A stretch of 64,000 bases of DNA. It comes from a phage. The position numbers and the translations under genes are program-made. How positions within the stretch are numbered: the stretch's first letter is position 1; each line of letters begins with the position of its first letter. The DNA lies in NCBI GenBank assembly GCA_032986305.1, contig GCA_032986305.1_3672.1; one strand, given 5' to 3'. This document shows positions 1 to 64,000 of the stretch, piece by piece. Under the pieces are notes generated by a model that saw only the letters and a list, made by a program, of their open reading frames with translations, was not told the origin of the DNA and ran no database searches.

Positions 1-372
1 ACGATCCACAACCCTGTCTGGAACATCATGAATGCTTTTATTACCATGGCGGTTTTCAACCACGATCACGGTATAACTATACCCATGACTGATCGCCATG
101 TCAATATATTCTTGCACATATTTTTCTTTTGTAAACGTATTACTTACCACGATACGGTCGTATCCCATACGCATCATATCTTCTACGTTATCTTTGCACC
201 ATTTTGCTGCAAGTGTTACTTTACTTGCATCCCAGTTATAATTTCCATCATCGTCGTACCAGAACATGTCGTTCTCAAAATGTGGATACAGACCGTCTAA
301 AGATAGCGCATTTGCCAGTGTTGATTTGCCAGACCCTGGCAGACCACGCACGATATATAGCATTTTAGACAT
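1..372 (-). CDS. P-loop kinase, polynucleotide-kinase-like (3' end outside window)
   Basis: Minus-strand ORF starting ATG at 372 with RBS GGAGG; N-terminus MSKMLYIVRGLPGSGKSTLANAL has Walker A; divergent from RNA ligase. Confidence 0.55.
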   Translation of the reverse strand, partial: MSKMLYIVRGLPGSGKSTLANALSLDGLYPHFENDMFWYDDDGNYNWDASKVTLAAKWCKDNVEDMMRMGYDRIVVSNTFTKEKYVQEYIDMAISHGYSYTVIVVENRHGNKSIHDVPDRVVDR

Positions 373-472
373 AGTAATCCTCCGTTTTAATTTCAACGAT
401 AGTATACCTGACTGTTTTGTTAATTTCAAGTGTTGACACTAGGTTATTTGTGTGGCAGGATAGGCTGACAAA

Positions 473-1408
473 ATGACAAATGAGGAACGTATGATGAAGT
501 ATTTTAATGCAGATGACCTAGTAGACAAAGGTCTTGTAACCAGTCGGTATTATCCAGATCTTGGATTAAAGATCTATAAATATGCCAGAAAAGTATTCTA
601 CAACAATCTGTGGCATTTGTCTCCGCGTTTACTGGAGTGCCGAGGTATTGTTGTTGGCAATGAGGGGAATGTTGTGGCATGGCCTTTCACAAAAGTATTC
701 AACTTAGGAGAAAACTCCACCAACCTACCGGACAGTAAACTTGTTACTGCGGTAGAGAAAAAGAACGGATTCCTTGGTGTGGTATCATCTCATAAAGGTG
801 AACTATTGTTCTCAACAACCGGATCTCTTGATTCTCCATATTGTAACCTCACAAAGGAAACCATCCAAGAGCAATGTGGTAATTTAGATCTTATCAAGAA
901 GGTTATGGGCAATGAAAACATGACATTCATGTTTGAAATTTGTCACCCTTCAGATCCGCATATTGTTCAGGAAGATCATGGCGCATATTTGATAGGTTGC
1001 AGATATAATGATTCTGGAATAATGCTGCCAGAAGCAGCTTTAGATGGGATTGCCAAATACCTTGGCGCAAAACGTCCTCACACTGTGCGTGAAATTCCGT
1101 TCAGCTATGCAAAAGAATTGGCTGCAGAAACAAGAGGTGAAGGGTATATGATTCGTAAGCCTTACTACCCTTATGATCTGCAGCTGAAGATCAAGTCTCC
1201 ATACTATCTGGCACGGAAGGCCGTAATGAGGGGTAAAGCTTGGAAGATTTGGGATGATGATATCTTTAAACGTGTTGACGAAGAGTTTTACGGCATGGTA
1301 AACTTCATTCGTAGCAATTACACAGAAGATGTGTGGAACTGCCTACTGGAGCAGGAACGCAGGGAGATACTCGACCACTATTTCCACAACGAGGACTATA
1401 TGCAATGA
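473..1408 (+). CDS. RNA ligase (T4 Rnl1-like)
   Basis: 311 aa; LECRGIVV segment matches recalled T4 RnlA ALECRGIMF region. Confidence 0.7.
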   Translation: MTNEERMMKYFNADDLVDKGLVTSRYYPDLGLKIYKYARKVFYNNLWHLSPRLLECRGIVVGNEGNVVAWPFTKVFNLGENSTNLPDSKLVTAVEKKNGFLGVVSSHKGELLFSTTGSLDSPYCNLTKETIQEQCGNLDLIKKVMGNENMTFMFEICHPSDPHIVQEDHGAYLIGCRYNDSGIMLPEAALDGIAKYLGAKRPHTVREIPFSYAKELAAETRGEGYMIRKPYYPYDLQLKIKSPYYLARKAVMRGKAWKIWDDDIFKRVDEEFYGMVNFIRSNYTEDVWNCLLEQERREILDHYFHNEDYMQ

Positions 1409-1755
1409 AGAAGTTGATTGTGTGGCTGGATGATTTGAGAGATCCGTCAAATTATGGACTCCCAGACGCTGTTTGGCTGAAGAATTCCTCCGAGTTTATG
1501 GATTTTATTAACGATAATGGAAAGCTCTACAGACGCGTTTCTGAGTGGCATATGGACAACGACTTAGGAGAAGTATTCGAAGGATATGATTGCCTATCCA
1601 TGTTGGAGGAAAAATTTGTATTCGGTAAGCCTCCCGTGGTTGACAACGTGAAGATTTTCGTACATACTTCTAATCCATCAGCGGCTCGTAAATTCATGCT
1701 TGCAGCTGACTCGTTTAAAAAGTTTGGAATAGAGATTAAACAAAACATCTACTGA
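1405..1755 (+). CDS. hypothetical protein
   Basis: ATGA overlap with RNA ligase stop; 116 aa MKKLIVWLDDLRDP...; no family recognised. Confidence 0.5.
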   Translation: MKKLIVWLDDLRDPSNYGLPDAVWLKNSSEFMDFINDNGKLYRRVSEWHMDNDLGEVFEGYDCLSMLEEKFVFGKPPVVDNVKIFVHTSNPSAARKFMLAADSFKKFGIEIKQNIY

Positions 1756-1763
1756 GGACACTT

Positions 1764-2525
1764 ATGCGACGACTGATTATTATCTCCGGTGCTGGTTTGA
1801 GCGCTGAATCTGGTATTCCCACTTTCCGATCTGGTAGCACTGCAATGTGGGAGAATTTCAGCATCGATGAGGTGTGCAACATCCACACCTTTGCCAAGAA
1901 CTACTATAAGGTGCATGACTTTTACAATGCACGTCGTGTAGCTCTGGGCAGTGTTGATCCTAACCTTGCACATCTTCGGATCGCTGAGTGGTATTCCCGC
2001 TGGTCTGGTCGTGTGATCAACCTTACCACCAATGTAGATGATTTGCTGGAGCGTGCTGGTGTAAAACATGAAGATATTTTACATGTCCACGGGTATTTGC
2101 CTGAAATCACCTACGAAGATGCTGAAGGTAATGATGTAATTAAAAATATCGGATACACGGAGGTAGATACAGGTAAGTATACCTGGGTTAAGCCCAATGT
2201 AGTGTTCTTCGGTGAGGTTGCTCCTAAGTATACAGACATGTATGACCTGTTGACATCTCTCACAAGCAATGATATGGTGATCCTGGTAGGTTGTTCTAAC
2301 ACAGTTATTAATTTTAACTGGGAATTGTTTCCTGCTACTTGTAAAGGCACAAAACTGCTGATTGTAAACAAGTATGATTCGCAGAGTGCAGATGGAAGTG
2401 GCATTTCACGTAGCGACCTTTATCAATATGAGGATCGCGGGATCCCTGTATGGTTTAACGGTGCTGTTGACGCTTTCTCTGATAAAGTATTTATTGAAAC
2501 TGTAGAAAACTTTATGGAACTTTAA
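1764..2525 (+). CDS. Sir2-family NAD-dependent protein (sirtuin-like, zinc ribbon absent)
   Basis: GAGLSAESGIPTFR NAD-binding motif, TTNVDDLLERAG, catalytic HG (HVHGYL); no CxxC pairs where sirtuin Zn ribbon normally sits. Confidence 0.8.
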   Translation: MRRLIIISGAGLSAESGIPTFRSGSTAMWENFSIDEVCNIHTFAKNYYKVHDFYNARRVALGSVDPNLAHLRIAEWYSRWSGRVINLTTNVDDLLERAGVKHEDILHVHGYLPEITYEDAEGNDVIKNIGYTEVDTGKYTWVKPNVVFFGEVAPKYTDMYDLLTSLTSNDMVILVGCSNTVINFNWELFPATCKGTKLLIVNKYDSQSADGSGISRSDLYQYEDRGIPVWFNGAVDAFSDKVFIETVENFMEL

Positions 2526-2538
2526 AAGGAGACCTTTA

Positions 2539-3252
2539 ATGCTGAATACTAAACTGATCGACAACCTGGAAAAACTGTCTCAGCCTGAAAACTACCTTTG
2601 GTCTGCCAACTGGGTGGAAAACTGGAACCGTGTGGCAGCTAAGGTGAAAAAATCATACACACCATTCGAATTACAGCTTAGCTTCATTGAGGAAGAGTTC
2701 AATGAAGTTTTGGAAGAGCTGGAGAAAGGTGATGGTGGAGATCACTTGCTAAAAGAGGCCTGCGATCTTCATGTTGTCACAAGTTATGCCGCTTATCTTG
2801 TTAATGACAATCACGAAAAGTGGTCAAACCTGTTTGATAATCCACGAGGTATTAAGTTCAAGATTGGTGAGTTCTATGATACACTGATCGCTGCGAAAAA
2901 CACCTCTAAGCAAAGAGCGTCTGCTTACCGCTTAGCAGAGTTGTCAACAGCTTTGCTGTTCCAGCTTCGCGGAGATGTGTGCGGGATGATGCGTAAGGTT
3001 CTCAAATCGAATGACAGCAAGTTTGCACGGGTCAACCATCTACGGTATTCACACGGTGCCAGTGCAGATATGCCTGCTGAACAACTCATCGAGTTGGAGA
3101 TTAAAGATCTTGAGCGACGCTTTGATGGTCGATATGAAGGTTTTGTTGCTAAGGAAGAATTCTACAACGGTAATAAAGTTATCATATTCCTTGACAGTAA
3201 AGGTAAGATCATGAAGCCTTCAAGCTTCAAGGATGTAACAGGGTATATTTAA
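2539..3252 (+). CDS. MazG-like nucleotide pyrophosphohydrolase (putative)
   Basis: EEEFNEVLEELEKGDGGDHLLKEACDL resembles MazG E-x2-E ... E-x2-D motif. Confidence 0.5.
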   Translation: MLNTKLIDNLEKLSQPENYLWSANWVENWNRVAAKVKKSYTPFELQLSFIEEEFNEVLEELEKGDGGDHLLKEACDLHVVTSYAAYLVNDNHEKWSNLFDNPRGIKFKIGEFYDTLIAAKNTSKQRASAYRLAELSTALLFQLRGDVCGMMRKVLKSNDSKFARVNHLRYSHGASADMPAEQLIELEIKDLERRFDGRYEGFVAKEEFYNGNKVIIFLDSKGKIMKPSSFKDVTGYI

Positions 3253-3258
3253 CAACAT

Positions 3259-3285
3259 AGCCGGGATCACCCGGCTTTACTTGTT
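3259..3285 (+). terminator. intrinsic terminator
   Basis: AGCCGGG-atca-CCCGGCT hairpin followed by T-rich tail. Confidence 0.5.
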
Positions 3286-3624
3286 GTGGAAAGTATGCAA
3301 GTGAGGCAGATAGTTATGTACAAGCACTCTAGAGATCTTGAAAACGATGCTGTGTTTGGGGATCAGATGAAAGAGTTGGTTAAACTCATAGGCAGGATAG
3401 AGGATAAGTTTGACACTAAGATCTACATCGACAGCAAAGTATTCAACCACAAAATATGGACAAATCTGTGTGTTGGACTACATGGAGATAAAGATGTTGT
3501 AAATTTAGTTGTAATTAAGTTCATAGTGTGGCAGAATAAGACTATACGTTATTCCGATCCACACTTACTTGTTTATCCTATAAAAGACCTACTACAGAAA
3601 GAGGACTGCAATGCCGTTATTTAA
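3286..3624 (+). CDS. hypothetical protein
   Basis: 112 aa ORF, co-oriented. Confidence 0.4.
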   Translation: MESMQVRQIVMYKHSRDLENDAVFGDQMKELVKLIGRIEDKFDTKIYIDSKVFNHKIWTNLCVGLHGDKDVVNLVVIKFIVWQNKTIRYSDPHLLVYPIKDLLQKEDCNAVI

Positions 3625-3880
3625 TCTTGCTAAACCTGTAGAAGCCCACCAGTTTGACGGAAGCTCTTCATCAGTATCTGATCTGCAACGGTGGATTGAT
3701 ACAGGTGTGTTTACATCGTCACCTGTTCGGACCAGAGATCTTCGTCGCATGTGTGAGCTTGTCGAGCCTTTTGGTAACCTTGTCTTGTACCAAGGAGATT
3801 GGCTAGTTGACTTTATGGGAGACTGGTTGGTAATGAGTAAAGAAGAGATGTTTAAAATTTTTAAGGAAGAGGCCGAGTAA
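3611..3880 (+). CDS. hypothetical protein
   Basis: 89 aa ORF; stop overlaps ligase start (TAATG). Confidence 0.4.
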   Translation: MPLFNLAKPVEAHQFDGSSSSVSDLQRWIDTGVFTSSPVRTRDLRRMCELVEPFGNLVLYQGDWLVDFMGDWLVMSKEEMFKIFKEEAE

Positions 3881-5163
3881 TGCATCAAATCAAAACAACA
3901 CTGTACGCACTGAACAAAGATGGCAGCTACCAACAGTGGAAAGTATTCACTGATGGCGAAAAGGTTATCGTAGAGTTTGGCAAGCTTGACGGTAAATTGC
4001 AGTACAAAGAGACGGTATGCACACCTAAGAACGTAGGTCGTGCCAATGAGACTACAGCTGAGCAACAGGCCGAGCTTGAGGCTATCAGCAAGTGGGAAAA
4101 ACAAGTCCGTCTGGGGTATGTTGAAAACATGGAAGATTGCGAGCAGGGTGTTGATCTTTTACCCATGCTGGTGCATGACTACCTGAAGCGTGGCAAGGCA
4201 CTTAAACTACCTTGCTGGATCTTGCGTAAGTTAGATGGCCTTCGTCTGCTTGTTGTTTTCCAAAATGGTGAGCCTAAATTTATTTCCCGTGGTAATAAGT
4301 CCTACCCTATTCAAGGAAAGCTTTTAGAGCAACTTCGTTCTTTCCATTCTACCACTGGGATTAAACAACTTGATGGGGAACTATACATTCATGGTCTTCC
4401 TTTGCAGAAAATAGTGTCTCTTGCTAAACGGTGGCGAACACAGGAAGAGATTCAGGCCGAGATCGATAAAGACTATGAGGCAGATAAAAAACGCCGTCAT
4501 ACCGCAATTAAGGCAGGCTTATCAACATACAAAAACTTCAACAAGGTAGATATTCCTGTCGATGTTGAGCCTGTTCGTGATGATTTGCGTTACGGTGGGT
4601 ACTGTAGCTACGATCTTGAGTATCACATTTTTGATATTCCTAGCGACAAGGTGTGGTGGGATCCAGAAACAGAGTCTGGACGCTGCAAGGATCTTATGGA
4701 TGCAGAGGATACCGTTACCACTCTGATGCTTGACCATATCAAGGTTGTTGACGCAGAGCTTGCGTACACAGTTGATCATTGCGAAGAATCTGTTGGTATA
4801 TTCATGTCCGAAGGATATGAAGGTACTATCATGCGTAATTTCTGCGGTAAATATGAGTATGGTCAGAGAACATCTGAAGCATTGAAATGGAAAAAGTTCA
4901 ACGACGCAGAGGTGAAAGTTATTGACGTTGAGAAAGATAAGAATGATGAAGGTGTTCTTATCTGTGTTGACAAGGAAGGTGTTGTTGTTAAAATGAAGAT
5001 GAAAGGCACGCACGAGGAGCGTAGCTATGACAGGATGCAGGAAATGATCGGCAAGTTTGTCACCTTCAAATATCAAGCAAGGACAGAAGACAACAACTAC
5101 CAATTCCCTGTCGGTATCTGCGTCCGAAATGTTAACCCAGACACTTGGGAGGTGCTGGAATAA
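3880..5163 (+). CDS. ATP-dependent DNA ligase
   Basis: 427 aa; nucleotidyltransferase motif I KLDGLR; EGTIMRN motif; resembles recalled T7 gp1.3 layout. Confidence 0.7.
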   Translation: MHQIKTTLYALNKDGSYQQWKVFTDGEKVIVEFGKLDGKLQYKETVCTPKNVGRANETTAEQQAELEAISKWEKQVRLGYVENMEDCEQGVDLLPMLVHDYLKRGKALKLPCWILRKLDGLRLLVVFQNGEPKFISRGNKSYPIQGKLLEQLRSFHSTTGIKQLDGELYIHGLPLQKIVSLAKRWRTQEEIQAEIDKDYEADKKRRHTAIKAGLSTYKNFNKVDIPVDVEPVRDDLRYGGYCSYDLEYHIFDIPSDKVWWDPETESGRCKDLMDAEDTVTTLMLDHIKVVDAELAYTVDHCEESVGIFMSEGYEGTIMRNFCGKYEYGQRTSEALKWKKFNDAEVKVIDVEKDKNDEGVLICVDKEGVVVKMKMKGTHEERSYDRMQEMIGKFVTFKYQARTEDNNYQFPVGICVRNVNPDTWEVLE

Positions 5164-5316
5164 TTTAGGTATGCTTAGTAGATAACGGTAGCCAATTGAA
5201 TAAGTGTTTTCAATTTGCACCTACATATACCCTGATGTATGCACTGTGCAACCTAGCCACACCACACAGTGGTGCTGATCGGGGCCTCGTTATGAGTGAA
5301 CTGGAGAGTATGAAAA

Positions 5317-5787
5317 ATGAAACTTGATAAAAATGTTCAACGAAAAGCTTTCTTGGATATGATCGCATATTCGGAAGGCACAGATAATGGTAGACAACCA
5401 ACTAAGGATCGGGGATACGATGTCATAGTTGGTGGCAAGCTGTTTAGCGATTACAGCAAGCATCCAGGTGTGTACGTTAAGCTAAATGCTAAACTTACCT
5501 CCTCCGCTGCTGGGCGTTACCAGGTTTTGGAGAAGTTTGCTAAACACTACATGGAACAGTTAGGATTGCCAGATTTTGGCCCTGCCAGTCAGGACAAGAT
5601 TGCGTTGCAACTGATCCGTGAGTGCAAGGCTCTCTCCGACATTGACGAAGGGCGTATCCACGAGGCTATCCATAAATGCCGTTCCCGCTGGGCTTCGTTA
5701 CCTGGTGCTGGATATGGTCAGCATGAACAGAAGATCGAGAAGTTGATCGAGGTGTTTAAAAAGGCAGGCGGTGTTGTCCTTGATTGA
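5317..5787 (+). CDS. endolysin, lambda R-type lytic transglycosylase
   Basis: QRKAFLDMIAYSEGTDNGRQ...GYDVIVGG...RWASLPGAGYGQ closely matches recalled lambda R. Confidence 0.85.
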   Translation: MKLDKNVQRKAFLDMIAYSEGTDNGRQPTKDRGYDVIVGGKLFSDYSKHPGVYVKLNAKLTSSAAGRYQVLEKFAKHYMEQLGLPDFGPASQDKIALQLIRECKALSDIDEGRIHEAIHKCRSRWASLPGAGYGQHEQKIEKLIEVFKKAGGVVLD

Positions 5788-5850
5788 TCATTGACATAAC
5801 CACACGGACGTGGTATTGTTACCTCATAAAATGTTTAGCAGGGTTTAACC

Positions 5851-6057
5851 ATGAAAGATTTTCTGTTGGCAATTTTGTTCATGGCAGCATGTCTGGCCTG
5901 TGGTGTCGTGTTTGCAGGTGAAACAGCGTATCTTGTCGATGTATATCGGGACAATGGTAAACGTATTTGCCTTTATGAGACAAGTCAAGGTGAGCTCTAC
6001 GAGCTTGTGAAACAAGGCGAGGCTGGATCTTGTCCTCGCACCCATTTCTTTGAATGA
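5851..6057 (+). CDS. small secreted or lipoprotein (possible spanin-like)
   Basis: 68 aa; hydrophobic N-terminus with lipobox-like LAC; immediately downstream of endolysin. Confidence 0.4.
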   Translation: MKDFLLAILFMAACLACGVVFAGETAYLVDVYRDNGKRICLYETSQGELYELVKQGEAGSCPRTHFFE

Positions 6058-6066
6058 GGAGAATAC

Positions 6067-6531
6067 GTGGAAGACGGACGTTTAATGAAGTCTGAACGCA
6101 GGCTTATTGTGCAACTGATCCCAGAAACAGCTTGGTATAATAACCTCCGAAACGCTGTGAAGAAGAGTGAGTGGGATAAGATCCGTAAGAAGTGCTACAG
6201 AGAAGCCAACTACACTTGTGAGGTGTGCGGAGGCAAAGGCAGCAAACACCCTGTGGAGTGTCATGAACTTTACACTTTCGAAGAGGGAGTGATCCGGCTT
6301 GTCGGACTGATAGCGTTGTGCCCGGATTGTCACACATCGGTGCATCCTGGGTTAGCAAATATCCGTGGGAAGTATGCTCAGGCAGTTAGTCAGTTAGCTA
6401 AGGTGAATAAGATCACCAAGGGTATGGCGGAGGCCTATTACCGAGACTGCTTTGCAGAGTGGCGTGAGCTTAGTAAAGTTCCAGAATGGAAGACTGACTT
6501 TTCGTGGATAGAGGGTTACCTTGATGGCTAA
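6067..6531 (+). CDS. HNH-like nuclease domain protein (putative)
   Basis: CEVCGG...H...CPDCH metal-finger pattern; GTG start at 6067 or ATG at 6085. Confidence 0.4.
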   Translation: MEDGRLMKSERRLIVQLIPETAWYNNLRNAVKKSEWDKIRKKCYREANYTCEVCGGKGSKHPVECHELYTFEEGVIRLVGLIALCPDCHTSVHPGLANIRGKYAQAVSQLAKVNKITKGMAEAYYRDCFAEWRELSKVPEWKTDFSWIEGYLDG

Positions 6532-6814
6532 GAAACCTGTAAAAGAGAAATTTGATAAGACAGCTTTTGTATTCGATACACCTTTGGACGATATCATCAG
6601 AGGTATGCAAGACTTGTATCGGAAGGCTGAATCTGAGCAGCTGTCAGAATCAGAGCTTTACTGGTTGGGTTGGTGGGAGCTTAATCTACCTAAAGCTGAA
6701 AGATCTGATCTAAAAACCGTTAAAACGTGTGCCCAAGAAAATGCTGCACTTGGAATTTACCACAAAAGAAAAAGATCAACAAAAAGCTCTCCAAGAAAGA
6801 CTAAAAAGTCTTGA
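6521..6814 (+). CDS. hypothetical protein
   Basis: 97 aa ORF, basic C-terminus. Confidence 0.4.
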   Translation: MMAKKPVKEKFDKTAFVFDTPLDDIIRGMQDLYRKAESEQLSESELYWLGWWELNLPKAERSDLKTVKTCAQENAALGIYHKRKRSTKSSPRKTKKS

Positions 6815-6840
6815 CAAATGAGTCTCTGATCTGATATTAT
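6811..6840 (+). promoter_or_regulatory. sigma70-like promoter
   Basis: TTGACA - 18 nt - TATTAT. Confidence 0.4.
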
Positions 6841-6873
6841 CAGTTAACTATTTATTAACTAGGAGAACTAGGT

Positions 6874-7182
6874 ATGCTTAAAATTTTTATTGTTGAAGAT
6901 AAAGATATCGTCCAGTTGTATGCAAATGAGAATCACAAAGGTATGATTCTGAAGAAGGCAAAAAACCTTCATGAAAACACAATTCAACCGGGTGATGTAA
7001 TTAAGATCTGTGGTTATATGATACCAGACTCCTTGATGAAAATAACCCACCACTGGGGGTCTAATCCGTTCCTTTTTGAAAAGTATTGGGATGTTGAGTC
7101 ACTTATTGCAGAGAGTGATGATGCATTTCATTACAGCATCCAACCATCTTGCAGAATAACTAACAGGAGGGGCTTTGAGTAG
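6874..7182 (+). CDS. hypothetical protein
   Basis: 102 aa ORF with RBS AGGAGAA. Confidence 0.45.
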   Translation: MLKIFIVEDKDIVQLYANENHKGMILKKAKNLHENTIQPGDVIKICGYMIPDSLMKITHHWGSNPFLFEKYWDVESLIAESDDAFHYSIQPSCRITNRRGFE

Positions 7183-8314
7183 AGAATATCCACTTATTGA
7201 ATCTGTAGATTGTCTTGCTGATCTTCTCGAACCTGACGCTATAGTTTATTATGACTTCGACCAGGTTGCATATCAAGCTGCGGCAAGTTGTGAAAAAAGG
7301 ACAATTGAGGTAACACACAAAGCCTCCGGACGCAAGAAGATGTTTAAAACACGAACAGAGTTCTGGGGGCGGCAGAAAAACACCGTTGGTGGTTGGTTAA
7401 AAGCTGAGAATACCAACCGTGAAGCCGCATGTAAAAAGGCTGGAAAGGAGTTTATTCCGTGGACACGCGAAGATTTCGATGTCTTGGATATCCAAACCCC
7501 TGATCCTGTAGAGAACTGCTTACACACAATTAAGTGTAAAGCTAATGCAGTTCTTAACTATCTTGGTATTCCGGAAGAGCGATGTGTCGGGGTGTTGGGA
7601 GGCACAGGTAACTTCAGACTAGATCTTCCAATGCCGGAAAGATACAAAGCCAACCGTAACAATACTCTTCGACCACTGCTGCTTGGAGATGCAAGACAGT
7701 ATCTCCAAAAGCAGTATAATGCTCAAGTGATCAACGGTATCGAGGCTGACGACTGGTTAGCTATCCAGCAATTTGAAGGTTGGAACCACTACCAAAAAAC
7801 AGGAAAGTTCAACAAGTTTATTATCTCTATTGATAAGGACCAAAGAACACTACCGGGGCTTGTGTTCGATCCTATGCGAAACGATAAGGGAGATTTTGTA
7901 AGGGAAACCCCTATGCTGATCGATAACGGTATGGGGAACATCTTCATGAAGCCTAATGGAGAGGTTGGTGGTTACGGAATGCTGTTCTTCGGATACCAAA
8001 TGCTGTGTGGTGACTCTGCTGACAATATCAAGCCGTATCAAGGACTTATCGGTAAGGGTAAGTTCGGGGATGCCTCAGCATTCTACCTACTGTCTCAGTG
8101 CAGCACTCCAAAGGAGATGTGGGTGGCTATTATTGATCAGTACAAGAAGTGGTTCCCGAAAGGTGTTGTTAAGTACACTGATTTCAATGGTATTGATCGT
8201 AGAATTTCCGTAGGTCAATGGATGAGTATAATTTTTGACTGTTTGTATATGAAGCGAACATTCAATGATCAGACAAAACTTGTTAACGTTCTTAGAAATG
8301 TTGGAGCAATTTGA
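7175..8314 (+). CDS. 5'-3' exonuclease / flap endonuclease
   Basis: IEADD and GDSADNIKP motifs typical of FEN/Pol I 5' nuclease family. Confidence 0.7.
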   Translation: MSREYPLIESVDCLADLLEPDAIVYYDFDQVAYQAAASCEKRTIEVTHKASGRKKMFKTRTEFWGRQKNTVGGWLKAENTNREAACKKAGKEFIPWTREDFDVLDIQTPDPVENCLHTIKCKANAVLNYLGIPEERCVGVLGGTGNFRLDLPMPERYKANRNNTLRPLLLGDARQYLQKQYNAQVINGIEADDWLAIQQFEGWNHYQKTGKFNKFIISIDKDQRTLPGLVFDPMRNDKGDFVRETPMLIDNGMGNIFMKPNGEVGGYGMLFFGYQMLCGDSADNIKPYQGLIGKGKFGDASAFYLLSQCSTPKEMWVAIIDQYKKWFPKGVVKYTDFNGIDRRISVGQWMSIIFDCLYMKRTFNDQTKLVNVLRNVGAI

Positions 8315-8646
8315 TGACTAAAAATTCTGTAGATAGTGCAATTATGGAAGCTGTTTTTGAGGATGATCATACAACAGGGACCATTAAAACAAAAAATACA
8401 TTTATTGTTGCCACAGGTATGTGGCGGTTGTATGAAGATGACACTATTGCATACATCTTGTATACTGATGATTACGCAGATGATCGTGTATGGTCTGCTG
8501 TTTTAAAAGAGGATTGTGAGCTGATTGAGGGCGAGCGGTTATGCATGTTCACCAGTGTGGAAACAGATGTTAAGCTTTGCTCTCTCGTCTTGTTCAAAGA
8601 TAAGGCTTATGCTCCTGATGAAGGAGAGGAGGATGAGGAAGCATGA
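8311..8646 (+). CDS. hypothetical acidic protein
   Basis: 111 aa, ATGA overlap with upstream gene. Confidence 0.45.
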   Translation: MMTKNSVDSAIMEAVFEDDHTTGTIKTKNTFIVATGMWRLYEDDTIAYILYTDDYADDRVWSAVLKEDCELIEGERLCMFTSVETDVKLCSLVLFKDKAYAPDEGEEDEEA

Positions 8647-9272
8647 GAGAGCGCCTATTATCCATAGACCAGTCGTTGACACACACAGCTTGCGTTGTAT
8701 GGGACGATGGAAAGCCTGTTCATAAGGTTGTGTTACGAACTCAAAGCTCATCTGCAAAAGAGAAGAAACCAGGGACGGTTTCTTTTGCAACAGCTGCTGA
8801 GCGTATTGACTGGATCTGCAAACAGGTCAGATATTATATCCACACGCACGGAGTTGACACCGTGGTTATGGAAGGGCTTTCCTTTGGATCACGCGGAGAT
8901 GCCACACGTGAACTGGCCGGGTTGTTTTACGGTCTTGAAATTATGCTTTGGGATGCCTTAGCTGATTGTGAAAATGACGGCCTGTTTAAGGTCCACACAG
9001 TGACACCAACAACTGCCAAAAAGTTTGCTCGCAGTCATCTTCCTGAAGAACTTGCTTTTGAGGAGAAGAAAAAGCTTGACAAAAAGACAGGTAAAGAGCA
9101 TACTGTGAAGAAACCTGTTACAATGGATAAAAAGTTGATGGTTAAGGCCTGCGAAGTATCTGAACCGGGGTTCCTAGACGGGATCAATTTGGTACAAGGT
9201 AAGGCCGATCTCGCAGATGCTTATTGGATAGGCAGGGCTCATCTGGAGGGATTATCGCAAAGCGTAAAATAA
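8643..9272 (+). CDS. RuvC-like Holliday junction resolvase (putative)
   Basis: N-terminal LSIDQSLTHTACVV and VVMEGLSFGSRGDA resemble RNase H-fold resolvase acidic motifs. Confidence 0.5.
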   Translation: MRERLLSIDQSLTHTACVVWDDGKPVHKVVLRTQSSSAKEKKPGTVSFATAAERIDWICKQVRYYIHTHGVDTVVMEGLSFGSRGDATRELAGLFYGLEIMLWDALADCENDGLFKVHTVTPTTAKKFARSHLPEELAFEEKKKLDKKTGKEHTVKKPVTMDKKLMVKACEVSEPGFLDGINLVQGKADLADAYWIGRAHLEGLSQSVK

Positions 9273-9829
9273 GAAAGAAAGCTGTCAAAGCCCCAGTTCA
9301 TAACGGGTGGTTAAAAGATTCTAAGGACATAGCCAACTTTCGAAAAGAATTGTCAGAGGAGCAGGATGGTCTTGATCCGATCTTGTGCGAGCCACTTCGT
9401 AAGCCTTGTTTAGATCATGATCATCTGACTGGTCGTTGCAGGGGTGTTTTGTCTCAGTGCACTAATACCTTTGAGGGGTATGTGCTTAAATACTGGATGA
9501 AATACTGTAACGAGTATACAGATTGCAGTTTATCAGAGGCGTTGCGCCGGATGGCTGACTATTTGGAGAAAGACTACAGCGACTTCCCGCTCCACAAAAA
9601 CTACAGAGATGATATGACAAAGTTCTTGAGGAGATGCTCTAAAGCTACGATTATTGCACGAGCAGAATCAGATCTCAATCTTGTCATTAATCCGGAGTGC
9701 ACCAAGCATGAGGCTATTGAGTTCTACATGCAGGAGTTTATAAAGAAAACTGAGGAGAGAGATTTCTATGGGGATGAAAAAGGTATTCAATCCTTGCGAC
9801 TCAGTCCTGATCAGGATGAAATACCGTAA
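9224..9829 (+). CDS. endonuclease VII-like HNH protein
   Basis: CLDHDHLTGRCRGVLSQCTN matches recalled T4 endo VII CVDHCHKTGKVRGLLCNRCN; exact start uncertain. Confidence 0.6.
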   Translation: MDRQGSSGGIIAKRKIRKKAVKAPVHNGWLKDSKDIANFRKELSEEQDGLDPILCEPLRKPCLDHDHLTGRCRGVLSQCTNTFEGYVLKYWMKYCNEYTDCSLSEALRRMADYLEKDYSDFPLHKNYRDDMTKFLRRCSKATIIARAESDLNLVINPECTKHEAIEFYMQEFIKKTEERDFYGDEKGIQSLRLSPDQDEIP

Positions 9830-9989
9830 CTGGAAAGGTGTTGTTGCAGATCGCTGCGTTACTGAGCCTAATTTATGGTTTGGCTCTACAGAGTATCATA
9901 AAGAAGAGCAGTGGTTGATGCGTGCCTTCGATGTAGACAAGGGCGAATATCGTGACTTCGCTTTAAAAGACATTCTTCAGTTTTACTAA
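9768..9989 (+). CDS. hypothetical protein
   Basis: 73 aa ORF overlapping end of previous gene. Confidence 0.3.
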   Translation: MGMKKVFNPCDSVLIRMKYRNWKGVVADRCVTEPNLWFGSTEYHKEEQWLMRAFDVDKGEYRDFALKDILQFY

Positions 9990-10001
9990 GGAATCTTAAC
10001 G

Positions 10002-10985
10002 ATGATGACAAAGTTAACTCTTGAGCAAATTTTAACACTAAAGCAACAGGGATACACTAATAGACAAATTGCTCGTGAATTTTTAGGCCGTGAGTCACGT
10101 GAGAGCTGGATCCGACTACAGCTTAAACGTGCACAAGAGAATATGTCAGAGATTGTAGGAGAAGCAACGGAGCGCTTCCTTGAAGAGCACAAAGGTGCTA
10201 AAGTTTGGGTGTATGATACAGAGACATCCCCAACAAACGGCTGGTTCTTTGGGCACTATAAGACCAACATTCAAACCTGTGGTATTGAAGTTATGCCTTA
10301 TATGCTAACTTTCGCAGGTAAGTGGTTAGACAGCCCTAGTGTGGTTGACTGCGCTCTTCCAGATTACAAAATGTGGGATGAGGATATTCACAATGATCTC
10401 GAATTGATTCAGGATTTGTGGTATTATCTGGATAAATGCGATGTCGCAGTAGCCCACAATTCAGGTTTTGACTGCGGGTGGGCCAACCAACGATTTGCAT
10501 TTCACGGGTTGCCTCCAACAAGCCCCTACAAAGATGTTGACACCCTTAAAATGATCAAAAAGGCATTCCGTTTGAATGCAAACACTTTGGAGTATGCATG
10601 CAAATACTTCCAACTGGCCCGACAGAAACTGATTGATCACACATTTGAAATGTGGATCAAGTGTGTCCATGGCGATCTTGAGGCATTTAAACAGATGCGG
10701 GAGTATAATGTTGGTGATATCCTGTCTCTGGAAGGACTGTATTTGCTGGCTCGCCCGTTTGCTAAGCAGCACCCAAACATGTCATTGTACTACCAGGACG
10801 AGGAGCCAAAGGTTCGTTGCCCACGCTGTGGTGGAGAACACTTTCACGAGGAAGAAGCTTTGGCATATACTCAGCTGAGTGCATTTAAAACATACCGCTG
10901 CGAAGGTTGTGGATCTGTTGTTCGTGACCGTAACAACATCCGTACCAGAGAAGAAATGAAAAACACCCTGATTCAGATAATCTAA
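10002..10985 (+). CDS. DEDDy-type 3'-5' exonuclease with N-terminal HTH
   Basis: Exo motifs YDTETS, HNSGFD, YNVGD; C-terminal CxxC...CxxC. Confidence 0.55.
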   Translation: MMTKLTLEQILTLKQQGYTNRQIAREFLGRESRESWIRLQLKRAQENMSEIVGEATERFLEEHKGAKVWVYDTETSPTNGWFFGHYKTNIQTCGIEVMPYMLTFAGKWLDSPSVVDCALPDYKMWDEDIHNDLELIQDLWYYLDKCDVAVAHNSGFDCGWANQRFAFHGLPPTSPYKDVDTLKMIKKAFRLNANTLEYACKYFQLARQKLIDHTFEMWIKCVHGDLEAFKQMREYNVGDILSLEGLYLLARPFAKQHPNMSLYYQDEEPKVRCPRCGGEHFHEEEALAYTQLSAFKTYRCEGCGSVVRDRNNIRTREEMKNTLIQII

Positions 10986-10992
10986 CAATTAT

Positions 10993-11022
10993 AGGGAGGC
11001 TTGCGCCTCCCTTTTCCTTTTG
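10993..11022 (+). terminator. intrinsic terminator
   Basis: GGGAGGC-ttgc-GCCTCCC then TTTTCCTTTT. Confidence 0.55.
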
Positions 11023-11030
11023 GAGGCACT

Positions 11031-11849
11031 TTGAGCAAGAAAGAGTCCAACGACAAATATTACACAAACCCTGAGTATGCAGAATATCTTGTTGGTAAAG
11101 TAAAAGACAAGTATGGGAATTGTGCATACGTTGAGCCTTCTGCTGGAAGGGGTTCTTTTTCAAAACTATTTTCAAAGATACTGTCGTACGATCTAGTACC
11201 AGATCCTGAATTTGAAGGACCAACACAGTGCATTCAGGCAAACTTCTTGGAGGTGCATCCCAAGGCAGATGTCTTCATAGGTAACCCACCATTTGGCAAG
11301 AATTCATCTTTAGCTTGCAAATTCTTTAACCATTGTGCATCATTGCTAGAGCTTGGCGGGGCTATAGCCTTCATATTGCCACGGACATTTGAAAAAATAT
11401 TTTTTGCAAACAAACTGGACATGTCTATGCACCTTGTCTACAGCGAAAGGTGCCCTAAGAACTCGTTTTTACTTAATGGCAAACCTTACGACGTGCCATG
11501 TGTTTTCCAAATTTGGGAGAAAAAGGCGTGCAATAGGGATCCTGTAGAGATTGGAGAGAATAAGTTATTTTCTTTTAGCACTCCAGATGACTACGACTTC
11601 TGTGTAAGACGTGTTGGGTATAATGCTGGAAAAGTATTGGGGGATGATGACCCAAAATCTGAAGAATCGACATATTTCATAAAATCTTTAGTTGACGGTG
11701 TTGACAGAGTGTTTGCCGAATGCTATTCTTCTTTTCAAGAAGAAGCAGGTAAGACTGCTGGAATGAAGAGTATAGGCAAGAAAGAACTACAATACATTTT
11801 GGAGACCCGGTATGATCAAAAGCATAGACTTGACCAAAGAACTTACTGA
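11031..11849 (+). CDS. DNA N6-adenine methyltransferase (putative)
   Basis: Motif I VEPSAGRGSF and motif IV GNPPFG; probable TTG start after RBS GGAGG. Confidence 0.6.
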   Translation: MSKKESNDKYYTNPEYAEYLVGKVKDKYGNCAYVEPSAGRGSFSKLFSKILSYDLVPDPEFEGPTQCIQANFLEVHPKADVFIGNPPFGKNSSLACKFFNHCASLLELGGAIAFILPRTFEKIFFANKLDMSMHLVYSERCPKNSFLLNGKPYDVPCVFQIWEKKACNRDPVEIGENKLFSFSTPDDYDFCVRRVGYNAGKVLGDDDPKSEESTYFIKSLVDGVDRVFAECYSSFQEEAGKTAGMKSIGKKELQYILETRYDQKHRLDQRTY

Positions 11850-12270
11850 TGCAAAAGCTTTTGGTGAGACAGCGGTACAAAGAGGCCAGGCGATGGGACT
11901 GGCACTACCTTTCGTCTTAAAAGAGCACTTTACAGATTTTCAACTTATCAAAGGTGATAAGGGAATGCTTATCCTGGAGCATAAGTTGAGTAAGAAACGC
12001 TACAAAGTTGTTTTTAATTCTAAAGCCCCAACAAAACTTGGATTCAGAACTTACAATCTCAACCCATCCTATACTAAGGGTGTTGGAAGGGTAGAACAAC
12101 AGCATTTCAGTGCTAGAGCTTCTTTAGCCCCTTTGATGCTAAATTTCTCAGGGGTGGCTTTAGGATACCTTGATAAGAAAAGAGTTCTTCATGTCCGTTT
12201 CACAGACTTTGTAACGCTTTTAGCTAACAACGAAGTTGATGAAAAGGGACGTGTAAAAACAAACTTCTAA
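11812..12270 (+). CDS. hypothetical protein
   Basis: 152 aa ORF. Confidence 0.4.
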   Translation: MIKSIDLTKELTDAKAFGETAVQRGQAMGLALPFVLKEHFTDFQLIKGDKGMLILEHKLSKKRYKVVFNSKAPTKLGFRTYNLNPSYTKGVGRVEQQHFSARASLAPLMLNFSGVALGYLDKKRVLHVRFTDFVTLLANNEVDEKGRVKTNF

Positions 12271-12285
12271 TAACGCATAGTATGA

Positions 12286-12489
12286 TTGGAGACCGCAATG
12301 ACACTAAAGTTAACAATTACAGACAGCTTTTCAGAAAACTTTATCCCAGAAATGATGGGTAAGATGCGATCATTGCTTGATCAGATTGAGGAAGCTGTTT
12401 GGGAAGACGATGCTGTAGTGGCTAACGAGCTAGTAGATAAGTGTAAAAGTATTATTGATGCAGTTGAAGAATATCACGGAGGTTTTTGA
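12286..12489 (+). CDS. hypothetical protein
   Basis: 67 aa acidic ORF. Confidence 0.35.
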   Translation: METAMTLKLTITDSFSENFIPEMMGKMRSLLDQIEEAVWEDDAVVANELVDKCKSIIDAVEEYHGGF

Positions 12490-13103
12490 TGGATATTATT
12501 GTTCTTAACGCCCCACCTAGCAGCGGCAAGGATCACATTGCAGATCTCTTGTTGGAAGCTATTCCTAACTCACACCACCGTGAGGTTAAGGAGATGCTCT
12601 TCAGTGTGGCAATTAAGGCAGCTGGTGTAACTCCTCAACTCTGGAATGCACTTTATGACCGCCACTACAAAGAAGAGCCTTGCCCTTTCTTAATGATAGA
12701 CGGCAAGCATGTTTCTCCGCGAGAGTGGATGATCCATTGTAGTGAAAATCTGATTAAACCTATCTTTGGTGAAGATGCTTTCGGTAAGGCCGCAGTCACA
12801 TCCTTGAAGAAAGATTTCCCTAAAGGTAAAGGGGTTGTTGTTTACTCCGATGGTGGATTCAAAGAGGAGCTGGCATGCCTTAGTGAGTACGCATACAGCA
12901 CAGGTGGAGATCTGTTGTTGTTCCGTATTCACCGTGTCGGATATGACTGGGGAAATGATTCCAGAACCTATCTAAGCCTGGAAAAGAACGGAATAAAAGG
13001 GATTGAGTTCGATGTTGTAAATCCTGAAGGTGCACCTTGGGAATGTGCATCGGAGATTGTGTGCAAGTATATTGATGCTAAAGAGGCCCAAGAAGAATGT
13101 TAA
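12486..13103 (+). CDS. P-loop kinase, dNMP-kinase-like (putative)
   Basis: NAPPSSGKD Walker A-like; ATGA overlap with upstream gene. Confidence 0.45.
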   Translation: MMDIIVLNAPPSSGKDHIADLLLEAIPNSHHREVKEMLFSVAIKAAGVTPQLWNALYDRHYKEEPCPFLMIDGKHVSPREWMIHCSENLIKPIFGEDAFGKAAVTSLKKDFPKGKGVVVYSDGGFKEELACLSEYAYSTGGDLLLFRIHRVGYDWGNDSRTYLSLEKNGIKGIEFDVVNPEGAPWECASEIVCKYIDAKEAQEEC

Positions 13104-13690
13104 TCGGAATTGATGTAGATTTGACACTGGTAGATTCAGGAACAGCATGGTGGGAGTGGTTGGAGCGTTTGTATGGTCCAGCCAGTAAGACAGTCGTTAA
13201 ACCTTCTAATGGGCTGATGTATTACGATCTGTCAAAGTATTGGCCTGATCGCCCCAAAGAAAACATCATAGGACCTTTTGATTTCTGGAGTGATCCGTTC
13301 CTCTACGACTTTCTTAAGCCTGAAGAGGGGGCTATTGAGGTTATGAAAGATTTGGTGGCTCGCGGTCACAAGCTCGCATTTATCTCGGTATGCAAGAAAG
13401 GTCACCTTGCATCTAAATCAAGGTTCTTAAAGCGCTGGACCAGTGATTTTATGGATCTGGATGATCACACCCAGGGTCACGGCTTCTACGCCACACATTT
13501 CAAAGGTAATGTGGCTGTAGATGTTATAATTGATGACAGGCATGAATACCTGAACCAATTCGCTTCACGACCTGAAGTTATTAAAATCCTAAAAGACACG
13601 CCTTATGAGCAATTCGAAGAGTTAAAGGTCAGTGTTGACTATACCGCTAATAGCTGGTATAAAATAGGAAAGTTTTTAGAAGGTATTTGA
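13097..13690 (+). CDS. HAD-family 5'-nucleotidase-like hydrolase (putative)
   Basis: N-terminal GIDVDLTL (DxDxT) and downstream IIDD. Confidence 0.45.
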   Translation: MLIGIDVDLTLVDSGTAWWEWLERLYGPASKTVVKPSNGLMYYDLSKYWPDRPKENIIGPFDFWSDPFLYDFLKPEEGAIEVMKDLVARGHKLAFISVCKKGHLASKSRFLKRWTSDFMDLDDHTQGHGFYATHFKGNVAVDVIIDDRHEYLNQFASRPEVIKILKDTPYEQFEELKVSVDYTANSWYKIGKFLEGI

Positions 13691-13691
13691 A

Positions 13692-13892
13692 ATGGGCAGA
13701 TGTTCTAAAGGTGGCGATCCTGTAGTCAGATACGGTGACTGGCTAGAGGTGTATGATCTGGGAGGTAAGCTGGTGTATGCCTCCAGGATCACCCAAGACA
13801 TGTGCTCCGATATGTTCAACAGATACCTTGCATTTAAGGCTAACATAAACCCAGACGAAATTTCCAAAATTAAAACAAGGAGAGCTAAATAA
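13692..13892 (+). CDS. hypothetical protein
   Basis: 66 aa ORF. Confidence 0.35.
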   Translation: MGRCSKGGDPVVRYGDWLEVYDLGGKLVYASRITQDMCSDMFNRYLAFKANINPDEISKIKTRRAK

Positions 13893-14875
13893 TGCTAAAA
13901 CTGTGCACTGCAAAGATCATTGCTGACAGCATTTCCGAGAAAGGTAAGCGTATCACCACTTTTGAGCTAGAGTATCCTCGAATTATTCACTCAGAGCTTA
14001 TGACACATCGAGTGTTCAGCCGAAACGCCATGTCTTCCCGTGCAGTGCCTGTAGGCAAGATGCTACAACAGATTGTGGAGAATCCGGCAATGCCAGTTCG
14101 CTTCGGTGTAAATAAGCGAGGGATGGAAGATGGTGGGAAGCACGATCAAAAGATCCGTGTAGAGTACACCGACATGGAGCTAACTCCTGAAGAGTTTTGG
14201 AAAGAAGCTGCAAAAAACGCCGCTTGGCATGCAGAGAAGTTCGCCCTTGCTGGTTACCATAAGCAAGTATGTAACCGCTTAGTGGAGCCGTTTCAGCGCA
14301 TGAAAACAGTTGTAACAAGCACAGAGTGGAATAATTTCTTCCATCTCCGTTGTTGGCACGATGCTGACCCTACTATTCAGATGTTGGCTAATTGCATGTG
14401 GGAGGCTCTTATGAATAGCACTCCTGAAATCCTTAAACCGGGTCAATGGCACACTCCATATGTAGAGCACGTTTATTTGGACGGAGAGTTTAACTACGCT
14501 GTACGTGACACAGAAGGAAAGCTCTGTATTCTCGATACTAAAGAAGCTCTGTCTATTAGTGCTAGTTGCTGTGCACAAGTATCTTATCGAAATATTGACA
14601 GCACGTTTGAAAAGGCAGATAGTGTGGCTAAAAAATTGATTGGTGGGGATCGTATTCATGCAAGCCCTTACGAGCACCAGGCAACACCTATGGATCACGA
14701 TAACGCAATGGAACGTTTAAACTACTATCTATCTTCATGTGAAATCACACAAGACAGCTGTGTTTGGCAGGAAGGTGTAACCCATCAAGACCGTGATGGT
14801 AAATTCTGGTCTGCCAACTTTTGTGGGTGGGTTCAGCACAGACAACTGCTTAATAACCACTTTGTGAAAGGTTAA
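13892..14875 (+). CDS. thyX: flavin-dependent thymidylate synthase ThyX (putative)
   Basis: SELMTHRVFSRNAMSSR resembles ThyX RHR-x7-S signature; RBS AAGGAG. Confidence 0.65.
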   Translation: MLKLCTAKIIADSISEKGKRITTFELEYPRIIHSELMTHRVFSRNAMSSRAVPVGKMLQQIVENPAMPVRFGVNKRGMEDGGKHDQKIRVEYTDMELTPEEFWKEAAKNAAWHAEKFALAGYHKQVCNRLVEPFQRMKTVVTSTEWNNFFHLRCWHDADPTIQMLANCMWEALMNSTPEILKPGQWHTPYVEHVYLDGEFNYAVRDTEGKLCILDTKEALSISASCCAQVSYRNIDSTFEKADSVAKKLIGGDRIHASPYEHQATPMDHDNAMERLNYYLSSCEITQDSCVWQEGVTHQDRDGKFWSANFCGWVQHRQLLNNHFVKG

Positions 14876-14904
14876 TCCTATCACAGCGATAGGTAACTTT
14901 TGTG

Positions 14905-14933
14905 TTGACTAATAGTATCAGATAGTCTATAAT
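14905..14933 (+). promoter_or_regulatory. sigma70 promoter (near consensus)
   Basis: TTGACT - 17 nt - TATAAT. Confidence 0.55.
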
Positions 14934-14973
14934 AATGGCTCACTTTGTTGGTGAGCCAGAAATGGAGACAGAT

Positions 14974-15435
14974 ATGAGTAATGTTATGATTCCTAAAAAG
15001 ACATTTATTTCAGTTACTTTAGATTTCCTAGCTACCGTCCCTGGGTTTAACGTTCGCACACGAAACGGTCTCCGAGCTGCACTCTTCACCGTAGGGTTTG
15101 ATTTAAAAAATATTGATGTTCTTCGTGGAAAAAACGTTAGATGCAAAAATAAGCCAACCCATTATCGAAAGGCAGATGTATTTGCTGGTGTCATGCGTGC
15201 AGACTTTAGATACCCACAAATGTATAACGGTGTAGATATTTTAGATGTAGATAAAGCACCTGGTGAGGCAATGCTTGTTCAAGATCTTCCGTATGATATC
15301 TCTGTAGAGGATCGTGTTAATGTAAGAAAGTATACAAAACAATCTGAAAAGGCTGAAGATATTCATATTGTTGATGAACCTTTCAATTTTGAAGATCTGC
15401 ATCGCCTGGAAAAATTATTCGGTATTGAAAGCTAA
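14974..15435 (+). CDS. hypothetical protein
   Basis: Start moved to ATG with RBS GGAGA because the promoter -10 lies upstream of the tracked start. Confidence 0.4.
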   Translation: MSNVMIPKKTFISVTLDFLATVPGFNVRTRNGLRAALFTVGFDLKNIDVLRGKNVRCKNKPTHYRKADVFAGVMRADFRYPQMYNGVDILDVDKAPGEAMLVQDLPYDISVEDRVNVRKYTKQSEKAEDIHIVDEPFNFEDLHRLEKLFGIES

Positions 15436-15445
15436 GGTGGTGAAG

Positions 15446-15676
15446 ATGAGTCATAACTCCAAGTGGAAGGATCTTGGTTTTGCAAGTCGGGCAGAATATG
15501 TTGGTTGGCTTTGGTTCAACGGCCTGACAAACGATATTAAAATGTATGATGATGTTTATTATGATGAGTATACAGGTAAAATTATAAATATCTCTGTAGA
15601 AGAGGATACCTTTATTCAGCAAGATACTGATACCTGCCTTGATAAATACGTTAATGAAGTGGAGGAAGCAAATTGA
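15446..15676 (+). CDS. hypothetical protein
   Basis: ATG after RBS AAGGTGG; 76 aa. Confidence 0.4.
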   Translation: MSHNSKWKDLGFASRAEYVGWLWFNGLTNDIKMYDDVYYDEYTGKIINISVEEDTFIQQDTDTCLDKYVNEVEEAN

Positions 15677-17988
15677 TCACCAAGGTAATTAAAAGCAACG
15701 GATGTGAAGTGGCATTCGACCCAGAACGTTTAAATAAGGCAGCTATTTTCGGTGACGACGGTAACGGCAATTGGTCACACATTGCACTGGATGCATACAA
15801 ACGACTGTATGATGGATGTACAACCAAAGAAGTTAACCAAGCTATCATAGACTCCTGTGTTAGCCGTAAAGACGAAGCACATTCCCGTATGGCTGGTCGT
15901 GTTCTTATTGGTCAGATTTATAAAGAGGCTTTTGGAGGGTTTACAAAGATCCCTTCCTTACCATCATTTTACAACGACATGGTTGAGAAAGGGTATTGGG
16001 AGGATATGGGTTATAGCTTTACCGAGCTAAATACTTTAGACGCTGTTATTGACCACAGCAAAGATCTCGGTTACGGCTATGCAGTCCTTAAACAGTTTCG
16101 CGACAAATACGGGATCAAGGATACTCTTAAAGACACCCTGTTTGAATCTCCCCAGATGATGTTTATGGGGATAGCAATGGCTGTCATGAAGAATATGCCG
16201 AAAGAACGTCGTATCAACGATGTTGTAAAATTATACACTTATCTGTCCGACTTAAAGATCAATGCTCCGACACCGTACTTAAACGGGCTGCGCACAGGTA
16301 AGACAGGGTATGCATCTTGTTGTGTAATAAAAGCGGATGATACAGCAAAATCTATTGGTGTGGCACGTGAAGTTGCGTACACAATGACGGTTAACCAAGC
16401 AGGTATCGGCTACTATTTATCATCAAGATCTGCAGGCGATGGTGTTCGTGGTAACACTATTAAACACATGGGTAAGATTCCATATTATCGAGGTATTGAT
16501 GCTGGGGTTAAGGAGAACAGACAACAATCGCGTGGCGGTTCTGCAACAGTATCATTCCTTGCACTAGACCCGCAGATTGATGAGCTAATCCGTTTGAGAA
16601 ACCCTATGACTGTTGCTTCAAAAAGAATCAACACCATGGACTACTCTATAGGTATTAATAGGTCGTTTATCAACCGTGTGGCTAAGAATTTAGATTGGAT
16701 GCTTGTTTCTTATAAGCACGCTCCTCAACTGCATGAAGGTATCTTCACCATGTCTATGGAGGAGTTTGATGCAGAGGTTGATCGTATCGCTAAAGATGAC
16801 AGTATTCCTAAAACATGGATCCGAGCTAGAGATCTTGCTGTTGAGCTGATCACGCAGCGTACCGAAGTGGGGAGGCTGTACGTATACTGGACAGATGAGA
16901 TGAATAGACATACACCTTTTAAAGATGTGATCTACTCAAGTAACCTGTGTGCAGAAATAGCCCTCCCGACAAAAGGCTATTCAGATATGCGTAATATCTT
17001 CAAGTACGATGCTGATGATGGCGAGGTTGCATTGTGCTTCCTGTCATCTCTTGTAGCTGGAAGGGTTACCCCAGAGGAGTATGAGGATGTTGCATACTAC
17101 ACGGTGCTTATGATTGACAATGTTATGGAAATCATGACATATCCGTATGAAAATATGGAGAGCACTGTTAAAAAACGCAGATCCATCGGGGTTGGCCTTA
17201 CCAATGTTGCACATTTTATTGCCAGCCACAAGGTTACTTACGGATCTCCTGAAAGTAAACAGCTTGTTCACGATCTTGCAGAACTTCACAGCTACAGCTT
17301 GCATAAGGCAAGTTTACGGTTGGCAAAAGAGCGTGGTGTCTGCGAGTGGATGCATAAAACAAAATATCCAGAAGGTTGGTTACCAATCGACACCTATAAC
17401 AAAGAGGTAGATAGCGTGGTGAAAGATCCTTCTCTTAAACAGGATTGGGAAGGGTTACGTAAAGAAATCATTGAAAATGGTGGGCTACGTAATAGCGTTC
17501 TTGAAGCATATATGCCTAATGAAAGCTCTTCGCTGGCAACAAACACCACTAATGGGGTTTATCCTGTCCGTGAGCACATTATCTTTAAAAAATCGCCACA
17601 AGGGCAGGTGCTGTTTATCGTTCCTGACTATGATGAGTTGAAAGAGTATTACACCTCGGCTTGGGACGTTGATACTAACGACATGATCGATATGTATGCT
17701 GTGATTCAAAAATTCACAGGTCAGGCAATCAGCGCGGATTTATACATAGACTACACCAAGTTGAAAGATGGTAAAATTTCAATGAAGGAGCAGCTAGGGT
17801 ACCTTATCCGTGCCACTAAATTCGGGATGAAGACATGGTATTATTTAAACTCTAGGGTTGGTGCTGGTGACTCCTTGGCAGAGGAACTTCATGCCAAGAA
17901 ACAGGCTGAAGATGAAACCAGAAAGAACTACCCTTTGATTGCAGATAGTTCAGTTGAAGATCCGTATTGCGAAAGCTGTGCACTATAA
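15673..17988 (+). CDS. nrdA: ribonucleotide reductase class Ia large subunit
   Basis: 771 aa; N-terminal ATP-cone-like; SSNLCAEIALPT active-site motif; apparent TTG start. Confidence 0.9.
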   Translation: MITKVIKSNGCEVAFDPERLNKAAIFGDDGNGNWSHIALDAYKRLYDGCTTKEVNQAIIDSCVSRKDEAHSRMAGRVLIGQIYKEAFGGFTKIPSLPSFYNDMVEKGYWEDMGYSFTELNTLDAVIDHSKDLGYGYAVLKQFRDKYGIKDTLKDTLFESPQMMFMGIAMAVMKNMPKERRINDVVKLYTYLSDLKINAPTPYLNGLRTGKTGYASCCVIKADDTAKSIGVAREVAYTMTVNQAGIGYYLSSRSAGDGVRGNTIKHMGKIPYYRGIDAGVKENRQQSRGGSATVSFLALDPQIDELIRLRNPMTVASKRINTMDYSIGINRSFINRVAKNLDWMLVSYKHAPQLHEGIFTMSMEEFDAEVDRIAKDDSIPKTWIRARDLAVELITQRTEVGRLYVYWTDEMNRHTPFKDVIYSSNLCAEIALPTKGYSDMRNIFKYDADDGEVALCFLSSLVAGRVTPEEYEDVAYYTVLMIDNVMEIMTYPYENMESTVKKRRSIGVGLTNVAHFIASHKVTYGSPESKQLVHDLAELHSYSLHKASLRLAKERGVCEWMHKTKYPEGWLPIDTYNKEVDSVVKDPSLKQDWEGLRKEIIENGGLRNSVLEAYMPNESSSLATNTTNGVYPVREHIIFKKSPQGQVLFIVPDYDELKEYYTSAWDVDTNDMIDMYAVIQKFTGQAISADLYIDYTKLKDGKISMKEQLGYLIRATKFGMKTWYYLNSRVGAGDSLAEELHAKKQAEDETRKNYPLIADSSVEDPYCESCAL

Positions 17989-17992
17989 TTTT

Positions 17993-18016
17993 AAAGGGGC
18001 TTCGGCCCCATTTTAG
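17993..18016 (+). promoter_or_regulatory. hairpin between nrdA and nrdB (attenuator or partial terminator)
   Basis: GGGGC-ttcg-GCCCC then ATTTTA, 10 nt before nrdB RBS. Confidence 0.35.
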
Positions 18017-18026
18017 AGGTAGAATA

Positions 18027-19115
18027 ATGGCTGTATTTAATGCTGAGAACACCGCTCATAAAACTGGTGACTATCCGCTGTTTCTGGGACAGCAAATGGG
18101 TATGTACGACTCTATCAACAAAAAATATCCACAACTGTTCGAACTGTACAAAAAACAAAAAGAACAAGACTGGGCAGAGGATGAAGTGGATTTGTCGCAA
18201 TCTATTTCAGATTTTGTAACATGCTCCAAGTCAACTTATGATGTGATGGTGCAGACCTTGATGTGGCAATGGGAGGCTGATAGCGTTGCGGCAAGATCGA
18301 TCATCTGCCTCTTTTCACCATTCATCACTAATAGTGAGCTTTTCACTCTATTGATGAAACAGTCAGAGATTGAAGTTCTTCACGCGCTAACTTACTCAGA
18401 GATTGTTAGACAATGCCTCCCCAATGCCCGTGAGATTATAGAAGAGATTCAGGAAAACCAAAACGTTCTGAGCAGATCTGGCGTTATTGTCAAATACATG
18501 CAAGAGCTTGAGGTTATTGGTGCAAAATACCGACTGGATCCTTCTAGTGTTGAAGAAGATATTGTGCGGAAATGCATTCTTAGAGCGCTTTTTGCACTTT
18601 TAGCCCTGGAAAGTATTGAGTTTATTGCAAGTTTTGCATGCACTTTCGCAGTAGCTGAACAGGGTATTTTTGTTCAGGTGGCGCAGCTTGTTCAAAAAAT
18701 CATGCTTGACGAAATGCTACATTCGAAAGGTGATTTTGCCATCATTGATATCCTGCTTAATGATCCGGCATGGGAGAAAAGCTTCCTTGAGATAAAAGGG
18801 GAGTTAAAAGAGATTCTTGATGAAGTACGAACCAAAGAGTACGGTTGGAGTGACTATATTTTCAGCGAAGGAAGAGCGATTATAGGTCTTAACTCACCAT
18901 TGCTTAAAGAATGGGTTGACTATAACTGCTCACCGATTTATGATTACTACGGCATCGACAAAGACTTTGTGCCGCCAACAAAGGACCCTCTACCGTTTAT
19001 GCAGGTGTGGATGAAACCTTCATTGCAACAGACGGCGAACCAAGAAATGTCGAACACTGACTACCGCGTCAACACAACTGTTAATGACGCTGAAGAAGAA
19101 ATTTGGGAGTTTTAA
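18027..19115 (+). CDS. nrdB: ribonucleotide reductase small subunit
   Basis: ATG at 18027 after RBS AGAGGT; sits directly after nrdA. Confidence 0.85.
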   Translation: MAVFNAENTAHKTGDYPLFLGQQMGMYDSINKKYPQLFELYKKQKEQDWAEDEVDLSQSISDFVTCSKSTYDVMVQTLMWQWEADSVAARSIICLFSPFITNSELFTLLMKQSEIEVLHALTYSEIVRQCLPNAREIIEEIQENQNVLSRSGVIVKYMQELEVIGAKYRLDPSSVEEDIVRKCILRALFALLALESIEFIASFACTFAVAEQGIFVQVAQLVQKIMLDEMLHSKGDFAIIDILLNDPAWEKSFLEIKGELKEILDEVRTKEYGWSDYIFSEGRAIIGLNSPLLKEWVDYNCSPIYDYYGIDKDFVPPTKDPLPFMQVWMKPSLQQTANQEMSNTDYRVNTTVNDAEEEIWEF

Positions 19116-19118
19116 TAC

Positions 19119-19397
19119 ATGAGCTGTGAAAAATCTTTTTTCTTTATTATTTACGGTAAAGATAACTGCCCACATTGTGTAAGAGCAAAAGAATTTGCAG
19201 TCAGTAAAGGTCTGCCTTTTGTATATAAGACACTTGGCGAGGGTTACACAAAAGAAGAGCTTATTGAGAAGTGCAGTCCAATCGTACCCAGAACGTTGCC
19301 GCAGATCTTCTTAGAAAGCAATCTTGAAAGTGCCCATATAGGCGGTGCCGACGATTTCATCTCTTTTGTTAAGAATGGTTTTGGAGAGAAAAAGTGA
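19119..19397 (+). CDS. glutaredoxin/NrdH-like redoxin
   Basis: 92 aa; CPHC redox motif; between nrdB and nrdD. Confidence 0.7.
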   Translation: MSCEKSFFFIIYGKDNCPHCVRAKEFAVSKGLPFVYKTLGEGYTKEELIEKCSPIVPRTLPQIFLESNLESAHIGGADDFISFVKNGFGEKK

Positions 19398-20254
19398 AAG
19401 TTGTAAAACGGGACGGTAGAGAAGAGGTCTATAACGGAATTAAGGTGATCAAGGCGGCAGAGTCCGCCTTACTTGAGTCTGGACATACTGAAGAAGAAGC
19501 TTACCGGATCGCCTGCGCGGTTAATGAAGTTGTTGCTAACAATCTACCAACCGACCAGTGCACGATCTCTGTAAAAAATATCCATATCCTTGTTGAAGAC
19601 GCTCTTATGGATATGGGTTTAAAATGTGCAGCCAGAGAATACATCCAGTATAGGCAGACAAGAGATAATAACAGAGAGGCAGGTGGAAAACTGCTTGCAG
19701 ATATTAGTGGCTTCTTGGATCGCACTTGTGATGAATTTACAAAAGAAAACGCAAATAAGCCTACCAATCATGTACACACTCATCGTGACCTGCTTGCAGG
19801 CATCCTTAGCAAACACCTTGCATCAACACAGATCCTGCCAGACCGTGTCTCAGAAGAGCACAATAAAGGCTTCATCCATGTGCATGATCTTGACTACTTG
19901 ATCAGTCCGTTAACAAACTGTTGTTTGGTAAATTATCCAGATATGTTGGAAAACGGATTCAACATTGGTAACGCCCATGTCAGTAAGCCGAAGTCAATAG
20001 GGGTTGCAACAACAATCCTTAGCCAAATTTCTAGTGCAGTAGCTAGTGCTCAGTATGGGGGTCAGACTATGAGCCATATTGATCATTATCTGGCACAGTA
20101 TGCTGAGGCGACCTATGAGAAGAATCTTAAATTTTGCCAGGAACACTGGTTGCCAGATGCTGAGACTGTTGCAATGCAAATGACAGATAAAGACGTATTT
20201 GACAGCATGCAGACTTTGCTCTATCAAATCAATACGTTAACCTCTGTCAACGGT
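19394..20254 (+). CDS. nrdD: anaerobic ribonucleotide reductase NrdD, exon 1
   Basis: GFIHVHDLDY...TNCCLV...GNAHVSKPKSIGVATT matches recalled T4 NrdD; ends ...NTLTSVNG then in-frame stop. Confidence 0.8.
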
Positions 20255-20511
20255 TAACAAACTGGCCGTTTTAAAACTCTGCTAACCTCAGTATGAGGGG
20301 TCAGCTGATCGCTGGCTAACGGGGAACGCTAAGGCGAAAGCTATGCCAATCCCGTGACTAGCTTCACAAGGAGTGAGGCGGTTGTAACGACTAACCTTTT
20401 GGTGTAGGGATTATGGAAGATTCCGAAACGCAGAGGTCTGATTAAGAATCACACGGTGTGATTTCAGGCAAGAGATAGTCTGGCCTTGTGGAAACATAAG
20501 GGTGGGGACCG
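20255..20511 (+). mobile_element. group I-type intron 1 in nrdD (ORF-less, 257 nt)
   Basis: Interrupts NrdD between SVNG and QTPF; upstream exon ends in U, intron ends in G. Confidence 0.6.
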
Positions 20512-20811
20512 CAAACCCCTTTTATCACATTAAGTTTAGGTCTGGACACCTCAGTATTTGGTAGAATGATTACCAAAAACTACTTGAAAGTCCACAAAAT
20601 GGGTCTTGGTGAAGAATGTATCACACCTGTGTTCCCTAAAGTGCTGTTCTTCCTAGAAGAGGGTGTCAACATGAACCCTGGAGATCCTAACTATGATTTG
20701 AAACGTTTAGCTCTGGAATGCTCTGCAGAGCGGATTTATCCTGACTTTGTTTCTGTTCCACTAAATCGTAAAGTGACAGGCTCGACAGATGGCAAAGTAA
20801 CGAGCATGGGT
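20512..20811 (+). CDS. nrdD: NrdD exon 2
   Basis: QTPFITLSLG...ITPVFPKVLFFLEEGVN...DPNYDLKRLALEC continues the T4 NrdD alignment. Confidence 0.7.
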
Positions 20812-21573
20812 AAACTATAACTGCTCATGTAAAATCTATCTAAACGGGGAAACTCCAGAACGGACAATCCCGTGCTAAACGTAACAGAACTCCTGACCAA
20901 GAGGAGTCCTGAAATGAGAAAACAAATTCGTGATTTTGAAGGTTATGAAATTGACGAGATGGGCAATGTTTATTGCACCCGCTACGAAAATGAAAGAATT
21001 ATTCATTCGTGGGAAGAGATAAACACAGGTTACCGTCTTGTTAGGATACGCAAGAACAAAAAGACTGTTTGCCTAAGGGTTCACAGACTTGTTGCTGAAG
21101 CGTTCTTACCAAATCCAGACAATTTACCCTATGTTAAGCACAAAGGGGACAACAGGAAAGATAACAGTGTATACAACCTTGAGTGGGGAGCTTGCCCAGA
21201 CAATACGCAAGAAGGATACAACAACAACTGTTATGCTTTTTACACAAGATGCCACGGTGTGAAAGCCACCAACAAATTAACTGGTGAGGTTTTCCACTTT
21301 AAAAGTCTGAGATGTTGTGCTGATGTTTTAGGAGTGGATAGAAAAAGAATATCTGCTATCCTGAAACGTGGTGCGCCTAATAACTATGATTACGAGTTCT
21401 GTTACGAAATGCCTAACGACTAACCGTGATGAATGTAGCGGTGTAGGGTGTAAGCCGATGACACTCGAAATGGTAGACACACTAAGTGTGAAGATATAGT
21501 CTGATCTGCATGGGAACATGCAGCAGCACGTAAAGGTGCGGGGGTGGACTTGCGAACCACCCTGAACATAATG
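20812..21573 (+). mobile_element. group I-type intron 2 in nrdD carrying HNH endonuclease ORF (762 nt)
   Basis: Exon 2 ends ...TSMG (last nt U); exon 3 resumes CRSFLS; intron ends in G. Confidence 0.6.
20914..21423 (+). CDS. HNH homing endonuclease (intron-encoded)
   Basis: RBS AGGAG 7 nt before ATG; VHRLVAEAFLPNP...HKGDNRKDNSVYNLEW typical of phage HNH endonucleases. Confidence 0.7.
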   Translation: MRKQIRDFEGYEIDEMGNVYCTRYENERIIHSWEEINTGYRLVRIRKNKKTVCLRVHRLVAEAFLPNPDNLPYVKHKGDNRKDNSVYNLEWGACPDNTQEGYNNNCYAFYTRCHGVKATNKLTGEVFHFKSLRCCADVLGVDRKRISAILKRGAPNNYDYEFCYEMPND

Positions 21574-22536
21574 TGTAGAAGTTTCTTATCGAAATATAGC
21601 GACCCTGTAACAGGCGAGGAGAAATACCTTGGCAGATTTAACTTAGGCGTTGTTAGCCTTAACCTGCCAATGATTGCGGCAAAAGCCAAGACGGAAGGTG
21701 TTGATTTCTTTGCAGTTCTTGACGAATACTTGGATCTTGCATACGAGGCTCACCTTGTAAGGGTTAATCGTCTAAAAGGAACAAAGGCAGGGCAGAACCC
21801 CATCATGTGGTGTGAAGGCGCTCTTGCTCGCCTGGATCCTGAAGAGAGTGTTGATAAACTCTTCTATGACGGGTACGCTTCCATCAGTATTGGGTATATT
21901 GGTGTGTATGAAACCTGTCAGATTTTGGGTAGAGAGGGTGACAAGGCTTTAGCTCTTGGAATCCTTCAGCACATGAGAGATGCTTGTGAGCGATACAAGA
22001 AGGAAAGTAGACTAGCGTTTAGCTTGTACGGCACTCCTTCTGAGAGTCTATGCTATAAAGCTGCAACCTGTCTGGATCGTGAATATCCGGAAGTGTTGAA
22101 GCACGAGCATGAATATCTCACCAACAGTTTCCATCAGCCAGTATGGATAAATAGCTCTCCTTTTGATAAGTGGGAGTATGAGGAAGGTTTTGCTATGATC
22201 TCCTCTGGTGGCAACATCGGATACGTAGAAACACCTAACCTGAAAAACAACCTGGATGCTTTAGAGGCTCTTGTTGACTTCGGGTATAAACATATTATGT
22301 ACTTCGGTATAAACCAGCCTGTTGACCAATGCTTCAAGTGCGGTTTCCAGGGAGAATTTAAAGCCTCTCCAAGAGGTTTTATATGCCCTTGTTGTGGAAA
22401 CCATGAGGAGGGAACGATCAGTGTAATTAGACGTGTGTCTGGATACCTTTCCAGTCCTAACTCCCGTCCTTACAATAAAGGTAAGCAAGCGGAAGTTATA
22501 GAACGGGTTAAGCACTATGGAAGTTGTAGTTGCTGA
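21574..22536 (+). CDS. nrdD: NrdD exon 3 (glycyl-radical domain)
   Basis: C-terminal Zn site CPCCG and glycyl radical motif RRVSGYL. Confidence 0.8.
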   Translation, partial: CRSFLSKYSDPVTGEEKYLGRFNLGVVSLNLPMIAAKAKTEGVDFFAVLDEYLDLAYEAHLVRVNRLKGTKAGQNPIMWCEGALARLDPEESVDKLFYDGYASISIGYIGVYETCQILGREGDKALALGILQHMRDACERYKKESRLAFSLYGTPSESLCYKAATCLDREYPEVLKHEHEYLTNSFHQPVWINSSPFDKWEYEEGFAMISSGGNIGYVETPNLKNNLDALEALVDFGYKHIMYFGINQPVDQCFKCGFQGEFKASPRGFICPCCGNHEEGTISVIRRVSGYLSSPNSRPYNKGKQAEVIERVKHYGSCSC

Positions 22537-22602
22537 TACTTGACAGAAGCCACAAGGATGTGGCATACTTGGCTAATCTATGAGAACCAAGAGGGATCAA
22601 AG

Positions 22603-23559
22603 ATGCCTAGAGGAAAACAACTTACAACTGAAGAATTTACAAAAAGAGCTAGAGAAGTACATGGCGATAAATATGACTATTCAAAAACCGTATATAAAAC
22701 TGCTAAAAGTAAGGTTGTAATTGTATGCCCTGTTCATGGTGAGTTTACGCAGATCGCTGGACATCATATCCTTGACGGTAGTGGGTGTCCTAAGTGTGGT
22801 AGAGTGCCAGTAGGCAATAAGCTTAGAAACGATTCTAGTGATATTATCAAAAAATTTGTAAAAATCCACGGTGACACCTATGATTATTCTAAGGTTGAAT
22901 ATGTTAACTATAAAACTCCTGTAAAAATTGTATGCCCTGAGCACGGAGTGTTCTTGCAATCCCCATCTAACCATTTGAAAGGCCAAGGGTGCCCTGAGTG
23001 TAGTAAACTCATTAGCGCAGCAAAAAGGAATAAAGGCCCTGAATTCATAGAAAGAGCCAAAGAAATCCATGGCGATAAATATGACTACTCTTTTGTAGAT
23101 TATATGACTTGCGAAGATAAGGTAGAGATAATCTGCAACACTTGTGGAAATCACTTCACCCAGACACCTTCTTGCCACCTGTCTGGTCGTGGATGCCCTA
23201 AATGTGCCAAAAACGGTTTCTTATCTCACAACTATGGGAAGCTTTACCTCATGGTTGATAACTTAGAAGCGCCAACACTTATGAAGATTGGTGTGAGCGT
23301 CAATGTAGAAGCGAGGAAGGGAAGGATATTAAGAGCATCCAAGAAGGCTGGTGCAGGTATTTATGATCTCCACATAGTAAAAACATGGGGCGGATCGACT
23401 GAAAACATGCTGAGTGTAGAAAAATCTGTGCATGAAGCCTTCAATAAGTATAAAATAAACTTCTCTAAAGTATTTAGTGGAAGCACTGAATTCTTTCACT
23501 ACAGACCTGAAGTGTTTAGCATAGTGGAAGCAGTATACAAAGAGATCTGTGGTAAATGA
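22603..23559 (+). CDS. T5orf172/GIY-YIG-like protein with three tandem Zn-binding modules (free-standing homing endonuclease candidate)
   Basis: Three repeats of HGDxYDYS...C..HG.F.Q....HL.G.GCP.C, then KLYLMVDN...KIGVS...R core. Confidence 0.55.
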   Translation: MPRGKQLTTEEFTKRAREVHGDKYDYSKTVYKTAKSKVVIVCPVHGEFTQIAGHHILDGSGCPKCGRVPVGNKLRNDSSDIIKKFVKIHGDTYDYSKVEYVNYKTPVKIVCPEHGVFLQSPSNHLKGQGCPECSKLISAAKRNKGPEFIERAKEIHGDKYDYSFVDYMTCEDKVEIICNTCGNHFTQTPSCHLSGRGCPKCAKNGFLSHNYGKLYLMVDNLEAPTLMKIGVSVNVEARKGRILRASKKAGAGIYDLHIVKTWGGSTENMLSVEKSVHEAFNKYKINFSKVFSGSTEFFHYRPEVFSIVEAVYKEICGK

Positions 23560-23611
23560 TCGTAGAAAGATACACATGTCTTAAATATGCTATTAACTAA
23601 GGAGGTGCAGT

Positions 23612-23728
23612 ATGTCATCGGGTATCTATAAAATCTGCAAGTGCGGTTGTCATTGTAATCTTCGTTGGTGCAAGGCACTGGACGATTTTATTTGGCATTG
23701 CCCTAAATGTGATGCGGAGTATCTATGA
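23612..23728 (+). CDS. small Cys-rich protein (zinc-ribbon-like)
   Basis: 38 aa with RBS AAGGAGGT; CKCGCHC...CPKC; ATGA overlap with nrdG. Confidence 0.3.
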   Translation: MSSGIYKICKCGCHCNLRWCKALDDFIWHCPKCDAEYL

Positions 23729-24198
23729 ATATTGCCGGATACACAGAAATATCTTACACCGAAGGGCCAGGTATTAGAACTGCCTTATGGGTATCTGGGT
23801 GCCCACACGCTTGCCCTGGTTGCTTTAATCAGGCATTTTGGTCAAAAGATAAGGGGAGAGAGTTTACTGAAGAAGACTTGCAAAAAATCTTGTCAGATTT
23901 AGATAACCCGTCTGTGTGCGGTATCTCTCTGCTGGGTGGAGAACCCTTAGCATACTATAATGAGCCAGATATTATTAGCCTGATGGAGAAAATTAAGGAA
24001 AAATTTGGTGACAAGAAAACTATTCTTGTATATACTGGGTTCACATTTGACCATATCTCTAGTGATGTTCTTAAACTGGCTGATATCATCATTGACGGTA
24101 AGTATGTAAAAGATTTACCAACCAAGAAACCGTTCCGAGGTAGTGATAACCAAAGAATGTTTAAAAAAGTATCAGGCGGTTGGGTTCAGGTAGACTAG
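23725..24198 (+). CDS. nrdG: anaerobic RNR activating protein (radical SAM)
   Basis: CPHACPGC cluster; directly downstream of nrdD. Confidence 0.75.
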   Translation: MNIAGYTEISYTEGPGIRTALWVSGCPHACPGCFNQAFWSKDKGREFTEEDLQKILSDLDNPSVCGISLLGGEPLAYYNEPDIISLMEKIKEKFGDKKTILVYTGFTFDHISSDVLKLADIIIDGKYVKDLPTKKPFRGSDNQRMFKKVSGGWVQVD

Positions 24199-24201
24199 TT
24201 G

Positions 24202-24231
24202 TTGACAAAGCTTTGTTAAGTTGGTTATAAT
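24202..24231 (+). promoter_or_regulatory. sigma70-like promoter
   Basis: TTGACA - 17/18 nt - TATAAT. Confidence 0.45.
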
Positions 24232-24260
24232 TGTCGTAATGAAAGCAGAGGAGGTGCCAA

Positions 24261-24374
24261 ATGGCTAAAAAAGCCTTGAAGAAGGCGTACAAGAAAGAGA
24301 TTGCGCTTGAGCTTAAGAAAAAACACAAGCGTGAAAAGAAACATCATGAGGATGAAGAGGGGGTGCAACAGTGA
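24261..24374 (+). CDS. small Lys-rich protein
   Basis: 37 aa with RBS GAGGAGG. Confidence 0.3.
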   Translation: MAKKALKKAYKKEIALELKKKHKREKKHHEDEEGVQQ

Positions 24375-24721
24375 CACAAGAACGTATCGATTTGGCTAAT
24401 AAGTTTGTAGATCTCATTTTGCCACGGTTAGTTACTCAACATGCAGACGCTATTTCTACTAATCTTGATGGCTTACGCCTAATGCTGAATCGCACAGATG
24501 ACCCTCGTATTCGGGCTGATTTAGAAGCCTCTGCCAACAAACTGGAAAAGTTCTTGCAAGTAGATACGCAAGAGGCCTTACACAAGATTATGGTGGAAGG
24601 TTTCTCTAAAGAATTTACCATTAAAGAGCTTAAGGAGCTGATCCACCAAGAAGAGATGAATATCCGAGTTCAGGCTGTTGCAAGCAGCATGGAAGCGGCT
24701 ATTGAAAAACTGTTGCAGTAA
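24371..24721 (+). CDS. hypothetical protein
   Basis: 116 aa, GTG start overlapping upstream stop. Confidence 0.4.
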   Translation: MTQERIDLANKFVDLILPRLVTQHADAISTNLDGLRLMLNRTDDPRIRADLEASANKLEKFLQVDTQEALHKIMVEGFSKEFTIKELKELIHQEEMNIRVQAVASSMEAAIEKLLQ

Positions 24722-24759
24722 AAGTGCTTGGTACATCTCAATCTGAAAGGAGTCCCAAC

Positions 24760-25548
24760 ATGGGTCGAGCTAAAGAAACAAAACGCATGCGTGATGAAGC
24801 TAGAGAGGCTCGCAAATCTGATCGCCTGCGTAAGGCTGCTGAGAAATTTGCTGACGAACGAGAGCACACCGCTCCAGCTCTCCGACCAATGAATAAGAAG
24901 CAGCAAAAGTATCTTGATTATCTAGGGTCACGTAAGATTATTATTGTAAACGGTGTGTTTGGATCCGGTAAGACATTCATGGCATCTGCATATGCAGGTG
25001 ATCTTCTGCGTAAGAACGAGATTGATAAGATCATTGTTGCACGTCCTTATGTACAGACCGGAAAATCAAGCGGATACAAACCGGGAACGTCAATGCAGAA
25101 GCTTTGGCCTTACCTTCGTAGTATGATGGACACTATTTGTCGTCGTGTTGGCAAAGGTGCTTTTGCCGCAATGCTAGGAGACGGTCAGAACAGCCGTATC
25201 GAGATTTGTGAAGTTGAAAGCATTCGTGGTCGTAGTTTCGATGAGCGATGCTTTGTCCTGATTGACGAGGCACAGCAAACTAACCCTGAAGAAATGTTGT
25301 CAATTATCACAAGGATCTCTGATCAGGCAACCCTTGTAATTATGGGCGATAATAGCCAACGTGACATCCCTGGTAAATCTGGCCTTGCATGGGTGACGGA
25401 TTTCTTTACTCGTCATCCAGATCCTGAGGTTGGAATGATCAGCTTTGATAGTCCAGACGATGTCGTTCGTTCCGGGTTGGGTCGTCAGATTGCACTCAAT
25501 CTTATTGAGGATCGTGCAAATCATATTTGGACCCCTGTTTCCGAGTAA
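24760..25548 (+). CDS. phoH: PhoH-like ATPase
   Basis: GVFGSGKT Walker A, LIDEAQ Walker B; start set at ATG after RBS AAAGGAG. Confidence 0.85.
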   Translation: MGRAKETKRMRDEAREARKSDRLRKAAEKFADEREHTAPALRPMNKKQQKYLDYLGSRKIIIVNGVFGSGKTFMASAYAGDLLRKNEIDKIIVARPYVQTGKSSGYKPGTSMQKLWPYLRSMMDTICRRVGKGAFAAMLGDGQNSRIEICEVESIRGRSFDERCFVLIDEAQQTNPEEMLSIITRISDQATLVIMGDNSQRDIPGKSGLAWVTDFFTRHPDPEVGMISFDSPDDVVRSGLGRQIALNLIEDRANHIWTPVSE

Positions 25549-25592
25549 TACAGAAGGGTGGTTATTCCACCCTTAAATATCTAAAACAGTTG

Positions 25593-25621
25593 TTGACAAA
25601 TAGGCAAGCTTTAGATATTAT
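25593..25621 (+). promoter_or_regulatory. sigma70-like promoter
   Basis: TTGACA - 17 nt - TATTAT. Confidence 0.4.
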
Positions 25622-25649
25622 TATCGGACAAAACAAGGAGGAGGACAGT

Positions 25650-25961
25650 ATGGCTACAATACAAGAGAAACTGAATAAAATATACTGCCTGTTTGTCTAT
25701 AACGGCGAGACAATTTTGGCAAATAAAGGATCCAAGAATGTGTGGATCAAGGACAGTGGTGGTAATATAATCAACTTAGCGTTGCTACGTGAGCGCCGAC
25801 ACAGATTCTTTATCGAGTCTCGGATTATTGAAAGCAGCACCTGCTACAGAACAGGCGATAAAGTAATTGTTGACAATGATACGTGGTATGTGGTAGACTG
25901 GCAATCATTGAGTTGTGATGCTTCTGACAATCGTAAGTATTCCATAGTGATTGCTAAATAA
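25650..25961 (+). CDS. hypothetical protein
   Basis: ATG after RBS AAGGAGGAGG. Confidence 0.45.
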   Translation: MATIQEKLNKIYCLFVYNGETILANKGSKNVWIKDSGGNIINLALLRERRHRFFIESRIIESSTCYRTGDKVIVDNDTWYVVDWQSLSCDASDNRKYSIVIAK

Positions 25962-26021
25962 AGGTAAATGTGAATCAGGTTTAAATAAATAGCTTTCAAC
26001 TTCCAATATTAAGGATTTCTC

Positions 26022-27071
26022 ATGAATTTAACACCTCGCAGCACCATGGTACACGGCATGAAAGAAAAACAGAACGGTTTCGAACCTATGAGTAATAAAA
26101 TGTTTGGTATGCCGGGCGGTATCATGGAAACATACAGCTACCCAACACCTGTTGTTGACCACGTTCTTTATATCGACGATTTGGAAGACCTACAGGATCA
26201 TATGTCTCGTCTGCAGACGATCCGTATGGCTCAGCCGGAAGAAAGCATTCGGGTAATCATCAATAGCCCTGGGGGTTGCGTGCACATTGCAATGGCTTAT
26301 CTGCAGGCATTCCGCGAGTCTCAGGCAAGCGTTGTTGCACATGCTGAAGGGATGTGCTGCTCTGCTGGAACAATCCTATGGCTGGGTTGCAAAGAACGCA
26401 CCGTGGCTCCGGACACAGAGTTTATGTTCCACTACTATCAAGGCGGCACTTATGGTAACGGTGTGAACATGAATACTCAGGTCAGCTACTGGAAAAAACG
26501 TTTCGAACGCCTGATCGAAAAATACTACGGTGGGGTGCTTACAGAAGATGAGATCGCATCCATCACAGCTGGTGGCGAAGTGTGGTTGGACGGAGAAGAG
26601 CTGGCAGCACGCACTGGAGCTATTATTCTGGATGAAGGCAACATACAACGCATCCAGAACGGACAAAAACCGAAAAAGCTTCTGGCAAAAGGTGATGAAG
26701 AAGGCGTGTTAGGTGAAGCAGGTCTTCCGGAGATTCACCAGTGCACATCTTTAGATGAGTTAGTTCATGCTGTTGAATCTGCAAAAGCGGGTGGTTCGAA
26801 AGGTGATGTTCACACTGTGTTCCTGAATCTGCAGATGGAGAGTGGCGAGACCGTCAGAATTGCCCTGGGTGAGATTACTTCAGAAGATCTGCAGAGATTC
26901 TCTGTCGTTGAACTTCAGGATATTCTGTCTCAATTGAAGACTACTCTGAACGGCGGTGAAGAGGTTAAGGTGAAAGATAAGACTCGCAAGCGTCTGGTGG
27001 ACAATATTATTAAAACAGCAAAAGAGCTCAATGAAAAAATCCTGGGTGCAGGAATTGTCGAAGAAGCTTAA
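26022..27071 (+). CDS. ClpP-like serine peptidase with C-terminal extension
   Basis: INSPGG, GMCCSAGT (Ser), MFHYYQ (His) in ClpP order; about 150 aa extra acidic tail. Confidence 0.6.
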   Translation: MNLTPRSTMVHGMKEKQNGFEPMSNKMFGMPGGIMETYSYPTPVVDHVLYIDDLEDLQDHMSRLQTIRMAQPEESIRVIINSPGGCVHIAMAYLQAFRESQASVVAHAEGMCCSAGTILWLGCKERTVAPDTEFMFHYYQGGTYGNGVNMNTQVSYWKKRFERLIEKYYGGVLTEDEIASITAGGEVWLDGEELAARTGAIILDEGNIQRIQNGQKPKKLLAKGDEEGVLGEAGLPEIHQCTSLDELVHAVESAKAGGSKGDVHTVFLNLQMESGETVRIALGEITSEDLQRFSVVELQDILSQLKTTLNGGEEVKVKDKTRKRLVDNIIKTAKELNEKILGAGIVEEA

Positions 27072-27083
27072 ACATTAATTCTA

Positions 27084-27108
27084 AAGCCCTCTTCGGAGGG
27101 CTTTTATG
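27084..27108 (+). terminator. intrinsic terminator
   Basis: AAGCCCTC-ttcg-GAGGGCTT then TTAT. Confidence 0.5.
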
Positions 27109-27122
27109 ATCTGGAGATTTGC

Positions 27123-27656
27123 ATGACTTGTGCTAGAAAACCTGATGAACAACGTAACGCCTACGATGAGTATGTGACACCGGAGTGGTGTGCAGAAGGG
27201 CTGTATGACCTTATTCCGTTCCCAGAAGACTGGACCTACTTAGAGCCTTGCAGGAATAGTGCCTCAGGTGTGTTCTACTCCCGTATGCCGTTAGGATCTG
27301 CATGGGGAGAAATCCAAGAAGGTGTTGACTATCTGAATACAGAATACAACCATGTTGACTGTATTATCACCAACCCACCATACAGCCTGGCTCGTGAGTT
27401 TGTAGACAAGGCGTTGAAAGATGCTGACGTAGTTATTATGCTTTTGCGTCTTAATTTTCTGGAAAGCAAAACCAGATTCGAATGGTGGCTTGATAATGCA
27501 CCTACCACTGTGATCACAATATCTAAGCGCCCGTCATTCCAATCCAATGGTAGAACGGATGGGCAGGCATATGCATATTTTGTATGGGACAAGAAAAACC
27601 GTCTAGACTTGCCGCCATTTATGTGGTTGGCACCACCAGAGGCAGACTTGAAATGA
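27123..27656 (+). CDS. DNA N6-adenine methyltransferase, small phage Dam-like (putative)
   Basis: YVTPEW and IITNPPYS motifs. Confidence 0.55.
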   Translation: MTCARKPDEQRNAYDEYVTPEWCAEGLYDLIPFPEDWTYLEPCRNSASGVFYSRMPLGSAWGEIQEGVDYLNTEYNHVDCIITNPPYSLAREFVDKALKDADVVIMLLRLNFLESKTRFEWWLDNAPTTVITISKRPSFQSNGRTDGQAYAYFVWDKKNRLDLPPFMWLAPPEADLK

Positions 27657-27937
27657 AAATGAGTGCTAAGGACAAGTTGCACCAGTTAGCGCTAAAACGT
27701 CCTGTAACGCTCCCTGACGAGCTTAACTCCATTTATGATGCGATTGTAGGGGAGATACAAAATAAAGCGTTAGCAGGCTTTCTGGGATGCGGATTTTCGA
27801 TAAATCTACCCTCACATCTCTCAGATTACTTCCCACACATTGTTGGGGATTTGAGGGCAGGAGGTCTGCAGGTGGATGTTGTTGGCATCTCTCCGGAGAA
27901 AAATAACACAGTTGCCTACTTGACAGTGACCTGGTAG
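27653..27937 (+). CDS. hypothetical protein
   Basis: ATGA overlap with MTase stop. Confidence 0.4.
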   Translation: MKMSAKDKLHQLALKRPVTLPDELNSIYDAIVGEIQNKALAGFLGCGFSINLPSHLSDYFPHIVGDLRAGGLQVDVVGISPEKNNTVAYLTVTW

Positions 27938-27974
27938 TAGTGTATTTTGTTTTCAACAAGAGGGGGGGTCATCC

Positions 27975-28214
27975 ATGTATAAGTCATTTTCAATTTACTC
28001 AAGACAGGCAAAACACTACACAGAGATTCTGATCACTCAGAAAAAATCTGTAGAAGGTGAGTGGGAATATCATCATAAAATGTTGCGTCCAGACTGGGTT
28101 TTTGATAGACTTATTGCTATGATCCCTCTTGGAGAAGTATACCCTATGACAGGCCATAGGGATGCTTGGGATTTAATTGACTATATAGATTCATTTAAGG
28201 AGCCCAGTGTATGA
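27975..28214 (+). CDS. hypothetical protein
   Basis: 79 aa ORF. Confidence 0.4.
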   Translation: MYKSFSIYSRQAKHYTEILITQKKSVEGEWEYHHKMLRPDWVFDRLIAMIPLGEVYPMTGHRDAWDLIDYIDSFKEPSV

Positions 28215-28609
28215 AGATTGAGATCACTAAAGAAGGTAAGAAAGTGTCTGGAGACTATGCAACAGTAATTCGAGATTTAATGTTTGAAACCACCAAGTTC
28301 GGCACATCTAAAGTTGGTCAAACTGTTAGTGTGCAAGGTAATATCGTCTCAGGAGAGAAGATAATCATCGTAATAAAAGGCCAGGACCCTGTAGAAGGGA
28401 CAGTGGGCCGAGGAGGCTACCTGTGTATCTCTGAAGAGCCTCGTATGCTAGTTGCTGATAACTCTACAGGTAAAAAGCGGGTATGTAACACGGACGAGGT
28501 GATGATTATCTATCCAGTCAACCCAGATGATCCGGCAACATGGATTGTGGGAAATGAAATCTTCTCTTTAGAAGAGTTATCCTTCCCAGCTCCGCGCTCT
28601 GTTCAGTAA
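28211..28609 (+). CDS. hypothetical protein (MKIEIT-type small paralog family)
   Basis: 132 aa, begins MKIEITKEG. Confidence 0.45.
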   Translation: MKIEITKEGKKVSGDYATVIRDLMFETTKFGTSKVGQTVSVQGNIVSGEKIIIVIKGQDPVEGTVGRGGYLCISEEPRMLVADNSTGKKRVCNTDEVMIIYPVNPDDPATWIVGNEIFSLEELSFPAPRSVQ

Positions 28610-28648
28610 TAATTTATCTTACCAGGGACGGTAGAAGTAGGAGGTAGC

Positions 28649-28882
28649 ATGAAAGTTAAATTTCTTACAGATTTAGGGTACCCTTCCTTGGTTGACTGCA
28701 TTGGTAAAATTGTGGAAGCAAAACGGCTATCTGCAAACGATAATGTTGTCATGGTTAAGGGAAAAGATTTATTAGCTGCAGGTGCAGAGTCTGGCAGGAT
28801 CTCTCCTGACTATACATATTACCTATCTTTAAGTAATCTACCAGAACGAGGTGGCAAAGGCCTTGAAGTTGTGGAGGAGTGA
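28649..28882 (+). CDS. hypothetical protein (small paralog family)
   Basis: MKVKFLTDLGYPS...LLAAGAESG shares motifs with ORFs at 32323 and 32537. Confidence 0.45.
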   Translation: MKVKFLTDLGYPSLVDCIGKIVEAKRLSANDNVVMVKGKDLLAAGAESGRISPDYTYYLSLSNLPERGGKGLEVVEE

Positions 28883-28887
28883 CAGGT

Positions 28888-29412
28888 ATGCTTCTTATTA
28901 ACTGGGAAGACCTCTATGGGGACAAAGACCCTGTTGCGTTTGTTGATCGTAGATGGAGATATACTGAAGAACAACTGGCTGCAAAAAATTTAACTGCGAA
29001 ACGCAGAAAGATCATCCAGTGCAAGTATAAATACGCACAGTTTGCTGCAAAAGTGTCTCCACAAATCGAGAGCTTTGTGCTTAAATTGTATGACGAGTAC
29101 CTCAAATTCAGATTGGATTTTGTACAGGTATACCGTACACAGTTGCGCCCAGATACTAGCATTTGTAGATGGAAGGTTGTTTGTGACGGTAAAGATTTGC
29201 CGCTCAGCTTGACAATTGAGCAGCGTTGTGGGTATCATGAGTGCGGTCTGTATGAGACTTGGGATGTCATTGTAGATCCTGCTAAGTACCTGAACACGGA
29301 GGAGCTGGAATATATCAATAAGGTTATTCTAGATATGTTTTTCAGCTACACCTGTGAAAACTCCAAGAAAGAACGGGATACTTTTCTTGACACCATAAGC
29401 AACCATCTGTAG
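28888..29412 (+). CDS. hypothetical protein
   Basis: ATG after RBS GGAGGAG. Confidence 0.4.
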   Translation: MLLINWEDLYGDKDPVAFVDRRWRYTEEQLAAKNLTAKRRKIIQCKYKYAQFAAKVSPQIESFVLKLYDEYLKFRLDFVQVYRTQLRPDTSICRWKVVCDGKDLPLSLTIEQRCGYHECGLYETWDVIVDPAKYLNTEELEYINKVILDMFFSYTCENSKKERDTFLDTISNHL

Positions 29413-29442
29413 TATACAATTTAACCTACAAAGGGAGGGCTA

Positions 29443-29679
29443 ATGAGTATAAATGTTGTGTTAATAGGTTACCTGGTAATATCCGTTATAACAGCGGTAT
29501 TCTTGACAGGTATATGCATCGTGTCCAGACGAAGGGTGAAGTTTGATGATTTTATCACCATCATCACTGCTGCACCTTTTTGGCCTGTTGTTATCTTCAT
29601 AGTGATAATGTGTCTGGTTGATTACTACAAGAATATCCGTAAGGAGAAAAAGGAGAGTAGAGATGGATACCGCACCTAA
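29443..29679 (+). CDS. small membrane protein
   Basis: Two hydrophobic helices, basic C-terminus. Confidence 0.4.
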   Translation: MSINVVLIGYLVISVITAVFLTGICIVSRRRVKFDDFITIITAAPFWPVVIFIVIMCLVDYYKNIRKEKKESRDGYRT

Positions 29680-29815
29680 AACTATCTATGCTGTTCTTAA
29701 AGAGATTGCGTTCTACGCAGATCTTAGCAAGGCACCTTTATGGGAAAAGAGCATGTATTTAAAATGGTGCGTTAATTTAGGGAGACCTTCTAGTGTTTCA
29801 AGCCATGTTTATTGA
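29663..29815 (+). CDS. hypothetical protein
   Basis: ATG after RBS AGGAGAG. Confidence 0.3.
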   Translation: MDTAPKTIYAVLKEIAFYADLSKAPLWEKSMYLKWCVNLGRPSSVSSHVY

Positions 29816-29898
29816 GATGCTATCCGGGGTATTGTTACTGGTAGCCATCTTAGGTGGTGCAGTTCTGATGTATAACTATCTTGAAAAAGGAGACAGCA

Positions 29899-30084
29899 AT
29901 GGTAAAAAATAAATCTTTAGAGCAGGCTGAAAACCTTCTCCACGAGCTGGTAAAGGAGTGGAAAGTTGAATACTCAGATTTTAATGCACGAGAGGGTGAA
30001 GATTATTGGCCTACGGAGCGCTCAGAGGGAGAGTGGTATCAAGATTTTATAGAATGGCTATATCAGACGTGTGATGAGGGGTGA
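29899..30084 (+). CDS. hypothetical protein
   Basis: ATG after RBS AAAGGAGA. Confidence 0.4.
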   Translation: MVKNKSLEQAENLLHELVKEWKVEYSDFNAREGEDYWPTERSEGEWYQDFIEWLYQTCDEG

Positions 30085-30086
30085 CG

Positions 30087-30542
30087 ATGTTTGTTAAATA
30101 TGTAAAAACGTGCCTCAACAATCTTGGTAGAGAGCATTGGTACACCTTGCTTGAAAAAGGAGAAATTTTAACAAAATCTGGAAAGATAACTTTGATACCC
30201 TTGGACGATAAAGATCCGTCACTACTTATCATAGATGATTACGTTACAGGTGTGTCGTACGAGGTCTCTGTGGAGAGGTTAATACGTAGATCTGGAGGTC
30301 CTTATGACCGAAGAGAGTATGTTTTCGATTCTGTTACAGAGAAGGAAGATCCGTCTCTAATGTTTAGGATGGTAATCAGGGATATGAAATCATCTATAAA
30401 TAGGATCGTAAAGGACATTAAGGAGCCTTTTAGGGTAAAAGTTAAGAAGTTTTTTGATTCTAAGATTAACATACTTGCCGTTGTGCTAGGCGTAATTCAA
30501 CTTCTGTTAATTTTGCACTATCTTGAACTGTTGTTTAAGTAG
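30087..30542 (+). CDS. hypothetical protein with C-terminal TM helix
   Basis: 151 aa; C-terminal ILAVVLGVIQLLLIL. Confidence 0.4.
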   Translation: MFVKYVKTCLNNLGREHWYTLLEKGEILTKSGKITLIPLDDKDPSLLIIDDYVTGVSYEVSVERLIRRSGGPYDRREYVFDSVTEKEDPSLMFRMVIRDMKSSINRIVKDIKEPFRVKVKKFFDSKINILAVVLGVIQLLLILHYLELLFK

Positions 30543-30602
30543 CGTGCAATAAGGCACAAAGGATGTGCCATAATTAAATAGGTTAAGAAAGAGGTAGAGA
30601 GA

Positions 30603-30968
30603 ATGACAAATATTAAATCGATATTAAAATGGGTAGCTGCTATGGGGCTGGTAACCGTCGTGGCTTTTATAGGGTACTGGGTTTGGGAAACTGAATTAAA
30701 AGATATCGGATATACCAGTCTTGAGAGCAAGGCGTGTATTGGCATAACCGATGCATTCAGGCAAAATGCCATGGATCACGAATGTGTCGATGCAGATATA
30801 GATGAGAAACTGTCTAAGGACAAAGATTTTTACCATGGTCATGCCTTGCTTGATAGTGGTGACACTGTAGAATTCTGGTCGTGGTTCCGTGAAGATGGAA
30901 CAATAAAGACAGCAGTAAAGATTTCCAACAAAGAGTTAATGCTGTTGCAGCAGAAGGAGGTGCAATGA
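30603..30968 (+). CDS. hypothetical protein with N-terminal signal anchor
   Basis: RBS GAGGTAGAGAG; hydrophobic N-terminus. Confidence 0.45.
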   Translation: MTNIKSILKWVAAMGLVTVVAFIGYWVWETELKDIGYTSLESKACIGITDAFRQNAMDHECVDADIDEKLSKDKDFYHGHALLDSGDTVEFWSWFREDGTIKTAVKISNKELMLLQQKEVQ

Positions 30969-31252
30969 TTTGGATATCCTACACTGATGGCACCATGCTG
31001 TATACTGCAGGTACTAGGTATGAAGTCCAGGAGGACGATAAAAAATTTATCGTAAAAACATTTGACAAGGACGACAACCTTTTGTTAGAATTGACTTACA
31101 AGGTTGGGGAGGTATCTAGCATCCAATTGGATTGCGGTCATAAAGATAACCCGCTCAAGAAACCTGGGGTAGGTAAAGCTTCAGAAGAACGCCTGTCTCG
31201 TATTGCAGAAAGCGTTTCTGCACAAAAATCTAAGAAGGGGACTAGAAAATGA
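30965..31252 (+). CDS. hypothetical protein
   Basis: ATGA overlap, 95 aa. Confidence 0.4.
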   Translation: MIWISYTDGTMLYTAGTRYEVQEDDKKFIVKTFDKDDNLLLELTYKVGEVSSIQLDCGHKDNPLKKPGVGKASEERLSRIAESVSAQKSKKGTRK

Positions 31253-31443
31253 AAAACTTACGTTTTAACACTTATTACTACAACACTTTGAATGATTTGT
31301 ATTATATTATTCGAAGTAAAAGTCCTGAAACAGTCCTATTCTGCCGCGAACCTTTCAAAGGAGAGGAAGTAGAGTCTGAGATGAATGTTAGCCATATTAC
31401 CTCTTTGTTGCTCTCAGGTGCAATGGAAGAAGCAATATTCTAA
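31249..31443 (+). CDS. hypothetical protein
   Basis: ATGA overlap, 64 aa. Confidence 0.35.
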   Translation: MKNLRFNTYYYNTLNDLYYIIRSKSPETVLFCREPFKGEEVESEMNVSHITSLLLSGAMEEAIF

Positions 31444-31460
31444 ACCGGGCGGGAGGGTTT

Positions 31461-31646
31461 ATGAAGCACTATTGCCTGTTTGGTAGGATGGGTGTAGAGT
31501 GTGATTGGGTTTTCTTAAAACTTGTCAGCATCCGAGAGTCAATCCCAGAGGAAGAGCAAGAAAGTGAGCTGATGTCATGGATCAACTATTACGGCAACAC
31601 TTTCCGGTATGTCAAAATGGAAGGGCTGCCAAGCGAGGATGATTGA
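31461..31646 (+). CDS. hypothetical protein
   Basis: 61 aa after RBS GGGAGGG. Confidence 0.35.
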   Translation: MKHYCLFGRMGVECDWVFLKLVSIRESIPEEEQESELMSWINYYGNTFRYVKMEGLPSEDD

Positions 31647-31741
31647 TTATGATTGCATCAATATTAACGTTTATGGGTGGCGTGGCAGTCGGATTCATTA
31701 TTTGCCTGTTTATAGTGATTATGTCTATGCGAGGCTGACTT

Positions 31742-32026
31742 ATGAAACTGTTCGAGTGGTTTAAAAAGTTTAAATATCGGGCCGTTGCTGTATCGAAATG
31801 GACCGTCCGCTGGGTGGACAATGATGGAACACAAATTCCCGGTGATCAGGATACCGGATACTGGGTTATGATGGAGAACGGATTTGGGAAAAGGAAGTTT
31901 AAATGTGTTGGTGCTCCTACTCTTTTAAATGTTAGAAGTGTGCCAGGGTACAGCACTATGGTTGTTTGGGAGCTATCCGGTGTTCCTCCTGCCAATGTGC
32001 AATATCTGCCAAACCCAGAAAAATAA
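31742..32026 (+). CDS. hypothetical protein
   Basis: 94 aa ORF. Confidence 0.4.
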   Translation: MKLFEWFKKFKYRAVAVSKWTVRWVDNDGTQIPGDQDTGYWVMMENGFGKRKFKCVGAPTLLNVRSVPGYSTMVVWELSGVPPANVQYLPNPEK

Positions 32027-32038
32027 AAGGAGAAGATA

Positions 32039-32323
32039 ATGAGCAATGGTGTTAGCAATAGTGCTGCAGAGTTTAAAGTGATCTGTGAAGGAACTTATTG
32101 GATAGTGAAACAGAAAGTGTACCTATTCGGTTTCATACCGTTTTGGCAGAGATTTTGCTGGGGAGCTAACGAGCTTAAAAGATACGCCACCAAGTCTATG
32201 GCACTTATTGGTATAGCTGAATACATTGCTGCCAGAGACAGAGAGGGGAAAACTTGTTACTACACTGCTGACGAGATTCGTAACAGTGTTTACGTTCCAC
32301 AGCCGCCCGATGGAGACCGCTGA
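32039..32323 (+). CDS. hypothetical protein
   Basis: RBS AAGGAGAAG; 94 aa. Confidence 0.4.
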   Translation: MSNGVSNSAAEFKVICEGTYWIVKQKVYLFGFIPFWQRFCWGANELKRYATKSMALIGIAEYIAARDREGKTCYYTADEIRNSVYVPQPPDGDR

Positions 32324-32547
32324 TGAAAGTGAAAGTTTTAGATTCAAACTTCTATATTGGTCAAGAGCCTTTAGTTGGAAAAGTGTTTACCGCTATCCCT
32401 AACGAAGATTATCCTGACCTTTTAAAAATAAAAGGGGCAGATCTTATTGCCGCTGGCGCGTCTCAGGAATGCTTTGACAGTCAGTGGGCCTACAACTTTG
32501 CCCTAGGGGAGGATGTGGAGATAGTGGAGGACGATTATGAAGGTTAA
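32323..32547 (+). CDS. hypothetical protein (MKVK paralog)
   Basis: MKVKVLDSNFYIGQ...DLIAAGASQ; paralog of 32537 gene. Confidence 0.5.
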   Translation: MKVKVLDSNFYIGQEPLVGKVFTAIPNEDYPDLLKIKGADLIAAGASQECFDSQWAYNFALGEDVEIVEDDYEG

Positions 32548-32791
32548 AATTCTTGACTCTAACGTCTACTTGGGACAATCATTCCTGAAGGGAAAGGTAG
32601 TACCTGCTGTATACTTCGAAGGGTTGCCGTGGGATGATCCTGTGCGGCAAAATCACAGCTATGTAGGCCACAATGTGGTGTTCATTTTGGGATCAGACCT
32701 GATCGCGGCTGGTGCTCCGGAATATTATTTCGGAGAGGACTCGTATTATGCCTTTGGGGTAGGGTCAGATGCAGATATTTTAGAGCCGTGA
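32537..32791 (+). CDS. hypothetical protein (MKVK paralog)
   Basis: MKVKILDSNVYLGQ...DLIAAGAPE; tandem paralog. Confidence 0.5.
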   Translation: MKVKILDSNVYLGQSFLKGKVVPAVYFEGLPWDDPVRQNHSYVGHNVVFILGSDLIAAGAPEYYFGEDSYYAFGVGSDADILEP

Positions 32792-33202
32792 TTGGGGACT
32801 GTTGTGAAAAATAAACTGTTCAAAGTTACAATGAAAATTCGCGGAGCTTGGAGCGTAAAGCAAGGGCGTATCCCAGAGTTTGAGAAAGACTTCTACGTAG
32901 TCTCCACCTCTAAAGAGGCTGCATGCTGGCAGGCTGGATATGCCTATGCAAGAACCTGGTACGAAGGATACCAGACTGGAGGCTATGACGGAGAAATTGT
33001 CAGCAAGGGTGTGGAAGAAATTAATGTGTTGACAAGTGAAAAAGTTTTTGTTATAGTGCATCCTGATTCCAGAGTGAAGCATTACTGGAATGCCAGAACA
33101 AAAACTTGGACACCGTTTGCAGATTCTGCTACACCACTTTTAAACCAAAAAGCTCTTGACTCTGCCCCGAGCTATGGGGTTGTTGAAGAAAAGCTAGACT
33201 GA
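32792..33202 (+). CDS. hypothetical protein (paralog of 35012 gene)
   Basis: Shares VxHPxSxxxYW...WTP C-terminal motif with 35012..35407; start uncertain (TTG/GTG/ATG). Confidence 0.4.
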   Translation: MGTVVKNKLFKVTMKIRGAWSVKQGRIPEFEKDFYVVSTSKEAACWQAGYAYARTWYEGYQTGGYDGEIVSKGVEEINVLTSEKVFVIVHPDSRVKHYWNARTKTWTPFADSATPLLNQKALDSAPSYGVVEEKLD

Positions 33203-33219
33203 AACAGTGAGGTGCCACT

Positions 33220-33510
33220 ATGATGGATTTAGTTCTGAATATTGATAACGCAGGAGAGGTTAAAGACGATGGTGTAACAAGCATGGACCAACCATGCCCT
33301 GCCAAGATTGACTCAAAATGGACATATAAGTTTGACGGAGAGATCTTTGCAAATGATGAAAAGGTTGTAGATGCTGCAGCCATTTTGAACGCTCTAGGGT
33401 ACGACCCTGTGAATTCTTTGATCAAGGATCCTGTTGAGTTTGCAGAGTATGTTCGAAAAATGGCAGATCTTGCTGTAGATATTTTAGATACTATCGACAA
33501 CAATCTGTAA
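33220..33510 (+). CDS. hypothetical acidic protein
   Basis: 96 aa after RBS GAGGTG. Confidence 0.4.
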   Translation: MMDLVLNIDNAGEVKDDGVTSMDQPCPAKIDSKWTYKFDGEIFANDEKVVDAAAILNALGYDPVNSLIKDPVEFAEYVRKMADLAVDILDTIDNNL

Positions 33511-33516
33511 AAACTG

Positions 33517-33545
33517 TTGACACAACGCTTCAGCTATAGTATTAT
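33517..33545 (+). promoter_or_regulatory. sigma70-like promoter upstream of HPF homolog
   Basis: TTGACA - 17 nt - TATTAT. Confidence 0.5.
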
Positions 33546-33592
33546 TGTTTTCAAAGAGGGTTTGGTTCCCTCTTCTTTAAAAGGAGCACGTT

Positions 33593-33910
33593 ATGCAAAT
33601 TGAAATCACTGGCAACGTAGAAATCACTGAAGGCATGGTGTCTTTCATTTCCCACAAAATGTCAAAACTGGAGCGTCTACATCCTTCTGTAAATCATGCA
33701 CGTGTAAGTGTAAAAGTTGAAAATGACCACCAGGAAGTTATGGCGTTCATTTTTGACAATTCTGGAAAAGAAGTTATTGCCAAAGCTAAAGGTAGTGATG
33801 CTTACGAGGCAACTGACCGTATGGTAGATGTTGCAGCACGTCAGCTGGCTAAGTGCGGTGGAAAGAAAGGTAAGGGGAAAGGCAAAGTAAAGATTGACTT
33901 TGGAGAATGA
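33593..33910 (+). CDS. ribosome hibernation promoting factor homolog (HPF/RaiA, S30AE family)
   Basis: MQIEITGNVEITEGM...KLERL...VSVKVE...GSDAYEATDRMVDVAARQLAK aligns along length with recalled E. coli HPF. Confidence 0.7.
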   Translation: MQIEITGNVEITEGMVSFISHKMSKLERLHPSVNHARVSVKVENDHQEVMAFIFDNSGKEVIAKAKGSDAYEATDRMVDVAARQLAKCGGKKGKGKGKVKIDFGE

Positions 33911-34047
33911 GGTGCTATAATGGGAGTGATTAAGAAATTAGTCCCAAATGTAGAGATTGCATGCTTTGAAATTATGTTTGCAATCGCAGTTGTAGTTAAT
34001 GTGTTAGGTTACGGCTATTAATATCAAATAATTGAGGAGACCTCTAA

Positions 34048-34317
34048 ATGAAAATTAAATTATTCAAAACTGAGCTGGCAGACAAAAACTGTGGACTGGT
34101 TGAAGGCATGATTGTTGAAGCACAACCAGTGGACTATATGAAGGTGGTTCGTGATGCACTGGGTGAAGGCTTTGATCTGATGGAGCCAGCTCTGCGAGAA
34201 GATGTTATCGAGATGGCTAAAAAGCACACACCTGAAGGCTTGGTGGTGTTTGTTGCACCAGGTAACGGAGAAGAGTTGATTGTAACTCCTGATGTGTATG
34301 AGATTGTAGAAGGGTAA
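34048..34317 (+). CDS. hypothetical protein (small paralog family)
   Basis: MKIKLFKTEL..., RBS GAGGAGA. Confidence 0.45.
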   Translation: MKIKLFKTELADKNCGLVEGMIVEAQPVDYMKVVRDALGEGFDLMEPALREDVIEMAKKHTPEGLVVFVAPGNGEELIVTPDVYEIVEG

Positions 34318-34411
34318 TCCTGCTTGGATTAGCATACTCCCTCAATAAAAAGAAAAGTTTGTAATTATTTGTGGGAAAGGAATCCCCATCTCTTGCCAGA
34401 GGTGATACTAT

Positions 34412-34675
34412 ATGATTGTTTATTTTAAAACTTCAGGTGGATACCCTGATTCTCAAAGCTTGATCGGAAAAACGTGCACAGCATACTCACCTCTTGATGA
34501 GGAGGTAAGCGATATCCTACGAGATATGTATCGGATTGATCCCCAAGAAGCTTTTGATCAAAACCTTGTATTTGTCAAGGGCTCAGACATGAAGTCTTTG
34601 GGAGCATTTCCTGAAGCAGATGATGATGCCGTTTATTCGTTCATGACCCCTTTTGAAGCTATGGTTGTTGGGTGA
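34412..34675 (+). CDS. hypothetical protein (small paralog family)
   Basis: 87 aa, acidic. Confidence 0.4.
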   Translation: MIVYFKTSGGYPDSQSLIGKTCTAYSPLDEEVSDILRDMYRIDPQEAFDQNLVFVKGSDMKSLGAFPEADDDAVYSFMTPFEAMVVG

Positions 34676-34679
34676 GAAT

Positions 34680-35012
34680 ATGAAAGTACGATTTATTGGT
34701 GAAACAATTCCTGTGCATCTCCGGTCTCCTGAAGATTCTGCAGATCTTGCATCTCAGAAGGCGAGAGGTTATGATAAGAAAGTAATCTCAACCGATGTAG
34801 AACTTGAGGCTACTAGTTTACCTGACCCTGCTGCATTCTTTAATCATTATGGATACTATTTCAGCAATCTTATGAATATCGGTGAGCTTGTGTTTATTAG
34901 TGGTGGAGAAATTGTTAGCAAGCTTGGCGGCGATCCGGATATCTTTCATGAAACCTGTCCTTTTGCATTTGTGGTGGGTTCAGATGTGGAAGTTATTGAG
35001 GAGGTGCGGTAA
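34680..35012 (+). CDS. hypothetical protein (small paralog family)
   Basis: MKVRFIGET...; ends ATGA-type overlap at 35012. Confidence 0.4.
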   Translation: MKVRFIGETIPVHLRSPEDSADLASQKARGYDKKVISTDVELEATSLPDPAAFFNHYGYYFSNLMNIGELVFISGGEIVSKLGGDPDIFHETCPFAFVVGSDVEVIEEVR

Positions 35013-35407
35013 TGGTAAGCCTATACCGTGTTGAGTATAGCTCAGATACTGTATACAACGTAAGAAGCAAAGATCGCAGCGACAGAGTGCAAGAAATGTA
35101 TGTTCTTGCCGACAGTCCGTTATCTGCAGCGTTCAAGGCAGGGGCTCTTGCATCTCGTTGGAAATTTGAAGGCGGATCTTTCTATGAAGAAACCCTTGAA
35201 GATTCTGTTGTTATTTCTTCTGTAGAGGTTTCAGATGACTACGAAGGGAAAAAGTTCGTAATGCGGCACCCACACAGCAACATTGCGTACTACTGGGATG
35301 TTCTGAACAACGAGTGGACCCCAGATCTTCAGAAGGCTACTGTGCTAACACCGTTTTTGGCAGATAAGTTTCCACCAGAAGGTAATTTATCCGCACTGTT
35401 TCAGTAA
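35012..35407 (+). CDS. hypothetical protein (paralog of 32792 gene)
   Basis: MRHPHSNIAYYWDVLNNEWTP matches VIVHPDSRVKHYWNARTKTWTP. Confidence 0.45.
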   Translation: MVSLYRVEYSSDTVYNVRSKDRSDRVQEMYVLADSPLSAAFKAGALASRWKFEGGSFYEETLEDSVVISSVEVSDDYEGKKFVMRHPHSNIAYYWDVLNNEWTPDLQKATVLTPFLADKFPPEGNLSALFQ

Positions 35408-35425
35408 TTTTCTTGCACACAGGTG

Positions 35426-35454
35426 TTGACAACGCCAACCCTGTGTGAAATAAT
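35426..35454 (+). promoter_or_regulatory. sigma70-like promoter
   Basis: TTGACA - 17 nt - AATAAT. Confidence 0.4.
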
Positions 35455-35486
35455 ACCTTCATCTTAACAAGACAGGAGACCGATTG

Positions 35487-35744
35487 ATGAAGATTAAATT
35501 GAAAAACCTTGAAACGGCAGAGATTCAGGACGGTGTGGATTTCCGTTCTAAAGATGGTGACATCTTAGAGGTAAATATTCCAACCTACGAGCTGATCAAA
35601 GGTTTTGGCAACGTCCCCGAGGAAGGTATCGCAGACGTTCTTCTAATGTTAATCGTTAGTGGGACAGTGTTCTTGGGGGAAGGTGAGAACGCTATTGCAA
35701 TCCCAAGCCATTTTTATGAAGTAGTTGACGAAGAGGTGCTGTAA
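35487..35744 (+). CDS. hypothetical protein (small paralog family)
   Basis: MKIKLKNLE..., RBS AGGAGA. Confidence 0.45.
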   Translation: MKIKLKNLETAEIQDGVDFRSKDGDILEVNIPTYELIKGFGNVPEEGIADVLLMLIVSGTVFLGEGENAIAIPSHFYEVVDEEVL

Positions 35745-36095
35745 ATGAAAGTAGAAATTACTGGTTTTGATGTGAATGTGGTTCCGGAAGATATTTTAGC
35801 TAAACTCCCGGAAGGTTTTGGTAACGGTGTTGTGGTGGATGCTGTTCCTCCTACCAAAGACATTCTGCTGCAGTATGGTGTAGCAGAGGAAGATGTTGAT
35901 AAAGTTCTTACAATGATGGCAATCGATCGTGTTGTCGTTGTTAAGGGTCTCGATAATTTTGAGAGTGATCCCCTGATTATTCGTGGAGATGACTACAAAG
36001 TCATCGATAATGAAGGCCAAGAGTTCTATGAGCCTTGTGCAGAAGATATTCTTAACTTATTACTGGAAGCAGGCACCGAAGAGGAGGACGAATAA
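35745..36095 (+). CDS. hypothetical protein (small paralog family)
   Basis: MKVEITGFD..., acidic tail. Confidence 0.45.
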   Translation: MKVEITGFDVNVVPEDILAKLPEGFGNGVVVDAVPPTKDILLQYGVAEEDVDKVLTMMAIDRVVVVKGLDNFESDPLIIRGDDYKVIDNEGQEFYEPCAEDILNLLLEAGTEEEDE

Positions 36096-36424
36096 TGAAG
36101 ATTGACCAGTTACTGAAGGCTCGTGCAGAAAAAGCTTACACCATTAAGCTTACCAACCTGGTCCCTACTTGTCATCCGGATGTAGGTTGGCCCGAAGGTT
36201 TGGTGGAGGGAACTGTAACAGCTGCATACCTTCCTAACATCAAATACCTCATGGAGATCTTAGAGATGGATGAGGAAACTGCAGAACAGTTCCAGTTGGA
36301 TATGAAACAGAGTGGGACTCTGGTTATTCACGGGTGGTATAATACTAAAGATGCAGAAGACCCTCTGGTAACTTCTAATCTGGCATATGAAATCTTAGGG
36401 CCTTTGAACCTGGAGGAAGACTAA
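36095..36424 (+). CDS. hypothetical protein
   Basis: ATGA-coupled, 109 aa. Confidence 0.4.
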   Translation: MKIDQLLKARAEKAYTIKLTNLVPTCHPDVGWPEGLVEGTVTAAYLPNIKYLMEILEMDEETAEQFQLDMKQSGTLVIHGWYNTKDAEDPLVTSNLAYEILGPLNLEED

Positions 36425-36711
36425 TGAAAGATCTGGTTAAGATTAAGATTAAAGATACCAATGGGGAGCTCAGCCATTTTGGAATTAATGATGGTGACGA
36501 GCTGATCGCACACCTGCCTACCAAGGAGGTTGTAAGCAAAGCAGTTGCCGGAGAAGAAGCTGCAATGCAGGCTGCAGGTGTGGATGAAAACTATGTAGCT
36601 ATGTGCATGTGCCGAGATCAGGTTGTTCTGTATAAAGCGTATCGACCAAGCGGAGCCACGGAGTGGCTTGTATTCCGACCCGAAGGGTATGAAATCTTAG
36701 AGGCACTATGA
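36424..36711 (+). CDS. hypothetical protein
   Basis: 95 aa, coupled to upstream gene. Confidence 0.4.
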   Translation: MKDLVKIKIKDTNGELSHFGINDGDELIAHLPTKEVVSKAVAGEEAAMQAAGVDENYVAMCMCRDQVVLYKAYRPSGATEWLVFRPEGYEILEAL

Positions 36712-36800
36712 TAAATCTTGCCAAGGTTGCAACGGCACTGCTAATTATTTGCTGGTCAGTAACCTTAACACTGTGTCTTGTATTTCAGTGAGGTGCTTGT

Positions 36801-37064
36801 ATGAACATCCTGATGTGGGTTATAGCAGTGGCGTTTGTTGCATGTTTTTGCTGCTGGGTTGCGGTGAGGATTTCTGTAGCTACCCTTCGGAAGTTAGGGT
36901 TCTCAGAATGGGATATTAATATCCTTTCTTTTCGCAATGAGACAATATCAGCCGCCCTGCTTTGTAAGAAATTCAAGTGGGAACCTTGTGAGGTCATGAA
37001 CTATCTAAGAACTGGAGATATCCCTGAAAGATTTAAAAAAGTTCTTGACGGTAAGGATAAATGA
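36801..37064 (+). CDS. small membrane protein
   Basis: N-terminal hydrophobic helix ILMWVIAVAFVACFCCWVAV. Confidence 0.4.
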   Translation: MNILMWVIAVAFVACFCCWVAVRISVATLRKLGFSEWDINILSFRNETISAALLCKKFKWEPCEVMNYLRTGDIPERFKKVLDGKDK

Positions 37065-37219
37065 TAGTATAGTGACTAACAAGAGGTGAGGAATGACAGA
37101 TTTTACTGAAGCTTTAATGATGGCCTTGTCTGTTTTAGCGCTATCGGTGTGTTTTGGGGCGTTATTCACATCTCTGGTTAAAGTTTTACATACAGTATTA
37201 TTACCCAAGGAGCGCAGTA

Positions 37220-37471
37220 ATGACGAAGATTGACTTGAATGCTGGCGACCATGTTGTTGTCAAATGCATCGGAGATTATCTTGGATTCACAATCGGCAAT
37301 ACTTACGAGGCGGTAGTGGCGAAGGTTTATCATGATAAAGTCCTCAGTCTTGTATTTGACTGCGATGATGATGGGGATGACCGATACGTTTGTGAGGTGC
37401 TGGCACGAGACGATAGTGAAGACCAGAAATTCCTGGTTATTGAACTGAACGGTATTTTTGTAGAACGTTAA
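37220..37471 (+). CDS. hypothetical protein
   Basis: MTKIDLNAGD..., 83 aa. Confidence 0.4.
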   Translation: MTKIDLNAGDHVVVKCIGDYLGFTIGNTYEAVVAKVYHDKVLSLVFDCDDDGDDRYVCEVLARDDSEDQKFLVIELNGIFVER

Positions 37472-37499
37472 TTTAAAACAACATAAGGAGACTCTTACT

Positions 37500-37805
37500 A
37501 TGGCTAAATCTAAAGTTGAACTGTTCACCTCTCTTCCTTCTGACACTGCAGAGCGTGATCGCCTTCGCAAGACAATCGAAGAACTGGTTGAACTCCAACT
37601 TCAGATTAAAGATCTGAAAGATGCCATTAAGGATATCATTCTCGTTGAGAAGCAGGATCATCTGTATTCTCCTAAATTCATCAAATCTCTGGTGGCTACC
37701 GAGTTCGATATTCGCTATGAGGCTGAAAAACGTCGAGCTAAAATCGAAGAAGAGGTTGAGCACATGTCTGAGGCAGACATTCTGTTCAAACGCTCTGTAG
37801 AATAA
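37500..37805 (+). CDS. hypothetical coiled-coil protein
   Basis: RBS AAGGAGA; charged heptad-like sequence. Confidence 0.45.
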   Translation: MAKSKVELFTSLPSDTAERDRLRKTIEELVELQLQIKDLKDAIKDIILVEKQDHLYSPKFIKSLVATEFDIRYEAEKRRAKIEEEVEHMSEADILFKRSVE

Positions 37806-37811
37806 TGACAA

Positions 37812-37838
37812 AGAGGGGCTTTGACCCCTCTTTTTACT
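37812..37838 (+). terminator. intrinsic terminator
   Basis: AGAGGGG-ctttga-CCCCTCT then TTTTAC. Confidence 0.55.
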
Positions 37839-37858
37839 ATCTATGAAGGAGATTTGAG

Positions 37859-38185
37859 ATGGGTATACCGGTCACTGTAAAAGAATTGAATGAACGTGAT
37901 GCAGGTGGTCTATGGCCTGCACGAAAAATACGCTGCGTCTACATGAAAGAGAACCTTGAACATCTTGATCAACAGATCAAGGTCGGTGATATTTTCGAGG
38001 TCTTCTATTCCAATCGTCGCAACTGGGAAACCATTCAGCCTTCTGGTTTTGTTCTTGCCAAACTTGACACTGGAGAAGTGATTATTCCAGGGTTGGATAT
38101 TGTCTTCGAAATTATCCAGGAGTGGGATCCGGATAAGATTAGATACGAAGAGTTATTCGGTAAAGGTATTATCAAACCTGTGTGA
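37859..38185 (+). CDS. hypothetical protein
   Basis: RBS GGAGA; 108 aa. Confidence 0.4.
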   Translation: MGIPVTVKELNERDAGGLWPARKIRCVYMKENLEHLDQQIKVGDIFEVFYSNRRNWETIQPSGFVLAKLDTGEVIIPGLDIVFEIIQEWDPDKIRYEELFGKGIIKPV

Positions 38186-38193
38186 GGTGGATT

Positions 38194-38493
38194 ATGTCTA
38201 CAAAGGCGGCTAAATACTCTTACATGCCATCAACCTCTGCAGAGGTAGACTTTAGTTTTGATGTGTTTCCACTGTTCGAGGTGGTTCTGGCATACCCAAC
38301 AATACTATCTACCCCTGAATCACTTGTGCCTGTTAAGTTGCAGAACGCTATGCATTCTATGCATTACAACAATAAATGTAGGCACAGATGGTGTCAGGAC
38401 GAGGAAAAGGATCTGGACAGTTTGAGAGATTTTGACAATCACCTTTTGACACCTTTCAGCTACTCCAACCTTGATAAGCCCTCATGGATATAG
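38194..38493 (+). CDS. hypothetical protein
   Basis: ATG after RBS GAGGTGG. Confidence 0.4.
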   Translation: MSTKAAKYSYMPSTSAEVDFSFDVFPLFEVVLAYPTILSTPESLVPVKLQNAMHSMHYNNKCRHRWCQDEEKDLDSLRDFDNHLLTPFSYSNLDKPSWI

Positions 38494-38517
38494 CAAAATA
38501 TCAAATTTAAGACACCT

Positions 38518-38550
38518 AGGACGCTCTGTGGCGTCCTTTTCTTTATTTAG
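38518..38550 (+). terminator. intrinsic terminator
   Basis: AGGACGC-tctgtg-GCGTCCT then TTTTCTTTATTT. Confidence 0.6.
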
Positions 38551-38706
38551 TGCACGATTGCATACCTTGGACAGATAATCTCATTACAGAGCGTTTAAGA
38601 GCTTCCTGCAAACAACTCCATATTTCGAGCGTAGCGAGAACGCACGTCCGTTTTGACCAAAATCACCATACGCTCGGATTTTAACCAAACCCTCGCGGCG
38701 TTTATG

Positions 38707-38735
38707 TTGACACATTACCGCTCTCGTGATAGTAT
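38707..38735 (+). promoter_or_regulatory. sigma70-like promoter
   Basis: TTGACA - 17 nt - TAGTAT. Confidence 0.5.
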
Positions 38736-38853
38736 CCACACATAGTTTGTAGAATATGGAATACACAATGAAAACATTGTCCGAAGTTTTGGTAGTGATC
38801 CTGATGATCATTACGTCCATAGCAGCTGTTGCCGGAATACTCACGGGTGGAAC

Positions 38854-39066
38854 ATGATCAACACACATGTATCTGAAGAGACATCCAAAGGGGTGACCAT
38901 CTGTCACTTGGCTGAGCCAGTGCAAGAGGAAAACTTCGATTCTGAAGATTCTCCATCTTCGCTACAGGTAGATCCTGAGGCTGATGACCTGACGTGGGAG
39001 GACATCGTAGATATCTGGTTCTCTATTATGCCTGAGCACGAAGAGTTCAGGGGTGGTAGACTATGA
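38854..39066 (+). CDS. hypothetical acidic protein
   Basis: 70 aa; preferred over antisense ORF 38584..38925. Confidence 0.35.
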   Translation: MINTHVSEETSKGVTICHLAEPVQEENFDSEDSPSSLQVDPEADDLTWEDIVDIWFSIMPEHEEFRGGRL

Positions 39067-39187
39067 AGCACCGAGCCCACACAGGTTCCTCATGCTAAAG
39101 CATGGCCTGAAGAGGCAAACGTGCATAATTCCTGTGCATTGGAACGTATGAAACCCTGTTCACACTCTCATTTCCAGAGGAGATTTC

Positions 39188-39403
39188 ATGAAGATAGAAA
39201 TATTTGGTGGAGCTGACAACACTCGTGGCCTGATTTACCTTGAATTCGATGAATCATACCTGCCAGAGGTGTTAAATATAAACTCTGTTGCTGAGGCTTT
39301 GGGAGTAAACCCTAAAGAACTCCACTCTTGTGCTGAGATCGATGGTTGGGAAGAGACCATGAACATTGATTTCAGTGAAGTAGAGGATGAACCGCTGGAC
39401 TGA
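39188..39403 (+). CDS. hypothetical protein (MKIEI small paralog family)
   Basis: MKIEIFGGADNT..., RBS AGAGGAGA. Confidence 0.45.
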   Translation: MKIEIFGGADNTRGLIYLEFDESYLPEVLNINSVAEALGVNPKELHSCAEIDGWEETMNIDFSEVEDEPLD

Positions 39404-40985
39404 CACACAATTAGCTGCCCGGCTAAAGTGCTGGAAGCACCTATAACACATCTTTCAACTAAATTTCCCACCACCACAATCACTTACCTCCCACACATGA
39501 CTGTTTGCTTGTTTAGTGAGCAGTCATGCCTTGACATTCTTGCCTATCCTGATAAAATTAAGTTCTTCTCTTTTCTTTTACCGAGTAATTCGGGTTTTCT
39601 GTTCTCTTCGGTTTGAAGAGGTATGGAGATACACCTGAGTGAACAGGGTGAACAACCGAACCATTGGCTATGGCATTAGCATGGCGAAGCGGACGGGTGA
39701 CGAAAGAGGGGCCGGAGGACACCAGTCACTGCCATATGATATACGGGTGATAACCTGAAGAGTCTGAATAAGTGTTTAAGTACCAGTCAGAGGAAAAGGT
39801 GAATGGTAGCCGAAGGGGGAGGGGGGTTTCTTGTATCTTTAATTTGTATATTATGTATACACTTGTAAACCAATCTCATCTGAATCTGTTTACTACACAA
39901 AGCTGATAGGGACAAATATTACCTATTAAACTTGAATTATTTATAGAAAATACCACAACACAACTTAAGTCTTTGATTTTACACACAAATCCTGCAGATA
40001 TTCACCCTCCATATTTAACATACTTGTAACATATTCCATACTCTACCTACCTGATCAATTTACCCACCAACATCCTCCATATTTTCCCTGTCTGTACCAC
40101 CCCTGCCCCGCCGGGAGTCCCGTCATATCTGGCTTTCCAGCAAATATCACACCCACAAATATCATTGCCTGAAGAGGATTTCATCTCATAATACATGCCT
40201 TGCCTGAAGAGCGCTTCATACACCACGTAAATTTTTTAATTGACCCCCTCCCCGCCGCCGGAGAGGTTGGCTTTTCCCACACAGACCTGAAGAGTCAGCC
40301 AGAAATATCTGAATGGACCCAATTCTGCCCTGTTATGAGCCGTAGCTACTGGAGTGCTGCCAGGCGGACGAAATGGGAATACTTCTCATTCTTATAACAA
40401 TTCTCAAATATCAAGGCAGTGAGTCAAATTAATAGGCGAGGCCGTTCACACAGTGGCACAACATTTGCAACCTATCTTGTGGGGGTGAATGAGAATACCT
40501 ATCATTGTGAGAATAGTTATCATTACGGGCAATTTAACATAATACCCATTATGCGCACCACTGGCGATACATACAGGGATTGATAACATGAGTTACTGTT
40601 TACGCATATAACAATTATATTTCTTACTATTTGTGTGGGATATAGTTAGCAGCCAATAGATTAGATATTGACCTGTAGACTTCCAACCGTCTAGACGTCT
40701 AAACGCCCACACAGCAAGGGTTATACATACACTTCTGAATGTAAACAGGGCCGCAAAAATGCTACCATACCAGTTTGTAAATTTTTCATGCAGCACTTGA
40801 CAAAGAGGAGAAAAACTTGTCTGACACTTTAGACACAATAGTGACATACTATGACACCTTTGACACTTTTGCATACCTGATTGTTTGCATGTCTAATAGT
40901 TTACATGGATAACTGTTCACATACTTATCATTTACATGATTGACTGTTTACACAAATATGATAAGCCATGACATTCGTTTGCATG

Positions 40986-41045
40986 AAAACAATTAACAAG
41001 ATAACAATTGACAAGCTAACAGCCAACAAGCTGACAATTAACAGG
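40986..41045. repeat. four tandem 15-bp iteron-like direct repeats
   Basis: AACAATTAACAAG / ATAACAATTGACAAG / CTAACAGCCAACAAG / CTGACAATTAACAGG. Confidence 0.6.
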
Positions 41046-41056
41046 TTAATAATATA

Positions 41057-41229
41057 TGACATAATATAAAAGCAGGGCAACTATTAGCAGATCTATAGTT
41101 GCCTTGCTTGTTATGTCATGATTAACTAAATACAAGGCAACTATGATCTGATTAATAGTTTGCAGACAAACTATCACGGGGGTGATTGTTACTGCTTTTA
41201 TATTATGTCGCGACTCCGTCGCGACATGT
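41057..41229. repeat. nested inverted repeats (cruciform-capable locus)
   Basis: 19-bp arms TGACATAATATAAAAGCAG and CTGCTTTTATATTATGTCA; inner hairpin GGCAACTAT...ATAGTTGCC; 10-bp palindrome ATGTCGCGAC..GTCGCGACAT. Confidence 0.6.
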
Positions 41230-41854
41230 CATTCGTTTGCATAGTTGCCTTATTGTTACGGATAAAATAATTGTATTGTTAATTATTTCTTATCTTTCTC
41301 TTAGTCATCTAATGATTCCAGTCAGTATAGTAATGTACAGTAAACATTAGACGACTAAATATTTCTCTGATTATAGTAACCTATCGTGACAATTTCGGAC
41401 TGTTTACGAAAAATGTTGACACCTGGGCAGGTTTATGTTATGCAGTTTGTACGAATAATTATTTTATACAGGTATTGACTATTCCGTTATTCTGTGGTTG
41501 GAATAAATACTTTGCAGGCTATAGAATGATGTTCGTACGTGAATTCTGAGATCTGTCGGCTATAGTTACACCCGATTTTTCACGTAGGACACGCTTTTTG
41601 GTTTGTGTAAGTGTATGACTTATAAGGGTTTTTAATTGTTGACAGTATGCTGAAAATGTGCATCAGGTTAAATTTTGTGCAATAGCTGCATTACGTGCGT
41701 TTTTGGAAGGAAAAACGTGTAAAAATGACCCTGCTACCACAAGATGAAAGATTATGCAATAGTTATTTTATATGTATATTTGTACAGTGTGCGGGATTAA
41801 TGGCTCGTCAATTATTCCACTTGCCAGGTAGGGCCGTTTATGGTAGGAAAAGAG

Positions 41855-41883
41855 CAAACAAAAAGAAAGGGGCCTAAGCCCCT
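41855..41883 (-). terminator. intrinsic terminator for leftward gene block
   Basis: AGGGGC-cuaa-GCCCCU hairpin; on minus strand followed by UUCUUUUUGUUUG. Confidence 0.6.
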
Positions 41884-41895
41884 TGATAATGTTTA

Positions 41896-42243
41896 TTATT
41901 TGTTTCTCATCCAGCTTTCCCAAGCTGCCTGATAATCTGCCTCACTGCGGCGGATCTCTTCTTGCTCTTCAAGCCGGATCTCTTCTTCCAGGTACCCCAG
42001 GATATCAGCCTTTTTGGTCTGGCGTAACATCCAATCATCTTTTTTACGAGTAAAGATCTTGTACGCTTTCTCGCAAACCTCCTTTTTACTACCTTTTTGG
42101 ACTTCAATAACTTTGTAGGCCATGTACTGAACTAGTTTGAGCTGATCAAGGCGTTTCATGATGTTTTCCTCTTTATGGGGTTCTGGTTTGGTGGGCCTTT
42201 TGGCCCGTGTCATTATCTTATTACTTACGGCGGCAAAATTCAA
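41896..42243 (-). CDS. hypothetical protein
   Basis: 115 aa, basic/charged. Confidence 0.45.
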   Translation of the reverse strand: MNFAAVSNKIMTRAKRPTKPEPHKEENIMKRLDQLKLVQYMAYKVIEVQKGSKKEVCEKAYKIFTRKKDDWMLRQTKKADILGYLEEEIRLEEQEEIRRSEADYQAAWESWMRNK

Positions 42244-42493
42244 GTGTTTTTAATTGATAATCTTCTTCAGCCTGAAGTACAACCGCTTCAATCATTTCGT
42301 TGGCATTGTTGAAGCCATACCCTTGAGCGAACTCATCCGCGCCACCTTTGTGATCATGTTCTGCGTTCATCGCTTCCACAAAATGGAATTCAAGATTATT
42401 GAGGTAAGGGCTTGATGTTCCGTCCTCTTTTTCGATGAGATCCCAGATAGCATTAAAACGTGATTCAACTTTTTGATTAATCCAGCTTGACAT
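42221..42493 (-). CDS. hypothetical protein
   Basis: 90 aa; own promoter and RBS AGAGGAAA. Confidence 0.45.
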   Translation of the reverse strand: MSSWINQKVESRFNAIWDLIEKEDGTSSPYLNNLEFHFVEAMNAEHDHKGGADEFAQGYGFNNANEMIEAVVLQAEEDYQLKTLEFCRRK

Positions 42494-42547
42494 AATGTTT
42501 TCCTCTCTTCTGGTTGTTGTGTGGGCACTTTTGCCCCTTCAAGATAA

Positions 42548-42576
42548 ATGTTACCTAACCACCTGGCAGATGTCAA
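42548..42576 (-). promoter_or_regulatory. sigma70-like promoter (minus strand)
   Basis: Minus-strand TTGACA - 17 nt - TAACAT, followed by GC hairpin then RBS. Confidence 0.45.
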
Positions 42577-42696
42577 CTGTTTTTATAGTTTTTATATAAC
42601 GGGCACCCCCGGTGATTGTCTCCCCCCCGTCGCCAGGTGCCACCCGTGAGATAAGTATAACAAAAAACAGGACCATTGCAAGCCCTGTTTATTATC

Positions 42697-42831
42697 TTAA
42701 AACCAGTTGCCAACCGTTTCCAATAGATCACTGACTATCAGGACAATACTGATCAGCACATACCTAACCATAAAGGGAAAGATCGCCAACATTGCCGCCA
42801 CGATCCCTATGGTGATAATTATCTTTCTCAT
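42697..42831 (-). CDS. small membrane peptide (44 aa)
   Basis: MRKIIITIGIVAAMLAIFPFMV...; co-oriented, below ORF-track cut-off. Confidence 0.3.
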   Translation of the reverse strand: MRKIIITIGIVAAMLAIFPFMVRYVLISIVLIVSDLLETVGNWF

Positions 42832-42921
42832 GTTTTTGTATTCTCTTTCTGTTGCGTTCAAGGCGGTCACCGCCGCCTGCTTATGCTTTGTTAGTTAATG
42901 GGGCGTACGGTATAGATTAAA

Positions 42922-43146
42922 CTATGCTGTACGCTCAACTATAACAACGGCTTGAGGGATCTCACCTTCCACCACTATCAAGGCTTTTTTCTGCGTGATA
43001 GATATCTTTACCCGCTTCAGCGTGGCGGTAAAATCTTTCATTTCGTCACGTGGTGTTTTAGTGCAATACCAGATCTCAGGCTTACCTATTTGCAAGCCGC
43101 GTAAAAATTCCGTTTTGCCTGTTTTGTTCGTGATCATTTGTTTCAC
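42922..43146 (-). CDS. hypothetical protein
   Basis: 74 aa ORF. Confidence 0.4.
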   Translation of the reverse strand: MKQMITNKTGKTEFLRGLQIGKPEIWYCTKTPRDEMKDFTATLKRVKISITQKKALIVVEGEIPQAVVIVERTA

Positions 43147-43324
43147 CTTACCCGATACCGTGGGGAGATAGGATCATGTTAGCCATAGTTGCAACCACTC
43201 CAACCGATAATGCCATGCCAACTACTACAACCGTGAAAATTTTTTCTAACATGATTCCACCCTCATTAATGGGCGTTGCCTTATTGCCCCGCCCTATGTC
43301 GTACACTTTTCTTCTGATCCTCTG

Positions 43325-43588
43325 TTAGCATACGATAGCGATCACGCCGCCACAAATAAAAGGTAAATCAAAACGGTCTACCTTGCAAGCTATTTTTAAA
43401 CGAAAGGCAACATAAAAGAAAAGTTGCAAACAATCGATCATTGTGTTAGCTGTTGAAACACTGCCAGCATTAAACACCACCCCGCCCACGGCGTTAAACG
43501 TTGCGTTACTCACGAAAGCGAAAAGGCAAGCGATCACGGTGGCGATCATGATGTTGCGTTTTGTCAATCTGTAAATGATGTTTTTCAT
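43325..43588 (-). CDS. small membrane protein
   Basis: 87 aa with hydrophobic segments. Confidence 0.4.
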   Translation of the reverse strand: MKNIIYRLTKRNIMIATVIACLFAFVSNATFNAVGGVVFNAGSVSTANTMIDCLQLFFYVAFRLKIACKVDRFDLPFICGGVIAIVC

Positions 43589-43658
43589 TCTGTCATGTTG
43601 GCGGCATCGCTGCCGCCTTATGTATTATGCTTTGTAAGATGGCTGTTGTCAAACTATT

Positions 43659-43838
43659 TTAACGATAATCATCGTACGCTTTATTAACCTGGCGGATATA
43701 ACATTCAAAAGCCAGATCAATGGATTTATATTCACGGGTATATTCACCATAGGAAACTACATACATTTCTATAGCTTCCTCATATGCGAGGAGAATAGAA
43801 TCCAAGCCTACGATCTCAGTCTTTGCAATAATAGCCAT
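43659..43838 (-). CDS. hypothetical protein (59 aa)
   Basis: MAIIAKTEIVGLD...; N-terminus resembles that of 44203..44487 product. Confidence 0.35.
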   Translation of the reverse strand: MAIIAKTEIVGLDSILLAYEEAIEMYVVSYGEYTREYKSIDLAFECYIRQVNKAYDDYR

Positions 43839-43913
43839 GATTTTTTATCCTCTTTGTGGTTGGTGGGGCTTGTTGCCCCCTTGATTTATATATTACAGTC
43901 TTATATGGTCATG

Positions 43914-44147
43914 TCAACTATTTTCAAAAAATTTTTCTGCTGTGATATTCTTCCCGGTAGGGTTCGCTACTTTCAAAATTTTATCATGCACTGGACGCCC
44001 AAAAGAATAAGCGCCGTACACAGTAAACCAATAATCGCCGTCAGGTTGTACTATTACTGCCGCATATGGTACGCCTTTTTCGTTTTTGCTGACAGAATAG
44101 ATCACGTTGCCATTAATAGCCTCGGCGCGTTTAATTTGTTCCATCAT
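43914..44147 (-). CDS. hypothetical protein
   Basis: 77 aa ORF. Confidence 0.4.
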   Translation of the reverse strand: MMEQIKRAEAINGNVIYSVSKNEKGVPYAAVIVQPDGDYWFTVYGAYSFGRPVHDKILKVANPTGKNITAEKFFENS

Positions 44148-44202
44148 GATGATTTGCCTCTCTTTATTTTCATAATTGGGGGCCTTTTCGGCCCCGCCAG
44201 GT

Positions 44203-44487
44203 TTATTTATTGATAGCGTGCAGCGGGAAAGGTACGCCAGGTTGATAGATAACTTTTACAACCTCATCAGGGCAAAAGAAGTTGCAGAACTCACCGCAAT
44301 AGGCCTCATCCTCTTTCAACTCTTCATCAACATACTCAAAAAAGTAGTCGATGCTTGGATAATCTTGCCCTGGGTTATAGTCAACCATTGTCAGGACTAG
44401 TTCAAGATCGTTGCGTAGGATATGCATACCCGCTTTTAAGTATTTTGCTTCCATTTCTACTACATCGCCAACGGTAACAATAGCCAT
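44203..44487 (-). CDS. hypothetical protein
   Basis: 94 aa acidic, MAIVTVGDVVEM... Confidence 0.4.
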   Translation of the reverse strand: MAIVTVGDVVEMEAKYLKAGMHILRNDLELVLTMVDYNPGQDYPSIDYFFEYVDEELKEDEAYCGEFCNFFCPDEVVKVIYQPGVPFPLHAINK

Positions 44488-44712
44488 GATTTTAACTCCT
44501 ATCTATCCGGTTAATGATTGGGGGCCGCCCCCCTGACACGTCCTATTATCCATATTGTAGGGCTTGATGCAAGTACTTCTTTAAAAATTTTTTAAGCGCC
44601 TTGGGGGCCGCTGTAGCGCCAAAATAATAAAGGCCATGCAACCGCATAGCCTTTATGTGATTATATCGCTGCAGGCCCTGCCATGGGCCTTATTTTGCAT
44701 CATTTGCTGGAA

Positions 44713-45012
44713 TTATTCAGAGAAAACATCGTTCACAATAGCGATCACAATGCCGCCCACCTTGTCACGGTCAACAATGCACAAATCACCATAGATCATG
44801 TGGTAGTCTGGATGATCTTTCACGGAATAGTCAATGAGTGTTTTCTTATCGTCCAGCTTCGTAACTTCCATTCTCATAACGATATGAGAATCATCAAAGG
44901 CATTATTGCGAAAAGTCATAGCCTGACCGCCAGGGCACCCGGTGATCTCCACTTCCACACCGTCTACGATCTGACCATCAAAGAAATAAAGATTATTGGC
45001 GGGTATAAACAT
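44713..45012 (-). CDS. hypothetical protein
   Basis: Start set to downstream ATG because upstream codons AAAGGAG read as the RBS. Confidence 0.4.
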   Translation of the reverse strand: MFIPANNLYFFDGQIVDGVEVEITGCPGGQAMTFRNNAFDDSHIVMRMEVTKLDDKKTLIDYSVKDHPDYHMIYGDLCIVDRDKVGGIVIAIVNDVFSE

Positions 45013-45060
45013 GATCATTACTCCTTTTTGCACTGATTATTTTAACAGGGTTTAAATTTA

Positions 45061-45101
45061 CTTTATTGATGGCCTTGGAGTCAAGGCCATCTAAAAATAA
45101 A
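45061..45101 (-). promoter_or_regulatory. 45-bp repeated promoter/operator element, copy 1
   Basis: Minus strand: AT-rich, GATGGCCTTGACTCCAAGGCCATC palindrome containing TTGACT, then TAAACT; near-identical copies at 48780 and 49371. Confidence 0.5.
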
Positions 45102-45103
45102 TT

Positions 45104-45304
45104 TTACAGGCCTACAATCTCTTTGATTCGTTTTACTGCTGCCTCAGCGCCTTGAGGGTAGAAATTATGATAACCAATCACGCGGGTAATACTGATCGCC
45201 GCTTGGTGGTCCTCGTAGTCGCCTTTGAATATTTCTTGACCATCAACCAGCACAGCAATTTTTTCTTCTTTTTTGAAGTTAATAACGCGGATATTGTTGC
45301 TCAT
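45104..45304 (-). CDS. hypothetical protein
   Basis: 66 aa ORF. Confidence 0.4.
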   Translation of the reverse strand: MSNNIRVINFKKEEKIAVLVDGQEIFKGDYEDHQAAISITRVIGYHNFYPQGAEAAVKRIKEIVGL

Positions 45305-45361
45305 TTTGTTTCTCCTTTGGAACTTTGTCTGTGTGGTGGGGAGTGTCTCCCCGTTGATTGT

Positions 45362-45390
45362 TATTATCCATATTCAGGACCGGATTGCAA
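45362..45390 (-). promoter_or_regulatory. sigma70-like promoter (minus strand)
   Basis: TTGCAA - 17 nt - ATAATA, then hairpin GGGGAGACACTCCCC and RBS. Confidence 0.4.
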
Positions 45391-45589
45391 CACCCCGGAA
45401 GAAAAATTTTTTTGAAAAAAGTTAGGCCCCCAGGGATCGGGGGCCGTTATCAGGTGCGTACAGCGATAAAATACATCCCTACGCCTAACAATATTTCAAG
45501 GGCGATAATCTCCAGCCATACCATAACACGGCGCGCCTTATCGGTGCGGGGCTTATCCTTGGGTGTCATCGTCTCCCCCTTTCCTCCTG

Positions 45590-45811
45590 TTAGTAGTGAC
45601 GTGGTTTACAATGGTCCCCAGGAGTACTATCGCCACGCACATTACGAGAAAAATTATTTCTTCCGTTGTTCGGTCCATTGTTATAAAACCTCTCAAGATC
45701 AGGTCTAAAAGTAAATCTTTCGTTATTGAATCCGTCACGCCAGGCGGCTGGCTTCAAATCTTCACTAAATGGATTAATTAACGTGGCATTATTTAAACGG
45801 TTGGCCCACAT
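45590..45811 (-). CDS. hypothetical Asn-rich protein
   Basis: ATG after RBS GAGGA; 73 aa. Confidence 0.3.
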   Translation of the reverse strand: MWANRLNNATLINPFSEDLKPAAWRDGFNNERFTFRPDLERFYNNGPNNGRNNFSRNVRGDSTPGDHCKPRHY

Positions 45812-46160
45812 ATTTTCTATTCCTCTCAAATAGGCGATCCGCCTCAGTTAAACATATCTCATGGGCGTGATCTCTGGTTTTAGCTTCATCGAAAACCTGT
45901 TGTGCAAGGCTGCAACGTAGGGAGACTGGAAGATCACTATAATAGGCGTTGACAAACGTTTGAGCGTCGTACAGGTCTGAAAATACTTTACCCTTTCTAT
46001 TATTTCCCTTGTCAACAATTGCAAGGATAACCAATACAATAGTTGCAACCACCCCCAGGAAAATAGATATAATAAACCATAAAAAGGCGGATCTCCCCAT
46101 CTTGCCAGCGATCCAGGCGTTAAACAAGGCAACCAATATAGCCAAAATAATAAATTCCAT
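45789..46160 (-). CDS. membrane protein (two TM helices)
   Basis: MEFIILAILVALFNAWIAG...FLWFIISIFLGVVATIVLVILAIV. Confidence 0.45.
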   Translation of the reverse strand: MEFIILAILVALFNAWIAGKMGRSAFLWFIISIFLGVVATIVLVILAIVDKGNNRKGKVFSDLYDAQTFVNAYYSDLPVSLRCSLAQQVFDEAKTRDHAHEICLTEADRLFERNRKYVGQPFK

Positions 46161-46224
46161 TCTATGTACCTCTTTTACAGTTCTGATTAACAATAAGGCG
46201 GCAAATATGCCGCCTGTTACCTGA

Positions 46225-46605
46225 TTAAAAATTATCGCCGTAAATCTTTCCGCTTTCTACCCATACCACCACGCGAGGCATACTATCCCACACGTCTTGT
46301 TTTAGATTGAGCGCGTGCAATTCTTCGGTGGTGCTCATACCGGGCACGGGCTGATTGTATACTGCAAAACGACCGCCTGCATAATCATAGGCCAGGGTTA
46401 AATCACACTGGATCATCTTTTTGATCATGGCATTAAGCATGGCGTTAGCCGCATATTGATCACGTTTTAAAGGCAACTCTTTGATTAGTTTGCGATAGTT
46501 TTCGATATGGTCGCACACTGTTTCACGAGGAAGATCTTTCATATCCTCGCGAAAGGTAACCAGGTTAAACATAACGGTGTCAATGGCCTTGGTAGTGTTT
46601 TTCAT
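46225..46605 (-). CDS. hypothetical protein
   Basis: Start at ATG after RBS AGAGGA. Confidence 0.4.
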   Translation of the reverse strand: MKNTTKAIDTVMFNLVTFREDMKDLPRETVCDHIENYRKLIKELPLKRDQYAANAMLNAMIKKMIQCDLTLAYDYAGGRFAVYNQPVPGMSTTEELHALNLKQDVWDSMPRVVVWVESGKIYGDNF

Positions 46606-46694
46606 AATGTTATCCTCTCTGTTTTGTGTTGGGCAAGTCATCTCGCCCCTTGAGTTTTAATATAGCAGGTTTTTAGATTATTGCAACACTTTAT

Positions 46695-47318
46695 TTATGA
46701 AAAACTCATCTCCCCATATTCATCCACATCAAACCGCCAATCATTGGCTTCAATAAGGCCGATCAGGTTTTCGGTAGTAAACTGTTCAAGATAGGCCCCC
46801 TCCAGGTCTACGTAAACCTTGCGGGATAGCTCCCGTACCGTCTCGGTGATCAGCTCTTCCAGCTCTTCAACTTTATCCTCTTGCTTGGTGGTCAGGTCTA
46901 GCCAATTAGTATCGATGCACCCTCCTATTGTGTTTTCGTGGTGATAATGGCTAAACGGGATACGTTCAACACTAGCTGATAACTCGCCATCGTGCATTGT
47001 GCCGAACAAGTGACGAATTGATCGGAACTTGGTCAGGGCCTTGACTTTACGCAAGAATTTTTCTAAATCCACGTTTTCAGCACTGATTGACGCGCCATCG
47101 CCTTGACACCAAAAGCCGGACCAACGTACTTCGGTATCTTCAAGGCCGTACTCTGGAAAGACATATTCTTTATAGTGTTCAATTACGCTTTCTGCAAAAA
47201 AATTATCCCCGCTGTGTTCTTCTCTTTCGCGTACCATTTCAATGGCTTTTTCTTTTTGTTCGTCGGTCAGCACATCGAAAGATAAATTGTAACCTGTGGT
47301 AATGTTAACGGTGGTCAT
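46695..47318 (-). CDS. hypothetical acidic protein
   Basis: 207 aa, strongly acidic; consensus promoter upstream. Confidence 0.5.
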   Translation of the reverse strand: MTTVNITTGYNLSFDVLTDEQKEKAIEMVREREEHSGDNFFAESVIEHYKEYVFPEYGLEDTEVRWSGFWCQGDGASISAENVDLEKFLRKVKALTKFRSIRHLFGTMHDGELSASVERIPFSHYHHENTIGGCIDTNWLDLTTKQEDKVEELEELITETVRELSRKVYVDLEGAYLEQFTTENLIGLIEANDWRFDVDEYGEMSFS

Positions 47319-47346
47319 GATATTTTCTCCTGTTTTCTTTGTTAGT

Positions 47347-47365
47347 GGCGGGAAGTTTTCCCGCC
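47347..47365 (-). promoter_or_regulatory. 5' UTR stem-loop
   Basis: GGCGGGAA-gtt-TTCCCGCC between promoter and RBS of 46695..47318. Confidence 0.45.
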
Positions 47366-47375
47366 TGTGTGTTTA

Positions 47376-47403
47376 ATTATACTTATTGAGATTTACTTGT
47401 CAA
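47376..47403 (-). promoter_or_regulatory. sigma70 consensus promoter (minus strand)
   Basis: TTGACA - 16 nt - TATAAT; -35 abuts stop of upstream gene. Confidence 0.6.
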
Positions 47404-47653
47404 CACTATTTTTTAAATTATTGTGGCGCAAAATGTTTAAAATCTCTTCAACGTCATCAACACGGCGGCAATTTTTAAACGCTACCAATTGCCCCATGAT
47501 TTTAATCACTGGGCGGCCTTGCCAGTGCCCTTGGAGAAAGCGCGCCTTGACTTTATCGGTGGAACTATCACGCCACCAAATAGCCTTGTTGTTGCAGTAG
47601 TAAAAATTATTCAGGATAACATCAACTTTATCAAAATTTTTTAATTTACGCAT
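47393..47653 (-). CDS. hypothetical protein
   Basis: 86 aa ORF. Confidence 0.4.
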   Translation of the reverse strand: MRKLKNFDKVDVILNNFYYCNNKAIWWRDSSTDKVKARFLQGHWQGRPVIKIMGQLVAFKNCRRVDDVEEILNILRHNNLKNSVDK

Positions 47654-47871
47654 GGCGTTTACTCCTTCCTCTCTTTGATGTGGTTAGTATAGCTAACCTG
47701 TTGACGATGTCAATGATATTTTTAACGCCATAAAACGGCCCTGGGCGATGTTTTCAGGTTAAAGGGGGCGATTGCATAGGTGGGGGCCTTTTTGGCGCTT
47801 ACAGGGCCAACCAGGGGCGCTATTCGTATGATAGAAATAAAAAGCCCCGCACAATGGCGGGGCGTTGGTTG

Positions 47872-48069
47872 TTATTTGTCTTTATGGCGGTATCGTTCTG
47901 CCTGTCGTTCACGTTCCAAAAGTAGGCCGGGCAATTTACGATCATAATGATTACGCCAGATCTTCCCAAACCTTTTTGGCTTATTCAGTTTATTGTTACG
48001 CTGGCGGCGTTCTGGCAGCTCTTCGGAATCATGAGGGCGCTTTACAATTTTCTCGAAATTAATTTTCAT
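47872..48069 (-). CDS. hypothetical basic protein
   Basis: 65 aa, Arg/Lys-rich. Confidence 0.35.
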   Translation of the reverse strand: MKINFEKIVKRPHDSEELPERRQRNNKLNKPKRFGKIWRNHYDRKLPGLLLERERQAERYRHKDK

Positions 48070-48413
48070 ATATTCCCCCCCTTGCTAACTTCAATATTGG
48101 CCTGAATAGCTCGGATACGGCGCTTTATAACTTCCTGATCTGTGTGGTCGTATCCCCAAAAGTCTACAATTTTTGCGCCCCCCGCCTCCAGGCGGTATAG
48201 TGTTTCCTGCATTTTGTAAGCCGGGATCGGGCGCGGTGTTACTTGGTCACCTTCTTTATTTTTATACTTTATAATATAATCTTCGTTATCGTTGAATGCC
48301 CAAAATGGATATTCTGCAAGGGCGGTACTTCCTCTTTCCTTTTTATCCTGGATCTTATTTACAATTAAAGCCGTAGCAATAGCGCCAATAATAAAACTAG
48401 CCCCGCTAATCAT
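48066..48413 (-). CDS. hypothetical protein with N-terminal TM helix
   Basis: MISGASFIIGAIATALIV... Confidence 0.4.
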   Translation of the reverse strand: MISGASFIIGAIATALIVNKIQDKKERGSTALAEYPFWAFNDNEDYIIKYKNKEGDQVTPRPIPAYKMQETLYRLEAGGAKIVDFWGYDHTDQEVIKRRIRAIQANIEVSKGGNI

Positions 48414-48489
48414 GTGTACTTTCTCCTTTCATGGTGTTAATAAATTATCTTTATAGATGGCCCTGCAACCAGGACCACCGAAAAAATAA

Positions 48490-48735
48490 CTATTTCACAA
48501 TGCCTACAAAACAGATCCCGCCTTCACCTATGTAAGCAATATCGGTAACTTTATAATTTGTCAAGATCTGTTTATTTAGTTCATTAATAAAATCGGTCAT
48601 TGCGTTGGTGTAGTTGTCTTCCATATCTAAGGCATAATCCCAGGCGTAAACCTTTTTACGTCCGAAGCCTTTTACCATGATACGGGCGCTTTTGGTGTTG
48701 GTGGGCGCATAATATTTTGTGATTAGTGCTGCCAT
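48490..48735 (-). CDS. hypothetical protein
   Basis: 81 aa; RBS GAGGAG; preceded by 45-bp element copy 2. Confidence 0.4.
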   Translation of the reverse strand: MAALITKYYAPTNTKSARIMVKGFGRKKVYAWDYALDMEDNYTNAMTDFINELNKQILTNYKVTDIAYIGEGGICFVGIVK

Positions 48736-48779
48736 GGTTTTAACTCCTCATTAGTTCAGTGTTAACAGTGTAAAGTTTA

Positions 48780-48820
48780 CTTTATTGATGGCCCTGGAGT
48801 CAAGGCCATCTAAAAATAAA
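48780..48820 (-). promoter_or_regulatory. 45-bp repeated promoter/operator element, copy 2
   Basis: Near-identical to 45061..45101. Confidence 0.5.
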
Positions 48821-48822
48821 TT

Positions 48823-49134
48823 TTACTCGTTTTCTTCCAGCTCTGTCTGCAATTCCTGGTATTCTTCATCGTCCTCAATATCCAGGCTGTCGATGTAGTC
48901 GCTAAATCCGCAGCGGTAAGCGATAGGATCTAACTCCTTGAGGATACGCGACGGAAGAAAAGAAATGTTTCCGATCATAATTTCGCCGTAGATCTCGTCT
49001 AGCCATTCGTCATAGTTTTCGTCGTACTTGTCCTCGTCGATTTCAAAGTTATCGATCTTGTTCTCAAGGTCTGCGATCTGTTTTTTCAGCGCGGCGATCT
49101 GCATAGCTTTTTCTGCGGCGGTCATAGTAGTCAT
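48823..49134 (-). CDS. hypothetical acidic protein
   Basis: 103 aa, coiled-coil-like N-terminus. Confidence 0.4.
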   Translation of the reverse strand: MTTMTAAEKAMQIAALKKQIADLENKIDNFEIDEDKYDENYDEWLDEIYGEIMIGNISFLPSRILKELDPIAYRCGFSDYIDSLDIEDDEEYQELQTELEENE

Positions 49135-49370
49135 GGTGTTTTCTCCTTTTGTGTGTTCTGGGAAGTTTTCCCGTTTACGTGTTTAAGTATACCGATTTGG
49201 GTTAGCTTGTCAATTAAAAATTTAAGAAAAATTTTGCAAAACTGTTGGCGCTACTCATTAACATTTGCGCCAGGATGTAACCGACAACGCAAACGATAAT
49301 AGTTACCTTTGTGTATTGGCGTGTAGTGCTCATCTTAAAGCCCCCTTTTCGCTTAGTTGAGACTAGTTTA

Positions 49371-49411
49371 CTTTATTGATGGCCCTGGAGTCAAGGCCAT
49401 CTAAAAATAAA
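49371..49411 (-). promoter_or_regulatory. 45-bp repeated promoter/operator element, copy 3
   Basis: Near-identical to 45061..45101; upstream of a 39-aa membrane ORF. Confidence 0.5.
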
Positions 49412-49412
49412 C

Positions 49413-49817
49413 TTAATAAGTTTTCAGTACTTTACCGTCCAACCTGTCAAGCTGGATCTCAATAGCTGCAGAAAACCTATTGTACACCACGTCGCCCATA
49501 GAATCCAACCAATCTATGACGTTATATACCTGCTCTTTATTCTTACAGGTCCGGATCCGTTTCATGATGTAAGCCGGATCAATATTGGTACTCTCGTTGG
49601 TGTTCCCCTGTACCTGGTTTGCCGTATTAGTTACATCTTTAATGGCCTTTACCACCACCTGGAATGGCTTTAAGGTGCCTTTTGCGTTCATCTCACGCGC
49701 TTTTGCGGCGCGGTTGTTATATGTTACACAACGGCGGCAAATATTGATCAAATGCATGTCAATAATTTTTTCATCGTTTGCCAACTCGTTCATGATGCGG
49801 CGTACGTTCTTATTCAT
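49413..49817 (-). CDS. hypothetical protein
   Basis: 134 aa ORF. Confidence 0.4.
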   Translation of the reverse strand: MNKNVRRIMNELANDEKIIDMHLINICRRCVTYNNRAAKAREMNAKGTLKPFQVVVKAIKDVTNTANQVQGNTNESTNIDPAYIMKRIRTCKNKEQVYNVIDWLDSMGDVVYNRFSAAIEIQLDRLDGKVLKTY

Positions 49818-49899
49818 GGTCTTTTTCCTTTATGTTGGCGGGAAACATTCCCGCCTTTTGTGCCCAGTTTACTTGAATTTTGCAGCGTGTCAACAATTT

Positions 49900-50298
49900 T
49901 TATTCATGGGCGCATGTTACAATGTGCTTTTTATAGCCCAGGCGGTCAGCAAGTGCCGACAAAAACTCTTCTTCGTAGATCCAGCCGTCGGCAGTGATCC
50001 CCATAGTATTTAATGCGCTCTCAAGTGCTGCGTTGGCCTTATCATAACCGTGACCGCTCGCCTTGCCGCCAGTATAGCCGTACTTATTGTTCTTGTTGTC
50101 GTGTATCCAAAAAACGCAGTAGTAAGTGTTCCCGCTGGCGGCGGCATAGTACCGGATCTCCGCTACTTCGTGCAAATTATTATCATCGTCCAGGCCAACC
50201 AGATTATAAGCCTTGTAAAATCCACGATCACGGCGGCAATTTTTAACATCAGAAAAAGAGAAGTCGGCATTGTCAAAATTAAAGGTTGTGGTTTTCAT
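49900..50298 (-). CDS. hypothetical protein
   Basis: 132 aa ORF. Confidence 0.4.
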   Translation of the reverse strand: MKTTTFNFDNADFSFSDVKNCRRDRGFYKAYNLVGLDDDNNLHEVAEIRYYAAASGNTYYCVFWIHDNKNNKYGYTGGKASGHGYDKANAALESALNTMGITADGWIYEEEFLSALADRLGYKKHIVTCAHE

Positions 50299-50362
50299 GA
50301 TTTTATCCTCTCAGTGTCTTTTTTGATTTCAGTATATTTTGTGTCAGGCCATATGTCAATAC

Positions 50363-50560
50363 TTATTTTTTATTAAACCAGTGGTTGATCTGGCCTTTTG
50401 TCAGGGCGCAACGATTAAGTTGGTGCCGTGTATAGCTCTGACCGCGACGGAATTTATAAAGGCCTTGCCCGTTGTTGATGGTTACATCCACCCGGCAAAC
50501 CATTTGATCGGTGACCACCTGGCGAGTGTTGCGACGTACTTTGATTCCGTAGGCGTTCAT
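50363..50560 (-). CDS. hypothetical protein
   Basis: 65 aa ORF. Confidence 0.35.
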   Translation of the reverse strand: MNAYGIKVRRNTRQVVTDQMVCRVDVTINNGQGLYKFRRGQSYTRHQLNRCALTKGQINHWFNKK

Positions 50561-50645
50561 GATTTTTTATCCTCTCTGTTAATTGGTGTGGTGTTGTTCA
50601 CCTTGCGAGGATAAGAATAACAATAACTGTACGAGCTGTCAACCA

Positions 50646-50822
50646 TCAGTTAAAATTATTTTTTGGGTAGAATTCTCCAGCCGCCGCCCCTGCCAGGTTA
50701 ACCATCATTTTTTCGTACTCTTCTTTATGTTCCAACGCTCCCGCCATAGCCTTTTCAACCAGGGCGATAGCCTCAGCGTCATTAATAGCTACATTTTCCA
50801 GGGGGATCATGTTACCTTTCAT
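50646..50822 (-). CDS. hypothetical protein (58 aa)
   Basis: RBS GGAGGT then ATG; MKGNMIPLENVAIND... Confidence 0.35.
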   Translation of the reverse strand: MKGNMIPLENVAINDAEAIALVEKAMAGALEHKEEYEKMMVNLAGAAAGEFYPKNNFN

Positions 50823-50869
50823 TTTTGTACCTCCTCTTCAATTGTTACCTATCCTATAGCATAGGCCCA

Positions 50870-51838
50870 CCAGGTTTGCAAGCCTTCATTCTCTCCTACC
50901 TGGTCAGTTAGGTCCTACCAGGCTGGCCCCGCCAGGTTGCAGCGGTTAGCGCATCAGGTTAGAAAATTTTTTTGAAAAGTGTTGACAGCGGCCCAGCCAG
51001 GTGGCACAATATACCTATCGAAAGGACGGCAGGCACCGGTGACGGGGGAGACAACCACCGGGGATGGGCGCTGCATAAAATGAGAACGGTTATCATTATC
51101 CTTTAAAAATTTATGCAAAAATCCTTGCTTTCTTTGTCCTGTGTGATACTATAATAACAAGCCGGGGCAACAGGGGCCGGGAGACAATCACCGGGCCTGC
51201 CCGTTATTCTGCAAACGAGAATGATTATCATTCAAAATTCTAAATGAGAACTCCTCGCATTTAATAAATTTAATTAGCATGCTAATTACCCTCCGTAACA
51301 ATTTCCTATAAAACAGTATCCCATAAAATATTCCCATACAGAAATTTTAAAAATCCATTTCTGAAAACGAAAAATCGATTTCGTCCCCAAAAATTTCAGG
51401 TCGAGATCCGGAACGATTTCTAGAAAATCCGATTTAGAAAACGAAAAACAGATCGAGTACTGAGAAATTTATCGAGAAAAATTTTCAGAAAATTCAATCT
51501 TTGAAACGAAAAACAGATCGAGTACCTGGAAAGCTGCACTGCAACTTCAAGATAGTGGTTAGATTATTACCATAGAAGGTCAAGGGTAAGTGGAGGAAGT
51601 TCTAGTAGAAGGATGTGAGCATGTGTGGGAAATCTGTAATGGTGGCCTGAAATATGGTGCAAACGATAGGATGAGTGATTCAGCTTGTCGCGCCTACTCT
51701 GAAAAAATCCATTTTAGTTTTCGATCCATTTTCTGATTTTCTAAGGATTTTAAAATATCCGGCCCGGTGAAATATCAAAAGGAGGAAATCCATTTTAGAA
51801 ATCCCCCTTATACTTGATATGCCAGGAATTTTCAAGTA
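50870..51838. other. non-coding repeat-rich region
   Basis: No ORF of 60 aa or more; two paralogous promoter-hairpin units at about 50980-51240; direct repeats AAATCCATTT (x5) and GAAAACGAAAAACAGATCGAGTAC (x2). Confidence 0.5.
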
Positions 51839-52168
51839 TCAGCTGTCTTTGTTTTTAGGTTTGTACATGCGCAGAGGTATGGTCTTTGTAACATTCCATT
51901 TCCTCAACCCTTCCCAGCTCCAGTTGTGGGCGTGATACCCGGTTATGCATGCACTGCTGGCGTGATCATAAGCATAAGAGAACGCTATGTGCACCAGGTG
52001 GGGCCAGTCCTTCCACGGCTGTGGACCGTAAGCCTTTCTCCAACACCGACACAAACTAATTGTCTCAAGAATAGGGAGAATAACAATTCCATATACCACC
52101 ACCAGAATGGTCAGTGCAATGATTGTCAGGAACACATACCCTGCAGTTGAAATGATGATCTCTGTCAT
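51839..52168 (-). CDS. membrane protein
   Basis: N-terminal long hydrophobic helix. Confidence 0.4.
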   Translation of the reverse strand: MTEIIISTAGYVFLTIIALTILVVVYGIVILPILETISLCRCWRKAYGPQPWKDWPHLVHIAFSYAYDHASSACITGYHAHNWSWEGLRKWNVTKTIPLRMYKPKNKDS

Positions 52169-52368
52169 TTGTCGTCCCCTTTCTTACGAATATAGATGTG
52201 AGAGCCTGCCTGTATATAAATTTCTCGACCATCCTCTGCAAAGATATGAAATACACGATCACCTTCGTACTCGATACGAGATATCTTCATAATGGTCTTT
52301 CCACCTGGGGTACGGATCTCGTCCCCCACAGCGATGTTCCATGCAGATTTAAGCTTAAACATCTGCAC
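52165..52368 (-). CDS. hypothetical protein
   Basis: 67 aa, ATGA overlap. Confidence 0.4.
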   Translation of the reverse strand: MQMFKLKSAWNIAVGDEIRTPGGKTIMKISRIEYEGDRVFHIFAEDGREIYIQAGSHIYIRKKGDDK

Positions 52369-52600
52369 CCTCCTTTGGGAACTTGAACTCTGGCATAGCC
52401 ATATACGCTACAACAGGGTTGTGATCAAAGTAGAACTGACCGTTAATTATCCCGGTTTTGTCCACATAGTTACCAGATCCTGCAAGAACAACCTCACAAG
52501 CTCCGAAATCTACATTGCCATCCTCATCAGCCATGGCTACGATATACTTTCCAAGAGGCATGTTTTTAACGCCGTCTACAAATGTCCACCCTTTGCTCAT
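52355..52600 (-). CDS. hypothetical protein
   Basis: 81 aa ORF. Confidence 0.4.
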   Translation of the reverse strand: MSKGWTFVDGVKNMPLGKYIVAMADEDGNVDFGACEVVLAGSGNYVDKTGIINGQFYFDHNPVVAYMAMPEFKFPKEGADV

Positions 52601-52620
52601 ACTTTATCTCCTGCGCTTTC

Positions 52621-52953
52621 TTAAGGTAACCAGTAAACAATCTCGCCTTTCAGCTTCATGTCGTTTCCAACATAAATTTCCCAGCCATCCATCTTAGCAA
52701 CTGTAGGCCCAAAGTCATCCGCACCCCTTACCTCTTTCCAGGCTCCGTAGTCAGGTTGCCAGATATAGAATCCACCTTCTTTGTCCCATGCTCCGTACAC
52801 TACGTTTAACAGGTTTCCCATTGCAACAATGGTGGGCCGTGGGAATAATACATCTACAGATGCGCCACAATTTCGAGTATCTTTTAAGTTGCAATCCCAA
52901 AAGATGTCTGCCAGTGTGGCGGCAATAGCTTTACGTCTTTCCAATGTTACCAT
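52621..52953 (-). CDS. hypothetical protein
   Basis: 110 aa ORF. Confidence 0.4.
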   Translation of the reverse strand: MVTLERRKAIAATLADIFWDCNLKDTRNCGASVDVLFPRPTIVAMGNLLNVVYGAWDKEGGFYIWQPDYGAWKEVRGADDFGPTVAKMDGWEIYVGNDMKLKGEIVYWLP

Positions 52954-52963
52954 GGCACGATAC

Positions 52964-53155
52964 TCACTTGTTGTTAATAAGTTCTAAAACTTTCTGTCTT
53001 ACTTTGTCAAGGTCTGTTGATTCAAAAACTGTGCGATATCCCCAACTTTGCCCATAAGAGTGACTGCAATCCCCGTAGCACCATTGCTCAATTTGATAGT
53101 ATTCAAGGAATGGGTGCTGCCTGACTATGATACCGTCTCGATTAAAAATTACCAT
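52964..53155 (-). CDS. hypothetical protein
   Basis: 63 aa ORF. Confidence 0.35.
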   Translation of the reverse strand: MVIFNRDGIIVRQHPFLEYYQIEQWCYGDCSHSYGQSWGYRTVFESTDLDKVRQKVLELINNK

Positions 53156-53218
53156 AATATATCCCTCTCTGCTAGTTTATGTTTGTACTATACCCCGCAG
53201 TTTTCAGATGTCAACCTC

Positions 53219-53413
53219 TTACAGATTGCTCCAGTACAATCGGCATTTACATTTTGGGCAATGAGGTTCTTTTATGTAATAACCGTCAGTCTTTGGAACA
53301 CTTTTTGGTGCAGTTTTAAGATTGTACCTGGTAAAACATCGGAAGCAGGTTACCTCTCCCACCTGTTGATCGTTGATCCACTCACCAGAGTAAAGCTCTT
53401 TCTTGTTTCTCAT
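53219..53413 (-). CDS. small Cys-rich (zinc-ribbon-like) protein
   Basis: CFRC...CPKCKC; start set at internal ATG with RBS GGGAGAG. Confidence 0.35.
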   Translation of the reverse strand: MRNKKELYSGEWINDQQVGEVTCFRCFTRYNLKTAPKSVPKTDGYYIKEPHCPKCKCRLYWSNL

Positions 53414-53664
53414 AATTCTCTCCCAAATCCTCTGCAATCTTATACCAAAATCTCCAGCCAGAAAGCACACGGGAACACCTTGAGGATTGAATCTTTACTT
53501 GGCTCGGAAGTTCTTTTTCCGTATGGTAGGTAGAAATACCCCCCTGCAGATTCGAATATAGCTCCTTCGGTTGTATCTACCACAGCAAGAATTAAGATTT
53601 TAGTCTCCACAGTGCTCTCCTCTCTTAGTTGTTGTGGAAACTATATCACCTCAGAAGATGGTCG

Positions 53665-54129
53665 TCAACACTTTTTGTACTCTACTACAACCACATCAAT
53701 ATCTGTGGTTGCAAGATTAATTACATCTTCTACATGTTCCCACTTTAGACCGCCAATACCGCATCCAATTTTAGGAATGTAGAACGGCAATGACACACCT
53801 TTGAATACCTCGTTGACTCGCTCAAAACCTTTCATTATTGAGAAGTATTCAGCATTGGGCCCTGGGTAGAACTGGGTATACAGGTTGATTCCATATACGA
53901 CCCTGTTCTTGGCAAAATGCTCCCAACAAGAAAACATACCCAGCTTGTCCAGATTACCATAGGCAGTCTCTTTGTCGGCTGCCAGTGCTTGAGGGAACTC
54001 ACGGGCAATATCTTTCGCTATGCCTGCACCCATTGTATGAAAGCAGTTACAACCGTGGATCAGGTGACCAGCACCGCTCTTAAAAAGGGAGATTAAATCT
54101 CCCGCTACAGTATCAATAATCGCGGTATG
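53665..54129 (-). CDS. macrodomain protein, TARG1/OARD1-like ADP-ribosyl hydrolase (start codon unclear)
   Basis: GDLISLFKSGAGHLIHGCNCFHTMGAGIA...PKIGCGIGGLKWE resembles recalled TARG1/DarG macrodomain; reading frame opens at 54129 without ATG, first ATG is internal (54033). Confidence 0.6.
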   Translation of the reverse strand, partial: HTAIIDTVAGDLISLFKSGAGHLIHGCNCFHTMGAGIAKDIAREFPQALAADKETAYGNLDKLGMFSCWEHFAKNRVVYGINLYTQFYPGPNAEYFSIMKGFERVNEVFKGVSLPFYIPKIGCGIGGLKWEHVEDVINLATTDIDVVVVEYKKC

Positions 54130-54538
54130 TCAGCTCCTCTTCCGCAATTTCAAAAAACTCATCCCAACCTTGTGGCATATTTGAGTTGCCGAAGTGGCTT
54201 TCATAGTAAAGGTTCTCACCACTTGGGAGATAGAAATCTGTTACCTCGTAGAATCCACAATCGTCGCACTCGCCTTCTTCAAACTTGGCCTCAACCTTAA
54301 TACCTAGGAAGGTGAAAAGTTTATGGATATCTTCAGTTTCGAACTCCCAGCAGATATTGTTTTCCGCATCGGTGTAGAACTGGATCAGCAGACCATTATC
54401 CAGTTTACCAAAATATTCTGTGAAGTAACTACCTTCCCAGAAATCTTTATGACAAATAATATCCATGCGCTTGCCCATGATAAAGGTGTGGGCGTTTTGG
54501 GCATCGTCACGAATCAGTTTTGGCATTTCATAGATCAT
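54113..54538 (-). CDS. hypothetical protein
   Basis: 141 aa; 3' end overlaps open frame of macrodomain gene. Confidence 0.4.
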   Translation of the reverse strand: MIYEMPKLIRDDAQNAHTFIMGKRMDIICHKDFWEGSYFTEYFGKLDNGLLIQFYTDAENNICWEFETEDIHKLFTFLGIKVEAKFEEGECDDCGFYEVTDFYLPSGENLYYESHFGNSNMPQGWDEFFEIAEEELTYRDY

Positions 54539-54606
54539 CTTAGTTCTCCGGGTTCAACAGGTGGTGGTGCTACAGGAAGATCATAAAACATAGCTATCAC
54601 AGTCTC

Positions 54607-54804
54607 TTACACAGGAATTGCTTCAAACAGGCCGTTATCTATACCGTCCTTCAGATAGAGATTATATTCTATGTCGGTATCTGTATAAAGGGCAGCATCC
54701 AGCATTCTATCTGTGAGTCCATCCATTGGGTGGAGAAACCACCACCCACGCCAGTCAAAGTAACAGCCTGGTGCATCTTCTCTTACACGGATTCGATAAA
54801 TCAT
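54607..54804 (-). CDS. hypothetical protein
   Basis: 65 aa ORF. Confidence 0.35.
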   Translation of the reverse strand: MIYRIRVREDAPGCYFDWRGWWFLHPMDGLTDRMLDAALYTDTDIEYNLYLKDGIDNGLFEAIPV

Positions 54805-54900
54805 GGGCAGTGGCCTCCTGTTAGTTATACATCCCAGTTTTCTTCGTTCATCACGTCCTCCCGTTCTATGAAGTTATAATTGCACACCTTTCCACCTGTG

Positions 54901-55317
54901 TCAACAGAAAACTTCAACAAACTCTTCCACAGTTTTAATGTCGTGGGAAAAAGGTTTACGGCTATAACGGGCAATAGCACTATCAACCACCGCCCGGTAC
55001 TCCAAATCTTCAGAATATTTCATGAAGCATTGCAGCGTCTCTGGGCAGATAGCTAAATAGCTCCACCACCCTTCTTCAGATTGGTAGTCGAATCCCATAC
55101 TTTCCAACCATGAAGCATATACTCCTGCACCCTCAAGCCAGTGAGTATTTTCATCCAGAAACTTGTTAATAGACATGTGAGCTTCTAAGCATTTATCCAG
55201 CTCTTTTCCGTTAACCAGCCACGCACTGACCGTGGCGCATCCAAGGTCTACAGATTGAGTTGACAGGTTGTATTGGTCATAGTTCTCAGGTTTAACAATG
55301 ATATCTTCTAATGTCAT
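54901..55317 (-). CDS. hypothetical protein
   Basis: 138 aa ORF. Confidence 0.4.
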   Translation of the reverse strand: MTLEDIIVKPENYDQYNLSTQSVDLGCATVSAWLVNGKELDKCLEAHMSINKFLDENTHWLEGAGVYASWLESMGFDYQSEEGWWSYLAICPETLQCFMKYSEDLEYRAVVDSAIARYSRKPFSHDIKTVEEFVEVFC

Positions 55318-55328
55318 TTTTCAGATCT

Positions 55329-55364
55329 CCTTATACAAAAATGCCCCACCCTTTCGGGCAGGGC
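55329..55364 (-). terminator. intrinsic terminator downstream of SSB-like gene
   Basis: Minus strand GCCCUGCCC-gaaa-GGGUGGGGC then AUUUUUGUAUAA. Confidence 0.55.
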
Positions 55365-55379
55365 TATGTTAACTAATTG

Positions 55380-56606
55380 TTAAAAAGGGATGTCATCATC
55401 AAAGGAGTACTGTGCTGGATTCTGATCCATCGGGTCATCTTCCCCATCATTTACAGGAGGAGCGTCTACAGTGTTTTGCTGTGGAGCTGCTTCCTGTTTG
55501 GCAGCCTTAGGTTCTTGATGGTCAGTTGACCCAGCACCGTTCTTGATCCAATCGTACAACGGCTCAGCCAGATTAGTCAAGACATCTTTTGCTTCTGCAG
55601 TAATTGCCGCTGCAAAATCATCAACTTTCGTTTTCTTGTCAATACGGCGACAAGCGTTCAACACCGCATTACCGACACTGGCACCTACTTCATCTTCAGT
55701 TCGGTTGGTGGCTTGAGCATACTCTTTCTTAAGCTCAATGGTGACTACGTGCAGTGTTTTAGCCACGCCCAGTGGGTCGTCTACCTTAAACCCGCGATCC
55801 AGGATGATCTGCAACGCATTGATGCTATGCCCCGTTTCCACACCGATAGGGTCGTAAGAGGATTTACGCTTGCCACCAGAGCCTTGAGTGCCGTTCTCTG
55901 CCTTAGGAGGATAGGCCTTGAAACCACTGATAATGTTTCCGGTGTCTTTGTCAACAATGGCTGCAACACGACCACCTACCACCAGGTCTTTAAGCTGCTC
56001 ATCAGTTACAACCATAGCACCTTCGCCAATCTTGTGGTCATTAACAGTAACCACGTTGCCAACAATCTGAGTCACATCACCATAGATGCGTAAAACGTCC
56101 TGATTGGCATTCTGCTGAGGTTTCTGCTTCTGGCCTTGTGATTGTGCACCTTGTTGCTGTTTTTGCTGCTGAGTCGCTGCTGGAGCCTCTCCTGCACCCA
56201 GCTTGACCATCTTAGCCAGTGAGCCTTTGTAATAGGTCTTACCGTTATGCTCGTTTGCCTTCAAAGGAATATTTACGATCCATCCCGGCGTTACGGTTTC
56301 CCACTTGTCATCAATTTTAACAGAGACAGAGTCTTGATGACCAGGTTTAAGCAGCTTATCACCCATGCTGATCCAAACTTCTTCACCACCTTGAAGCAGG
56401 TTATCAGAGGAATCCAGTTCAGAAATCAGTAAAGAGATGGTGTGGCTGGATTCAATTTTCTTACCTTGCCACACAGTGGTTTTAATACCTGTTGTAGGAT
56501 CAGCACCTTTGATAGGCTTGATGCTGACACGTTTAATCATGCCGTGAGCCAGTAAAACAGTTTCACGCGGATTCATCGGGTTAGCGAATTGTTGAATAAC
56601 GCTCAT
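55380..56606 (-). CDS. SSB-like protein with host-SSB-type C-terminal tip
   Basis: 408 aa; Gln-rich linker; C-terminus ...YSFDDDIPF identical to E. coli SSB tip DDDIPF. Confidence 0.55.
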   Translation of the reverse strand: MSVIQQFANPMNPRETVLLAHGMIKRVSIKPIKGADPTTGIKTTVWQGKKIESSHTISLLISELDSSDNLLQGGEEVWISMGDKLLKPGHQDSVSVKIDDKWETVTPGWIVNIPLKANEHNGKTYYKGSLAKMVKLGAGEAPAATQQQKQQQGAQSQGQKQKPQQNANQDVLRIYGDVTQIVGNVVTVNDHKIGEGAMVVTDEQLKDLVVGGRVAAIVDKDTGNIISGFKAYPPKAENGTQGSGGKRKSSYDPIGVETGHSINALQIILDRGFKVDDPLGVAKTLHVVTIELKKEYAQATNRTEDEVGASVGNAVLNACRRIDKKTKVDDFAAAITAEAKDVLTNLAEPLYDWIKNGAGSTDHQEPKAAKQEAAPQQNTVDAPPVNDGEDDPMDQNPAQYSFDDDIPF

Positions 56607-56971
56607 TATTTGTCTCCTTGTTCTTCGTTAGTGTTTGCCGTGTGTGCAAACCCTGCTTGAATTAATTTGTCCTGAACTTGAGCCAACAGCCCCATTGCAA
56701 AACTTGTGGTCCCAGAGAGGGCCATCAGCATATCTCGTTGTTGAGCTACCCAACCTAAGGCATAGTCCAAACGACGATATTTTTCTTCTTCACGCAGAGC
56801 TTGAAATAATTGTTCAGCCTCTGGTTGTTGTGTGAGCTCCTGAAGTCTTCCCATGAAAGAAGAAAGCACTAGTAGAAGAGACACTTGATCTTTACTTAAC
56901 CCTAAGAAAAATTCTTGAGGTTGTTCTTGCTCGTTCATCGCAACCGACGCTTGATCGTTCATTTGTTCCAT
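56606..56971 (-). CDS. hypothetical protein
   Basis: 121 aa; stop overlaps SSB-like start. Confidence 0.4.
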   Translation of the reverse strand: MEQMNDQASVAMNEQEQPQEFFLGLSKDQVSLLLVLSSFMGRLQELTQQPEAEQLFQALREEEKYRRLDYALGWVAQQRDMLMALSGTTSFAMGLLAQVQDKLIQAGFAHTANTNEEQGDK

Positions 56972-57054
56972 TATGGAATCTCCGATTTTATTTGAACAAC
57001 ATAGAAGGAGACACTATTTTAGCATCCCCTTCTGCAAATTACAATAGGTATTTG

Positions 57055-57300
57055 TTAGCCAATCACTTCGAAAGTTCCCCAATTCCCGTCCAGCAGGCAG
57101 GTGATCGGATCCCCATCGTCGTCAAAGATTTCAAAGTTTTCAGCATCCAGGATGTGGCCCTCGAACACAATACTTTCGTCGCCACCACCAGAAATAACAG
57201 CGTATTCCTTACCTTCAGTCAAGTTTTGACACCCTTTGCCACCAAAACCTACTTCAACACAACGTACTTTCTGTCCTGCGCGAGCAACTACTTCAGTCAT
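57055..57300 (-). CDS. hypothetical protein
   Basis: 81 aa ORF. Confidence 0.4.
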   Translation of the reverse strand: MTEVVARAGQKVRCVEVGFGGKGCQNLTEGKEYAVISGGGDESIVFEGHILDAENFEIFDDDGDPITCLLDGNWGTFEVIG

Positions 57301-57317
57301 CTTAAGGTCTCCTGATA

Positions 57318-57638
57318 TTAATCGTCAAGTTCAAAATAGATTTTAACAGCTTCATCAAAGATTGGAATCCCAATGTTGTTGATAAGCTGCCAAACTACCA
57401 TATCTTTACCTGGATCTGGGAGAATGTCAACCTTTCTCCATGCGCTGTATATCCAGTTCGGACCACCTTCTGCACTAACTGGCAGATTTTCACCAGCCTC
57501 CTGCAGATACTTATACAGCAAAAGATATTCTGGATACTCTAGAACACTGTCCTCTGTAGTATATAGCAGTTCACGGTATACTTTTAAGAACCCTGCTGGG
57601 GTAATGTTTTCAGTCTTCATTTGCCGCTTCTCCTGCAT
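57318..57638 (-). CDS. hypothetical protein
   Basis: 106 aa ORF. Confidence 0.4.
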   Translation of the reverse strand: MQEKRQMKTENITPAGFLKVYRELLYTTEDSVLEYPEYLLLYKYLQEAGENLPVSAEGGPNWIYSAWRKVDILPDPGKDMVVWQLINNIGIPIFDEAVKIYFELDD

Positions 57639-58002
57639 TCATCAGGTCTGCCATAGCGTCACCTACGAAGAGAACAACCACATCGTTGACAGCGTCAGCA
57701 TCATCTTTATTGACGTTGCTGAATTTAGGACACACCGCAATGATCATATAGACACCGTTACCAACCTGAACTGTCCGTGTGGTGCACATCATGGCGGTAT
57801 TTGTGCCTTCTTTGAAGGCGAAGCCTTGAAGACGCTCCTCTAAAGTGTTACCGGTAGATTTCAGAAGCGCCAGCTCGTCCAAGGCATAGATGATATCTCC
57901 GGAAGTTAGTGTTGCCTTGCCATCAGACACCATAATAACTCCATCAGCACCGTCAAGCTTAGAGGCTTCAAAGATATCAATATCCCAAATATTTTTCATC
58001 AC
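57610..58002 (-). CDS. hypothetical protein
   Basis: 130 aa ORF. Confidence 0.4.
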   Translation of the reverse strand: MMKNIWDIDIFEASKLDGADGVIMVSDGKATLTSGDIIYALDELALLKSTGNTLEERLQGFAFKEGTNTAMMCTTRTVQVGNGVYMIIAVCPKFSNVNKDDADAVNDVVVLFVGDAMADLMNAGEAANED

Positions 58003-58319
58003 GCTTCCTCGTCGTCTAAAGAGTTGAAGATTTCACCGAAGTATTCTAAGACTTCTAGCTCCCGTGTGGTGCAGAAAACACAGTCACCGTTGTCATCCTC
58101 GATAACGGCCTCTTTACCCAGCACATCTACTTCAAGTTTATCGTTCAACAGGACAGCCCCTGTGTAAACTTTGTCGGCTGTGCAGTCCCGAAAAGCAGAG
58201 TCTTTCTCCAGATAGTCTGGCTTAACCTTGGCTTTAATTCGTTGGTATTGTTTGGTCATTGCTGTGGTCCCCTTTCGTTTTGATAGGGCCATTATATTAG
58301 GCCCCATCACTGTTGTCAA
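57999..58319 (-). CDS. hypothetical protein (paralog of 58323 gene)
   Basis: KPDYLEKDSAFRDCTADKVY...DDNGDCVFCTT parallels 58323 product. Confidence 0.4.
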   Translation of the reverse strand: MTTVMGPNIMALSKRKGTTAMTKQYQRIKAKVKPDYLEKDSAFRDCTADKVYTGAVLLNDKLEVDVLGKEAVIEDDNGDCVFCTTRELEVLEYFGEIFNSLDDEEA

Positions 58320-58322
58320 GTA

Positions 58323-58577
58323 TTAATGTTCAGGTTTTACAAAAACTACTTCATTAACAGTGCACCAGACAGAGTCTCCTTCATCATCTTTAAAGGTAAG
58401 GCACTGTGCTGAGTTTTCCAGCTCATCAATCTCTTCTTGTGATAAAGGGGCCCCTTCTTCCAAAAGGGCTTTTACCAAAGGGTTCTCACAAAACTCTGCT
58501 TCATAAATAGTGCCAAGTGTGCAATCTTTAAAAGCTCGGTCGTTTGCAACGCATTCTGGTTTCAACATGATTTTCAT
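58323..58577 (-). CDS. hypothetical protein (paralog of 57999 gene)
   Basis: KPECVANDRAFKDCTLGTIY...DDEGDSVWCTV. Confidence 0.4.
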   Translation of the reverse strand: MKIMLKPECVANDRAFKDCTLGTIYEAEFCENPLVKALLEEGAPLSQEEIDELENSAQCLTFKDDEGDSVWCTVNEVVFVKPEH

Positions 58578-58653
58578 CTTGGAGGTCTCCTTAATTATTT
58601 AACAATCAATACTCTGTTTGTGGGGAGTATCTTACATCTAACCTTACTTCTTG

Positions 58654-59052
58654 TCAACGACTATTTTCAATCATCCACCAAGGATCAAGGTAGGTTTGTT
58701 GACTTTTTGCCCACTGGCAAACATCTTCGTACATCTGAACTTCGTTTTCAGTCAGTTCACGAATAGGCTCATCTATACCCTCATTTTTGTGGTAATCCCA
58801 GTCGGCATCGATCTCCCACAACCACGACTTGTTGTCACCACGCTTACGCACACAGAAGTCACCGGGACGGCCTGCCAATGCATTTAAGAACTCGTTCTCC
58901 GCTCGCTCCTGAAGAATACTAAGGAGCAAAACGTTGGAGCATGACCGTAAAATATGCTTCAGCTCACAATCATCAATCTCAACTTCAATACGTTGTTTGA
59001 CTGTGTGGGTACCTTTTACTAACATCCTACCTCCTCTAAACGAACTCTGCAA
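58654..59052 (-). CDS. hypothetical protein
   Basis: 132 aa ORF. Confidence 0.4.
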   Translation of the reverse strand: MQSSFRGGRMLVKGTHTVKQRIEVEIDDCELKHILRSCSNVLLLSILQERAENEFLNALAGRPGDFCVRKRGDNKSWLWEIDADWDYHKNEGIDEPIRELTENEVQMYEDVCQWAKSQQTYLDPWWMIENSR

Positions 59053-59230
59053 GAGTTGTGTTGTTCACTGCACCGCAGTAAATGGAGTATCCCAGCCCAT
59101 TAGAGTGCAGAAACCACGGCGTGCCGAAATTATCTTTCACGTAGACATCGCCGTTGTTTGTAAAGGGCCAATATTCTTCACCAAGGGTAAAATACCTATT
59201 CATATCTTCAGCAAGATACTTTACTTTCAT
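59036..59230 (-). CDS. hypothetical protein
   Basis: 64 aa ORF. Confidence 0.35.
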   Translation of the reverse strand: MKVKYLAEDMNRYFTLGEEYWPFTNNGDVYVKDNFGTPWFLHSNGLGYSIYCGAVNNTTLAEFV

Positions 59231-59454
59231 AGGTCCTCTTCAACAACTACAAACTTGGCAAGCAAAGTGGTTCCGTAGATATGATACTCACCGTTTGCCA
59301 GGTGAGAGATATACCAGGCAACCCCTTCCTCGTCTTTAATCATTTTGTTTGCACGAGCTTTATCGTAATAAACCTCGTAGGTCTTTCCTTCTTTAAAGAA
59401 GGACAGGTCTGTCATCTTTTCTTCTACAAAAGTAGCTTTAACCAAAGTTGTCAT
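59227..59454 (-). CDS. hypothetical protein
   Basis: 75 aa ORF. Confidence 0.35.
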   Translation of the reverse strand: MTTLVKATFVEEKMTDLSFFKEGKTYEVYYDKARANKMIKDEEGVAWYISHLANGEYHIYGTTLLAKFVVVEEDL

Positions 59455-59768
59455 TGATCGGTCTCCTTCTTGTTAAGTCTGAATACTGCAATAATAGCAT
59501 TCCCAAGGTGCAGTGTCAAATCATTTCCAAGATACCACAACATTCCACGGTCATCTTTAATGAAAGGGTAACAATCTGGTGCCTTCCAGACATTGTACAC
59601 TTTCCCAACCTGAAAGAAATCAGGCCCTGTTGGGATTTTGGTGCCAGGCCACACTTGAGATACCTGAACACACTCCACCTGCATAATAACAGGAATGGTC
59701 ATGGATGTAAATGTTTTTGTTGGCTCTACTACCATAAAAGTCTCCTCTTTGCTCAACAACACTTCCAT
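59451..59768 (-). CDS. hypothetical protein
   Basis: Start set at MEVLL... to avoid overlapping polymerase exon. Confidence 0.35.
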   Translation of the reverse strand: MEVLLSKEETFMVVEPTKTFTSMTIPVIMQVECVQVSQVWPGTKIPTGPDFFQVGKVYNVWKAPDCYPFIKDDRGMLWYLGNDLTLHLGNAIIAVFRLNKKETDQ

Positions 59769-59784
59769 GTGTTGATAGTTTACA

Positions 59785-60138
59785 TTAGTGACAATCACCC
59801 CAGTTACGACCACACAAGTATTCACCTGTGATCTGGAACGGGACTCCCATCATTTTAGAAGCTTGCCAGAAGCAATGCACCACCATTTCACCCACAGGGC
59901 TCCAGATAAGTTCAAGCTTTCCGTCATCGTTCAGGATAGGATCGTACACCGTGTTTCCGTCTCTGTCAACCACCTCGTTTCCGTTTTCATCCTTGCGTGC
60001 CTTTTTGTACTTATGACCGTCGAACACATGAAGTTTGGCTTCCTGCTCTGCCTTAAATGCTTCCAGTTCTTCAATTGTGTCGAAGGTGTACACAGTCTTA
60101 TACTTAGGTGTGTCAGGGACCTGAAGTTGGTACTCATC
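59785..60138 (-). CDS. DNA polymerase (family A, T7 gp5-like), exon 2
   Basis: Begins at motif C (H)DEYQLQV; ends ...GRNWGDCH resembling recalled T7 gp5 C-terminus GPNWAICH. Confidence 0.6.
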   Translation of the reverse strand, partial: DEYQLQVPDTPKYKTVYTFDTIEELEAFKAEQEAKLHVFDGHKYKKARKDENGNEVVDRDGNTVYDPILNDDGKLELIWSPVGEMVVHCFWQASKMMGVPFQITGEYLCGRNWGDCH

Positions 60139-60414
60139 CAATAGTTCAGGTAGGTCGTTAAGCTACCCCGCACCATTACGTGCATAGCCATACGTTTTCA
60201 CGTAGGATCGGACCATCTCATATTCCTATGATAAGCAACCACAGGAATCCTCCCATTTCGACCGCACTTGCTGGTCTACTTCCTTTCGGAATGGCCTCTG
60301 AGCGTTCGCTCTTTTGAGCGCTTCGTTGCGGATTACCTTGCCATAAGGTTTAGGCTTCCCGCAGTTAAAGAGGTTATTCGACATAGATTACTCTATGAAG
60401 CCACAATGTTATTT
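60139..60414 (-). mobile_element. group I-type intron in DNA polymerase gene (ORF-less, about 276 nt)
   Basis: Separates ...IIYYH from DEYQLQV at motif C; exon 1 ends in U, intron ends in G. Confidence 0.5.
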
Positions 60415-62838
60415 ATGGTAATAAATAATACGACGAACACCTTCATCGTACCACCCACGCTTCACCATTTGGTGGTGCATGAGTATCCCAACTAAGTCAC
60501 ACAGCGATGCACCACCATTCTGTTGGTATGCATTAAGTAAAGAGTGTTTAGATCGGGTCCAGATGGCATGACCATCAAAAGAGTAGATAAACTTCTTACC
60601 CGTTGCTTCCCAGAATTTCTCCAGATCCTCTTTACGCCCCTTAAGACCAGGGTTGGCATCCCAAAGTGCATCGATTACCCTTTGTCCCAACTCTGGAGAG
60701 ATGTCCAGCATATCTGCAACTTTATCTTTTTGTGCCCCGTACATAACCCCATACGTGATAGGTTTACCGTCGTTACGGGACACCTCTCTGCCTGCTACTT
60801 TTGTATATGCCTCAGCATTGTTTTGGTGTGCGTCTCCGTTACTTACAACATCGTAATACAGGCCGTTGTCGAACTCAAAGGCACCCCAAGCCCCGATAAG
60901 CTGCTCTAAGTTGGACCCGTCGATACCGATCTCAAAGTATCCTGGAGGAACACCCCACAAGCTACGCATCTCTTTACCCATAACCACTTTAGGAGAGGGT
61001 TTAGGCATGTTTGCACAAATACTGTGTTTCTGTCTGGAAGTGTTTGTTAATCCAGAGCTTTTAGCAGGAAGCTTATGGTCAATCTTCAAGCGTGGGTGAT
61101 TAAGAAGACCAGTATCAACCTTATCCTCCTTGATCGGATCAAGGACCGATCTGCGGTTTCGCAATGATAACCACAAGACGATATCTTTAGCCATCTCTCC
61201 GTTCAATTTTTCAAGATTCGGACATAGGTGTCCAAACGTATCTTTCAGTTGCGGAGAAGTAATAAGTGCCCTAGCTTTTCTACGTATTTTCCTGAATACT
61301 TCCTTTTTAATCCTTTCGGAGTTAGGAAAGCTTCGGAACTTGTGCACAGTTGTCTGGAACTTAGCATCAGTTTTGTTCCAGAAGTTGATAATTAGGTCAC
61401 AATACTCTGACTCCAAAAGCTCGTCCATATATGCATATACTCGTGCATCAACATCTGCATCAGGTAAAGCTTTCTTCTTGCTGTCTTTAGTTACATCCTT
61501 AGTTCTCCACATTGTCGGAAGCCAGCCAGCACTGATCAGGTATCGCTTAATGTCGTCCTGGTTGCTGATTTTCATAGGTATCTTGCAGTCCGGCATTCGC
61601 TTCTGCTGTAGATCACTTATTGCCTGATCCATCAACTCTTTAGGTAAAGGGTGTGGTGTGGAAGTGCCCTTAATATAGCCTCTCAAGAAATCAGCCATCT
61701 TATCGGGGTCTTTGCATCCCATCTCTTCACACCATTTTATCCCCATCTTGCTGACATCTCCTGTAGAGGTAAATGCTCTCTTAGGCGGGGCTTTGAACTC
61801 TAAAGCGCTCATGTCTACAGGATATCCAAGCTTATCTTTTAACCATTTCCAACCATTATTAGAGATTGTCCCGTCTTGGTTAAACGGCTTTTCAGGGAAC
61901 TTGGGCCGCTGAGACATTGACAGCTCTTTTAAAGGCAGTTGTGGTTCAACACGATCAGCGATTTCTTTCATCCACGCATCGCAACGGTCACGTAAAGCAA
62001 TAGCTCCATCTATGTCGAAATATACGCCCTGACGGGCCTGCAGCTCCATCAGGAAGTGCTGCAGCATACCTCGGCGCAATGCGTTCTTCCAGGTGATCTT
62101 CTTGAACCCTTTTGGCTTCTCTTTGGCAGGATCGTACATAAAGTTCTGCATGTCAGATTTGCCGTAGAATACACCTTTTGATTCCGCTACCAGCTCTTTC
62201 CAGAGCAACTCCTGGATGATAACGTCCTCGAATACACGATCCACATACTTCCACAACGGAAGATCGCGCCAGTCATCAATTTGAACTTTCTGGTTACCAA
62301 GGGCGTAGCCCCATGCCATAAGGCCGTGAGGACCAACAGGCTGCATTTTCTTAGTAACCGGGTTGAATACAGCGTCCGGACAACCTTTTGGTAAAGGGCG
62401 ATCAGGCCACAAGATTCGGCTCATCGCCAACGTATCAAACAGGTTAACCTGGTGGTCGTTGATAGTCCCCATACATTTAGGATCACGGAACATATCAAAA
62501 TGAATACCGGATAATCTCTCCATCAGCATAAAGTCATAACTATAGCAGTTATGGCAGTTCAAAGCTGTTGGTGACCAGTCGGAATTGCCTGTAAGCCAAC
62601 CTTCCAACTCCGAAAAATCTGCTATGCGAACTTCAAAATCTTTATAAAGAGCTTTCTTTGCCAGAATAAAGTTCTTAGCCTTCTCTATATCCTCCTCGGA
62701 GTAGTGTGTGCGGTCATTTAGAGGGAGGAACAGCATAAAACGGTTCTTATTCAGCTCTTTAAACAGGCCGCAGTGATAATAAAGATCTGGGTCTTCCAAA
62801 AGCCCGGAGGCCTCAAAATCGAAGCTATACATGCTCAT
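60415..62838 (-). CDS. DNA polymerase (family A, T7 gp5-like), exon 1
   Basis: N-terminal exo FDFEASGLLEDPDLYYHCG like T7 VSDIEANALLESVTKFHCG; motif A GIDGSNLEQL; motif B RNDGKPITYGVMYG. Confidence 0.8.
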
Positions 62839-62896
62839 AAAGTGTTCTCCTTAAAGGGGAGGCGGTTGTACTACCCCTCCCACTCTTGGTTAAACA

Positions 62897-64000
62897 TTAA
62901 AAAGGCGTTTCATCATCCTCAAAACCAGGGACAGGGTCAGAGGACGGATCATCGTACTGGAGGTCTTCCTGCGTGTCAACAGGCTTAACAGTAGGAGTTA
63001 CAACCTTATCAGCCACAACCTTGCCCATAGGTGTTTCTACAACTGCATGCTCCTGATCCTCAAACATAGCCTGAGGTCTCCAAACAACCTCCCCACCTTC
63101 TCCATCTGTAAACATTTGCATTTCTTTGTCCCAGTACCAATTACTGGCATCATGGAACTTACCTGTATGTGGGTCCATAACCAAAGTGTCTGCAATACCC
63201 AATGTTTTTGCTGGGCGGTTTTTAAGACCTACTAAACGGACACGCCCACGAGAACGATCCACCATTTCTTCGGCCTCAACACCTATGACTACCCAACTCA
63301 ACTGTTCAAGCCCAGCCGATCCTCGCAAATTCTCTTTTCGCACAGGATACCAGAAAGGTAATGGGTTACCATCCTTGTCCTTAGGAGGCACAATCTCTGT
63401 ACGTTTGAGGTGAGCGATCACCAAGATAAACACGTTAAACTGCTTACAAAACGCAGCCAGCTGAGTCATAGCCATGTCCAGTTCTTTTCGCTCATCTTTA
63501 ACATTAAGCCCTGAAATTACCATAGACAGGTGATCCAGCACAATATAGCGACAATGATACAGGCAGACCATTTGCTTAAGCTTGGTAATCAACTCGTCCA
63601 CTGGAATAGACCCGAAATGTTTGAACACTTTGATTTTTCCAGCTTTTGCCCATGATTGGTGAATCTCTGCGTGTTCTTGATCAGTTAAAAACTGGCTAGG
63701 ATCTTCAACAAACTCTTTAACATCAAACCCTAGCTGGTTTGCATACAAGGAGTTAATTGCTTCCTCTGGGTCCTCCTCAAGATGGATCATGCATAGACGA
63801 TCATCCTCTTCATAGTCATCGGCCTTCGGGCATGTCGGGTCCATCAAGTATCTTGCAATACAATGTTCCAGTTTTTTAGCTACAGTTGTTTTACCGCCCC
63901 CTGATGGCCCTGTAAGCATTACGAGTGTCCCTTTGTGCAAGCCTTTTAGCATTTTTTGCAGTTTTGGAAACTCTGCGCTGATATCTACCCCGTTGGAAGT
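62897..64000 (-). CDS. primase-helicase, helicase domain (T7 gp4-like; 5' end outside window)
   Basis: Walker A GPSGGGKT; acidic C-terminal tail ending ...FEDDETPF; frame stays open to window edge. Confidence 0.7.
   Translation of the reverse strand, partial: TSNGVDISAEFPKLQKMLKGLHKGTLVMLTGPSGGGKTTVAKKLEHCIARYLMDPTCPKADDYEEDDRLCMIHLEEDPEEAINSLYANQLGFDVKEFVEDPSQFLTDQEHAEIHQSWAKAGKIKVFKHFGSIPVDELITKLKQMVCLYHCRYIVLDHLSMVISGLNVKDERKELDMAMTQLAAFCKQFNVFILVIAHLKRTEIVPPKDKDGNPLPFWYPVRKENLRGSAGLEQLSWVVIGVEAEEMVDRSRGRVRLVGLKNRPAKTLGIADTLVMDPHTGKFHDASNWYWDKEMQMFTDGEGGEVVWRPQAMFEDQEHAVVETPMGKVVADKVVTPTVKPVDTQEDLQYDDPSSDPVPGFEDDETPF

Follow-up and report, generated by a model that had tools for sequence, protein, structure and literature searches.

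The window, the whole 64-kb stretch of DNA analysed, belongs to a Vequintavirus, an rV5/FV3-like coliphage. Four copies of an intergenic element are packed into 4.4 kb of ORFans within a minus-strand gene block rich in such genes, all of them in the sense orientation (Table 1). Every gene beside the copies is an ORFan of unknown function, and these are small early genes. Three of the copies share the 24-nt palindrome GATGGCCYTGGAGTCAAGGCCATC (+ strand), which occurs exactly three times (the upper hairpins of copies 1–3 in Table 1); no further site was found in the 64 kb with up to three mismatches allowed, and 100 dinucleotide-preserving shuffles gave a chance expectation of 0 matches. The three near-identical copies described in an earlier note on this DNA are therefore real. 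Their starts had been given as 45061, 48780 and 49371, which points to the right sites but is 4 nt off, since the full motif (TTTACTTTATT...) starts at 45057, 48776 and 49367, and a fourth, diverged copy (62% identical) had been missed. With a covariance model, four copies and no more were detected in the window, and likewise just four in the complete genome of rV5. Read on the minus strand, the copies each consist of a stop codon, an AT-rich tract, GATGGCCTTGACTCCA(A/G)GGCCATC and AATAAAGTAAA(T/C)T, in that order. The upstream stop codon precedes the hairpin by 10–12 nt in all members examined, while a Shine-Dalgarno sequence and the ATG of the next minus-strand gene come 44–55 nt after it.

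Table 1. Positions of the four element copies and of associated features in the window (fold, predicted sense-strand folding energy in kcal/mol).
Feature	Position (strand)	Model score (bits)	Upstream stop codon	Lower stem	Upper hairpin	Putative -35	Putative -10	Fold	Downstream or other
Copy 1 (type P)	45048..45111 (-)	77.4	TAA 45104-45106 (-)	45094-45104 paired with 45054-45064	45068-45091	TTGACT 45079-45084 (-)	TAAATT 45055-45060 (-)	-25.5 (z -5.3)	next gene start 45012
Copy 2 (type P)	48767..48830 (-)	76.7	TAA 48823-48825		48787-48810	TTGACT 48798-48803 (-)	TAAACT 48774-48779 (-)	-25.6	81-aa ORFan, start 48735
Copy 3 (type P)	49358..49421 (-)	79.6	TAA 49413-49415		49378-49401	TTGACT 49389-49394 (-)	TAAACT 49365-49370 (-)	-26.9	39-aa membrane-like ORF, 49217-49333
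Copy 4 (type N, diverged)	48436..48499 (-)	66.6	TAG 48490-48492	same as other copies, with compensatory changes	GGTGGTCCTGgttgCAGGGCCATC 48456-48479, held by two G·U pairs	no TTGAC		-25.5	
Cassette between copies 3 and 2	48821..49364 (-)								39-aa ORF, canonical promoter and 103-aa ORFan
103-aa ORFan of the cassette	48823-49134 (-)								
Canonical sigma-70 promoter, TTGACA-N16-TATACT	49186..49213 (-)								directly after the 39-aa ORF stop codon; followed by a 5′ hairpin; annotated as P192 in rV5

The earlier note described a 45-bp element with a built-in palindrome. The flanks of the palindrome are complementary to one another too, which makes the repeated unit a ~64-nt hairpin rather than a 24-bp palindrome: it runs from an upstream stop codon through a U-rich strand and a 10-bp GC stem-loop to an A-rich strand. 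Folded as a whole, the element is an interrupted hairpin of 21 bp at about -25 kcal/mol, built of 10–11 bp, a 2 × 3-nt internal loop and 9–10 bp; the GC-rich upper stem alone reaches -16 kcal/mol. The sense-strand folds of the copies range from -25.5 to -26.9 kcal/mol (z -3.9 to -5.3), and the antisense folds are weaker; that of copy 4 is only -11.4 kcal/mol (z -0.65). The inspection of 24 instances from relatives showed 96.0% of 500 pair cells to be standard pairs on the gene-sense strand, a value reached by none of 500 shuffles, while sliding the partner columns gave 56% at most. In these instances, five of the 11 lower-stem pairs change on both sides, and in one member (L178_9596) the upper stem covaries too. 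G·U cells outnumber A·C cells 60 to 11 overall and 29 to 0 in the upper stem; these cell counts overstate the independent events (roughly 7–10) because the sequences counted are related orthologues and paralogues. The stem base GAUGGCC/GGCCAUC is conserved, the apical loop ranges from 3 to 16 nt, and the end-to-end span of the hairpin is 21, 24, 25, 28, 29 or 36 nt depending on the member. No Rfam match at E ≤ 1 overlapped the copies (positions 42000–52000). The covariation shows the core of the element to be the predicted folded structure of the sense-strand transcript.

The upper hairpin of copies 1–3 also contains TTGACT, followed 18 nt on by TAAATT in copy 1 or TAAACT in copies 2 and 3; the -10 sequence TAAACT previously proposed for all three, ~18 bp downstream, thus holds for the last two only. 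In the window alone this promoter match is at chance level: 39 sites with a 9/12 match and an 18-nt spacer were found against 27 expected by shuffling (12 kb), only modestly above. Besides TTGACT, the loops of relatives have the consensus TTGACA or the variant TTGACG, and TTGACA comes with a spacer of N17/18. Three differently built hairpins (L170_2563, L178_5944 and L178_6577) contain TTGACA-N17-TAAACT or -TAACCT, a placement with a chance probability of about 2e-4 each, and the 16-nt loop of one of them, AAAAAAATAGTTGACA, copies the upstream part of the canonical promoters of the group. These three hairpins come from a diverged uncultivated clade. In KKE7M (Justusliebigvirus, phi92-like), a 5′ hairpin comes 10 nt after TAAATT, with a Shine-Dalgarno sequence behind it, the very arrangement of canonical promoters; the canonical promoter at 49866-49893 also uses TAAACT as its -10. 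The first two bases of the loop (AC, completing TTGAC) are invariant in copies 1–3 of the compared genomes except for one copy 3 variant (TTGATA, L143), whereas the last two vary. These sites are missing from the promoter list of the rV5 authors, the annotations of rV5 and Alma mark them neither as promoters nor as terminators, and no transcript data for rV5-like phages were found in the searchable literature. Two subtypes, copy 4 among them, lack a -35; since copy 4 and three other members (L178_3088, L178_7014 and L178_9596) lack it and retain the hairpin, the promoter is not the conserved core. The promoter of copies 1–3 could in principle be incidental; from the comparison with relatives, however, we infer a putative host-type sigma-70 promoter built into the hairpin in three of the four copies.

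The element also coincides with exchanges of genes. Phage 'ime' and IMG/VR contig L142 carry a single hybrid of copies 3 and 2 and lack the intervening cassette; the junction sits within 48 nt of identity, so ordinary homologous recombination accounts for the hybrid. KKE7M shares a 470-bp piece of this cassette at 91% identity, running from 49214 to 48776, that is, from the -35 of the canonical promoter listed in Table 1, which forms its upstream boundary, to the -10 of copy 2. It comprises most of the cassette and extends into copy 2, and does not include the 39-aa ORF. Further mosaic breakpoints lie at promoters or hairpins, and loop variants are common to paralogues within a genome (ACTT in rV5 copies 1 and 2; ACAC in MiataMamis copies 1 and 2). 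These natural variants show the near-identical direct copies to be substrates for homologous recombination. The element thus marks a seam where phages lose or swap gene cassettes, also across phage subfamilies.

With a probability of roughly 0.6, we interpret the repeat as a composite intergenic promoter/stem-loop module resembling the promoter-early stem-loops (PeSLs; Arbiol et al. 2010, PMC2839356). Its RNA core would start with the stop codon that ends the upstream ORFan, with a U-rich strand pairing with an A-rich strand over 10–11 bp, then the 2 × 3-nt internal loop and a 9–10-bp GC stem on the GAUGGCC/GGCCAUC base. The apical loop and stem would contain the putative -35 (TTGACW), the 3′ arm would be the spacer, and the putative -10 (TAAAYT) would fall within the lower stem, on its 3′ strand; the 5′ strand, which is AT-rich, would occupy the position of an UP element. 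Such a promoter would supply the next ORFan with a transcript of its own besides read-through, and in read-through transcripts the hairpin would punctuate the polycistronic mRNA, its ~21 bp and central internal loop matching in geometry an RNase III site or a 3′-protecting hairpin of T7 early mRNA. As the natural variants show, recombination between copies deletes or inserts the intervening ORFan cassette, homogenises the copies within a genome and marks the junction of a cassette common to another phage subfamily.

The earlier note had proposed a promoter with an operator palindrome overlapping its -35, through which a dimeric regulator would control three genes together; this was considered here as a sigma-70 promoter with a double-stranded operator for a phage-encoded protein. 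The comparison with relatives favours the promoter half of this proposal. As for the operator, the 24-bp palindrome is perfect or nearly so and constant in length within Vequintavirus, overlaps TTGACT and is common to three genes, and rV5 has at least one annotated transcriptional regulator (gp153). Dimeric proteins that bind double-stranded DNA require a fixed spacing of their half-sites, so the span of 21 to 36 nt among family members argues against an operator. Neither this fixed spacing nor a symmetric conservation of the duplex was found: the asymmetries are G·U pairs on the sense strand only, and the antisense fold is lost in copy 4. Further, an operator needs no paired and covarying AT-rich flanks, members without a promoter still keep the hairpin, and the element is phased relative to the upstream stop codon in every member, all of which makes an operator very improbable, although within Vequintavirus itself a protein might still bind the 24-bp palindrome. 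A purely RNA element, serving between cistrons as a processing or stability hairpin (e.g. an RNase III site or a barrier to 3′-exonucleases) with a functionless promoter resemblance, would agree with a conserved core made of the hairpin and its flanks and not of the -35, with the type N members lacking TTGAC, with the assignment of the -10-like bases to the covarying lower stem (column pair 10/69) and with the weak promoter match. It does not explain why TTGACA stands at exactly N17 from a -10-like hexamer in loops that were built independently at least three times, one of them copying the canonical UP/-35 module, why the loop bases completing TTGAC are nearly invariant while others vary, or the canonical spacing between -10 and 5′ hairpin in KKE7M, and it therefore appears doubtful.

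The hairpin might instead act mainly as a transcription terminator or attenuator insulating each ORFan, as proposed for PeSL stem-loops. Its position right after stop codons and its stable GC-rich upper stem would suit this role. Strong termination was reported for a PeSL stem-loop in RB49, so attenuation without a U-tract remains conceivable, and one PeSL stem-loop reportedly lowered downstream lacZ expression as much as rrnB T1 did (Arbiol et al., PMC2839356). An intrinsic (Rho-independent) terminator was rejected, as the 3′ flank, AAUAAAGUAAA, has no U-tract within a few nt of the hairpin; either DNA strand runs from a T-rich tract through the hairpin to an A-rich tract, the reverse of a canonical terminator. 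A terminator scan listed none of the four copies, although it found neighbouring U-tract hairpins, as did the two independent annotations (rV5 and Alma) that skip these sites. Copy 4, moreover, has no promoter after it, and termination there would therefore silence the gene at 48066-48413. A terminating role thus seems quite unlikely. RNase III sites require roughly 22 bp (PMC6212723), those of the T7 type being about 20–22 bp of mostly double-stranded RNA between cistrons, often with a central internal loop, and the element offers 10–11 bp, the 2 × 3-nt internal loop and 9–10 bp; judged by this geometry, it may be an RNase III site or a stabiliser, and we think that RNase III processing or a T7-type hairpin protecting the 3′ end is more likely than attenuation. 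A mobile or recombination site acting at the DNA level, where a dedicated recombinase or HUH enzyme would recognise a single-stranded hairpin, would be in line with the strand-specific conservation of structure, the variable loop length on a conserved stem base, and the location of the element at the 3′ end of cassettes that are gained and lost there. It is nevertheless extremely improbable: neither a recombinase nor an HUH enzyme was found, and identity at the hybrid junction fits ordinary homologous recombination. A REP/RAYT- or integron attC-like site was rejected, since the rV5 'transposase' ORFs have no Pfam transposase match, each phage genome has only four copies and 5,426 E. coli genomes gave no sequence match to the element.

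REP elements are regarded as stabilisers of mRNA 3′ ends. Like the REP/BIME sequences of E. coli, the copies follow directly on stop codons inside operons and form imperfect palindromes; unlike them, they are few, absent from the E. coli genomes searched and unaccompanied by a RAYT-like enzyme. At the RNase III sites of T7 early mRNA (R0.3–R1.3), cleavage leaves a protective 3′ hairpin. The element resembles these in being a probably non-terminating intercistronic hairpin of a polycistronic early mRNA, about two helical turns long with a central internal loop; it shares no sequence similarity with them, and its hairpin also houses a putative promoter. The canonical early promoters of the group itself (TTGACA-N16/17-TAnnnT, 10 nt and then the 5′ hairpin GGCGGGAA...TTCCCGCC) lie in the same region and strand, likewise after stop codons and at mosaic boundaries, and combine a promoter and a stem-loop. 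Their stem-loop, however, comes after the -10, where the transcript has its 5′ end, and their consensus match is 10–12/12, whereas in the element the stem-loop is upstream, overlapping the -35, and the match is 9/12.

PeSLs are already known from the T4-like phages RB49/phi1, T4/PST and KVP40/nt-1 (PMC2839356, PMC4122927), and a PeSL-like element would be new to this phage group. As published (PMC2839356), PeSLs have an upstream stop codon within an AT-rich tract and boxes of the sigma-70 type; their stem-loop contains G-T pairs and can extend over the -35, and their copies recombine with one another. The element differs in its host phage, a Vequintavirus and not T4-like, in having only four copies per genome, in a hairpin that forms one sequence family (GAUGGCC...GGCCAUC) of ~21 bp with a covarying U/A lower stem, in lacking any U-tract, and in that some members have no promoter; encapsidated mini-circles and demonstrated promoter and terminator or attenuator activity are features of PeSLs, the element being known here from its sequence. 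Like PeSLs, it is intergenic, extending from an upstream stop codon in an AT-rich tract to a Shine-Dalgarno sequence and start codon; it has putative sigma-70-type boxes, at a ~17-nt spacer in PeSLs and as TTGACT-N18-TAAAYT (9/12) in copies 1–3, copy 4 lacking the -35; and a stable stem-loop tolerating G-T pairs overlaps the putative -35. As with PeSLs, too, it is repeated among the ORFans of a hyperplastic region, where recombination between copies produces indels and replacements, deleting or exchanging cassettes.

A 24-nt palindrome occurs exactly three times in the window (copies 1-3; Table), as part of a repeated element read on the minus strand. An earlier note had described this element as a 45-bp promoter present three times and carrying an operator palindrome for a dimeric regulator. 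The threefold repeat was recovered as described, with the starts of its copies shifted by 4 nt from where that note had put them. No further match to the palindrome was found in the window when up to three mismatches were allowed, nor in any of 100 shuffles. Repeat finding revealed a fourth, diverged copy (62% identity), and a covariance model built later recognised these four copies as members in the window and no others. Applied to the complete rV5 genome, the model detected exactly four members, which lie in the gene-sense orientation within a span of 4.4 kb. Read on the minus strand, every copy opens with the stop codon of the upstream gene, followed by a U-rich run, a GC-rich stem-loop and the sequence AAUAAAGUAAAYU. 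Folding of 86-nt windows paired the U-rich and A-rich flanks with each other; in the predicted structure, a lower helix of 10-11 bp leads through a 2x3-nt internal loop into a 10-bp upper stem capped by a tetraloop, with energies of -25.5 to -26.9 kcal/mol (z -3.9 to -5.3). The stop codon lies 10-12 nt ahead of the upper stem in every member, irrespective of the gene. The element is real, non-random and evolutionarily maintained.

Positions of the repeated element and of other features in the window
Feature	Coordinates	Strand	Remark
Copy 1	45048-45111	minus	palindrome 45068-45091
Copy 2	48767-48830	minus	palindrome 48787-48810
Copy 3	49358-49421	minus	palindrome 49378-49401
Copy 4	48436-48499	minus	repeat finding: 48443-48503
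81-aa ORFan	48490-48735	minus	between copies 2 and 4
Promoter missing from L142	49186-49213		
Canonical promoter	49866-49893		-10 is TAAACT
Second composite class	49837-49893, 49157-49213, 47347-47403, 43600-43652, 46631-46686	minus	
Other breakpoints	43613, 47691-47708, 42690, 41868-41895		at promoters or hairpins
U-tract hairpins	47844-47863, 45425-45445, 44627-44656, 46196-46215		listed by terminator scan
Counterparts of rV5 gp088, gp089	6521-6814, 6874-7182	plus	'transposase-like', 'transposase'
ORF-poor region	about 38900-41900		about 3 kb
Short tandem repeats in it	40490-40524, 40868-40907, 40988-41043		
Region without convincing ORF	50860-51840		about 1 kb
Degenerate direct repeats in it	51332-51393, 51406-51467, 51471-51532		about 62 nt each
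50-nt repeat, three times	22633-23090		within ORF 22540-23559

The segment 44000-50500 matched more than 120 Vequintavirus (rV5-like) genomes with 90-96% identity, and the element with its flanks was 100% identical in phages FV3 and YP-6. Seventeen GenBank records (MG0656xx) labelled 'Campylobacter phage', with C. jejuni as host, were 92-96% identical to E. coli Vequintavirus in this segment; their host label looks doubtful. Gene orientation in the window changes from plus to minus between about 38.5 and 38.6 kb and remains minus to the end, which places the element within a long leftward block of small genes, corresponding to genes 238-164 in the grouping of the rV5 paper. All the genes flanking the copies are ORFans: none has a Pfam domain, and their PHROGs are of unknown function. 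The ORF-poor region between the convergent gene blocks contains short tandem repeats and appears as a 'non-coding' box on the rV5 genome map. A further region, without convincing ORFs, holds three degenerate direct repeats along with numerous short GGATTTT/CGTTTT motifs, and might be an origin or encode a non-coding RNA. The 50-nt repeat found elsewhere in the window (spacing of about 204 nt) presumably encodes a repeated protein domain.

The comparison included 24 instances from the window, phages Alma, MiataMamis and rV5, the phi92-like phage KKE7M, and IMG/VR contigs, two of which belong to an uncultivated clade sharing with Vequintavirus only small patches at 88-90% identity. Standard pairs occupied 96.0% of the 500 pair cells on the sense strand, a value reached by none of 500 shuffles; sliding the partner columns by 1-3 positions lowered it to 34-56%. 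Two-sided changes affected five of the 11 lower-stem pairs (for example U-A, A-U, C-G and G.U at one position). The upper stem was 99.6% paired, changes there being one-sided wobbles, and a further diverged member (L178_9596) retained all ten pairs with four upper-stem positions altered. Non-Watson-Crick cells on the sense strand were G.U in 60 cases versus A.C in 11, and 29 versus 0 in the upper stem. Copy 4 folded with -25.5 kcal/mol in the sense orientation and only -11.4 kcal/mol (z -0.65) in the antisense. As the compared sequences are related, the independent events perhaps number only 7-10; all of them agree with a folded sense strand, which would most simply be mRNA. The uncultivated clade (L178 3068-9664 and L170 1910-3035; IMG/VR sample 3300045988) has five or more members of the family within 7 kb, including promoter-less forms and one with a whole UP/-35 module as its loop.

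The promoter proposed in the earlier note is probably right. The match in the window itself (TTGACT-N18-TAAAYT, 9/12) is at chance level, with 39 such sites versus 27 ± 4.6 expected in 12 kb, so that the case rests on comparison. Among the compared genomes, copies 1-3 all began their loop with AC, which completes TTGAC, except for one copy 3 with TTGATA (L143), while the last two loop bases varied to give TTGACT, TTGACA or TTGACG. In the diverged clade, TTGACA stood exactly 17 nt before TAAACT or TAACCT in three hairpins with different arms and loops, one having as its 16-nt loop AAAAAAATAGTTGACA, a reproduction of the A-rich/-35 module of these phages' canonical promoters. In KKE7M, a GC hairpin followed by a Shine-Dalgarno sequence is found 10 nt past TAAATT, and this -10/hairpin spacing equals that at about 10 canonical promoters of the same phage. 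A canonical promoter in the window likewise has TAAACT as its -10 (Table). At the copies, no promoter or terminator is annotated in the rV5 RefSeq record or in that of Alma, and the sequence is absent from the rV5 supplementary table of promoters and terminators; the authors' promoter criteria (10/12 matches, N15-17) would have left these sites out. The searchable literature yielded no usable rV5-like transcriptome, transcript mapping or earlier account of the element. A -35 is missing from copy 4 and from the L178_3088, L178_7014 and L178_9596 types, indicating that the hairpin is the conserved core and the predicted promoter an add-on in a subset.

A second composite class was also observed. 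It comprises a near-consensus TTGACA-N16/17-TAnnnT, 10 nt, a conserved 5' hairpin (GGCGGGAAnnnTTCCCGCC) and a Shine-Dalgarno sequence, and often begins directly past the upstream stop codon. It is common to rV5-like and phi92-like phages (about 10 sites in KKE7M) and sits at mosaic boundaries.

We weighed several readings of the element. The one we favour, a promoter combined with an RNA hairpin, is given a probability of roughly 0.6. The operator for a dimeric regulator had in its favour a palindrome overlapping the -35 in three copies; it is probably wrong. End to end, the palindrome measured 21, 24, 25, 28, 29 or 36 nt among members, with sequence kept only in the seven basal pairs of the stem, and a hairpin would tolerate such variation in half-site span where a dimeric protein on double-stranded DNA would not. 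Taken with the strand-biased wobbles, the covariation of the flanks and the members that have no promoter, this variation leaves the operator unsupported; within Vequintavirus, a binder specific for the 24-bp form is formally possible. A canonical terminator was rejected for lack of a U-tract: on both DNA strands the order of T-rich run, hairpin and A-rich run is that of an intrinsic terminator reversed, which excludes it in either direction, and a terminator scan listed neighbouring U-tract hairpins (Table) and none of the copies. Within the composite reading, processing or 3'-end protection is favoured over attenuation as the role of the hairpin, since the hairpin lacks a U-tract and the gene past the promoter-less copy 4 must rely on read-through.

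Other candidate identities were rejected as well. A host REP-like origin was dismissed on finding no copies in E. coli genomes, and a RAYT/HUH transposase because the rV5 'transposase' ORFs lack a transposase domain; their counterparts in the window gave no Pfam transposase match, and the gp088/gp089 annotation looks unsupported. The likeness to integron attC sites failed on conserved end motifs in the opposite order and on the lack of an integrase. An Rfam search of 42-52 kb returned no family overlapping the copies, and the covariance model found no members in 100 kb of PVP-SE1 (Seunavirus). A loose flank pattern gave only chance AT-rich matches in viral contigs; a metagenome pattern scan with a stem-pairing filter gave, among the matches listed, two Vequintavirus contigs and no new diversity. 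Members of the family were confined to Vequintavirus, a single uncultivated sister clade and a single phi92-like phage.

Natural variants point to recombination at the element. IMG/VR contig L142 aligned to the window up to 49365 and resumed at 48820, with an overlap of 47 nt; it has a single element, with the upstream flank of copy 3 and the downstream flank of copy 2, and lacks a 39-aa ORF, a promoter (Table) and a 103-aa ORFan. This arrangement recurs in the cultured phage 'ime'. KKE7M, a Justusliebigvirus from another subfamily and the sole non-Vequintavirus record with the element in the phage collection, contains window positions 49214 to 48776 at 91% identity, beginning at the -35 of that canonical promoter and ending at the copy 2 -10, with unrelated flanks on both sides. 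Loop variants common to paralogues in one genome (ACTT in copies 1 and 2 of rV5, ACAC in those of MiataMamis) suggest gene conversion between copies. Further breaks in the alignment of the window with its relatives also fell at promoters or hairpins (Table). The 81-aa ORFan has homologues with 36-46% identity in unrelated phages (Seuratvirus/CAjan-like phages, Pseudomonas KIL-like myoviruses and Klebsiella podoviruses), a moron-like distribution.

A more far-reaching joint reading appears unlikely. The hairpin base (UUUU/AAAG, 2x3 internal loop, GAUGGCC/GGCCAUC) may be a specific site for a dedicated phage or host RNA-binding or RNA-processing factor, the element acting as an intercistronic 'punctuation' signal 10-12 nt past the stop codon with a promoter housed in its apical loop; the same sequence may serve as a portable crossover site in a cassette-exchange network between Vequintavirinae and Stephanstirmvirinae. 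If so, the role of the element would go beyond that of a generic stabilising hairpin.

Phages of the rV5 type are widely isolated for therapy and biocontrol. Under the composite model, if it holds, part of their early region, rich in ORFans, would be arranged by a device described for T4-like phages, uniting host promoter, mRNA hairpin and recombination seam in one short sequence. This would explain how small genes of unknown function are gained, lost and transferred between unrelated coliphage lineages with ready-made expression signals. Reference annotations would gain three unannotated promoters and four RNA structures, and the element would offer a compact natural case of a promoter embedded in an RNA-hairpin loop.

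With its 21-bp helix and central internal loop, the element resembles the RNase III sites of T7 early mRNA in general form, a likeness of geometry only. RNase III accommodates about 22 bp (PMC6212723). The properties of the element, including its putative promoter, match the published description of the promoter-early stem-loops (PeSLs) of T4-like phages. These composites have their start at the stop codon of the preceding gene, within an AT-rich tract, and contain sigma-70 boxes, with a stem-loop between, overlapping or flanking the boxes and G-T pairs tolerated; they cluster among ORFans, and their recombination leads to deletions, replacements and mini-circles (PMC2839356). PeSLs were discovered in phage RB49, and for several genes in the rV5 counterpart of the leftward block, the annotation notes similarity to RB49 hypothetical proteins. 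Unlike PeSLs, the element belongs to another phage group, its hairpin is a single conserved sequence family with a covarying lower stem and a helix of about 21 bp, it has no U-tract, and some members have no promoter. It is best filed with the PeSL kind, as a member in Vequintavirus.

What the first reader, a model, noticed from the sequence alone, without database searches (positions are those of the whole stretch)
46695..47318. Strongly acidic 207-aa protein behind the best consensus promoter in the window
High Asp/Glu content with a perfect TTGACA-16-TATAAT promoter and 5' UTR hairpin suggests an abundantly expressed early protein. Acidic early proteins are often DNA mimics (anti-restriction). 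This is speculative; no family was recognised.
Basis: inference. Interest (0 to 1): 0.4.

Follow-up and report, generated by a model that had tools for sequence, protein, structure and literature searches.

The report
Acidic early phage protein, DUF8835 family
This is a real, conserved early gene of an rV5-like E. coli phage whose acidic protein belongs to a very large uncharacterised family (DUF8835) that phages, conjugative plasmids and E. coli genomic islands carry beside anti-restriction genes; that makes it a reasonable untested anti-defence candidate, but nothing shows it is a DNA mimic.

Summary
There is a 207-aa ORF at 46695..47318 on the minus strand (net charge -24, pI 4.5). A perfect TTGACA-16-TATAAT promoter and a stable 5'-UTR hairpin precede it. 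The promoter is one of three perfect ones in the window, and 11 other ORFs have a lower pI.

The window is a Vequintavirus (rV5-like coliphage), and the gene is rV5 ORF185 (phrog_5162, unknown function).

A profile search places it in a large family: 6,352 cluster representatives, all about 200 aa and all acidic, with an invariant SGFW[SC]QGDGA loop and a YxH motif. The confident AlphaFold model matches no solved structure, including ArdA, Ocr and KlcA.

[quoted passage not shown] They sit in establishment modules:
- DUF932 - antirestriction - RadC - DUF987 - X - YeeU/CbtA in six of six sampled E. coli islands.
- Next to SSB, ParB and a Strawberry-notch helicase on alphaproteobacterial plasmids.
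- Inside the terminal repeats of two jumbo phages.

Published BASEL data show Vequintaviruses escape type I but not type II restriction. A phi92-like phage without a detectable homologue escapes too.

Verdict: a plausible establishment or anti-defence protein with an unknown target. The DNA-mimic idea is neither supported nor refuted.

The parts
46695..47318 (-). CDS of the 207-aa acidic protein (stop codon included); orthologue of rV5 ORF185 and Murica gp170; phrog_5162; related to the DUF8835-labelled family
47376..47403 (-). sigma-70-type promoter TTGACA-16-TATAAT (12/12). The -35 overlaps the end of the upstream 86-aa gene.
47404..47420 (-). A/T-rich block just upstream of the -35 (AAAAATAGT core), conserved between Vequintavirus and Avunavirus; possibly an UP-like element (inference)
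47347..47365 (-). 5'-UTR hairpin GGCGGGAAAACUUCCCGCC: 8-bp stem, -14.6 kcal/mol, z -4.7. No U-tract follows on the minus strand, so it is not a canonical terminator for the upstream gene. Probably a 5' mRNA-stabilising stem-loop (inference).
47327..47331 (-). Shine-Dalgarno AGGAG, 8 nt upstream of the ATG, left unpaired in the predicted fold
47085..47123 (-). codons for residues 66-78, WSGFWCQGDGASI. This is the family's signature loop between strands beta2 and beta3. G68, F69, Q72, G75 and A76 are invariant; G73 and D74 are at 99%.
46938..46946 (-). codons for Y125-H-H127. This is the second signature motif (Y 95%, H 97% conserved), in the loop between strands beta4 and beta5.

Best explanation
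The gene encodes a soluble, acidic, single-domain alpha/beta protein of a very large family (phrog_5162; bacterial relatives labelled DUF8835). Many kinds of mobile DNA carry this family in the part of the genome that enters or is expressed first.

Shown:
- It is a conserved, purifying-selected gene of rV5-like phages, with its own near-consensus host-RNA-polymerase promoter and a 5' hairpin.
- Relatives in E. coli islands, conjugative plasmids and jumbo-phage terminal repeats lie in 'establishment' modules next to anti-restriction (KlcA/ArdB-type), SSB, ParB, RadC, DUF932 and Strawberry-notch helicase genes.
- The family has a fold not seen in solved structures, uniformly negative charge, and two invariant loops (SGFW[SC]QGDGA and YxH).

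Inferred:
- It is made at once after DNA entry.
- It helps the incoming DNA survive or take over, by binding and neutralising a host protein through the conserved loop site.
- The acidic surface may aid mimicry or competition with nucleic acid.
- The target is unknown. Among known defence classes, type I restriction is the one that published phenotypes leave open.
For: Identity and conservation:
- 113 of 120 matching phage records carry at least 80% of the 2-kb query around the gene, at 80-99% nt identity.
- It matches phrog_5162 at 1.2e-86.
- Substitutions show a third-position bias.

Family size: 6,352 representatives at E<=1e-3 and 4,148 at E<=1e-10. Members are 190-220 aa standalone proteins.

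Link to bacterial members: a profile of the phage clade alone hits them at 1.8e-16 to 5.5e-10.

Acidity is a family trait: 264 of 264 members are net negative (mean -17.6, median pI 4.64), with 33 acid-rich against 11 basic-rich alignment columns.

Context:
- Six of six sampled E. coli loci read DUF932 - antirestriction - RadC/JAB - DUF987 - X - YeeU - CbtA.
- A full-length copy is present in 1,943 of 5,426 complete E. coli genomes.
- Among 80 genome loci, same-strand neighbours are a Strawberry-notch helicase (46), DUF932 (37), SSB (19), RadC (18) and ParB_N (15).
- Homologues lie inside the 22-kb and 19.7-kb direct terminal repeats of phages CcrBL9 and fENko-Kae01.

Published background: leading regions are enriched in anti-defence genes, and a third of the top families there are uncharacterised (PMC11541004).

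Dispensability: truncated or split copies occur in some Vequintaviruses, which suggests an accessory gene (P0022-P0025; H87-H90).
Against: - All functional evidence is guilt by association. No experiment, no characterised homologue and no paper was found.
- The 80 genome loci are dominated by one alphaproteobacterial element type (67 fall in one cluster), so the counts are not independent.
- Establishment modules also hold replication, partition and toxin-antitoxin genes, so co-location does not prove anti-defence.
- Maffei et al. describe Vequintavirinae as 'exceptionally susceptible' to restriction-modification systems overall (PMC8594841). The gene therefore gives no protection against the tested type II and III systems.
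- Early timing is inferred from the promoter type only. The rV5 paper finds sigma-70-like promoters across the whole genome.
- The 98%-conserved family residue E16 is Val in the Vequintavirus clade.
Confidence: 0.45

Rival explanations
1. One reading: a DNA-mimic anti-restriction protein (like Ocr or ArdA). Its acidic surface would imitate B-form DNA and titrate type I restriction-modification enzymes.
For: - Uniform negative charge across the family.
- Neighbourhood with KlcA/ArdB-type anti-restriction genes.
- No known anti-type-I family (Ocr, ArdA, KlcA) was detected among 72 small ORFs of the window between 27.9 and 64 kb.
- BASEL raw data. CarlMeissner (Bas48) and DrSchubert (Bas50) were checked and carry the gene. 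They and Bas49, Bas51 and Bas52 have 10-17 EcoKI sites.
  - They plate at EOP 0.06-1.2 on EcoKI and 0.12-1.25 on EcoCFT_I.
  - They plate at about 1e-3 to 1e-4 on EcoRI and below 1e-13 on EcoRV.
- By contrast, Bas01 with only 3 EcoKI sites plates at about 1e-4 on EcoKI.
- A type-I-specific escape is the expected phenotype of a DNA mimic.
Against: - No sequence or fold similarity to ArdA, Ocr, KlcA or any solved DNA mimic.
- Charge density is about half that of Ocr or ArdA (the figures for those two are from my own recollection, not a tool result).
- The invariant Gly/Gln/Asp and YxH loops suggest a specific site.
- The phi92-like phage PaulScherrer (Bas60, 12 EcoKI sites) plates at EOP 0.72 on EcoKI. 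Yet it shows no homologue in positions 10,001-150,000 of its 150,425-bp genome. Type I escape in this group therefore need not depend on this gene.
- The window holds more acidic small proteins that fit equally well, for example 48823..49134.
- Co-occurrence with KlcA could equally mean a different, complementary target.
Confidence: 0.12
2. An enzyme or small-molecule-binding protein. The invariant S67, Q72, D74, Y125, H127, R162 and E173 would form a catalytic or metal- or ligand-binding pocket. An example would be degrading or sequestering a signalling nucleotide, or modifying a host factor.
For: - The pattern of strictly conserved polar residues in two neighbouring hairpin loops is more typical of active or binding sites than of surface mimics.
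- The family keeps one compact domain of constant size.
- Circularly permuted fusions keep both halves.
Against: - No match to any Pfam or NCBIfam enzyme family and no fold match.
- Position 71 in the loop varies (S, C or N), so it is not a nucleophile.
- The conserved glycines may simply be needed for a tight turn.
Confidence: 0.15
3. A toxin-antitoxin component (antitoxin or regulator), as the RefSeq and UniProt names of the bacterial homologues say.
For: [quoted passage not shown]
- The gene lies directly upstream of cbeA-cbtA in E. coli, of a Phd-type antitoxin on one plasmid, and near a RES toxin in 12 loci.
Against: - The adjacent toxin-antitoxin pairs are already complete with their own antitoxins (YeeU/CbeA, Phd).
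- It has no homology to Phd, RelB or YeeU families.
- No toxin-like neighbour is seen in the phage or in the other phage loci.
- About 740 E. coli genomes keep only a 113-bp remnant of the gene.
- RefSeq now also uses the neutral label DUF8835.
- The name most likely arose by adjacency.
Confidence: 0.05
4. A general host-takeover or DNA-transaction accessory protein with no role against defence systems. Examples would be modulating host replication, recombination or SSB-coated DNA, or the SOS response.
For: - Neighbours include SSB, ParB, RadC, toprim and helicase genes, which deal with DNA handling after entry.
- Phage neighbours are all of unknown function.
- Vequintaviruses are not protected against most tested defences.
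Against: - There is no DNA-binding signature; the protein is strongly acidic.
- Truncated copies in some phages and remnants in E. coli argue against a core function.
Confidence: 0.2

Closest known systems
[quoted passage not shown] WP_000094919.1, WP_000086753.1, WP_114293706.1)
   Same: - Homologous over the full length. The profile of the phage clade hits them at 1.8e-16 to 5.5e-10, and the family profile is reciprocal.
- Same size (about 205-215 aa), same SGFW[SC]QGDGA, YxH and C-terminal N-x-Y-x-F motifs, and the same acidity.
- Carried by mobile DNA.
   Different: - Only 21-30% identical to the phage protein in BLASTP local alignments.
- The phage clade has Val instead of the 98%-conserved Glu16.
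- The bacterial genes lie in multi-gene establishment operons, whereas the phage gene is a single-gene unit with its own promoter.
- Function is unknown in all of them.
ArdA (Pfam PF07275) and Ocr / T7 gp0.3 (PF08684) DNA-mimic anti-restriction proteins
   Same: - Acidic, small, cytoplasmic, and encoded where the incoming DNA is first expressed.
- Vequintaviruses show a type-I-specific escape from restriction, which is the phenotype these proteins give.
   Different: - No sequence match (at E<=1) and no fold match to any PDB chain.
- Lower charge density (my recollection of Ocr and ArdA figures, not tested here).
- An alpha/beta fold with a four-stranded sheet and invariant loops.
- From my own knowledge, not tested here: Ocr is a helical dimer and ArdA is built from elongated domains.
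KlcA / ArdB anti-restriction proteins (Pfam PF03230)
   Same: Co-resident in the same island operon about 1.3 kb upstream in all six sampled E. coli loci, and on the same plasmid about 7 kb upstream (Shinella). The mechanism of KlcA/ArdB is, to my knowledge, also unresolved.
   Different: Not homologous (no Pfam hit). Different size. The phage window carries no KlcA/ArdB homologue among the 72 small ORFs scanned.

Membership tests
phrog_5162 / DUF8835-labelled family | Full-length profile match to the family | tested here: met
   - phrog_5162: E 1.2e-86, residues 4-205 against profile positions 2-200 of 201.
- The family profile retrieves 6,352 representatives, nearly all aligned end to end.
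- A phage-clade profile hits bacterial members at 1.8e-16 to 5.5e-10.
phrog_5162 / DUF8835-labelled family | Signature motifs: SGFW[SC]QGDGA loop, YxH, R-x6-Y-x2-LE helix, C-terminal N-x-[YW]-x-F | tested here: met
   The query has S67 G68 F69 W70 C71 Q72 G73 D74 G75 A76, Y125, H127, R162, Y169, L172, E173, N192, W194 and F196. The exception is the 98%-conserved E16, which is Val in the Vequintavirus clade.
phrog_5162 / DUF8835-labelled family | Direct hit to the curated DUF8835 model itself | not testable with these tools
   The Pfam and NCBIfam copies at hand returned no such model for any of 99 members. The DUF8835 label was seen only as a RefSeq product name on the E. coli homologue WP_000086753.1.
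ArdA (PF07275) | Sequence match to the ArdA profile | tested here: not met
   No hit at E<=1 for the query, and none among 99 family members at E<=0.01.
ArdA / Ocr DNA mimics | Fold resembling a solved DNA mimic | tested here: not met
ArdA / Ocr DNA mimics | Surface array of carboxylates that matches the DNA phosphate spacing | not testable with these tools
Bulk charge: net -24 over 207 aa.
ArdA / Ocr DNA mimics | Alleviates type I restriction in vivo | not testable with these tools
   Only indirect evidence exists. Vequintaviruses that carry the gene are barely restricted by EcoKI or EcoCFT_I, but so is a phi92-like phage in which no homologue was detected.
Ocr (PF08684) | Sequence match to the Ocr profile | tested here: not met
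   It is also absent from the 72 small ORFs of the window.
KlcA/ArdB (PF03230) | Sequence match to the Antirestrict profile | tested here: not met
Type II/IV antitoxins (Phd/RelB, YeeU/CbeA) | Homology to an antitoxin family | tested here: not met
   No Pfam or NCBIfam antitoxin family was hit by the query or by 99 members.
Type II/IV antitoxins (Phd/RelB, YeeU/CbeA) | Paired with a cognate toxin gene that lacks another antitoxin | tested here: not met
   In E. coli the downstream pair YeeU-CbtA is already complete. In the phage, the ten nearest genes show no toxin family.
Known anti-phage defence systems (PADLOC) | Match to any defence-system component model | tested here: not met
   No PADLOC hit for the query or for four diverse relatives.

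The most novel reading that the evidence does not exclude
DUF8835 would be a new-fold family of anti-defence proteins shared by lytic phages, jumbo phages, conjugative plasmids and integrative islands, and present in about a third of complete E. coli genomes. It would act through its invariant SGFWSQGDGA/YxH site on a host nuclease or sensor of incoming DNA. In Vequintaviruses it could be the unattributed factor behind their selective escape from type I restriction. The current 'antitoxin' annotation of thousands of database entries would then be wrong.
Probability: 0.25. Interest if true: 0.7.

Novelty: new member of a known kind. Interest (0 to 1): 0.4.

Why it matters
If DUF8835 proteins are anti-defence factors, one assay would assign a function to a family with thousands of members in phages, plasmids and genomic islands. 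It would also correct a widespread 'antitoxin' annotation.

It could explain why rV5-like phages, which are being considered for therapy, ignore type I restriction while remaining highly sensitive to type II and III systems.

The experiment is easy. BASEL phages Bas48 and Bas50 carry the gene, and the EcoKI and EcoCFT_I test strains already exist.

If the result is negative, this is an ordinary early accessory gene of unknown role.

Tried and rejected
- Pfam, NCBIfam and PADLOC scans of the query and of 99 relatives gave no consistent family.
- PDB sequence searches with the single sequence and with the profile gave only spurious hits to designed repeat proteins.
- Domain fusions and circularly permuted long homologues (P0155-P0157, P0167, P0207, P0252) had no Pfam domain that could hint at function.
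- Rfam gave nothing for the 5' UTR or the surrounding 9 kb.
- Literature searches for phrog_5162, DUF8835, and DUF932/RadC/KlcA/YeeT combinations found no functional study.
- I tried to use BASEL restriction phenotypes as a presence/absence test. Vequintaviruses escape type I restriction. The DUF8835-negative phi92-like phage Bas60 does too, so the correlation does not discriminate.
- I rejected the 'antitoxin' label as a name given by adjacency.
- I rejected 'terminator of the upstream gene' for the hairpin, because no U-tract follows it on the minus strand.
- Model coordinates were not retrievable, so no electrostatic or DNA-mimic shape analysis was possible.

Full report
**What is there.** The finding's coordinates hold an ORF on the minus strand (46695..47318, 207 aa).
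- An AGGAG Shine-Dalgarno lies 8 nt upstream of the ATG.
- The protein has 44 acidic and 20 basic residues (net -24, pI 4.53).
- That is acidic but not exceptional here. It ranks 12th of 80 ORFs of at least 100 aa by pI, and a 103-aa neighbour (48823..49134) has 29% D+E.
- Upstream lies TTGACA-16-TATAAT at 47403..47376, a 12/12 match.
- Perfect hexamer pairs occur three times in the window against 0.13 expected, so this is one of three. The one at 58319 has the canonical 17-nt spacer.
- Between the -10 and the RBS lies a hairpin, GGCGGGAAAACUUCCCGCC (47365..47347, -14.6 kcal/mol, z -4.7).
- No Rfam family matches.

**Where it comes from.** A 2-kb piece around the gene matches 120 phage records at 80-99% identity. 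Essentially all are Vequintavirus (rV5-like E. coli myoviruses).
- The gene is Murica gp170 and rV5 ORF185. It sits in a long run of small hypothetical genes, each with its own RBS and many with their own promoter and terminator.
- The rV5 paper places it in the proposed transcription unit 10-1-238-164 and notes sigma-70-like promoters across the genome (PMC3606486).
- Orthologue comparisons show third-position and synonymous bias, so it is a real coding gene.
- Some Vequintaviruses carry truncated copies (P0022-P0025; H87-H90). This suggests it is dispensable.

**Promoter and leader in relatives.** The -35 and an A-rich block upstream of it are invariant from Vequintavirus to Avunavirus (proteins about 60% identical).
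- The -10 is TATAAT only in this phage and Murica, TATACT in rV5 and navn, and TACTAT in Av-05.
- The Vequintavirus hairpin is invariant. In Avunavirus a different short GC hairpin takes its place.
- The same layout (promoter, GC hairpin about 10 nt later, CA-rich unpaired leader, RBS) recurs at the minus-strand promoters at 49893, 49213, 43917, 43652 and 42576.
- The hairpin is therefore a house style of these transcripts. It is probably a 5' stabiliser (inference), not a feature special to this gene.

**The family.**
- Pfam, NCBIfam and PADLOC give nothing. PHROGs gives phrog_5162, function unknown (1.2e-86).
- A single-sequence search finds mainly Vequintavirus proteins plus three distant hits.
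- A profile of these finds 961 proteins in the word-indexed search. The exhaustive search of 1.84 billion representatives finds 6,352, of which 4,148 have E<=1e-10.
- Members are almost all standalone proteins of 190-220 aa.
- After redundancy filtering of 285 sequences to 213:
  - G58, G68, F69, Q72, G75 and A76 are invariant.
  - G73, D74, Y169, L172, F196 and G202 are at 99%, and E16 and L17 at 98%.
  - H127 is at 97%, Y125 and N192 at 95%, and S67 at 90%.
- There are 33 acid-rich columns against 11 basic-rich ones.
- All 264 full-length members examined carry a net negative charge (mean -17.6, range -31 to -6, median pI 4.64). Acidity is a family trait, not a quirk of this phage.
- A few long proteins (614-775 aa) contain the domain in circularly permuted order plus unknown regions.

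**Structure.** AlphaFold2 with a 99-sequence alignment gives a confident model (pLDDT 91.5, pTM 0.82).
- The order of elements is beta1-alpha1-alpha2-beta2-[signature loop]-beta3-alpha3-alpha4-beta4-[YxH loop]-beta5-long alpha5-alpha6-beta6-beta7.
- Foldseek against all PDB chains gives nothing better than E 0.54.
- BFVD returns only uncharacterised phage proteins.
- AFDB was not available.
- It is therefore not a structural relative of ArdA, Ocr, KlcA or any other solved anti-defence protein.

**Bacterial and plasmid relatives.** tblastn with a distant member finds 103 plasmids (41 conjugative, 9 mobilizable) and 177 phage records.
- A profile built only from the phage clade hits these proteins at 1.8e-16 to 5.5e-10.
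- In E. coli a full-length copy is present in 1,943 of 5,426 complete genomes, almost always on the chromosome.
- In all six loci inspected the order is DUF932 - antirestriction protein - RadC/JAB - DUF987 (YeeT) - this gene - YeeU/CbeA - CbtA.
- On alphaproteobacterial plasmids it lies among SSB, DUF932, RadC, DUF6878, ParB, an antirestriction gene, a 1,460-aa methyltransferase/Strawberry-notch helicase and a toprim/YAcAr protein.
- In 80 genome loci the same-strand neighbours are the Strawberry-notch helicase (46 loci), DUF932 (37), DUF6878 (31), SSB (19), RadC (18), ParB_N (15) and RES toxin (12). Caveat: 67 of the 80 loci belong to one related element type.
- This gene set is typical of the establishment or leading region of conjugative elements (my knowledge). 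That region is enriched in anti-defence genes, and a third of its largest families are uncharacterised (PMC11541004).

**Other phages.**
- Homologues lie among small unknown genes in metagenomic phage contigs, once near DUF932.
- In Caulobacter phage CcrBL9 the gene lies inside the 22-kb direct terminal repeat. In Klebsiella jumbo phage fENko-Kae01 it lies 1.8 kb from the genome end, inside the 19.7-kb terminal repeat.
- By analogy with T5 pre-early genes (my knowledge), these positions suggest first-entering, first-expressed DNA.

**The 'antitoxin' name.**
- The neighbouring toxin-antitoxin pairs (YeeU-CbtA; Phd plus its partner) are complete without this protein.
- The protein matches no antitoxin family.
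- Phage copies have no toxin neighbour.
- Many E. coli islands keep only a 113-bp remnant.
- The name is best explained by adjacency.

**Is it an anti-restriction DNA mimic?** I found no direct support and no refutation.

For:
- The conserved acidity and the company it keeps.
- No Ocr, ArdA or KlcA homologue appears among 72 small ORFs of the window.
- My re-reading of the BASEL raw data (PMC8594841 S1 Data and S5 Table). Vequintaviruses Bas48-Bas52 have 10-17 EcoKI and 4-5 EcoCFT_I sites.
  - They plate at EOP 0.06-1.2 on EcoKI and 0.12-1.25 on EcoCFT_I.
  - They plate at about 1e-3 to 1e-4 on EcoRI and below 1e-13 on EcoRV.
  - A siphovirus with 3 EcoKI sites plates at about 1e-4 on EcoKI.
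- The paper itself calls the group 'exceptionally susceptible' to restriction-modification systems and attributes weak type I effects to rare sites. The numbers nevertheless point to a type-I-specific escape.

Against:
- The phi92-like phage PaulScherrer (12 EcoKI sites, EOP 0.72) shows no DUF8835 homologue in 93% of its genome.
- There are dozens of other unknown early genes, several of them more acidic.
- The fold is unrelated to known mimics.
- The invariant loops look like a specific site.

**Conclusion.**
- The most likely reading (about 0.45) is an early-expressed establishment or anti-defence protein of the DUF8835 family that neutralises a host factor by direct binding. The target is unknown.
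- The DNA-mimic anti-type-I version is a minority sub-case (about 0.12).
- An enzymatic or ligand-binding role (0.15), a non-defence takeover role (0.2) and a toxin-antitoxin role (0.05) remain open.
- The gene and its family are already catalogued, so the novelty lies only in a possible function.

Noticed in passing
window 42548..49893, minus strand (promoters at 49893, 49213, 47403, 43917, 43652, 42576; probably also 46686): Several early genes share one leader design. A sigma-70-like promoter is followed about 10 nt after the -10 by a GC-rich hairpin (-5.5 to -15.4 kcal/mol), then a CA-rich unpaired stretch and the RBS. Two of the hairpins are near-identical (GGCGGGAAAACTTCCCGCC and GGCGGGAATGTTTCCCGCC).
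   Followed up: partly
window 48823..49134 (-): A 103-aa ORF with 29% Asp+Glu and pI 4.05 (phrog_9294, unknown function). It is much more Ocr-like in size and charge density than the finding's protein, and it has its own TTGACA-16-TATACT promoter at 49213.
   Followed up: partly
published data on close relatives (BASEL phages Bas48-Bas52; PMC8594841 S1 Data): Vequintaviruses with 10-17 EcoKI sites plate at EOP 0.06-1.2 on type I systems but at 1e-3 to below 1e-13 on type II systems. The paper does not single out this type-I-specific escape. phi92-like phages show it too.
   Followed up: partly
window 47872..48069 (-): A 65-aa protein that matches Pfam Phage_1_1 (T7 gp1.1-like, E 2.6e-11), two genes upstream of the finding.
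   Followed up: no
window 27975..63952 (one of 72 small ORFs, not located): One ORF hits Ribosomal_S30AE (a hibernation-factor-like domain) at E 4e-13. That would be an unusual phage-encoded ribosome modulator.
   Followed up: no
GenBank records MG065635-MG065690 (hits H2-H5, H9, H10, H16, H17): Seventeen records named 'Campylobacter phage', with host Campylobacter jejuni, are mostly 95-97% identical to E. coli Vequintaviruses over this region. They are probably mislabelled or contaminant genomes.
   Followed up: no
proteins P0156, P0167, P0207 (614-775 aa): Long homologues carry the DUF8835 domain circularly permuted (C-terminal half first). Large regions with no Pfam match follow it.
   Followed up: partly
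E. coli genomes, e.g. H113-H116; L010 9001..9645: About 740 complete E. coli genomes, including O157:H7 strains, keep only the last 113 bp or so of the island homologue. One RefSeq record spells the product 'DUF8835 domain-containing pootine'.
   Followed up: no

Follow-up and report, generated by a model that had tools for sequence, protein, structure and literature searches.

The window analysed here, a stretch of 64,000 nt of phage DNA, belongs as a whole to the Vequintavirus (rV5-like) genome class, an E. coli phage type. The locus is a gap (50823-51838) between two leftward genes (50646-50822 and 51839-52168). No open reading frame of 60 aa or more is present in it, as the first-pass annotation had stated; the largest has 54 aa. 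The flanking genes encode small proteins, which had no Pfam matches and all fell into PHROG families of unknown function in the Pfam and PHROG scans. A coding role of the locus was considered and rejected: a leaderless AUG in some relatives would yield peptides of 18-32 aa, but the conserved block lies in differing frames and many genomes have AUA. In some database records a 92-aa minus-strand ORF is annotated across the units described below; it is not intact in this genome. The rV5 genome paper marks the locus merely as a 'non-coding' box, and literature searches on Fur boxes in lytic phages, Vequintavirus transcriptomes and small RNAs returned nothing on this locus.

The locus is well conserved. 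At least 80% of it is covered by 113 phage records, and its identity to two relatives is 96.8% and 94.4%, compared with 93.8/95.6% and 92.4/94.8% for the respective flanks. Among Vequintaviruses its conservation is thus equal to or above that of the flanking genes. In seven Vequintaviruses, 0-10% of the positions vary in the hairpins, boxes, promoter 2 and iterons, as against 24% in the neighbouring gene 50646-50822. The earlier view that the locus contains two paralogous promoter-hairpin units pointing rightward against leftward neighbours was borne out, and the units are conserved in related genomes (94-97% identity of the locus in other Vequintaviruses). Taken together, the sequence features suggest a conserved, gene-free early control island.

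Promoter 1 (50961-51010, plus strand) consists of the A/T tract AGAAAATTTTTTTGAAAAG (50961-50979), which resembles the UP-element consensus, followed by TTGACA (50982-50987), a 17-nt spacer and CACAAT (51005-51010). It agrees with the consensus at 10 of 12 positions and has a TG extension. In the seven relatives its -35 hexamer is invariant and the upstream tract is still A/T-rich. Promoter 2 (51125-51155, plus strand) consists of TTGCTT (51125), a 19-nt spacer and TATAAT (51150), and only one of 33 positions (51125-51157) varies in the relatives. It is the homolog of a promoter of other genera called here promoter B; Phapecoctavirus and Seunavirus have TTGCTT/TTGATC, 16 nt and TATTMT at the equivalent position. 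Of the two sigma70-like promoters proposed before, the first thus stands, whereas the second is weakened by its spacing (19 nt vs an optimum of 16-18 nt) and was not called by the promoter scan. Consensus promoters in the region are not above chance (5 vs 5.5 in shuffled sequences), and the two are credible because they are conserved across genera, not through their number. Among the features examined they are the only rightward promoters in a block in which all genes point toward the left end. No terminator-like site was found on the plus strand in 50000-52500, and so none after unit 1 or unit 2.

Three copies of GGCCCnSCCAGGTKGCA (50864-51006, plus strand; repeat family D2) with a spacing of 61-65 nt lead into promoter 1, the third copy being its spacer. 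This repeat block is the most variable part of the locus in the seven Vequintaviruses (a fraction of 0.44 of the positions varies), and in phage BP9 48 bp of it are missing. The repeats are probably either dispensable or promoter remnants.

Each promoter is followed by a hairpin of a family which we call RNA B. In unit 2 (51158-51209, plus strand) an outer stem GGGCA/UGCCC and an inner stem CCGG/CCGG enclose the loop GAGACAAUCA; the fold has -27.4 kcal/mol (z = -2.4). Unit 2 scores 58 bits with the covariance model R1, but is itself a member of the training set of this model. The hairpin of unit 1 (51029-51074, plus strand; -21.9 kcal/mol, z = -1.7) is a divergent paralog with GGGAGACAACCACCGGG in the loop and 3' arm. 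It matches the model partially (51042-51066, 11.8 bits, E = 0.63), and 3 of its 46 positions vary in the seven relatives. A third copy, unit 3, which the first-pass annotation had missed, is located on the minus strand at 42597-42648 (24.5 bits, E = 1.4e-4). With these the covariance model finds exactly three RNA B copies in the window. The 17-mer GGGAGACAAYCACCGGG is likewise found three times (51046, 51179 and, on the minus strand, 42608-42624; 0.13 matches expected). Unit 3 runs with the gene direction. It lies just after a terminator-like hairpin and a promoter (TTGCAA-17 nt-TATACT); downstream of it come a second promoter and the final two genes on the way to the terminus. In this genome unit 3 has no Fur box.

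RNA B homologs score 25-74 bits in at least 20 related loci, and at least seven related genera have members of the family behind promoters, with pairing that is mostly specific for the plus strand. Modelling of covariance and structure, as proposed for the two units, gave a divided answer. In an alignment of 23 distinct sequences, which was fitted to the model, 82.9% of the cells were paired, compared with 36-51% when the partners were slid. In this model-fitted alignment six pairs were changed on both sides, vs a shuffle mean of 3.0, and none of 500 shuffles reached this number. Unguided MAFFT alignment with RNAalifold, in contrast, gave no consensus GC hairpin. The unguided approach missed the hairpin because the loop length varies (9 to 20 nt); hence the covariance model was used, with the bias that this entails. 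The loop sequence is conserved and the stems are variable. RNA B contains many G-U pairs, so that the fold is better kept on the plus strand, which favours plus-strand transcripts, i. e. a function as RNA. The hairpins were also considered as terminators for the minus strand; this was rejected, as they are not followed by a U-run and, read from that strand, their G-U pairs turn into C-A mismatches.

In other genera, second RNA B copies are found 7-8 kb from the main copy on the opposite strand, with the Fur-like box kept. They stand as 5' leaders of protein-coding units, which gives them the look of a cis element. An Rfam scan of the window reached the gathering score only with a group I intron, which is located elsewhere. 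For positions 39000-53000, matches up to E = 5 were weak, at chance level and far under the gathering score. The sole match inside the locus, snoR442 (51658-51704, E = 1.6), is of this kind and lies outside the units. Three relatives had no Rfam match up to E = 1.

Beyond each hairpin of the locus lies a third motif, noted before as AAAYGAGAAY..TTATCATT. Its presence was confirmed, but its identity with Fur boxes and its copies in the terminal repeat had not been seen. By their match to the Fur consensus the palindromes are Fur boxes, i. e. putative operators. Box 1 (AATGAGAACGGTTATCATT, 51079-51097) agrees with the 9-1-9 Fur consensus in 17 of 19 columns, one of the columns being N, and its minus strand GATAATGATAACCGTTCTC agrees with the E. 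coli 19-mer at 16 of 19 positions. One of the 19 positions varies in the seven relatives, a G to A change toward the consensus. Box 2 (AACGAGAATGATTATCATT, 51214-51232) is the best site in the window (18/19) and is invariant in the relatives; the block around it is still 83-88% identical as far away as Seunavirus, Certrevirus, Henunavirus and an Aeromonas phage. A degenerate box 3 (AATGAGAACTCCTCGCATT, 51243-51261; 15/19) follows 29 nt after box 2.

In the 64 kb, sites that match AATGAKAATnATTMTCATT in at least 16 of 19 positions occur five times (0.32 expected), two of them in the locus and three in the direct terminal repeat. This repeat, which forms the physical genome ends, maps to 40363-40821 by its 95% identity to the annotated 459-bp repeat_region of phage Gotham (MT682716). 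Its boxes (40372, 40488 and 40506) match at 16-17 of 19 positions, and the first starts 10 bp from the left end. GAGAAnnnnTATCATT is shared by both places (51082, 51217, 40491 and 40509; four matches vs 0.43 expected). Successive boxes are 28-29 bp apart, and arrays in six other genomes show the same phasing, which would be expected if a protein binds the DNA cooperatively.

Well-known bacterial Fur boxes (the E. coli 19-mer GATAATGATAATCATTATC, the iucA site GATAATGAGAATCATTATT and the Xanthomonas consensus) are the same 19-bp 9-1-9 palindrome with a 7-1-7 core, to which the phage sites conform in 16-18 of 19 columns (one N). The Xanthomonas consensus AATGAgAATcATTctCATT equals the phage palindrome (PMC1790865), and the E. 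faecalis Fur boxes TGAGAATGATTCTCA match it as well (PMC6056675). In bacterial genomes, sequences identical to the phage sites lie upstream of TonB receptors and siderophore ABC transporters. Among the first 10 unselected neighbouring proteins of at least 250 aa, eight belong to metal or iron uptake (TonB-receptor Plug, FecCD and Peripla_BP_2, two each; ZnuA family and ZIP, one each). Unlike the bacterial boxes, the phage sites are in gene-free DNA of a strictly lytic phage and form 29-bp phased arrays. Instead of covering -35/-10, they lie close to the genome end or about 50-100 nt past promoters 1 and 2; other genera have a third promoter, and there the boxes precede its start by about 70-95 nt.

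After the boxes the GC content falls from 52-56% in promoters and hairpins to 28-35% in a block with three 62-nt iterons (51332-51532, plus strand; repeat family D1; start-to-start distances 74 and 65 nt). The iteron core is GAAAAYCCRATTT..GAAAACGAAAAAC.GATCGAGTAC, and a fraction of 0.08 of the iteron positions varies in the seven relatives. Related iterons, GAAAAAATACG..GAAAA..TCGATCGAGAAC, follow the Fur boxes in Seunavirus, Mydovirus, Avunavirus, Certrevirus and the Aeromonas phage 2L372X. Further on, a G-rich patch (51550-51650, GC skew +0.63) precedes a distal AT-rich tail (51697-51800, plus strand) with AAATCCATTTTAG at 51705 and 51786 and ATCCATTTTCTG at 51723-51734. AAATCCATTTTATTG is also found, in opposite orientation, in the non-coding DNA of EC152 after its iterons, across the ends of the record. 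The EC152 record was considered as a source for the termini and discarded; it starts inside the iterons, and joining its ends is uninformative on the true termini. The repeat counts given before had to be corrected. AAATCCATTT, claimed five times, has three exact copies (51351, 51705 and 51786) and no others in the 64 kb, and with one mismatch allowed its window-wide count is not above chance. A 24-mer claimed twice has one exact copy (51437); the 22-mer AAACGAAAAACAGATCGAGTAC occurs twice (51439 and 51504).

A second origin had been among the suggested functions. The tandem iterons and the 28-35% GC block speak for it. On the other hand, the locus contains no DnaA boxes (TTWTNCACA), and no replication initiator is recognisable among the flanking genes by Pfam or PHROG. 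Cumulative GC skew does not change at 51 kb either; its turn is at about 38-40 kb, together with the switch in gene direction and the terminal repeat. In the reading preferred below, the iteron block would most likely be an origin.

The order promoter, RNA B, Fur box or boxes and iterons is the same in Phapecoctavirus, Seunavirus, Certrevirus, Mydovirus, Henunavirus and Avunavirus, and the part from Fur box to iterons is also kept in an Aeromonas Plateaulakevirus. On these sequence comparisons, what is new here is the Fur-box identity of the motif, the third copy of RNA B and its family, and an order of elements that holds across phages, from those of E. coli to one of Aeromonas.

A possible interpretation, to which we give a tentative preference, is that Fur gates an early, gene-less transcription that runs into a cis-acting block of iterons, which is probably an origin. 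The two tandem sigma-70 promoters would fire rightward, against their leftward gene surroundings. Each transcript would open with an RNA B stem-loop, rich in G+C and about 45 nt long, and a third copy of this family would head the leftward unit at 42.6 kb; as a 5' leader the stem-loop may protect or mark the transcript. No more than about 10 nt past the stem-loop, the transcribed DNA would meet the 19-bp Fur-box palindrome. Host Fur-Fe2+ on the phased boxes would then set the share of rightward non-coding transcription that reaches the iterons, and these would form a cis-acting DNA element, most likely a replication origin opened or primed by transcription. Observed directly were the sequence elements, the order in which they stand, how well they are conserved, a pairing that is mostly strand-specific, and the palindrome's match to Fur operators; from these we infer that the promoters fire, that Fur binds the boxes of the locus and thereby gates read-through, and that the iterons act as an origin. 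Besides the points against an origin, the unguided alignment and the variable loop, this reading has against it the position of the boxes, the consistent G in their TGAGAAT half-sites, the 19-nt spacer of promoter 2, the lack of a plus-strand terminator and the lack of a box at unit 3. The usual geometry of a repressor is an operator over -35/-10, and a roadblock at about +50 to +100 is usually leaky.

Origins that are activated or primed by transcription are known from T7 (the primary origin, with tandem promoters and an AT-rich region), from T4 (oriF/oriG) and from ColE1 (RNA II). By analogy with these systems, the locus may be comparable in its tandem promoters, which face an AT-rich repeat block, and in a leader that is G-rich on the non-template strand. 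It differs from them in having host sigma-70 promoters, iterons and interposed Fur boxes.

Alternatively, the units could be genes of free-standing, trans-acting small RNAs that regulate mRNAs, act as antisense RNAs or serve as defence decoys, with the boxes and iterons being separate elements. Small RNAs had also been proposed by the first-pass annotation, and the promoters of the units and the conserved, mostly plus-strand-specific structure agree with this. In other genera the first island unit is a second structured RNA with covarying pairs, RNA A, which in Aeromonas phages is followed by a terminator-like hairpin, as for a discrete small RNA. RNA A was searched for in the window and is absent; its position in Vequintavirus is taken by the RNA B paralog. 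A homing-endonuclease gene is inserted, in one contig, between promoter B and the complete RNA B copy, and genes of this kind typically target highly conserved sequence. A precedent is the relative phiTE, which uses a non-coding RNA against ToxIN (PMC3475682). Homology to the phiTE 'pseudo-ToxI' locus was rejected; that locus lies in another region, between tRNA genes and terminase, and has no sequence in common with the units. Yet units 1 and 2 both lack an intrinsic terminator behind them, Rfam gave no match and no target complementarity was identified. The most conserved block consists of the 3' arm of the hairpin and the DNA palindrome, and its 29-bp box phasing fits DNA binding. The second copies, moreover, are 5' leaders of protein-coding units. 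RyhB and PrrF, the Fur-repressed small RNAs, also combine a Fur box with a short, structured, non-coding transcript; their box lies across the promoter and their RNA is followed by a terminator, whereas here the box comes after the RNA and no terminator is present. We therefore regard independent small RNAs as possible but doubtful.

It is also conceivable, although unlikely, that the palindromes are operators of a dimeric protein encoded by the phage instead of host Fur. Their left half-sites are consistently TGAGAAT, whereas the optimum for E. coli Fur is TGATAAT, and this consistent G leaves room for a different binding protein; the small proteins of unknown function encoded by the flanking genes would be at hand. 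However, TGAGAAT half-sites are present in documented Fur boxes. The palindrome is located upstream of bacterial iron-uptake genes and also occurs in unrelated phages (T5-like phages, the jumbo phage K64-1, a Shewanella phage and many GC-rich metagenomic contigs). Its presence in unrelated phage lineages favours a host factor.

If the factor is host Fur, the palindromes could act as a sink: replicating phage DNA would titrate Fur and thereby de-repress iron uptake, for example for an iron-dependent ribonucleotide reductase, and promoters and hairpins would be incidental. Multicopy Fur boxes do titrate Fur, which is the basis of the Fur titration assay. The genome has five to six near-consensus boxes, relatives and T5-like phages have more, and the boxes lie in non-coding DNA clear of the promoters. 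A pure sink, however, would not need box positions and phasing that are fixed relative to leader and iterons across genera. T5-like phages, in addition, degrade the host DNA early (bioRxiv 10.1101/866236), so that de-repression of host genes would be pointless there. Hence a mere sink appears quite unlikely.

Another role of RNA B could be that of a cis-acting antitermination leader, which modifies RNA polymerase like HK022 put or the lambda/rrn boxB-boxA elements, so that polymerase from selected early promoters resists terminators or roadblocks. HK022 has putL and putR, one for each transcription direction, after early promoters. RNA B copies likewise stand directly after early promoters in both transcription directions, unit 3 comes after a terminator-like hairpin, the loop sequence is conserved while the stems vary, and GCUAUUCUGCAA after the hairpin weakly resembles boxA GCUCUUUAACAA (8/13, by eye). 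Like the put and nut leaders, RNA B is promoter-proximal and structured, but fold and sequence differ, with one hairpin instead of the two-stem put fold. The boxA-like stretch doubles as part of the extended Fur palindrome, and no N-like or Q-like protein was identified. Antitermination therefore seems improbable to us.

The island could also control genome entry, either as a counterpart of the T5 injection stop or in the manner of the T7 early promoters, where host RNA polymerase pulls in the DNA. It is located 10.5-11.5 kb from the left end, i. e. at 7.6-8.4% of the genome of about 137 kb, while the first-step transfer of T5 comprises 7.9% (bioRxiv 10.1101/866236). Its promoters, as mentioned, are the only rightward ones among the features examined in the left-pointing gene block. 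The T5-like 'Repeat Region 3', an injection stop signal in the left terminal repeat, and the locus are both about 1 kb long, untranslated, densely repetitive, conserved above the neighbouring ORFs and about 8% from the left end, and both contain the same Fur-type palindromes. In the T5-like phage EASG3, palindromes of this type (seven matches of at least 16/19, in four places) lie in the repeat region described as injection stop; the T5 literature consulted does not name them as Fur boxes. In contrast to the locus, the T5 region contains DnaA boxes in pairs and forms part of a terminal repeat of 10 kb. Inspection by eye showed no likeness to the T5-like region beyond the palindromes, and homologs of DenB and A1 were not identified in most Vequintavirinae (PMC12916289). 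Two-step entry is a T5 feature and is not on record for rV5-like phages. In an iron-tied form of this checkpoint, Fur would grip the incoming DNA at the arrays of the leading end, and the rightward promoters would let polymerase resume or drive the entry of the remaining 92%. Control of entry in general and this iron-tied form of it we both rate as very improbable.

Finally, a packaging (pac or cos) site or genome terminus, another function suggested earlier, might be read from the repeat-rich, non-coding character of the locus and the Fur-like motif common to the terminal repeat, but is practically discarded, since Vequintaviruses have defined direct terminal repeats of 458-459 bp (PMC7471380, PMC6563267) and the physical ends, mapped here through Gotham to 40363-40821, are 10.5 kb distant.

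Phage genomes are known to carry sites for the host transcription factors LexA, PhoB and NtcA, and prophages carry Fur sites at cargo genes. In the literature that we searched, we met no report of the RNA B and RNA A leader families, nor of strictly lytic phages in which consensus Fur boxes form a conserved and phased component of early or terminal regions free of genes.

Under the preferred reading of Fur-gated early transcription, our results suggest that large lytic phages may read the iron status of the host. If Fur binds the boxes, Vequintavirinae, Stephanstirmvirinae and T5-like phages would couple an early cis-acting step, be it origin firing, early transcription or DNA entry, to host iron. 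Should the entry checkpoint turn out to be true, Fur would become a candidate for the host factor that has long been sought behind the injection stop of T5. These are large groups of phages considered for therapy, and the iron status of their hosts in laboratory broth is sharply different from that in the iron-starved gut or at an infection site.

The gap at 50823-51838 is non-coding, as the first-pass annotation had stated, with a largest ORF of 54 aa between the leftward genes 50646-50822 and 51839-52168. These flanking genes belong to PHROG families of unknown function and gave no Pfam match. The first of the two proposed promoters (TTGACA-17 nt-CACAAT, 50982-51010) is TG-extended, follows an A/T tract resembling an UP element and is the top + strand promoter match in 50000-52500. 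The second, TTGCTT...TATAAT, is also present, with the qualification that its spacer measures 19 nt. In early promoters of this phage group the spacer is GC-rich and includes CCWGG, a Dcm site (e.g. TTGACAgcggcccaGCCAGGTGGCACAAT), as at 50982-51010, at 42548-42576 (minus strand) and in relatives; two further copies of the spacer motif, without a promoter, lie upstream at 50864 and 50925. The 17-mer GGGAGACAAYCACCGGG was found once per unit (51046 and 51179) as described, and a third copy on the minus strand (42608-42624) brings the total to three vs 0.13 expected. The downstream repeats had been overcounted: AAATCCATTT has three exact copies, the only ones in the window, instead of five, and the 24-mer reported twice occurs once, a 22-mer being the sequence with two copies. 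Apart from these small corrections the observation stands.

The best-matching records are Vequintavirus (rV5-like) coliphages, 93-97% identical over 1.4 kb around the locus; at least 80% of this query is covered in 113 records. Seventeen GenBank records titled 'Campylobacter phage' (e.g. MG065662) match the locus too, those listed with 96-97% identity, and are almost certainly mislabelled Vequintaviruses. The conservation expected in related genomes was observed and is at least that of the coding flanks (96.8% vs 93.8 and 95.6% in one relative, 94.4% vs 92.4 and 94.8% in another). Across seven Vequintaviruses the share of positions that vary was 0.00 in predicted Fur box 2 (51214-51232), 0.03 in promoter 2, 0.05 in predicted Fur box 1 (51079-51097), 0.07 in the unit 1 hairpin (51029-51074), 0.08 in the iterons, 0.10 in unit 2, 0.24 in the gene 50646-50822 and 0.44 in the CCAGGT-repeat stretch, 48 bp of which are missing in one of the compared genomes. 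Outside the genus BLAST similarity shrinks to about 51164-51270, i. e. unit 2 and the downstream palindrome. This block occurs with 72-88% identity in Phapecoctavirus, Seunavirus, Mydovirus, Certrevirus, Henunavirus, Avunavirus and an Aeromonas Plateaulakevirus.

Related loci share a common architecture within a leftward gene block: an optional small rightward ORF, promoter A with "RNA A", promoter B with "RNA B", then between one and five palindromes, followed by a third promoter and iterons of about 65 nt. The window has neither the small ORF nor RNA A; unit 1, a divergent additional copy of the RNA B unit, takes their place. In the other genera RNA A is a promoter-driven RNA of about 90 nt (related loci L005 2360-2470, L007 2325-2430, L145 4640-4800 and about 25 more) without an Rfam match. 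Its CGCC/GGCG hairpin has a loop that seems to form pairs with a run located downstream (CCCC/GGGG, CCAA/UUGG, CCAU/AUGG), which suggests a pseudoknot; a second hairpin with covarying pairs is also present, the 3' AAGGUnnAUCGCCGGUAG is invariant, and in Aeromonas phages a terminator-like hairpin follows.

Single-sequence folds of 15 RNA B homologs have in common an outer stem (e.g. AUAGCGGG/CCCGCUAU), an inner CCGG/CCGG-type stem and a loop ending GAGACAAnCA. A covariance model built from six sequences found exactly three copies in 64 kb: unit 2 (51158-51209), itself a training sequence, unit 3 (42597-42648, minus strand; 24.5 bits, E = 1.4e-4) and a partial match in unit 1 (51042-51066). In the model-fitted alignment of 23 distinct sequences, which leans toward the model, 82.9% of cells were paired vs 36-51% with slid partners, and six pairs had changed on both sides vs a shuffle mean of 3.0 (0/500 shuffles). 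Unguided MAFFT with RNAalifold recovered no GC hairpin, because the loop varies between 9 and 20 nt. The structure modelling proposed earlier thus speaks for pairing in the fitted alignment and did not do so in the unguided one; given the lean of the former, we regard the modelled RNA B structure as supported but not proven. Frequent G-U pairs indicate that the + strand preserves the fold better. A coding role of the block was discarded since the reading frames differ between genera. In one related locus (L138, IMGVR_UViG_3300026472_000003, about 4990-5470) some 600 nt of extra sequence separate a complete RNA B from promoter B, which is joined to a truncated 5' portion of RNA B. On visual inspection this extra sequence looks like a gene for an HNH-type homing endonuclease; if it is one, this fits RNA B as a highly conserved target.

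The main copies in related loci scored 25-74 bits, and second copies, the counterparts of unit 3, lie 7-8 kb away on the opposite strand. Each comes after a terminator-like hairpin and a promoter; behind it stand GCTATTC..AATGAGAATTACTCTCAA (a degenerate Fur-like box) and then apparently coding sequence. Behind unit 3 lie a second promoter and two genes. This layout defines a module of promoter, hairpin and predicted Fur box, employed in two settings: as a leader ahead of coding units and at the start of the gene-free island. That the hairpins are instead free-standing small RNAs acting in trans is conceivable, yet we consider it doubtful.

The palindrome behind the hairpins converges among relatives on AATGAGAATnATTCTCATT with the 7-1-7 core TGAGAATnATTCTCA. 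A related sequence, GATAATGAGAATCATTATT, is the iucA site. The palindrome is identical letter for letter to the Fur-box consensus for Fur-regulated TonB-receptor genes of Xanthomonas (PMC1790865) and matches the Fur boxes known from iron transporters in E. faecalis (PMC6056675), and GATAATGAGAATCATTATT is among the listed Gram-negative iron boxes (PMC10665472). Scored against AATGAKAATnATTMTCATT, the window contains five sites of at least 16/19 (51079, 51214, 40372, 40488 and 40506) vs 0.32 expected, and a weaker one at 51243; at 51082, 16/19 positions of the minus strand agree with the E. coli 19-mer. GAGAAnnnnTATCATT was found four times vs 0.43 expected, at 51082, at 51217 and twice in the terminal repeat. 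When bacterial genomes were scanned for the palindrome, the ten neighbouring ORFs met first with a length of 250 aa or more, taken unselected, comprised two TonB-receptor Plug proteins, two FecCD permeases, two siderophore-type binding proteins, a ZnuA-family protein, a ZIP transporter, a LysR regulator and an OprB porin. By sequence match the palindrome is thus a predicted Fur box. The start-to-start spacing of 28-29 bp, seen in phage arrays of six genomes and between 51214 and 51243, fits cooperative binding of a protein to DNA. A phage protein could occupy the boxes instead of Fur, but the palindrome is present in at least 120 unrelated viral contigs, often as arrays, and 712 phage records contain it. 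So broad a distribution favours a conserved host factor over a lineage-specific phage protein and leaves the latter unlikely; that the boxes act as a sink for Fur likewise has a low probability. In a 347-kb viral contig of a jumbo phage (L041, 1200-1300) an extended -10 promoter precedes ..CCTGCCTGCTATTCCACTAATGAGAATGATTATCATTC, and the junction of hairpin 3' arm and Fur box is the same as in Hena1. This suggests either exchange of the junction among phage lineages or recurrent selection for it.

Downstream, three 62-nt direct repeats fill 51332-51532. The GC content falls from 52-56% across promoters and hairpins to 28-35% across the iterons, followed by a G-rich patch and a second AT-rich tail. 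The sub-motifs GAAAAATTTT, GAAAAYnC and GATCGAGWAC are shared with Seunavirus, Mydovirus, Avunavirus, Certrevirus and an Aeromonas phage, which marks the linkage of Fur box and iterons as the oldest part of the module. The locus contains no DnaA boxes and no GC-skew inflection. A possible interpretation, which we favour tentatively, is that the locus is a gene-less early transcription unit, gated by Fur, that would read into a cis-acting iteron block; this block would probably be an origin opened or primed by transcription. A put/nut-like antitermination leader is improbable.

Direct terminal repeats of Vequintaviruses measure 458-459 bp (PMC7471380, PMC6563267). The annotated repeat of phage Gotham maps to 40363-40821 with 95% identity, so the window spans the right genome end, one repeat copy and the left end, and the locus lies 10.5-11.5 kb inside the latter. 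Genes lie on the + strand as far as about 39 kb; from about 42 kb onward they are on the minus strand. The repeat is enclosed by 2.5 kb without a convincing ORF (39404-41890), rich in short repeats (TGTTTACA/TGTTTGCAT-type, GACAY and AACAAGMTRACA runs) and with several promoter-like sites; this stretch may correspond to the box marked "non-coding" in the rV5 genome paper. The first Fur-like box in the repeat (40372-40390) starts 10 bp from the physical left end, as in Gotham. The window also contains a group I catalytic intron (60189-60424, minus strand; Rfam RF00028, 64.7 bits), and no tRNA genes were found in it.

In T5-like phages perfect Fur-type palindromes occur, several per genome and inside the terminal repeats; the T5 literature consulted names these sites only "palindromes". 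In the T5-like EASG3 (L163, MK373799 8602-9824) the perfect CAAATGAGAATCATTCTCATTTG at 9202 opens the equivalent of the untranslated T5 injection-stop region ("Repeat Region 3"), and DnaA boxes and several more Fur-like palindromes follow. By analogy the locus might be a genome-entry checkpoint like the T5 injection stop or T7 polymerase-driven entry. Its distance from the left end, 7.6-8.4% of the genome vs 7.9% for T5 first-step transfer, and its rightward promoters inside a leftward gene block, would suit this, but we give it little credence. A packaging site is contradicted and has next to no probability.

Our literature search found no description of the locus, its RNAs, or Fur boxes in non-coding regions of lytic phages. 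Phage operators for host factors, leader RNAs and iteron blocks are each known individually; within the literature searched, what is new is their conserved combination and placement.
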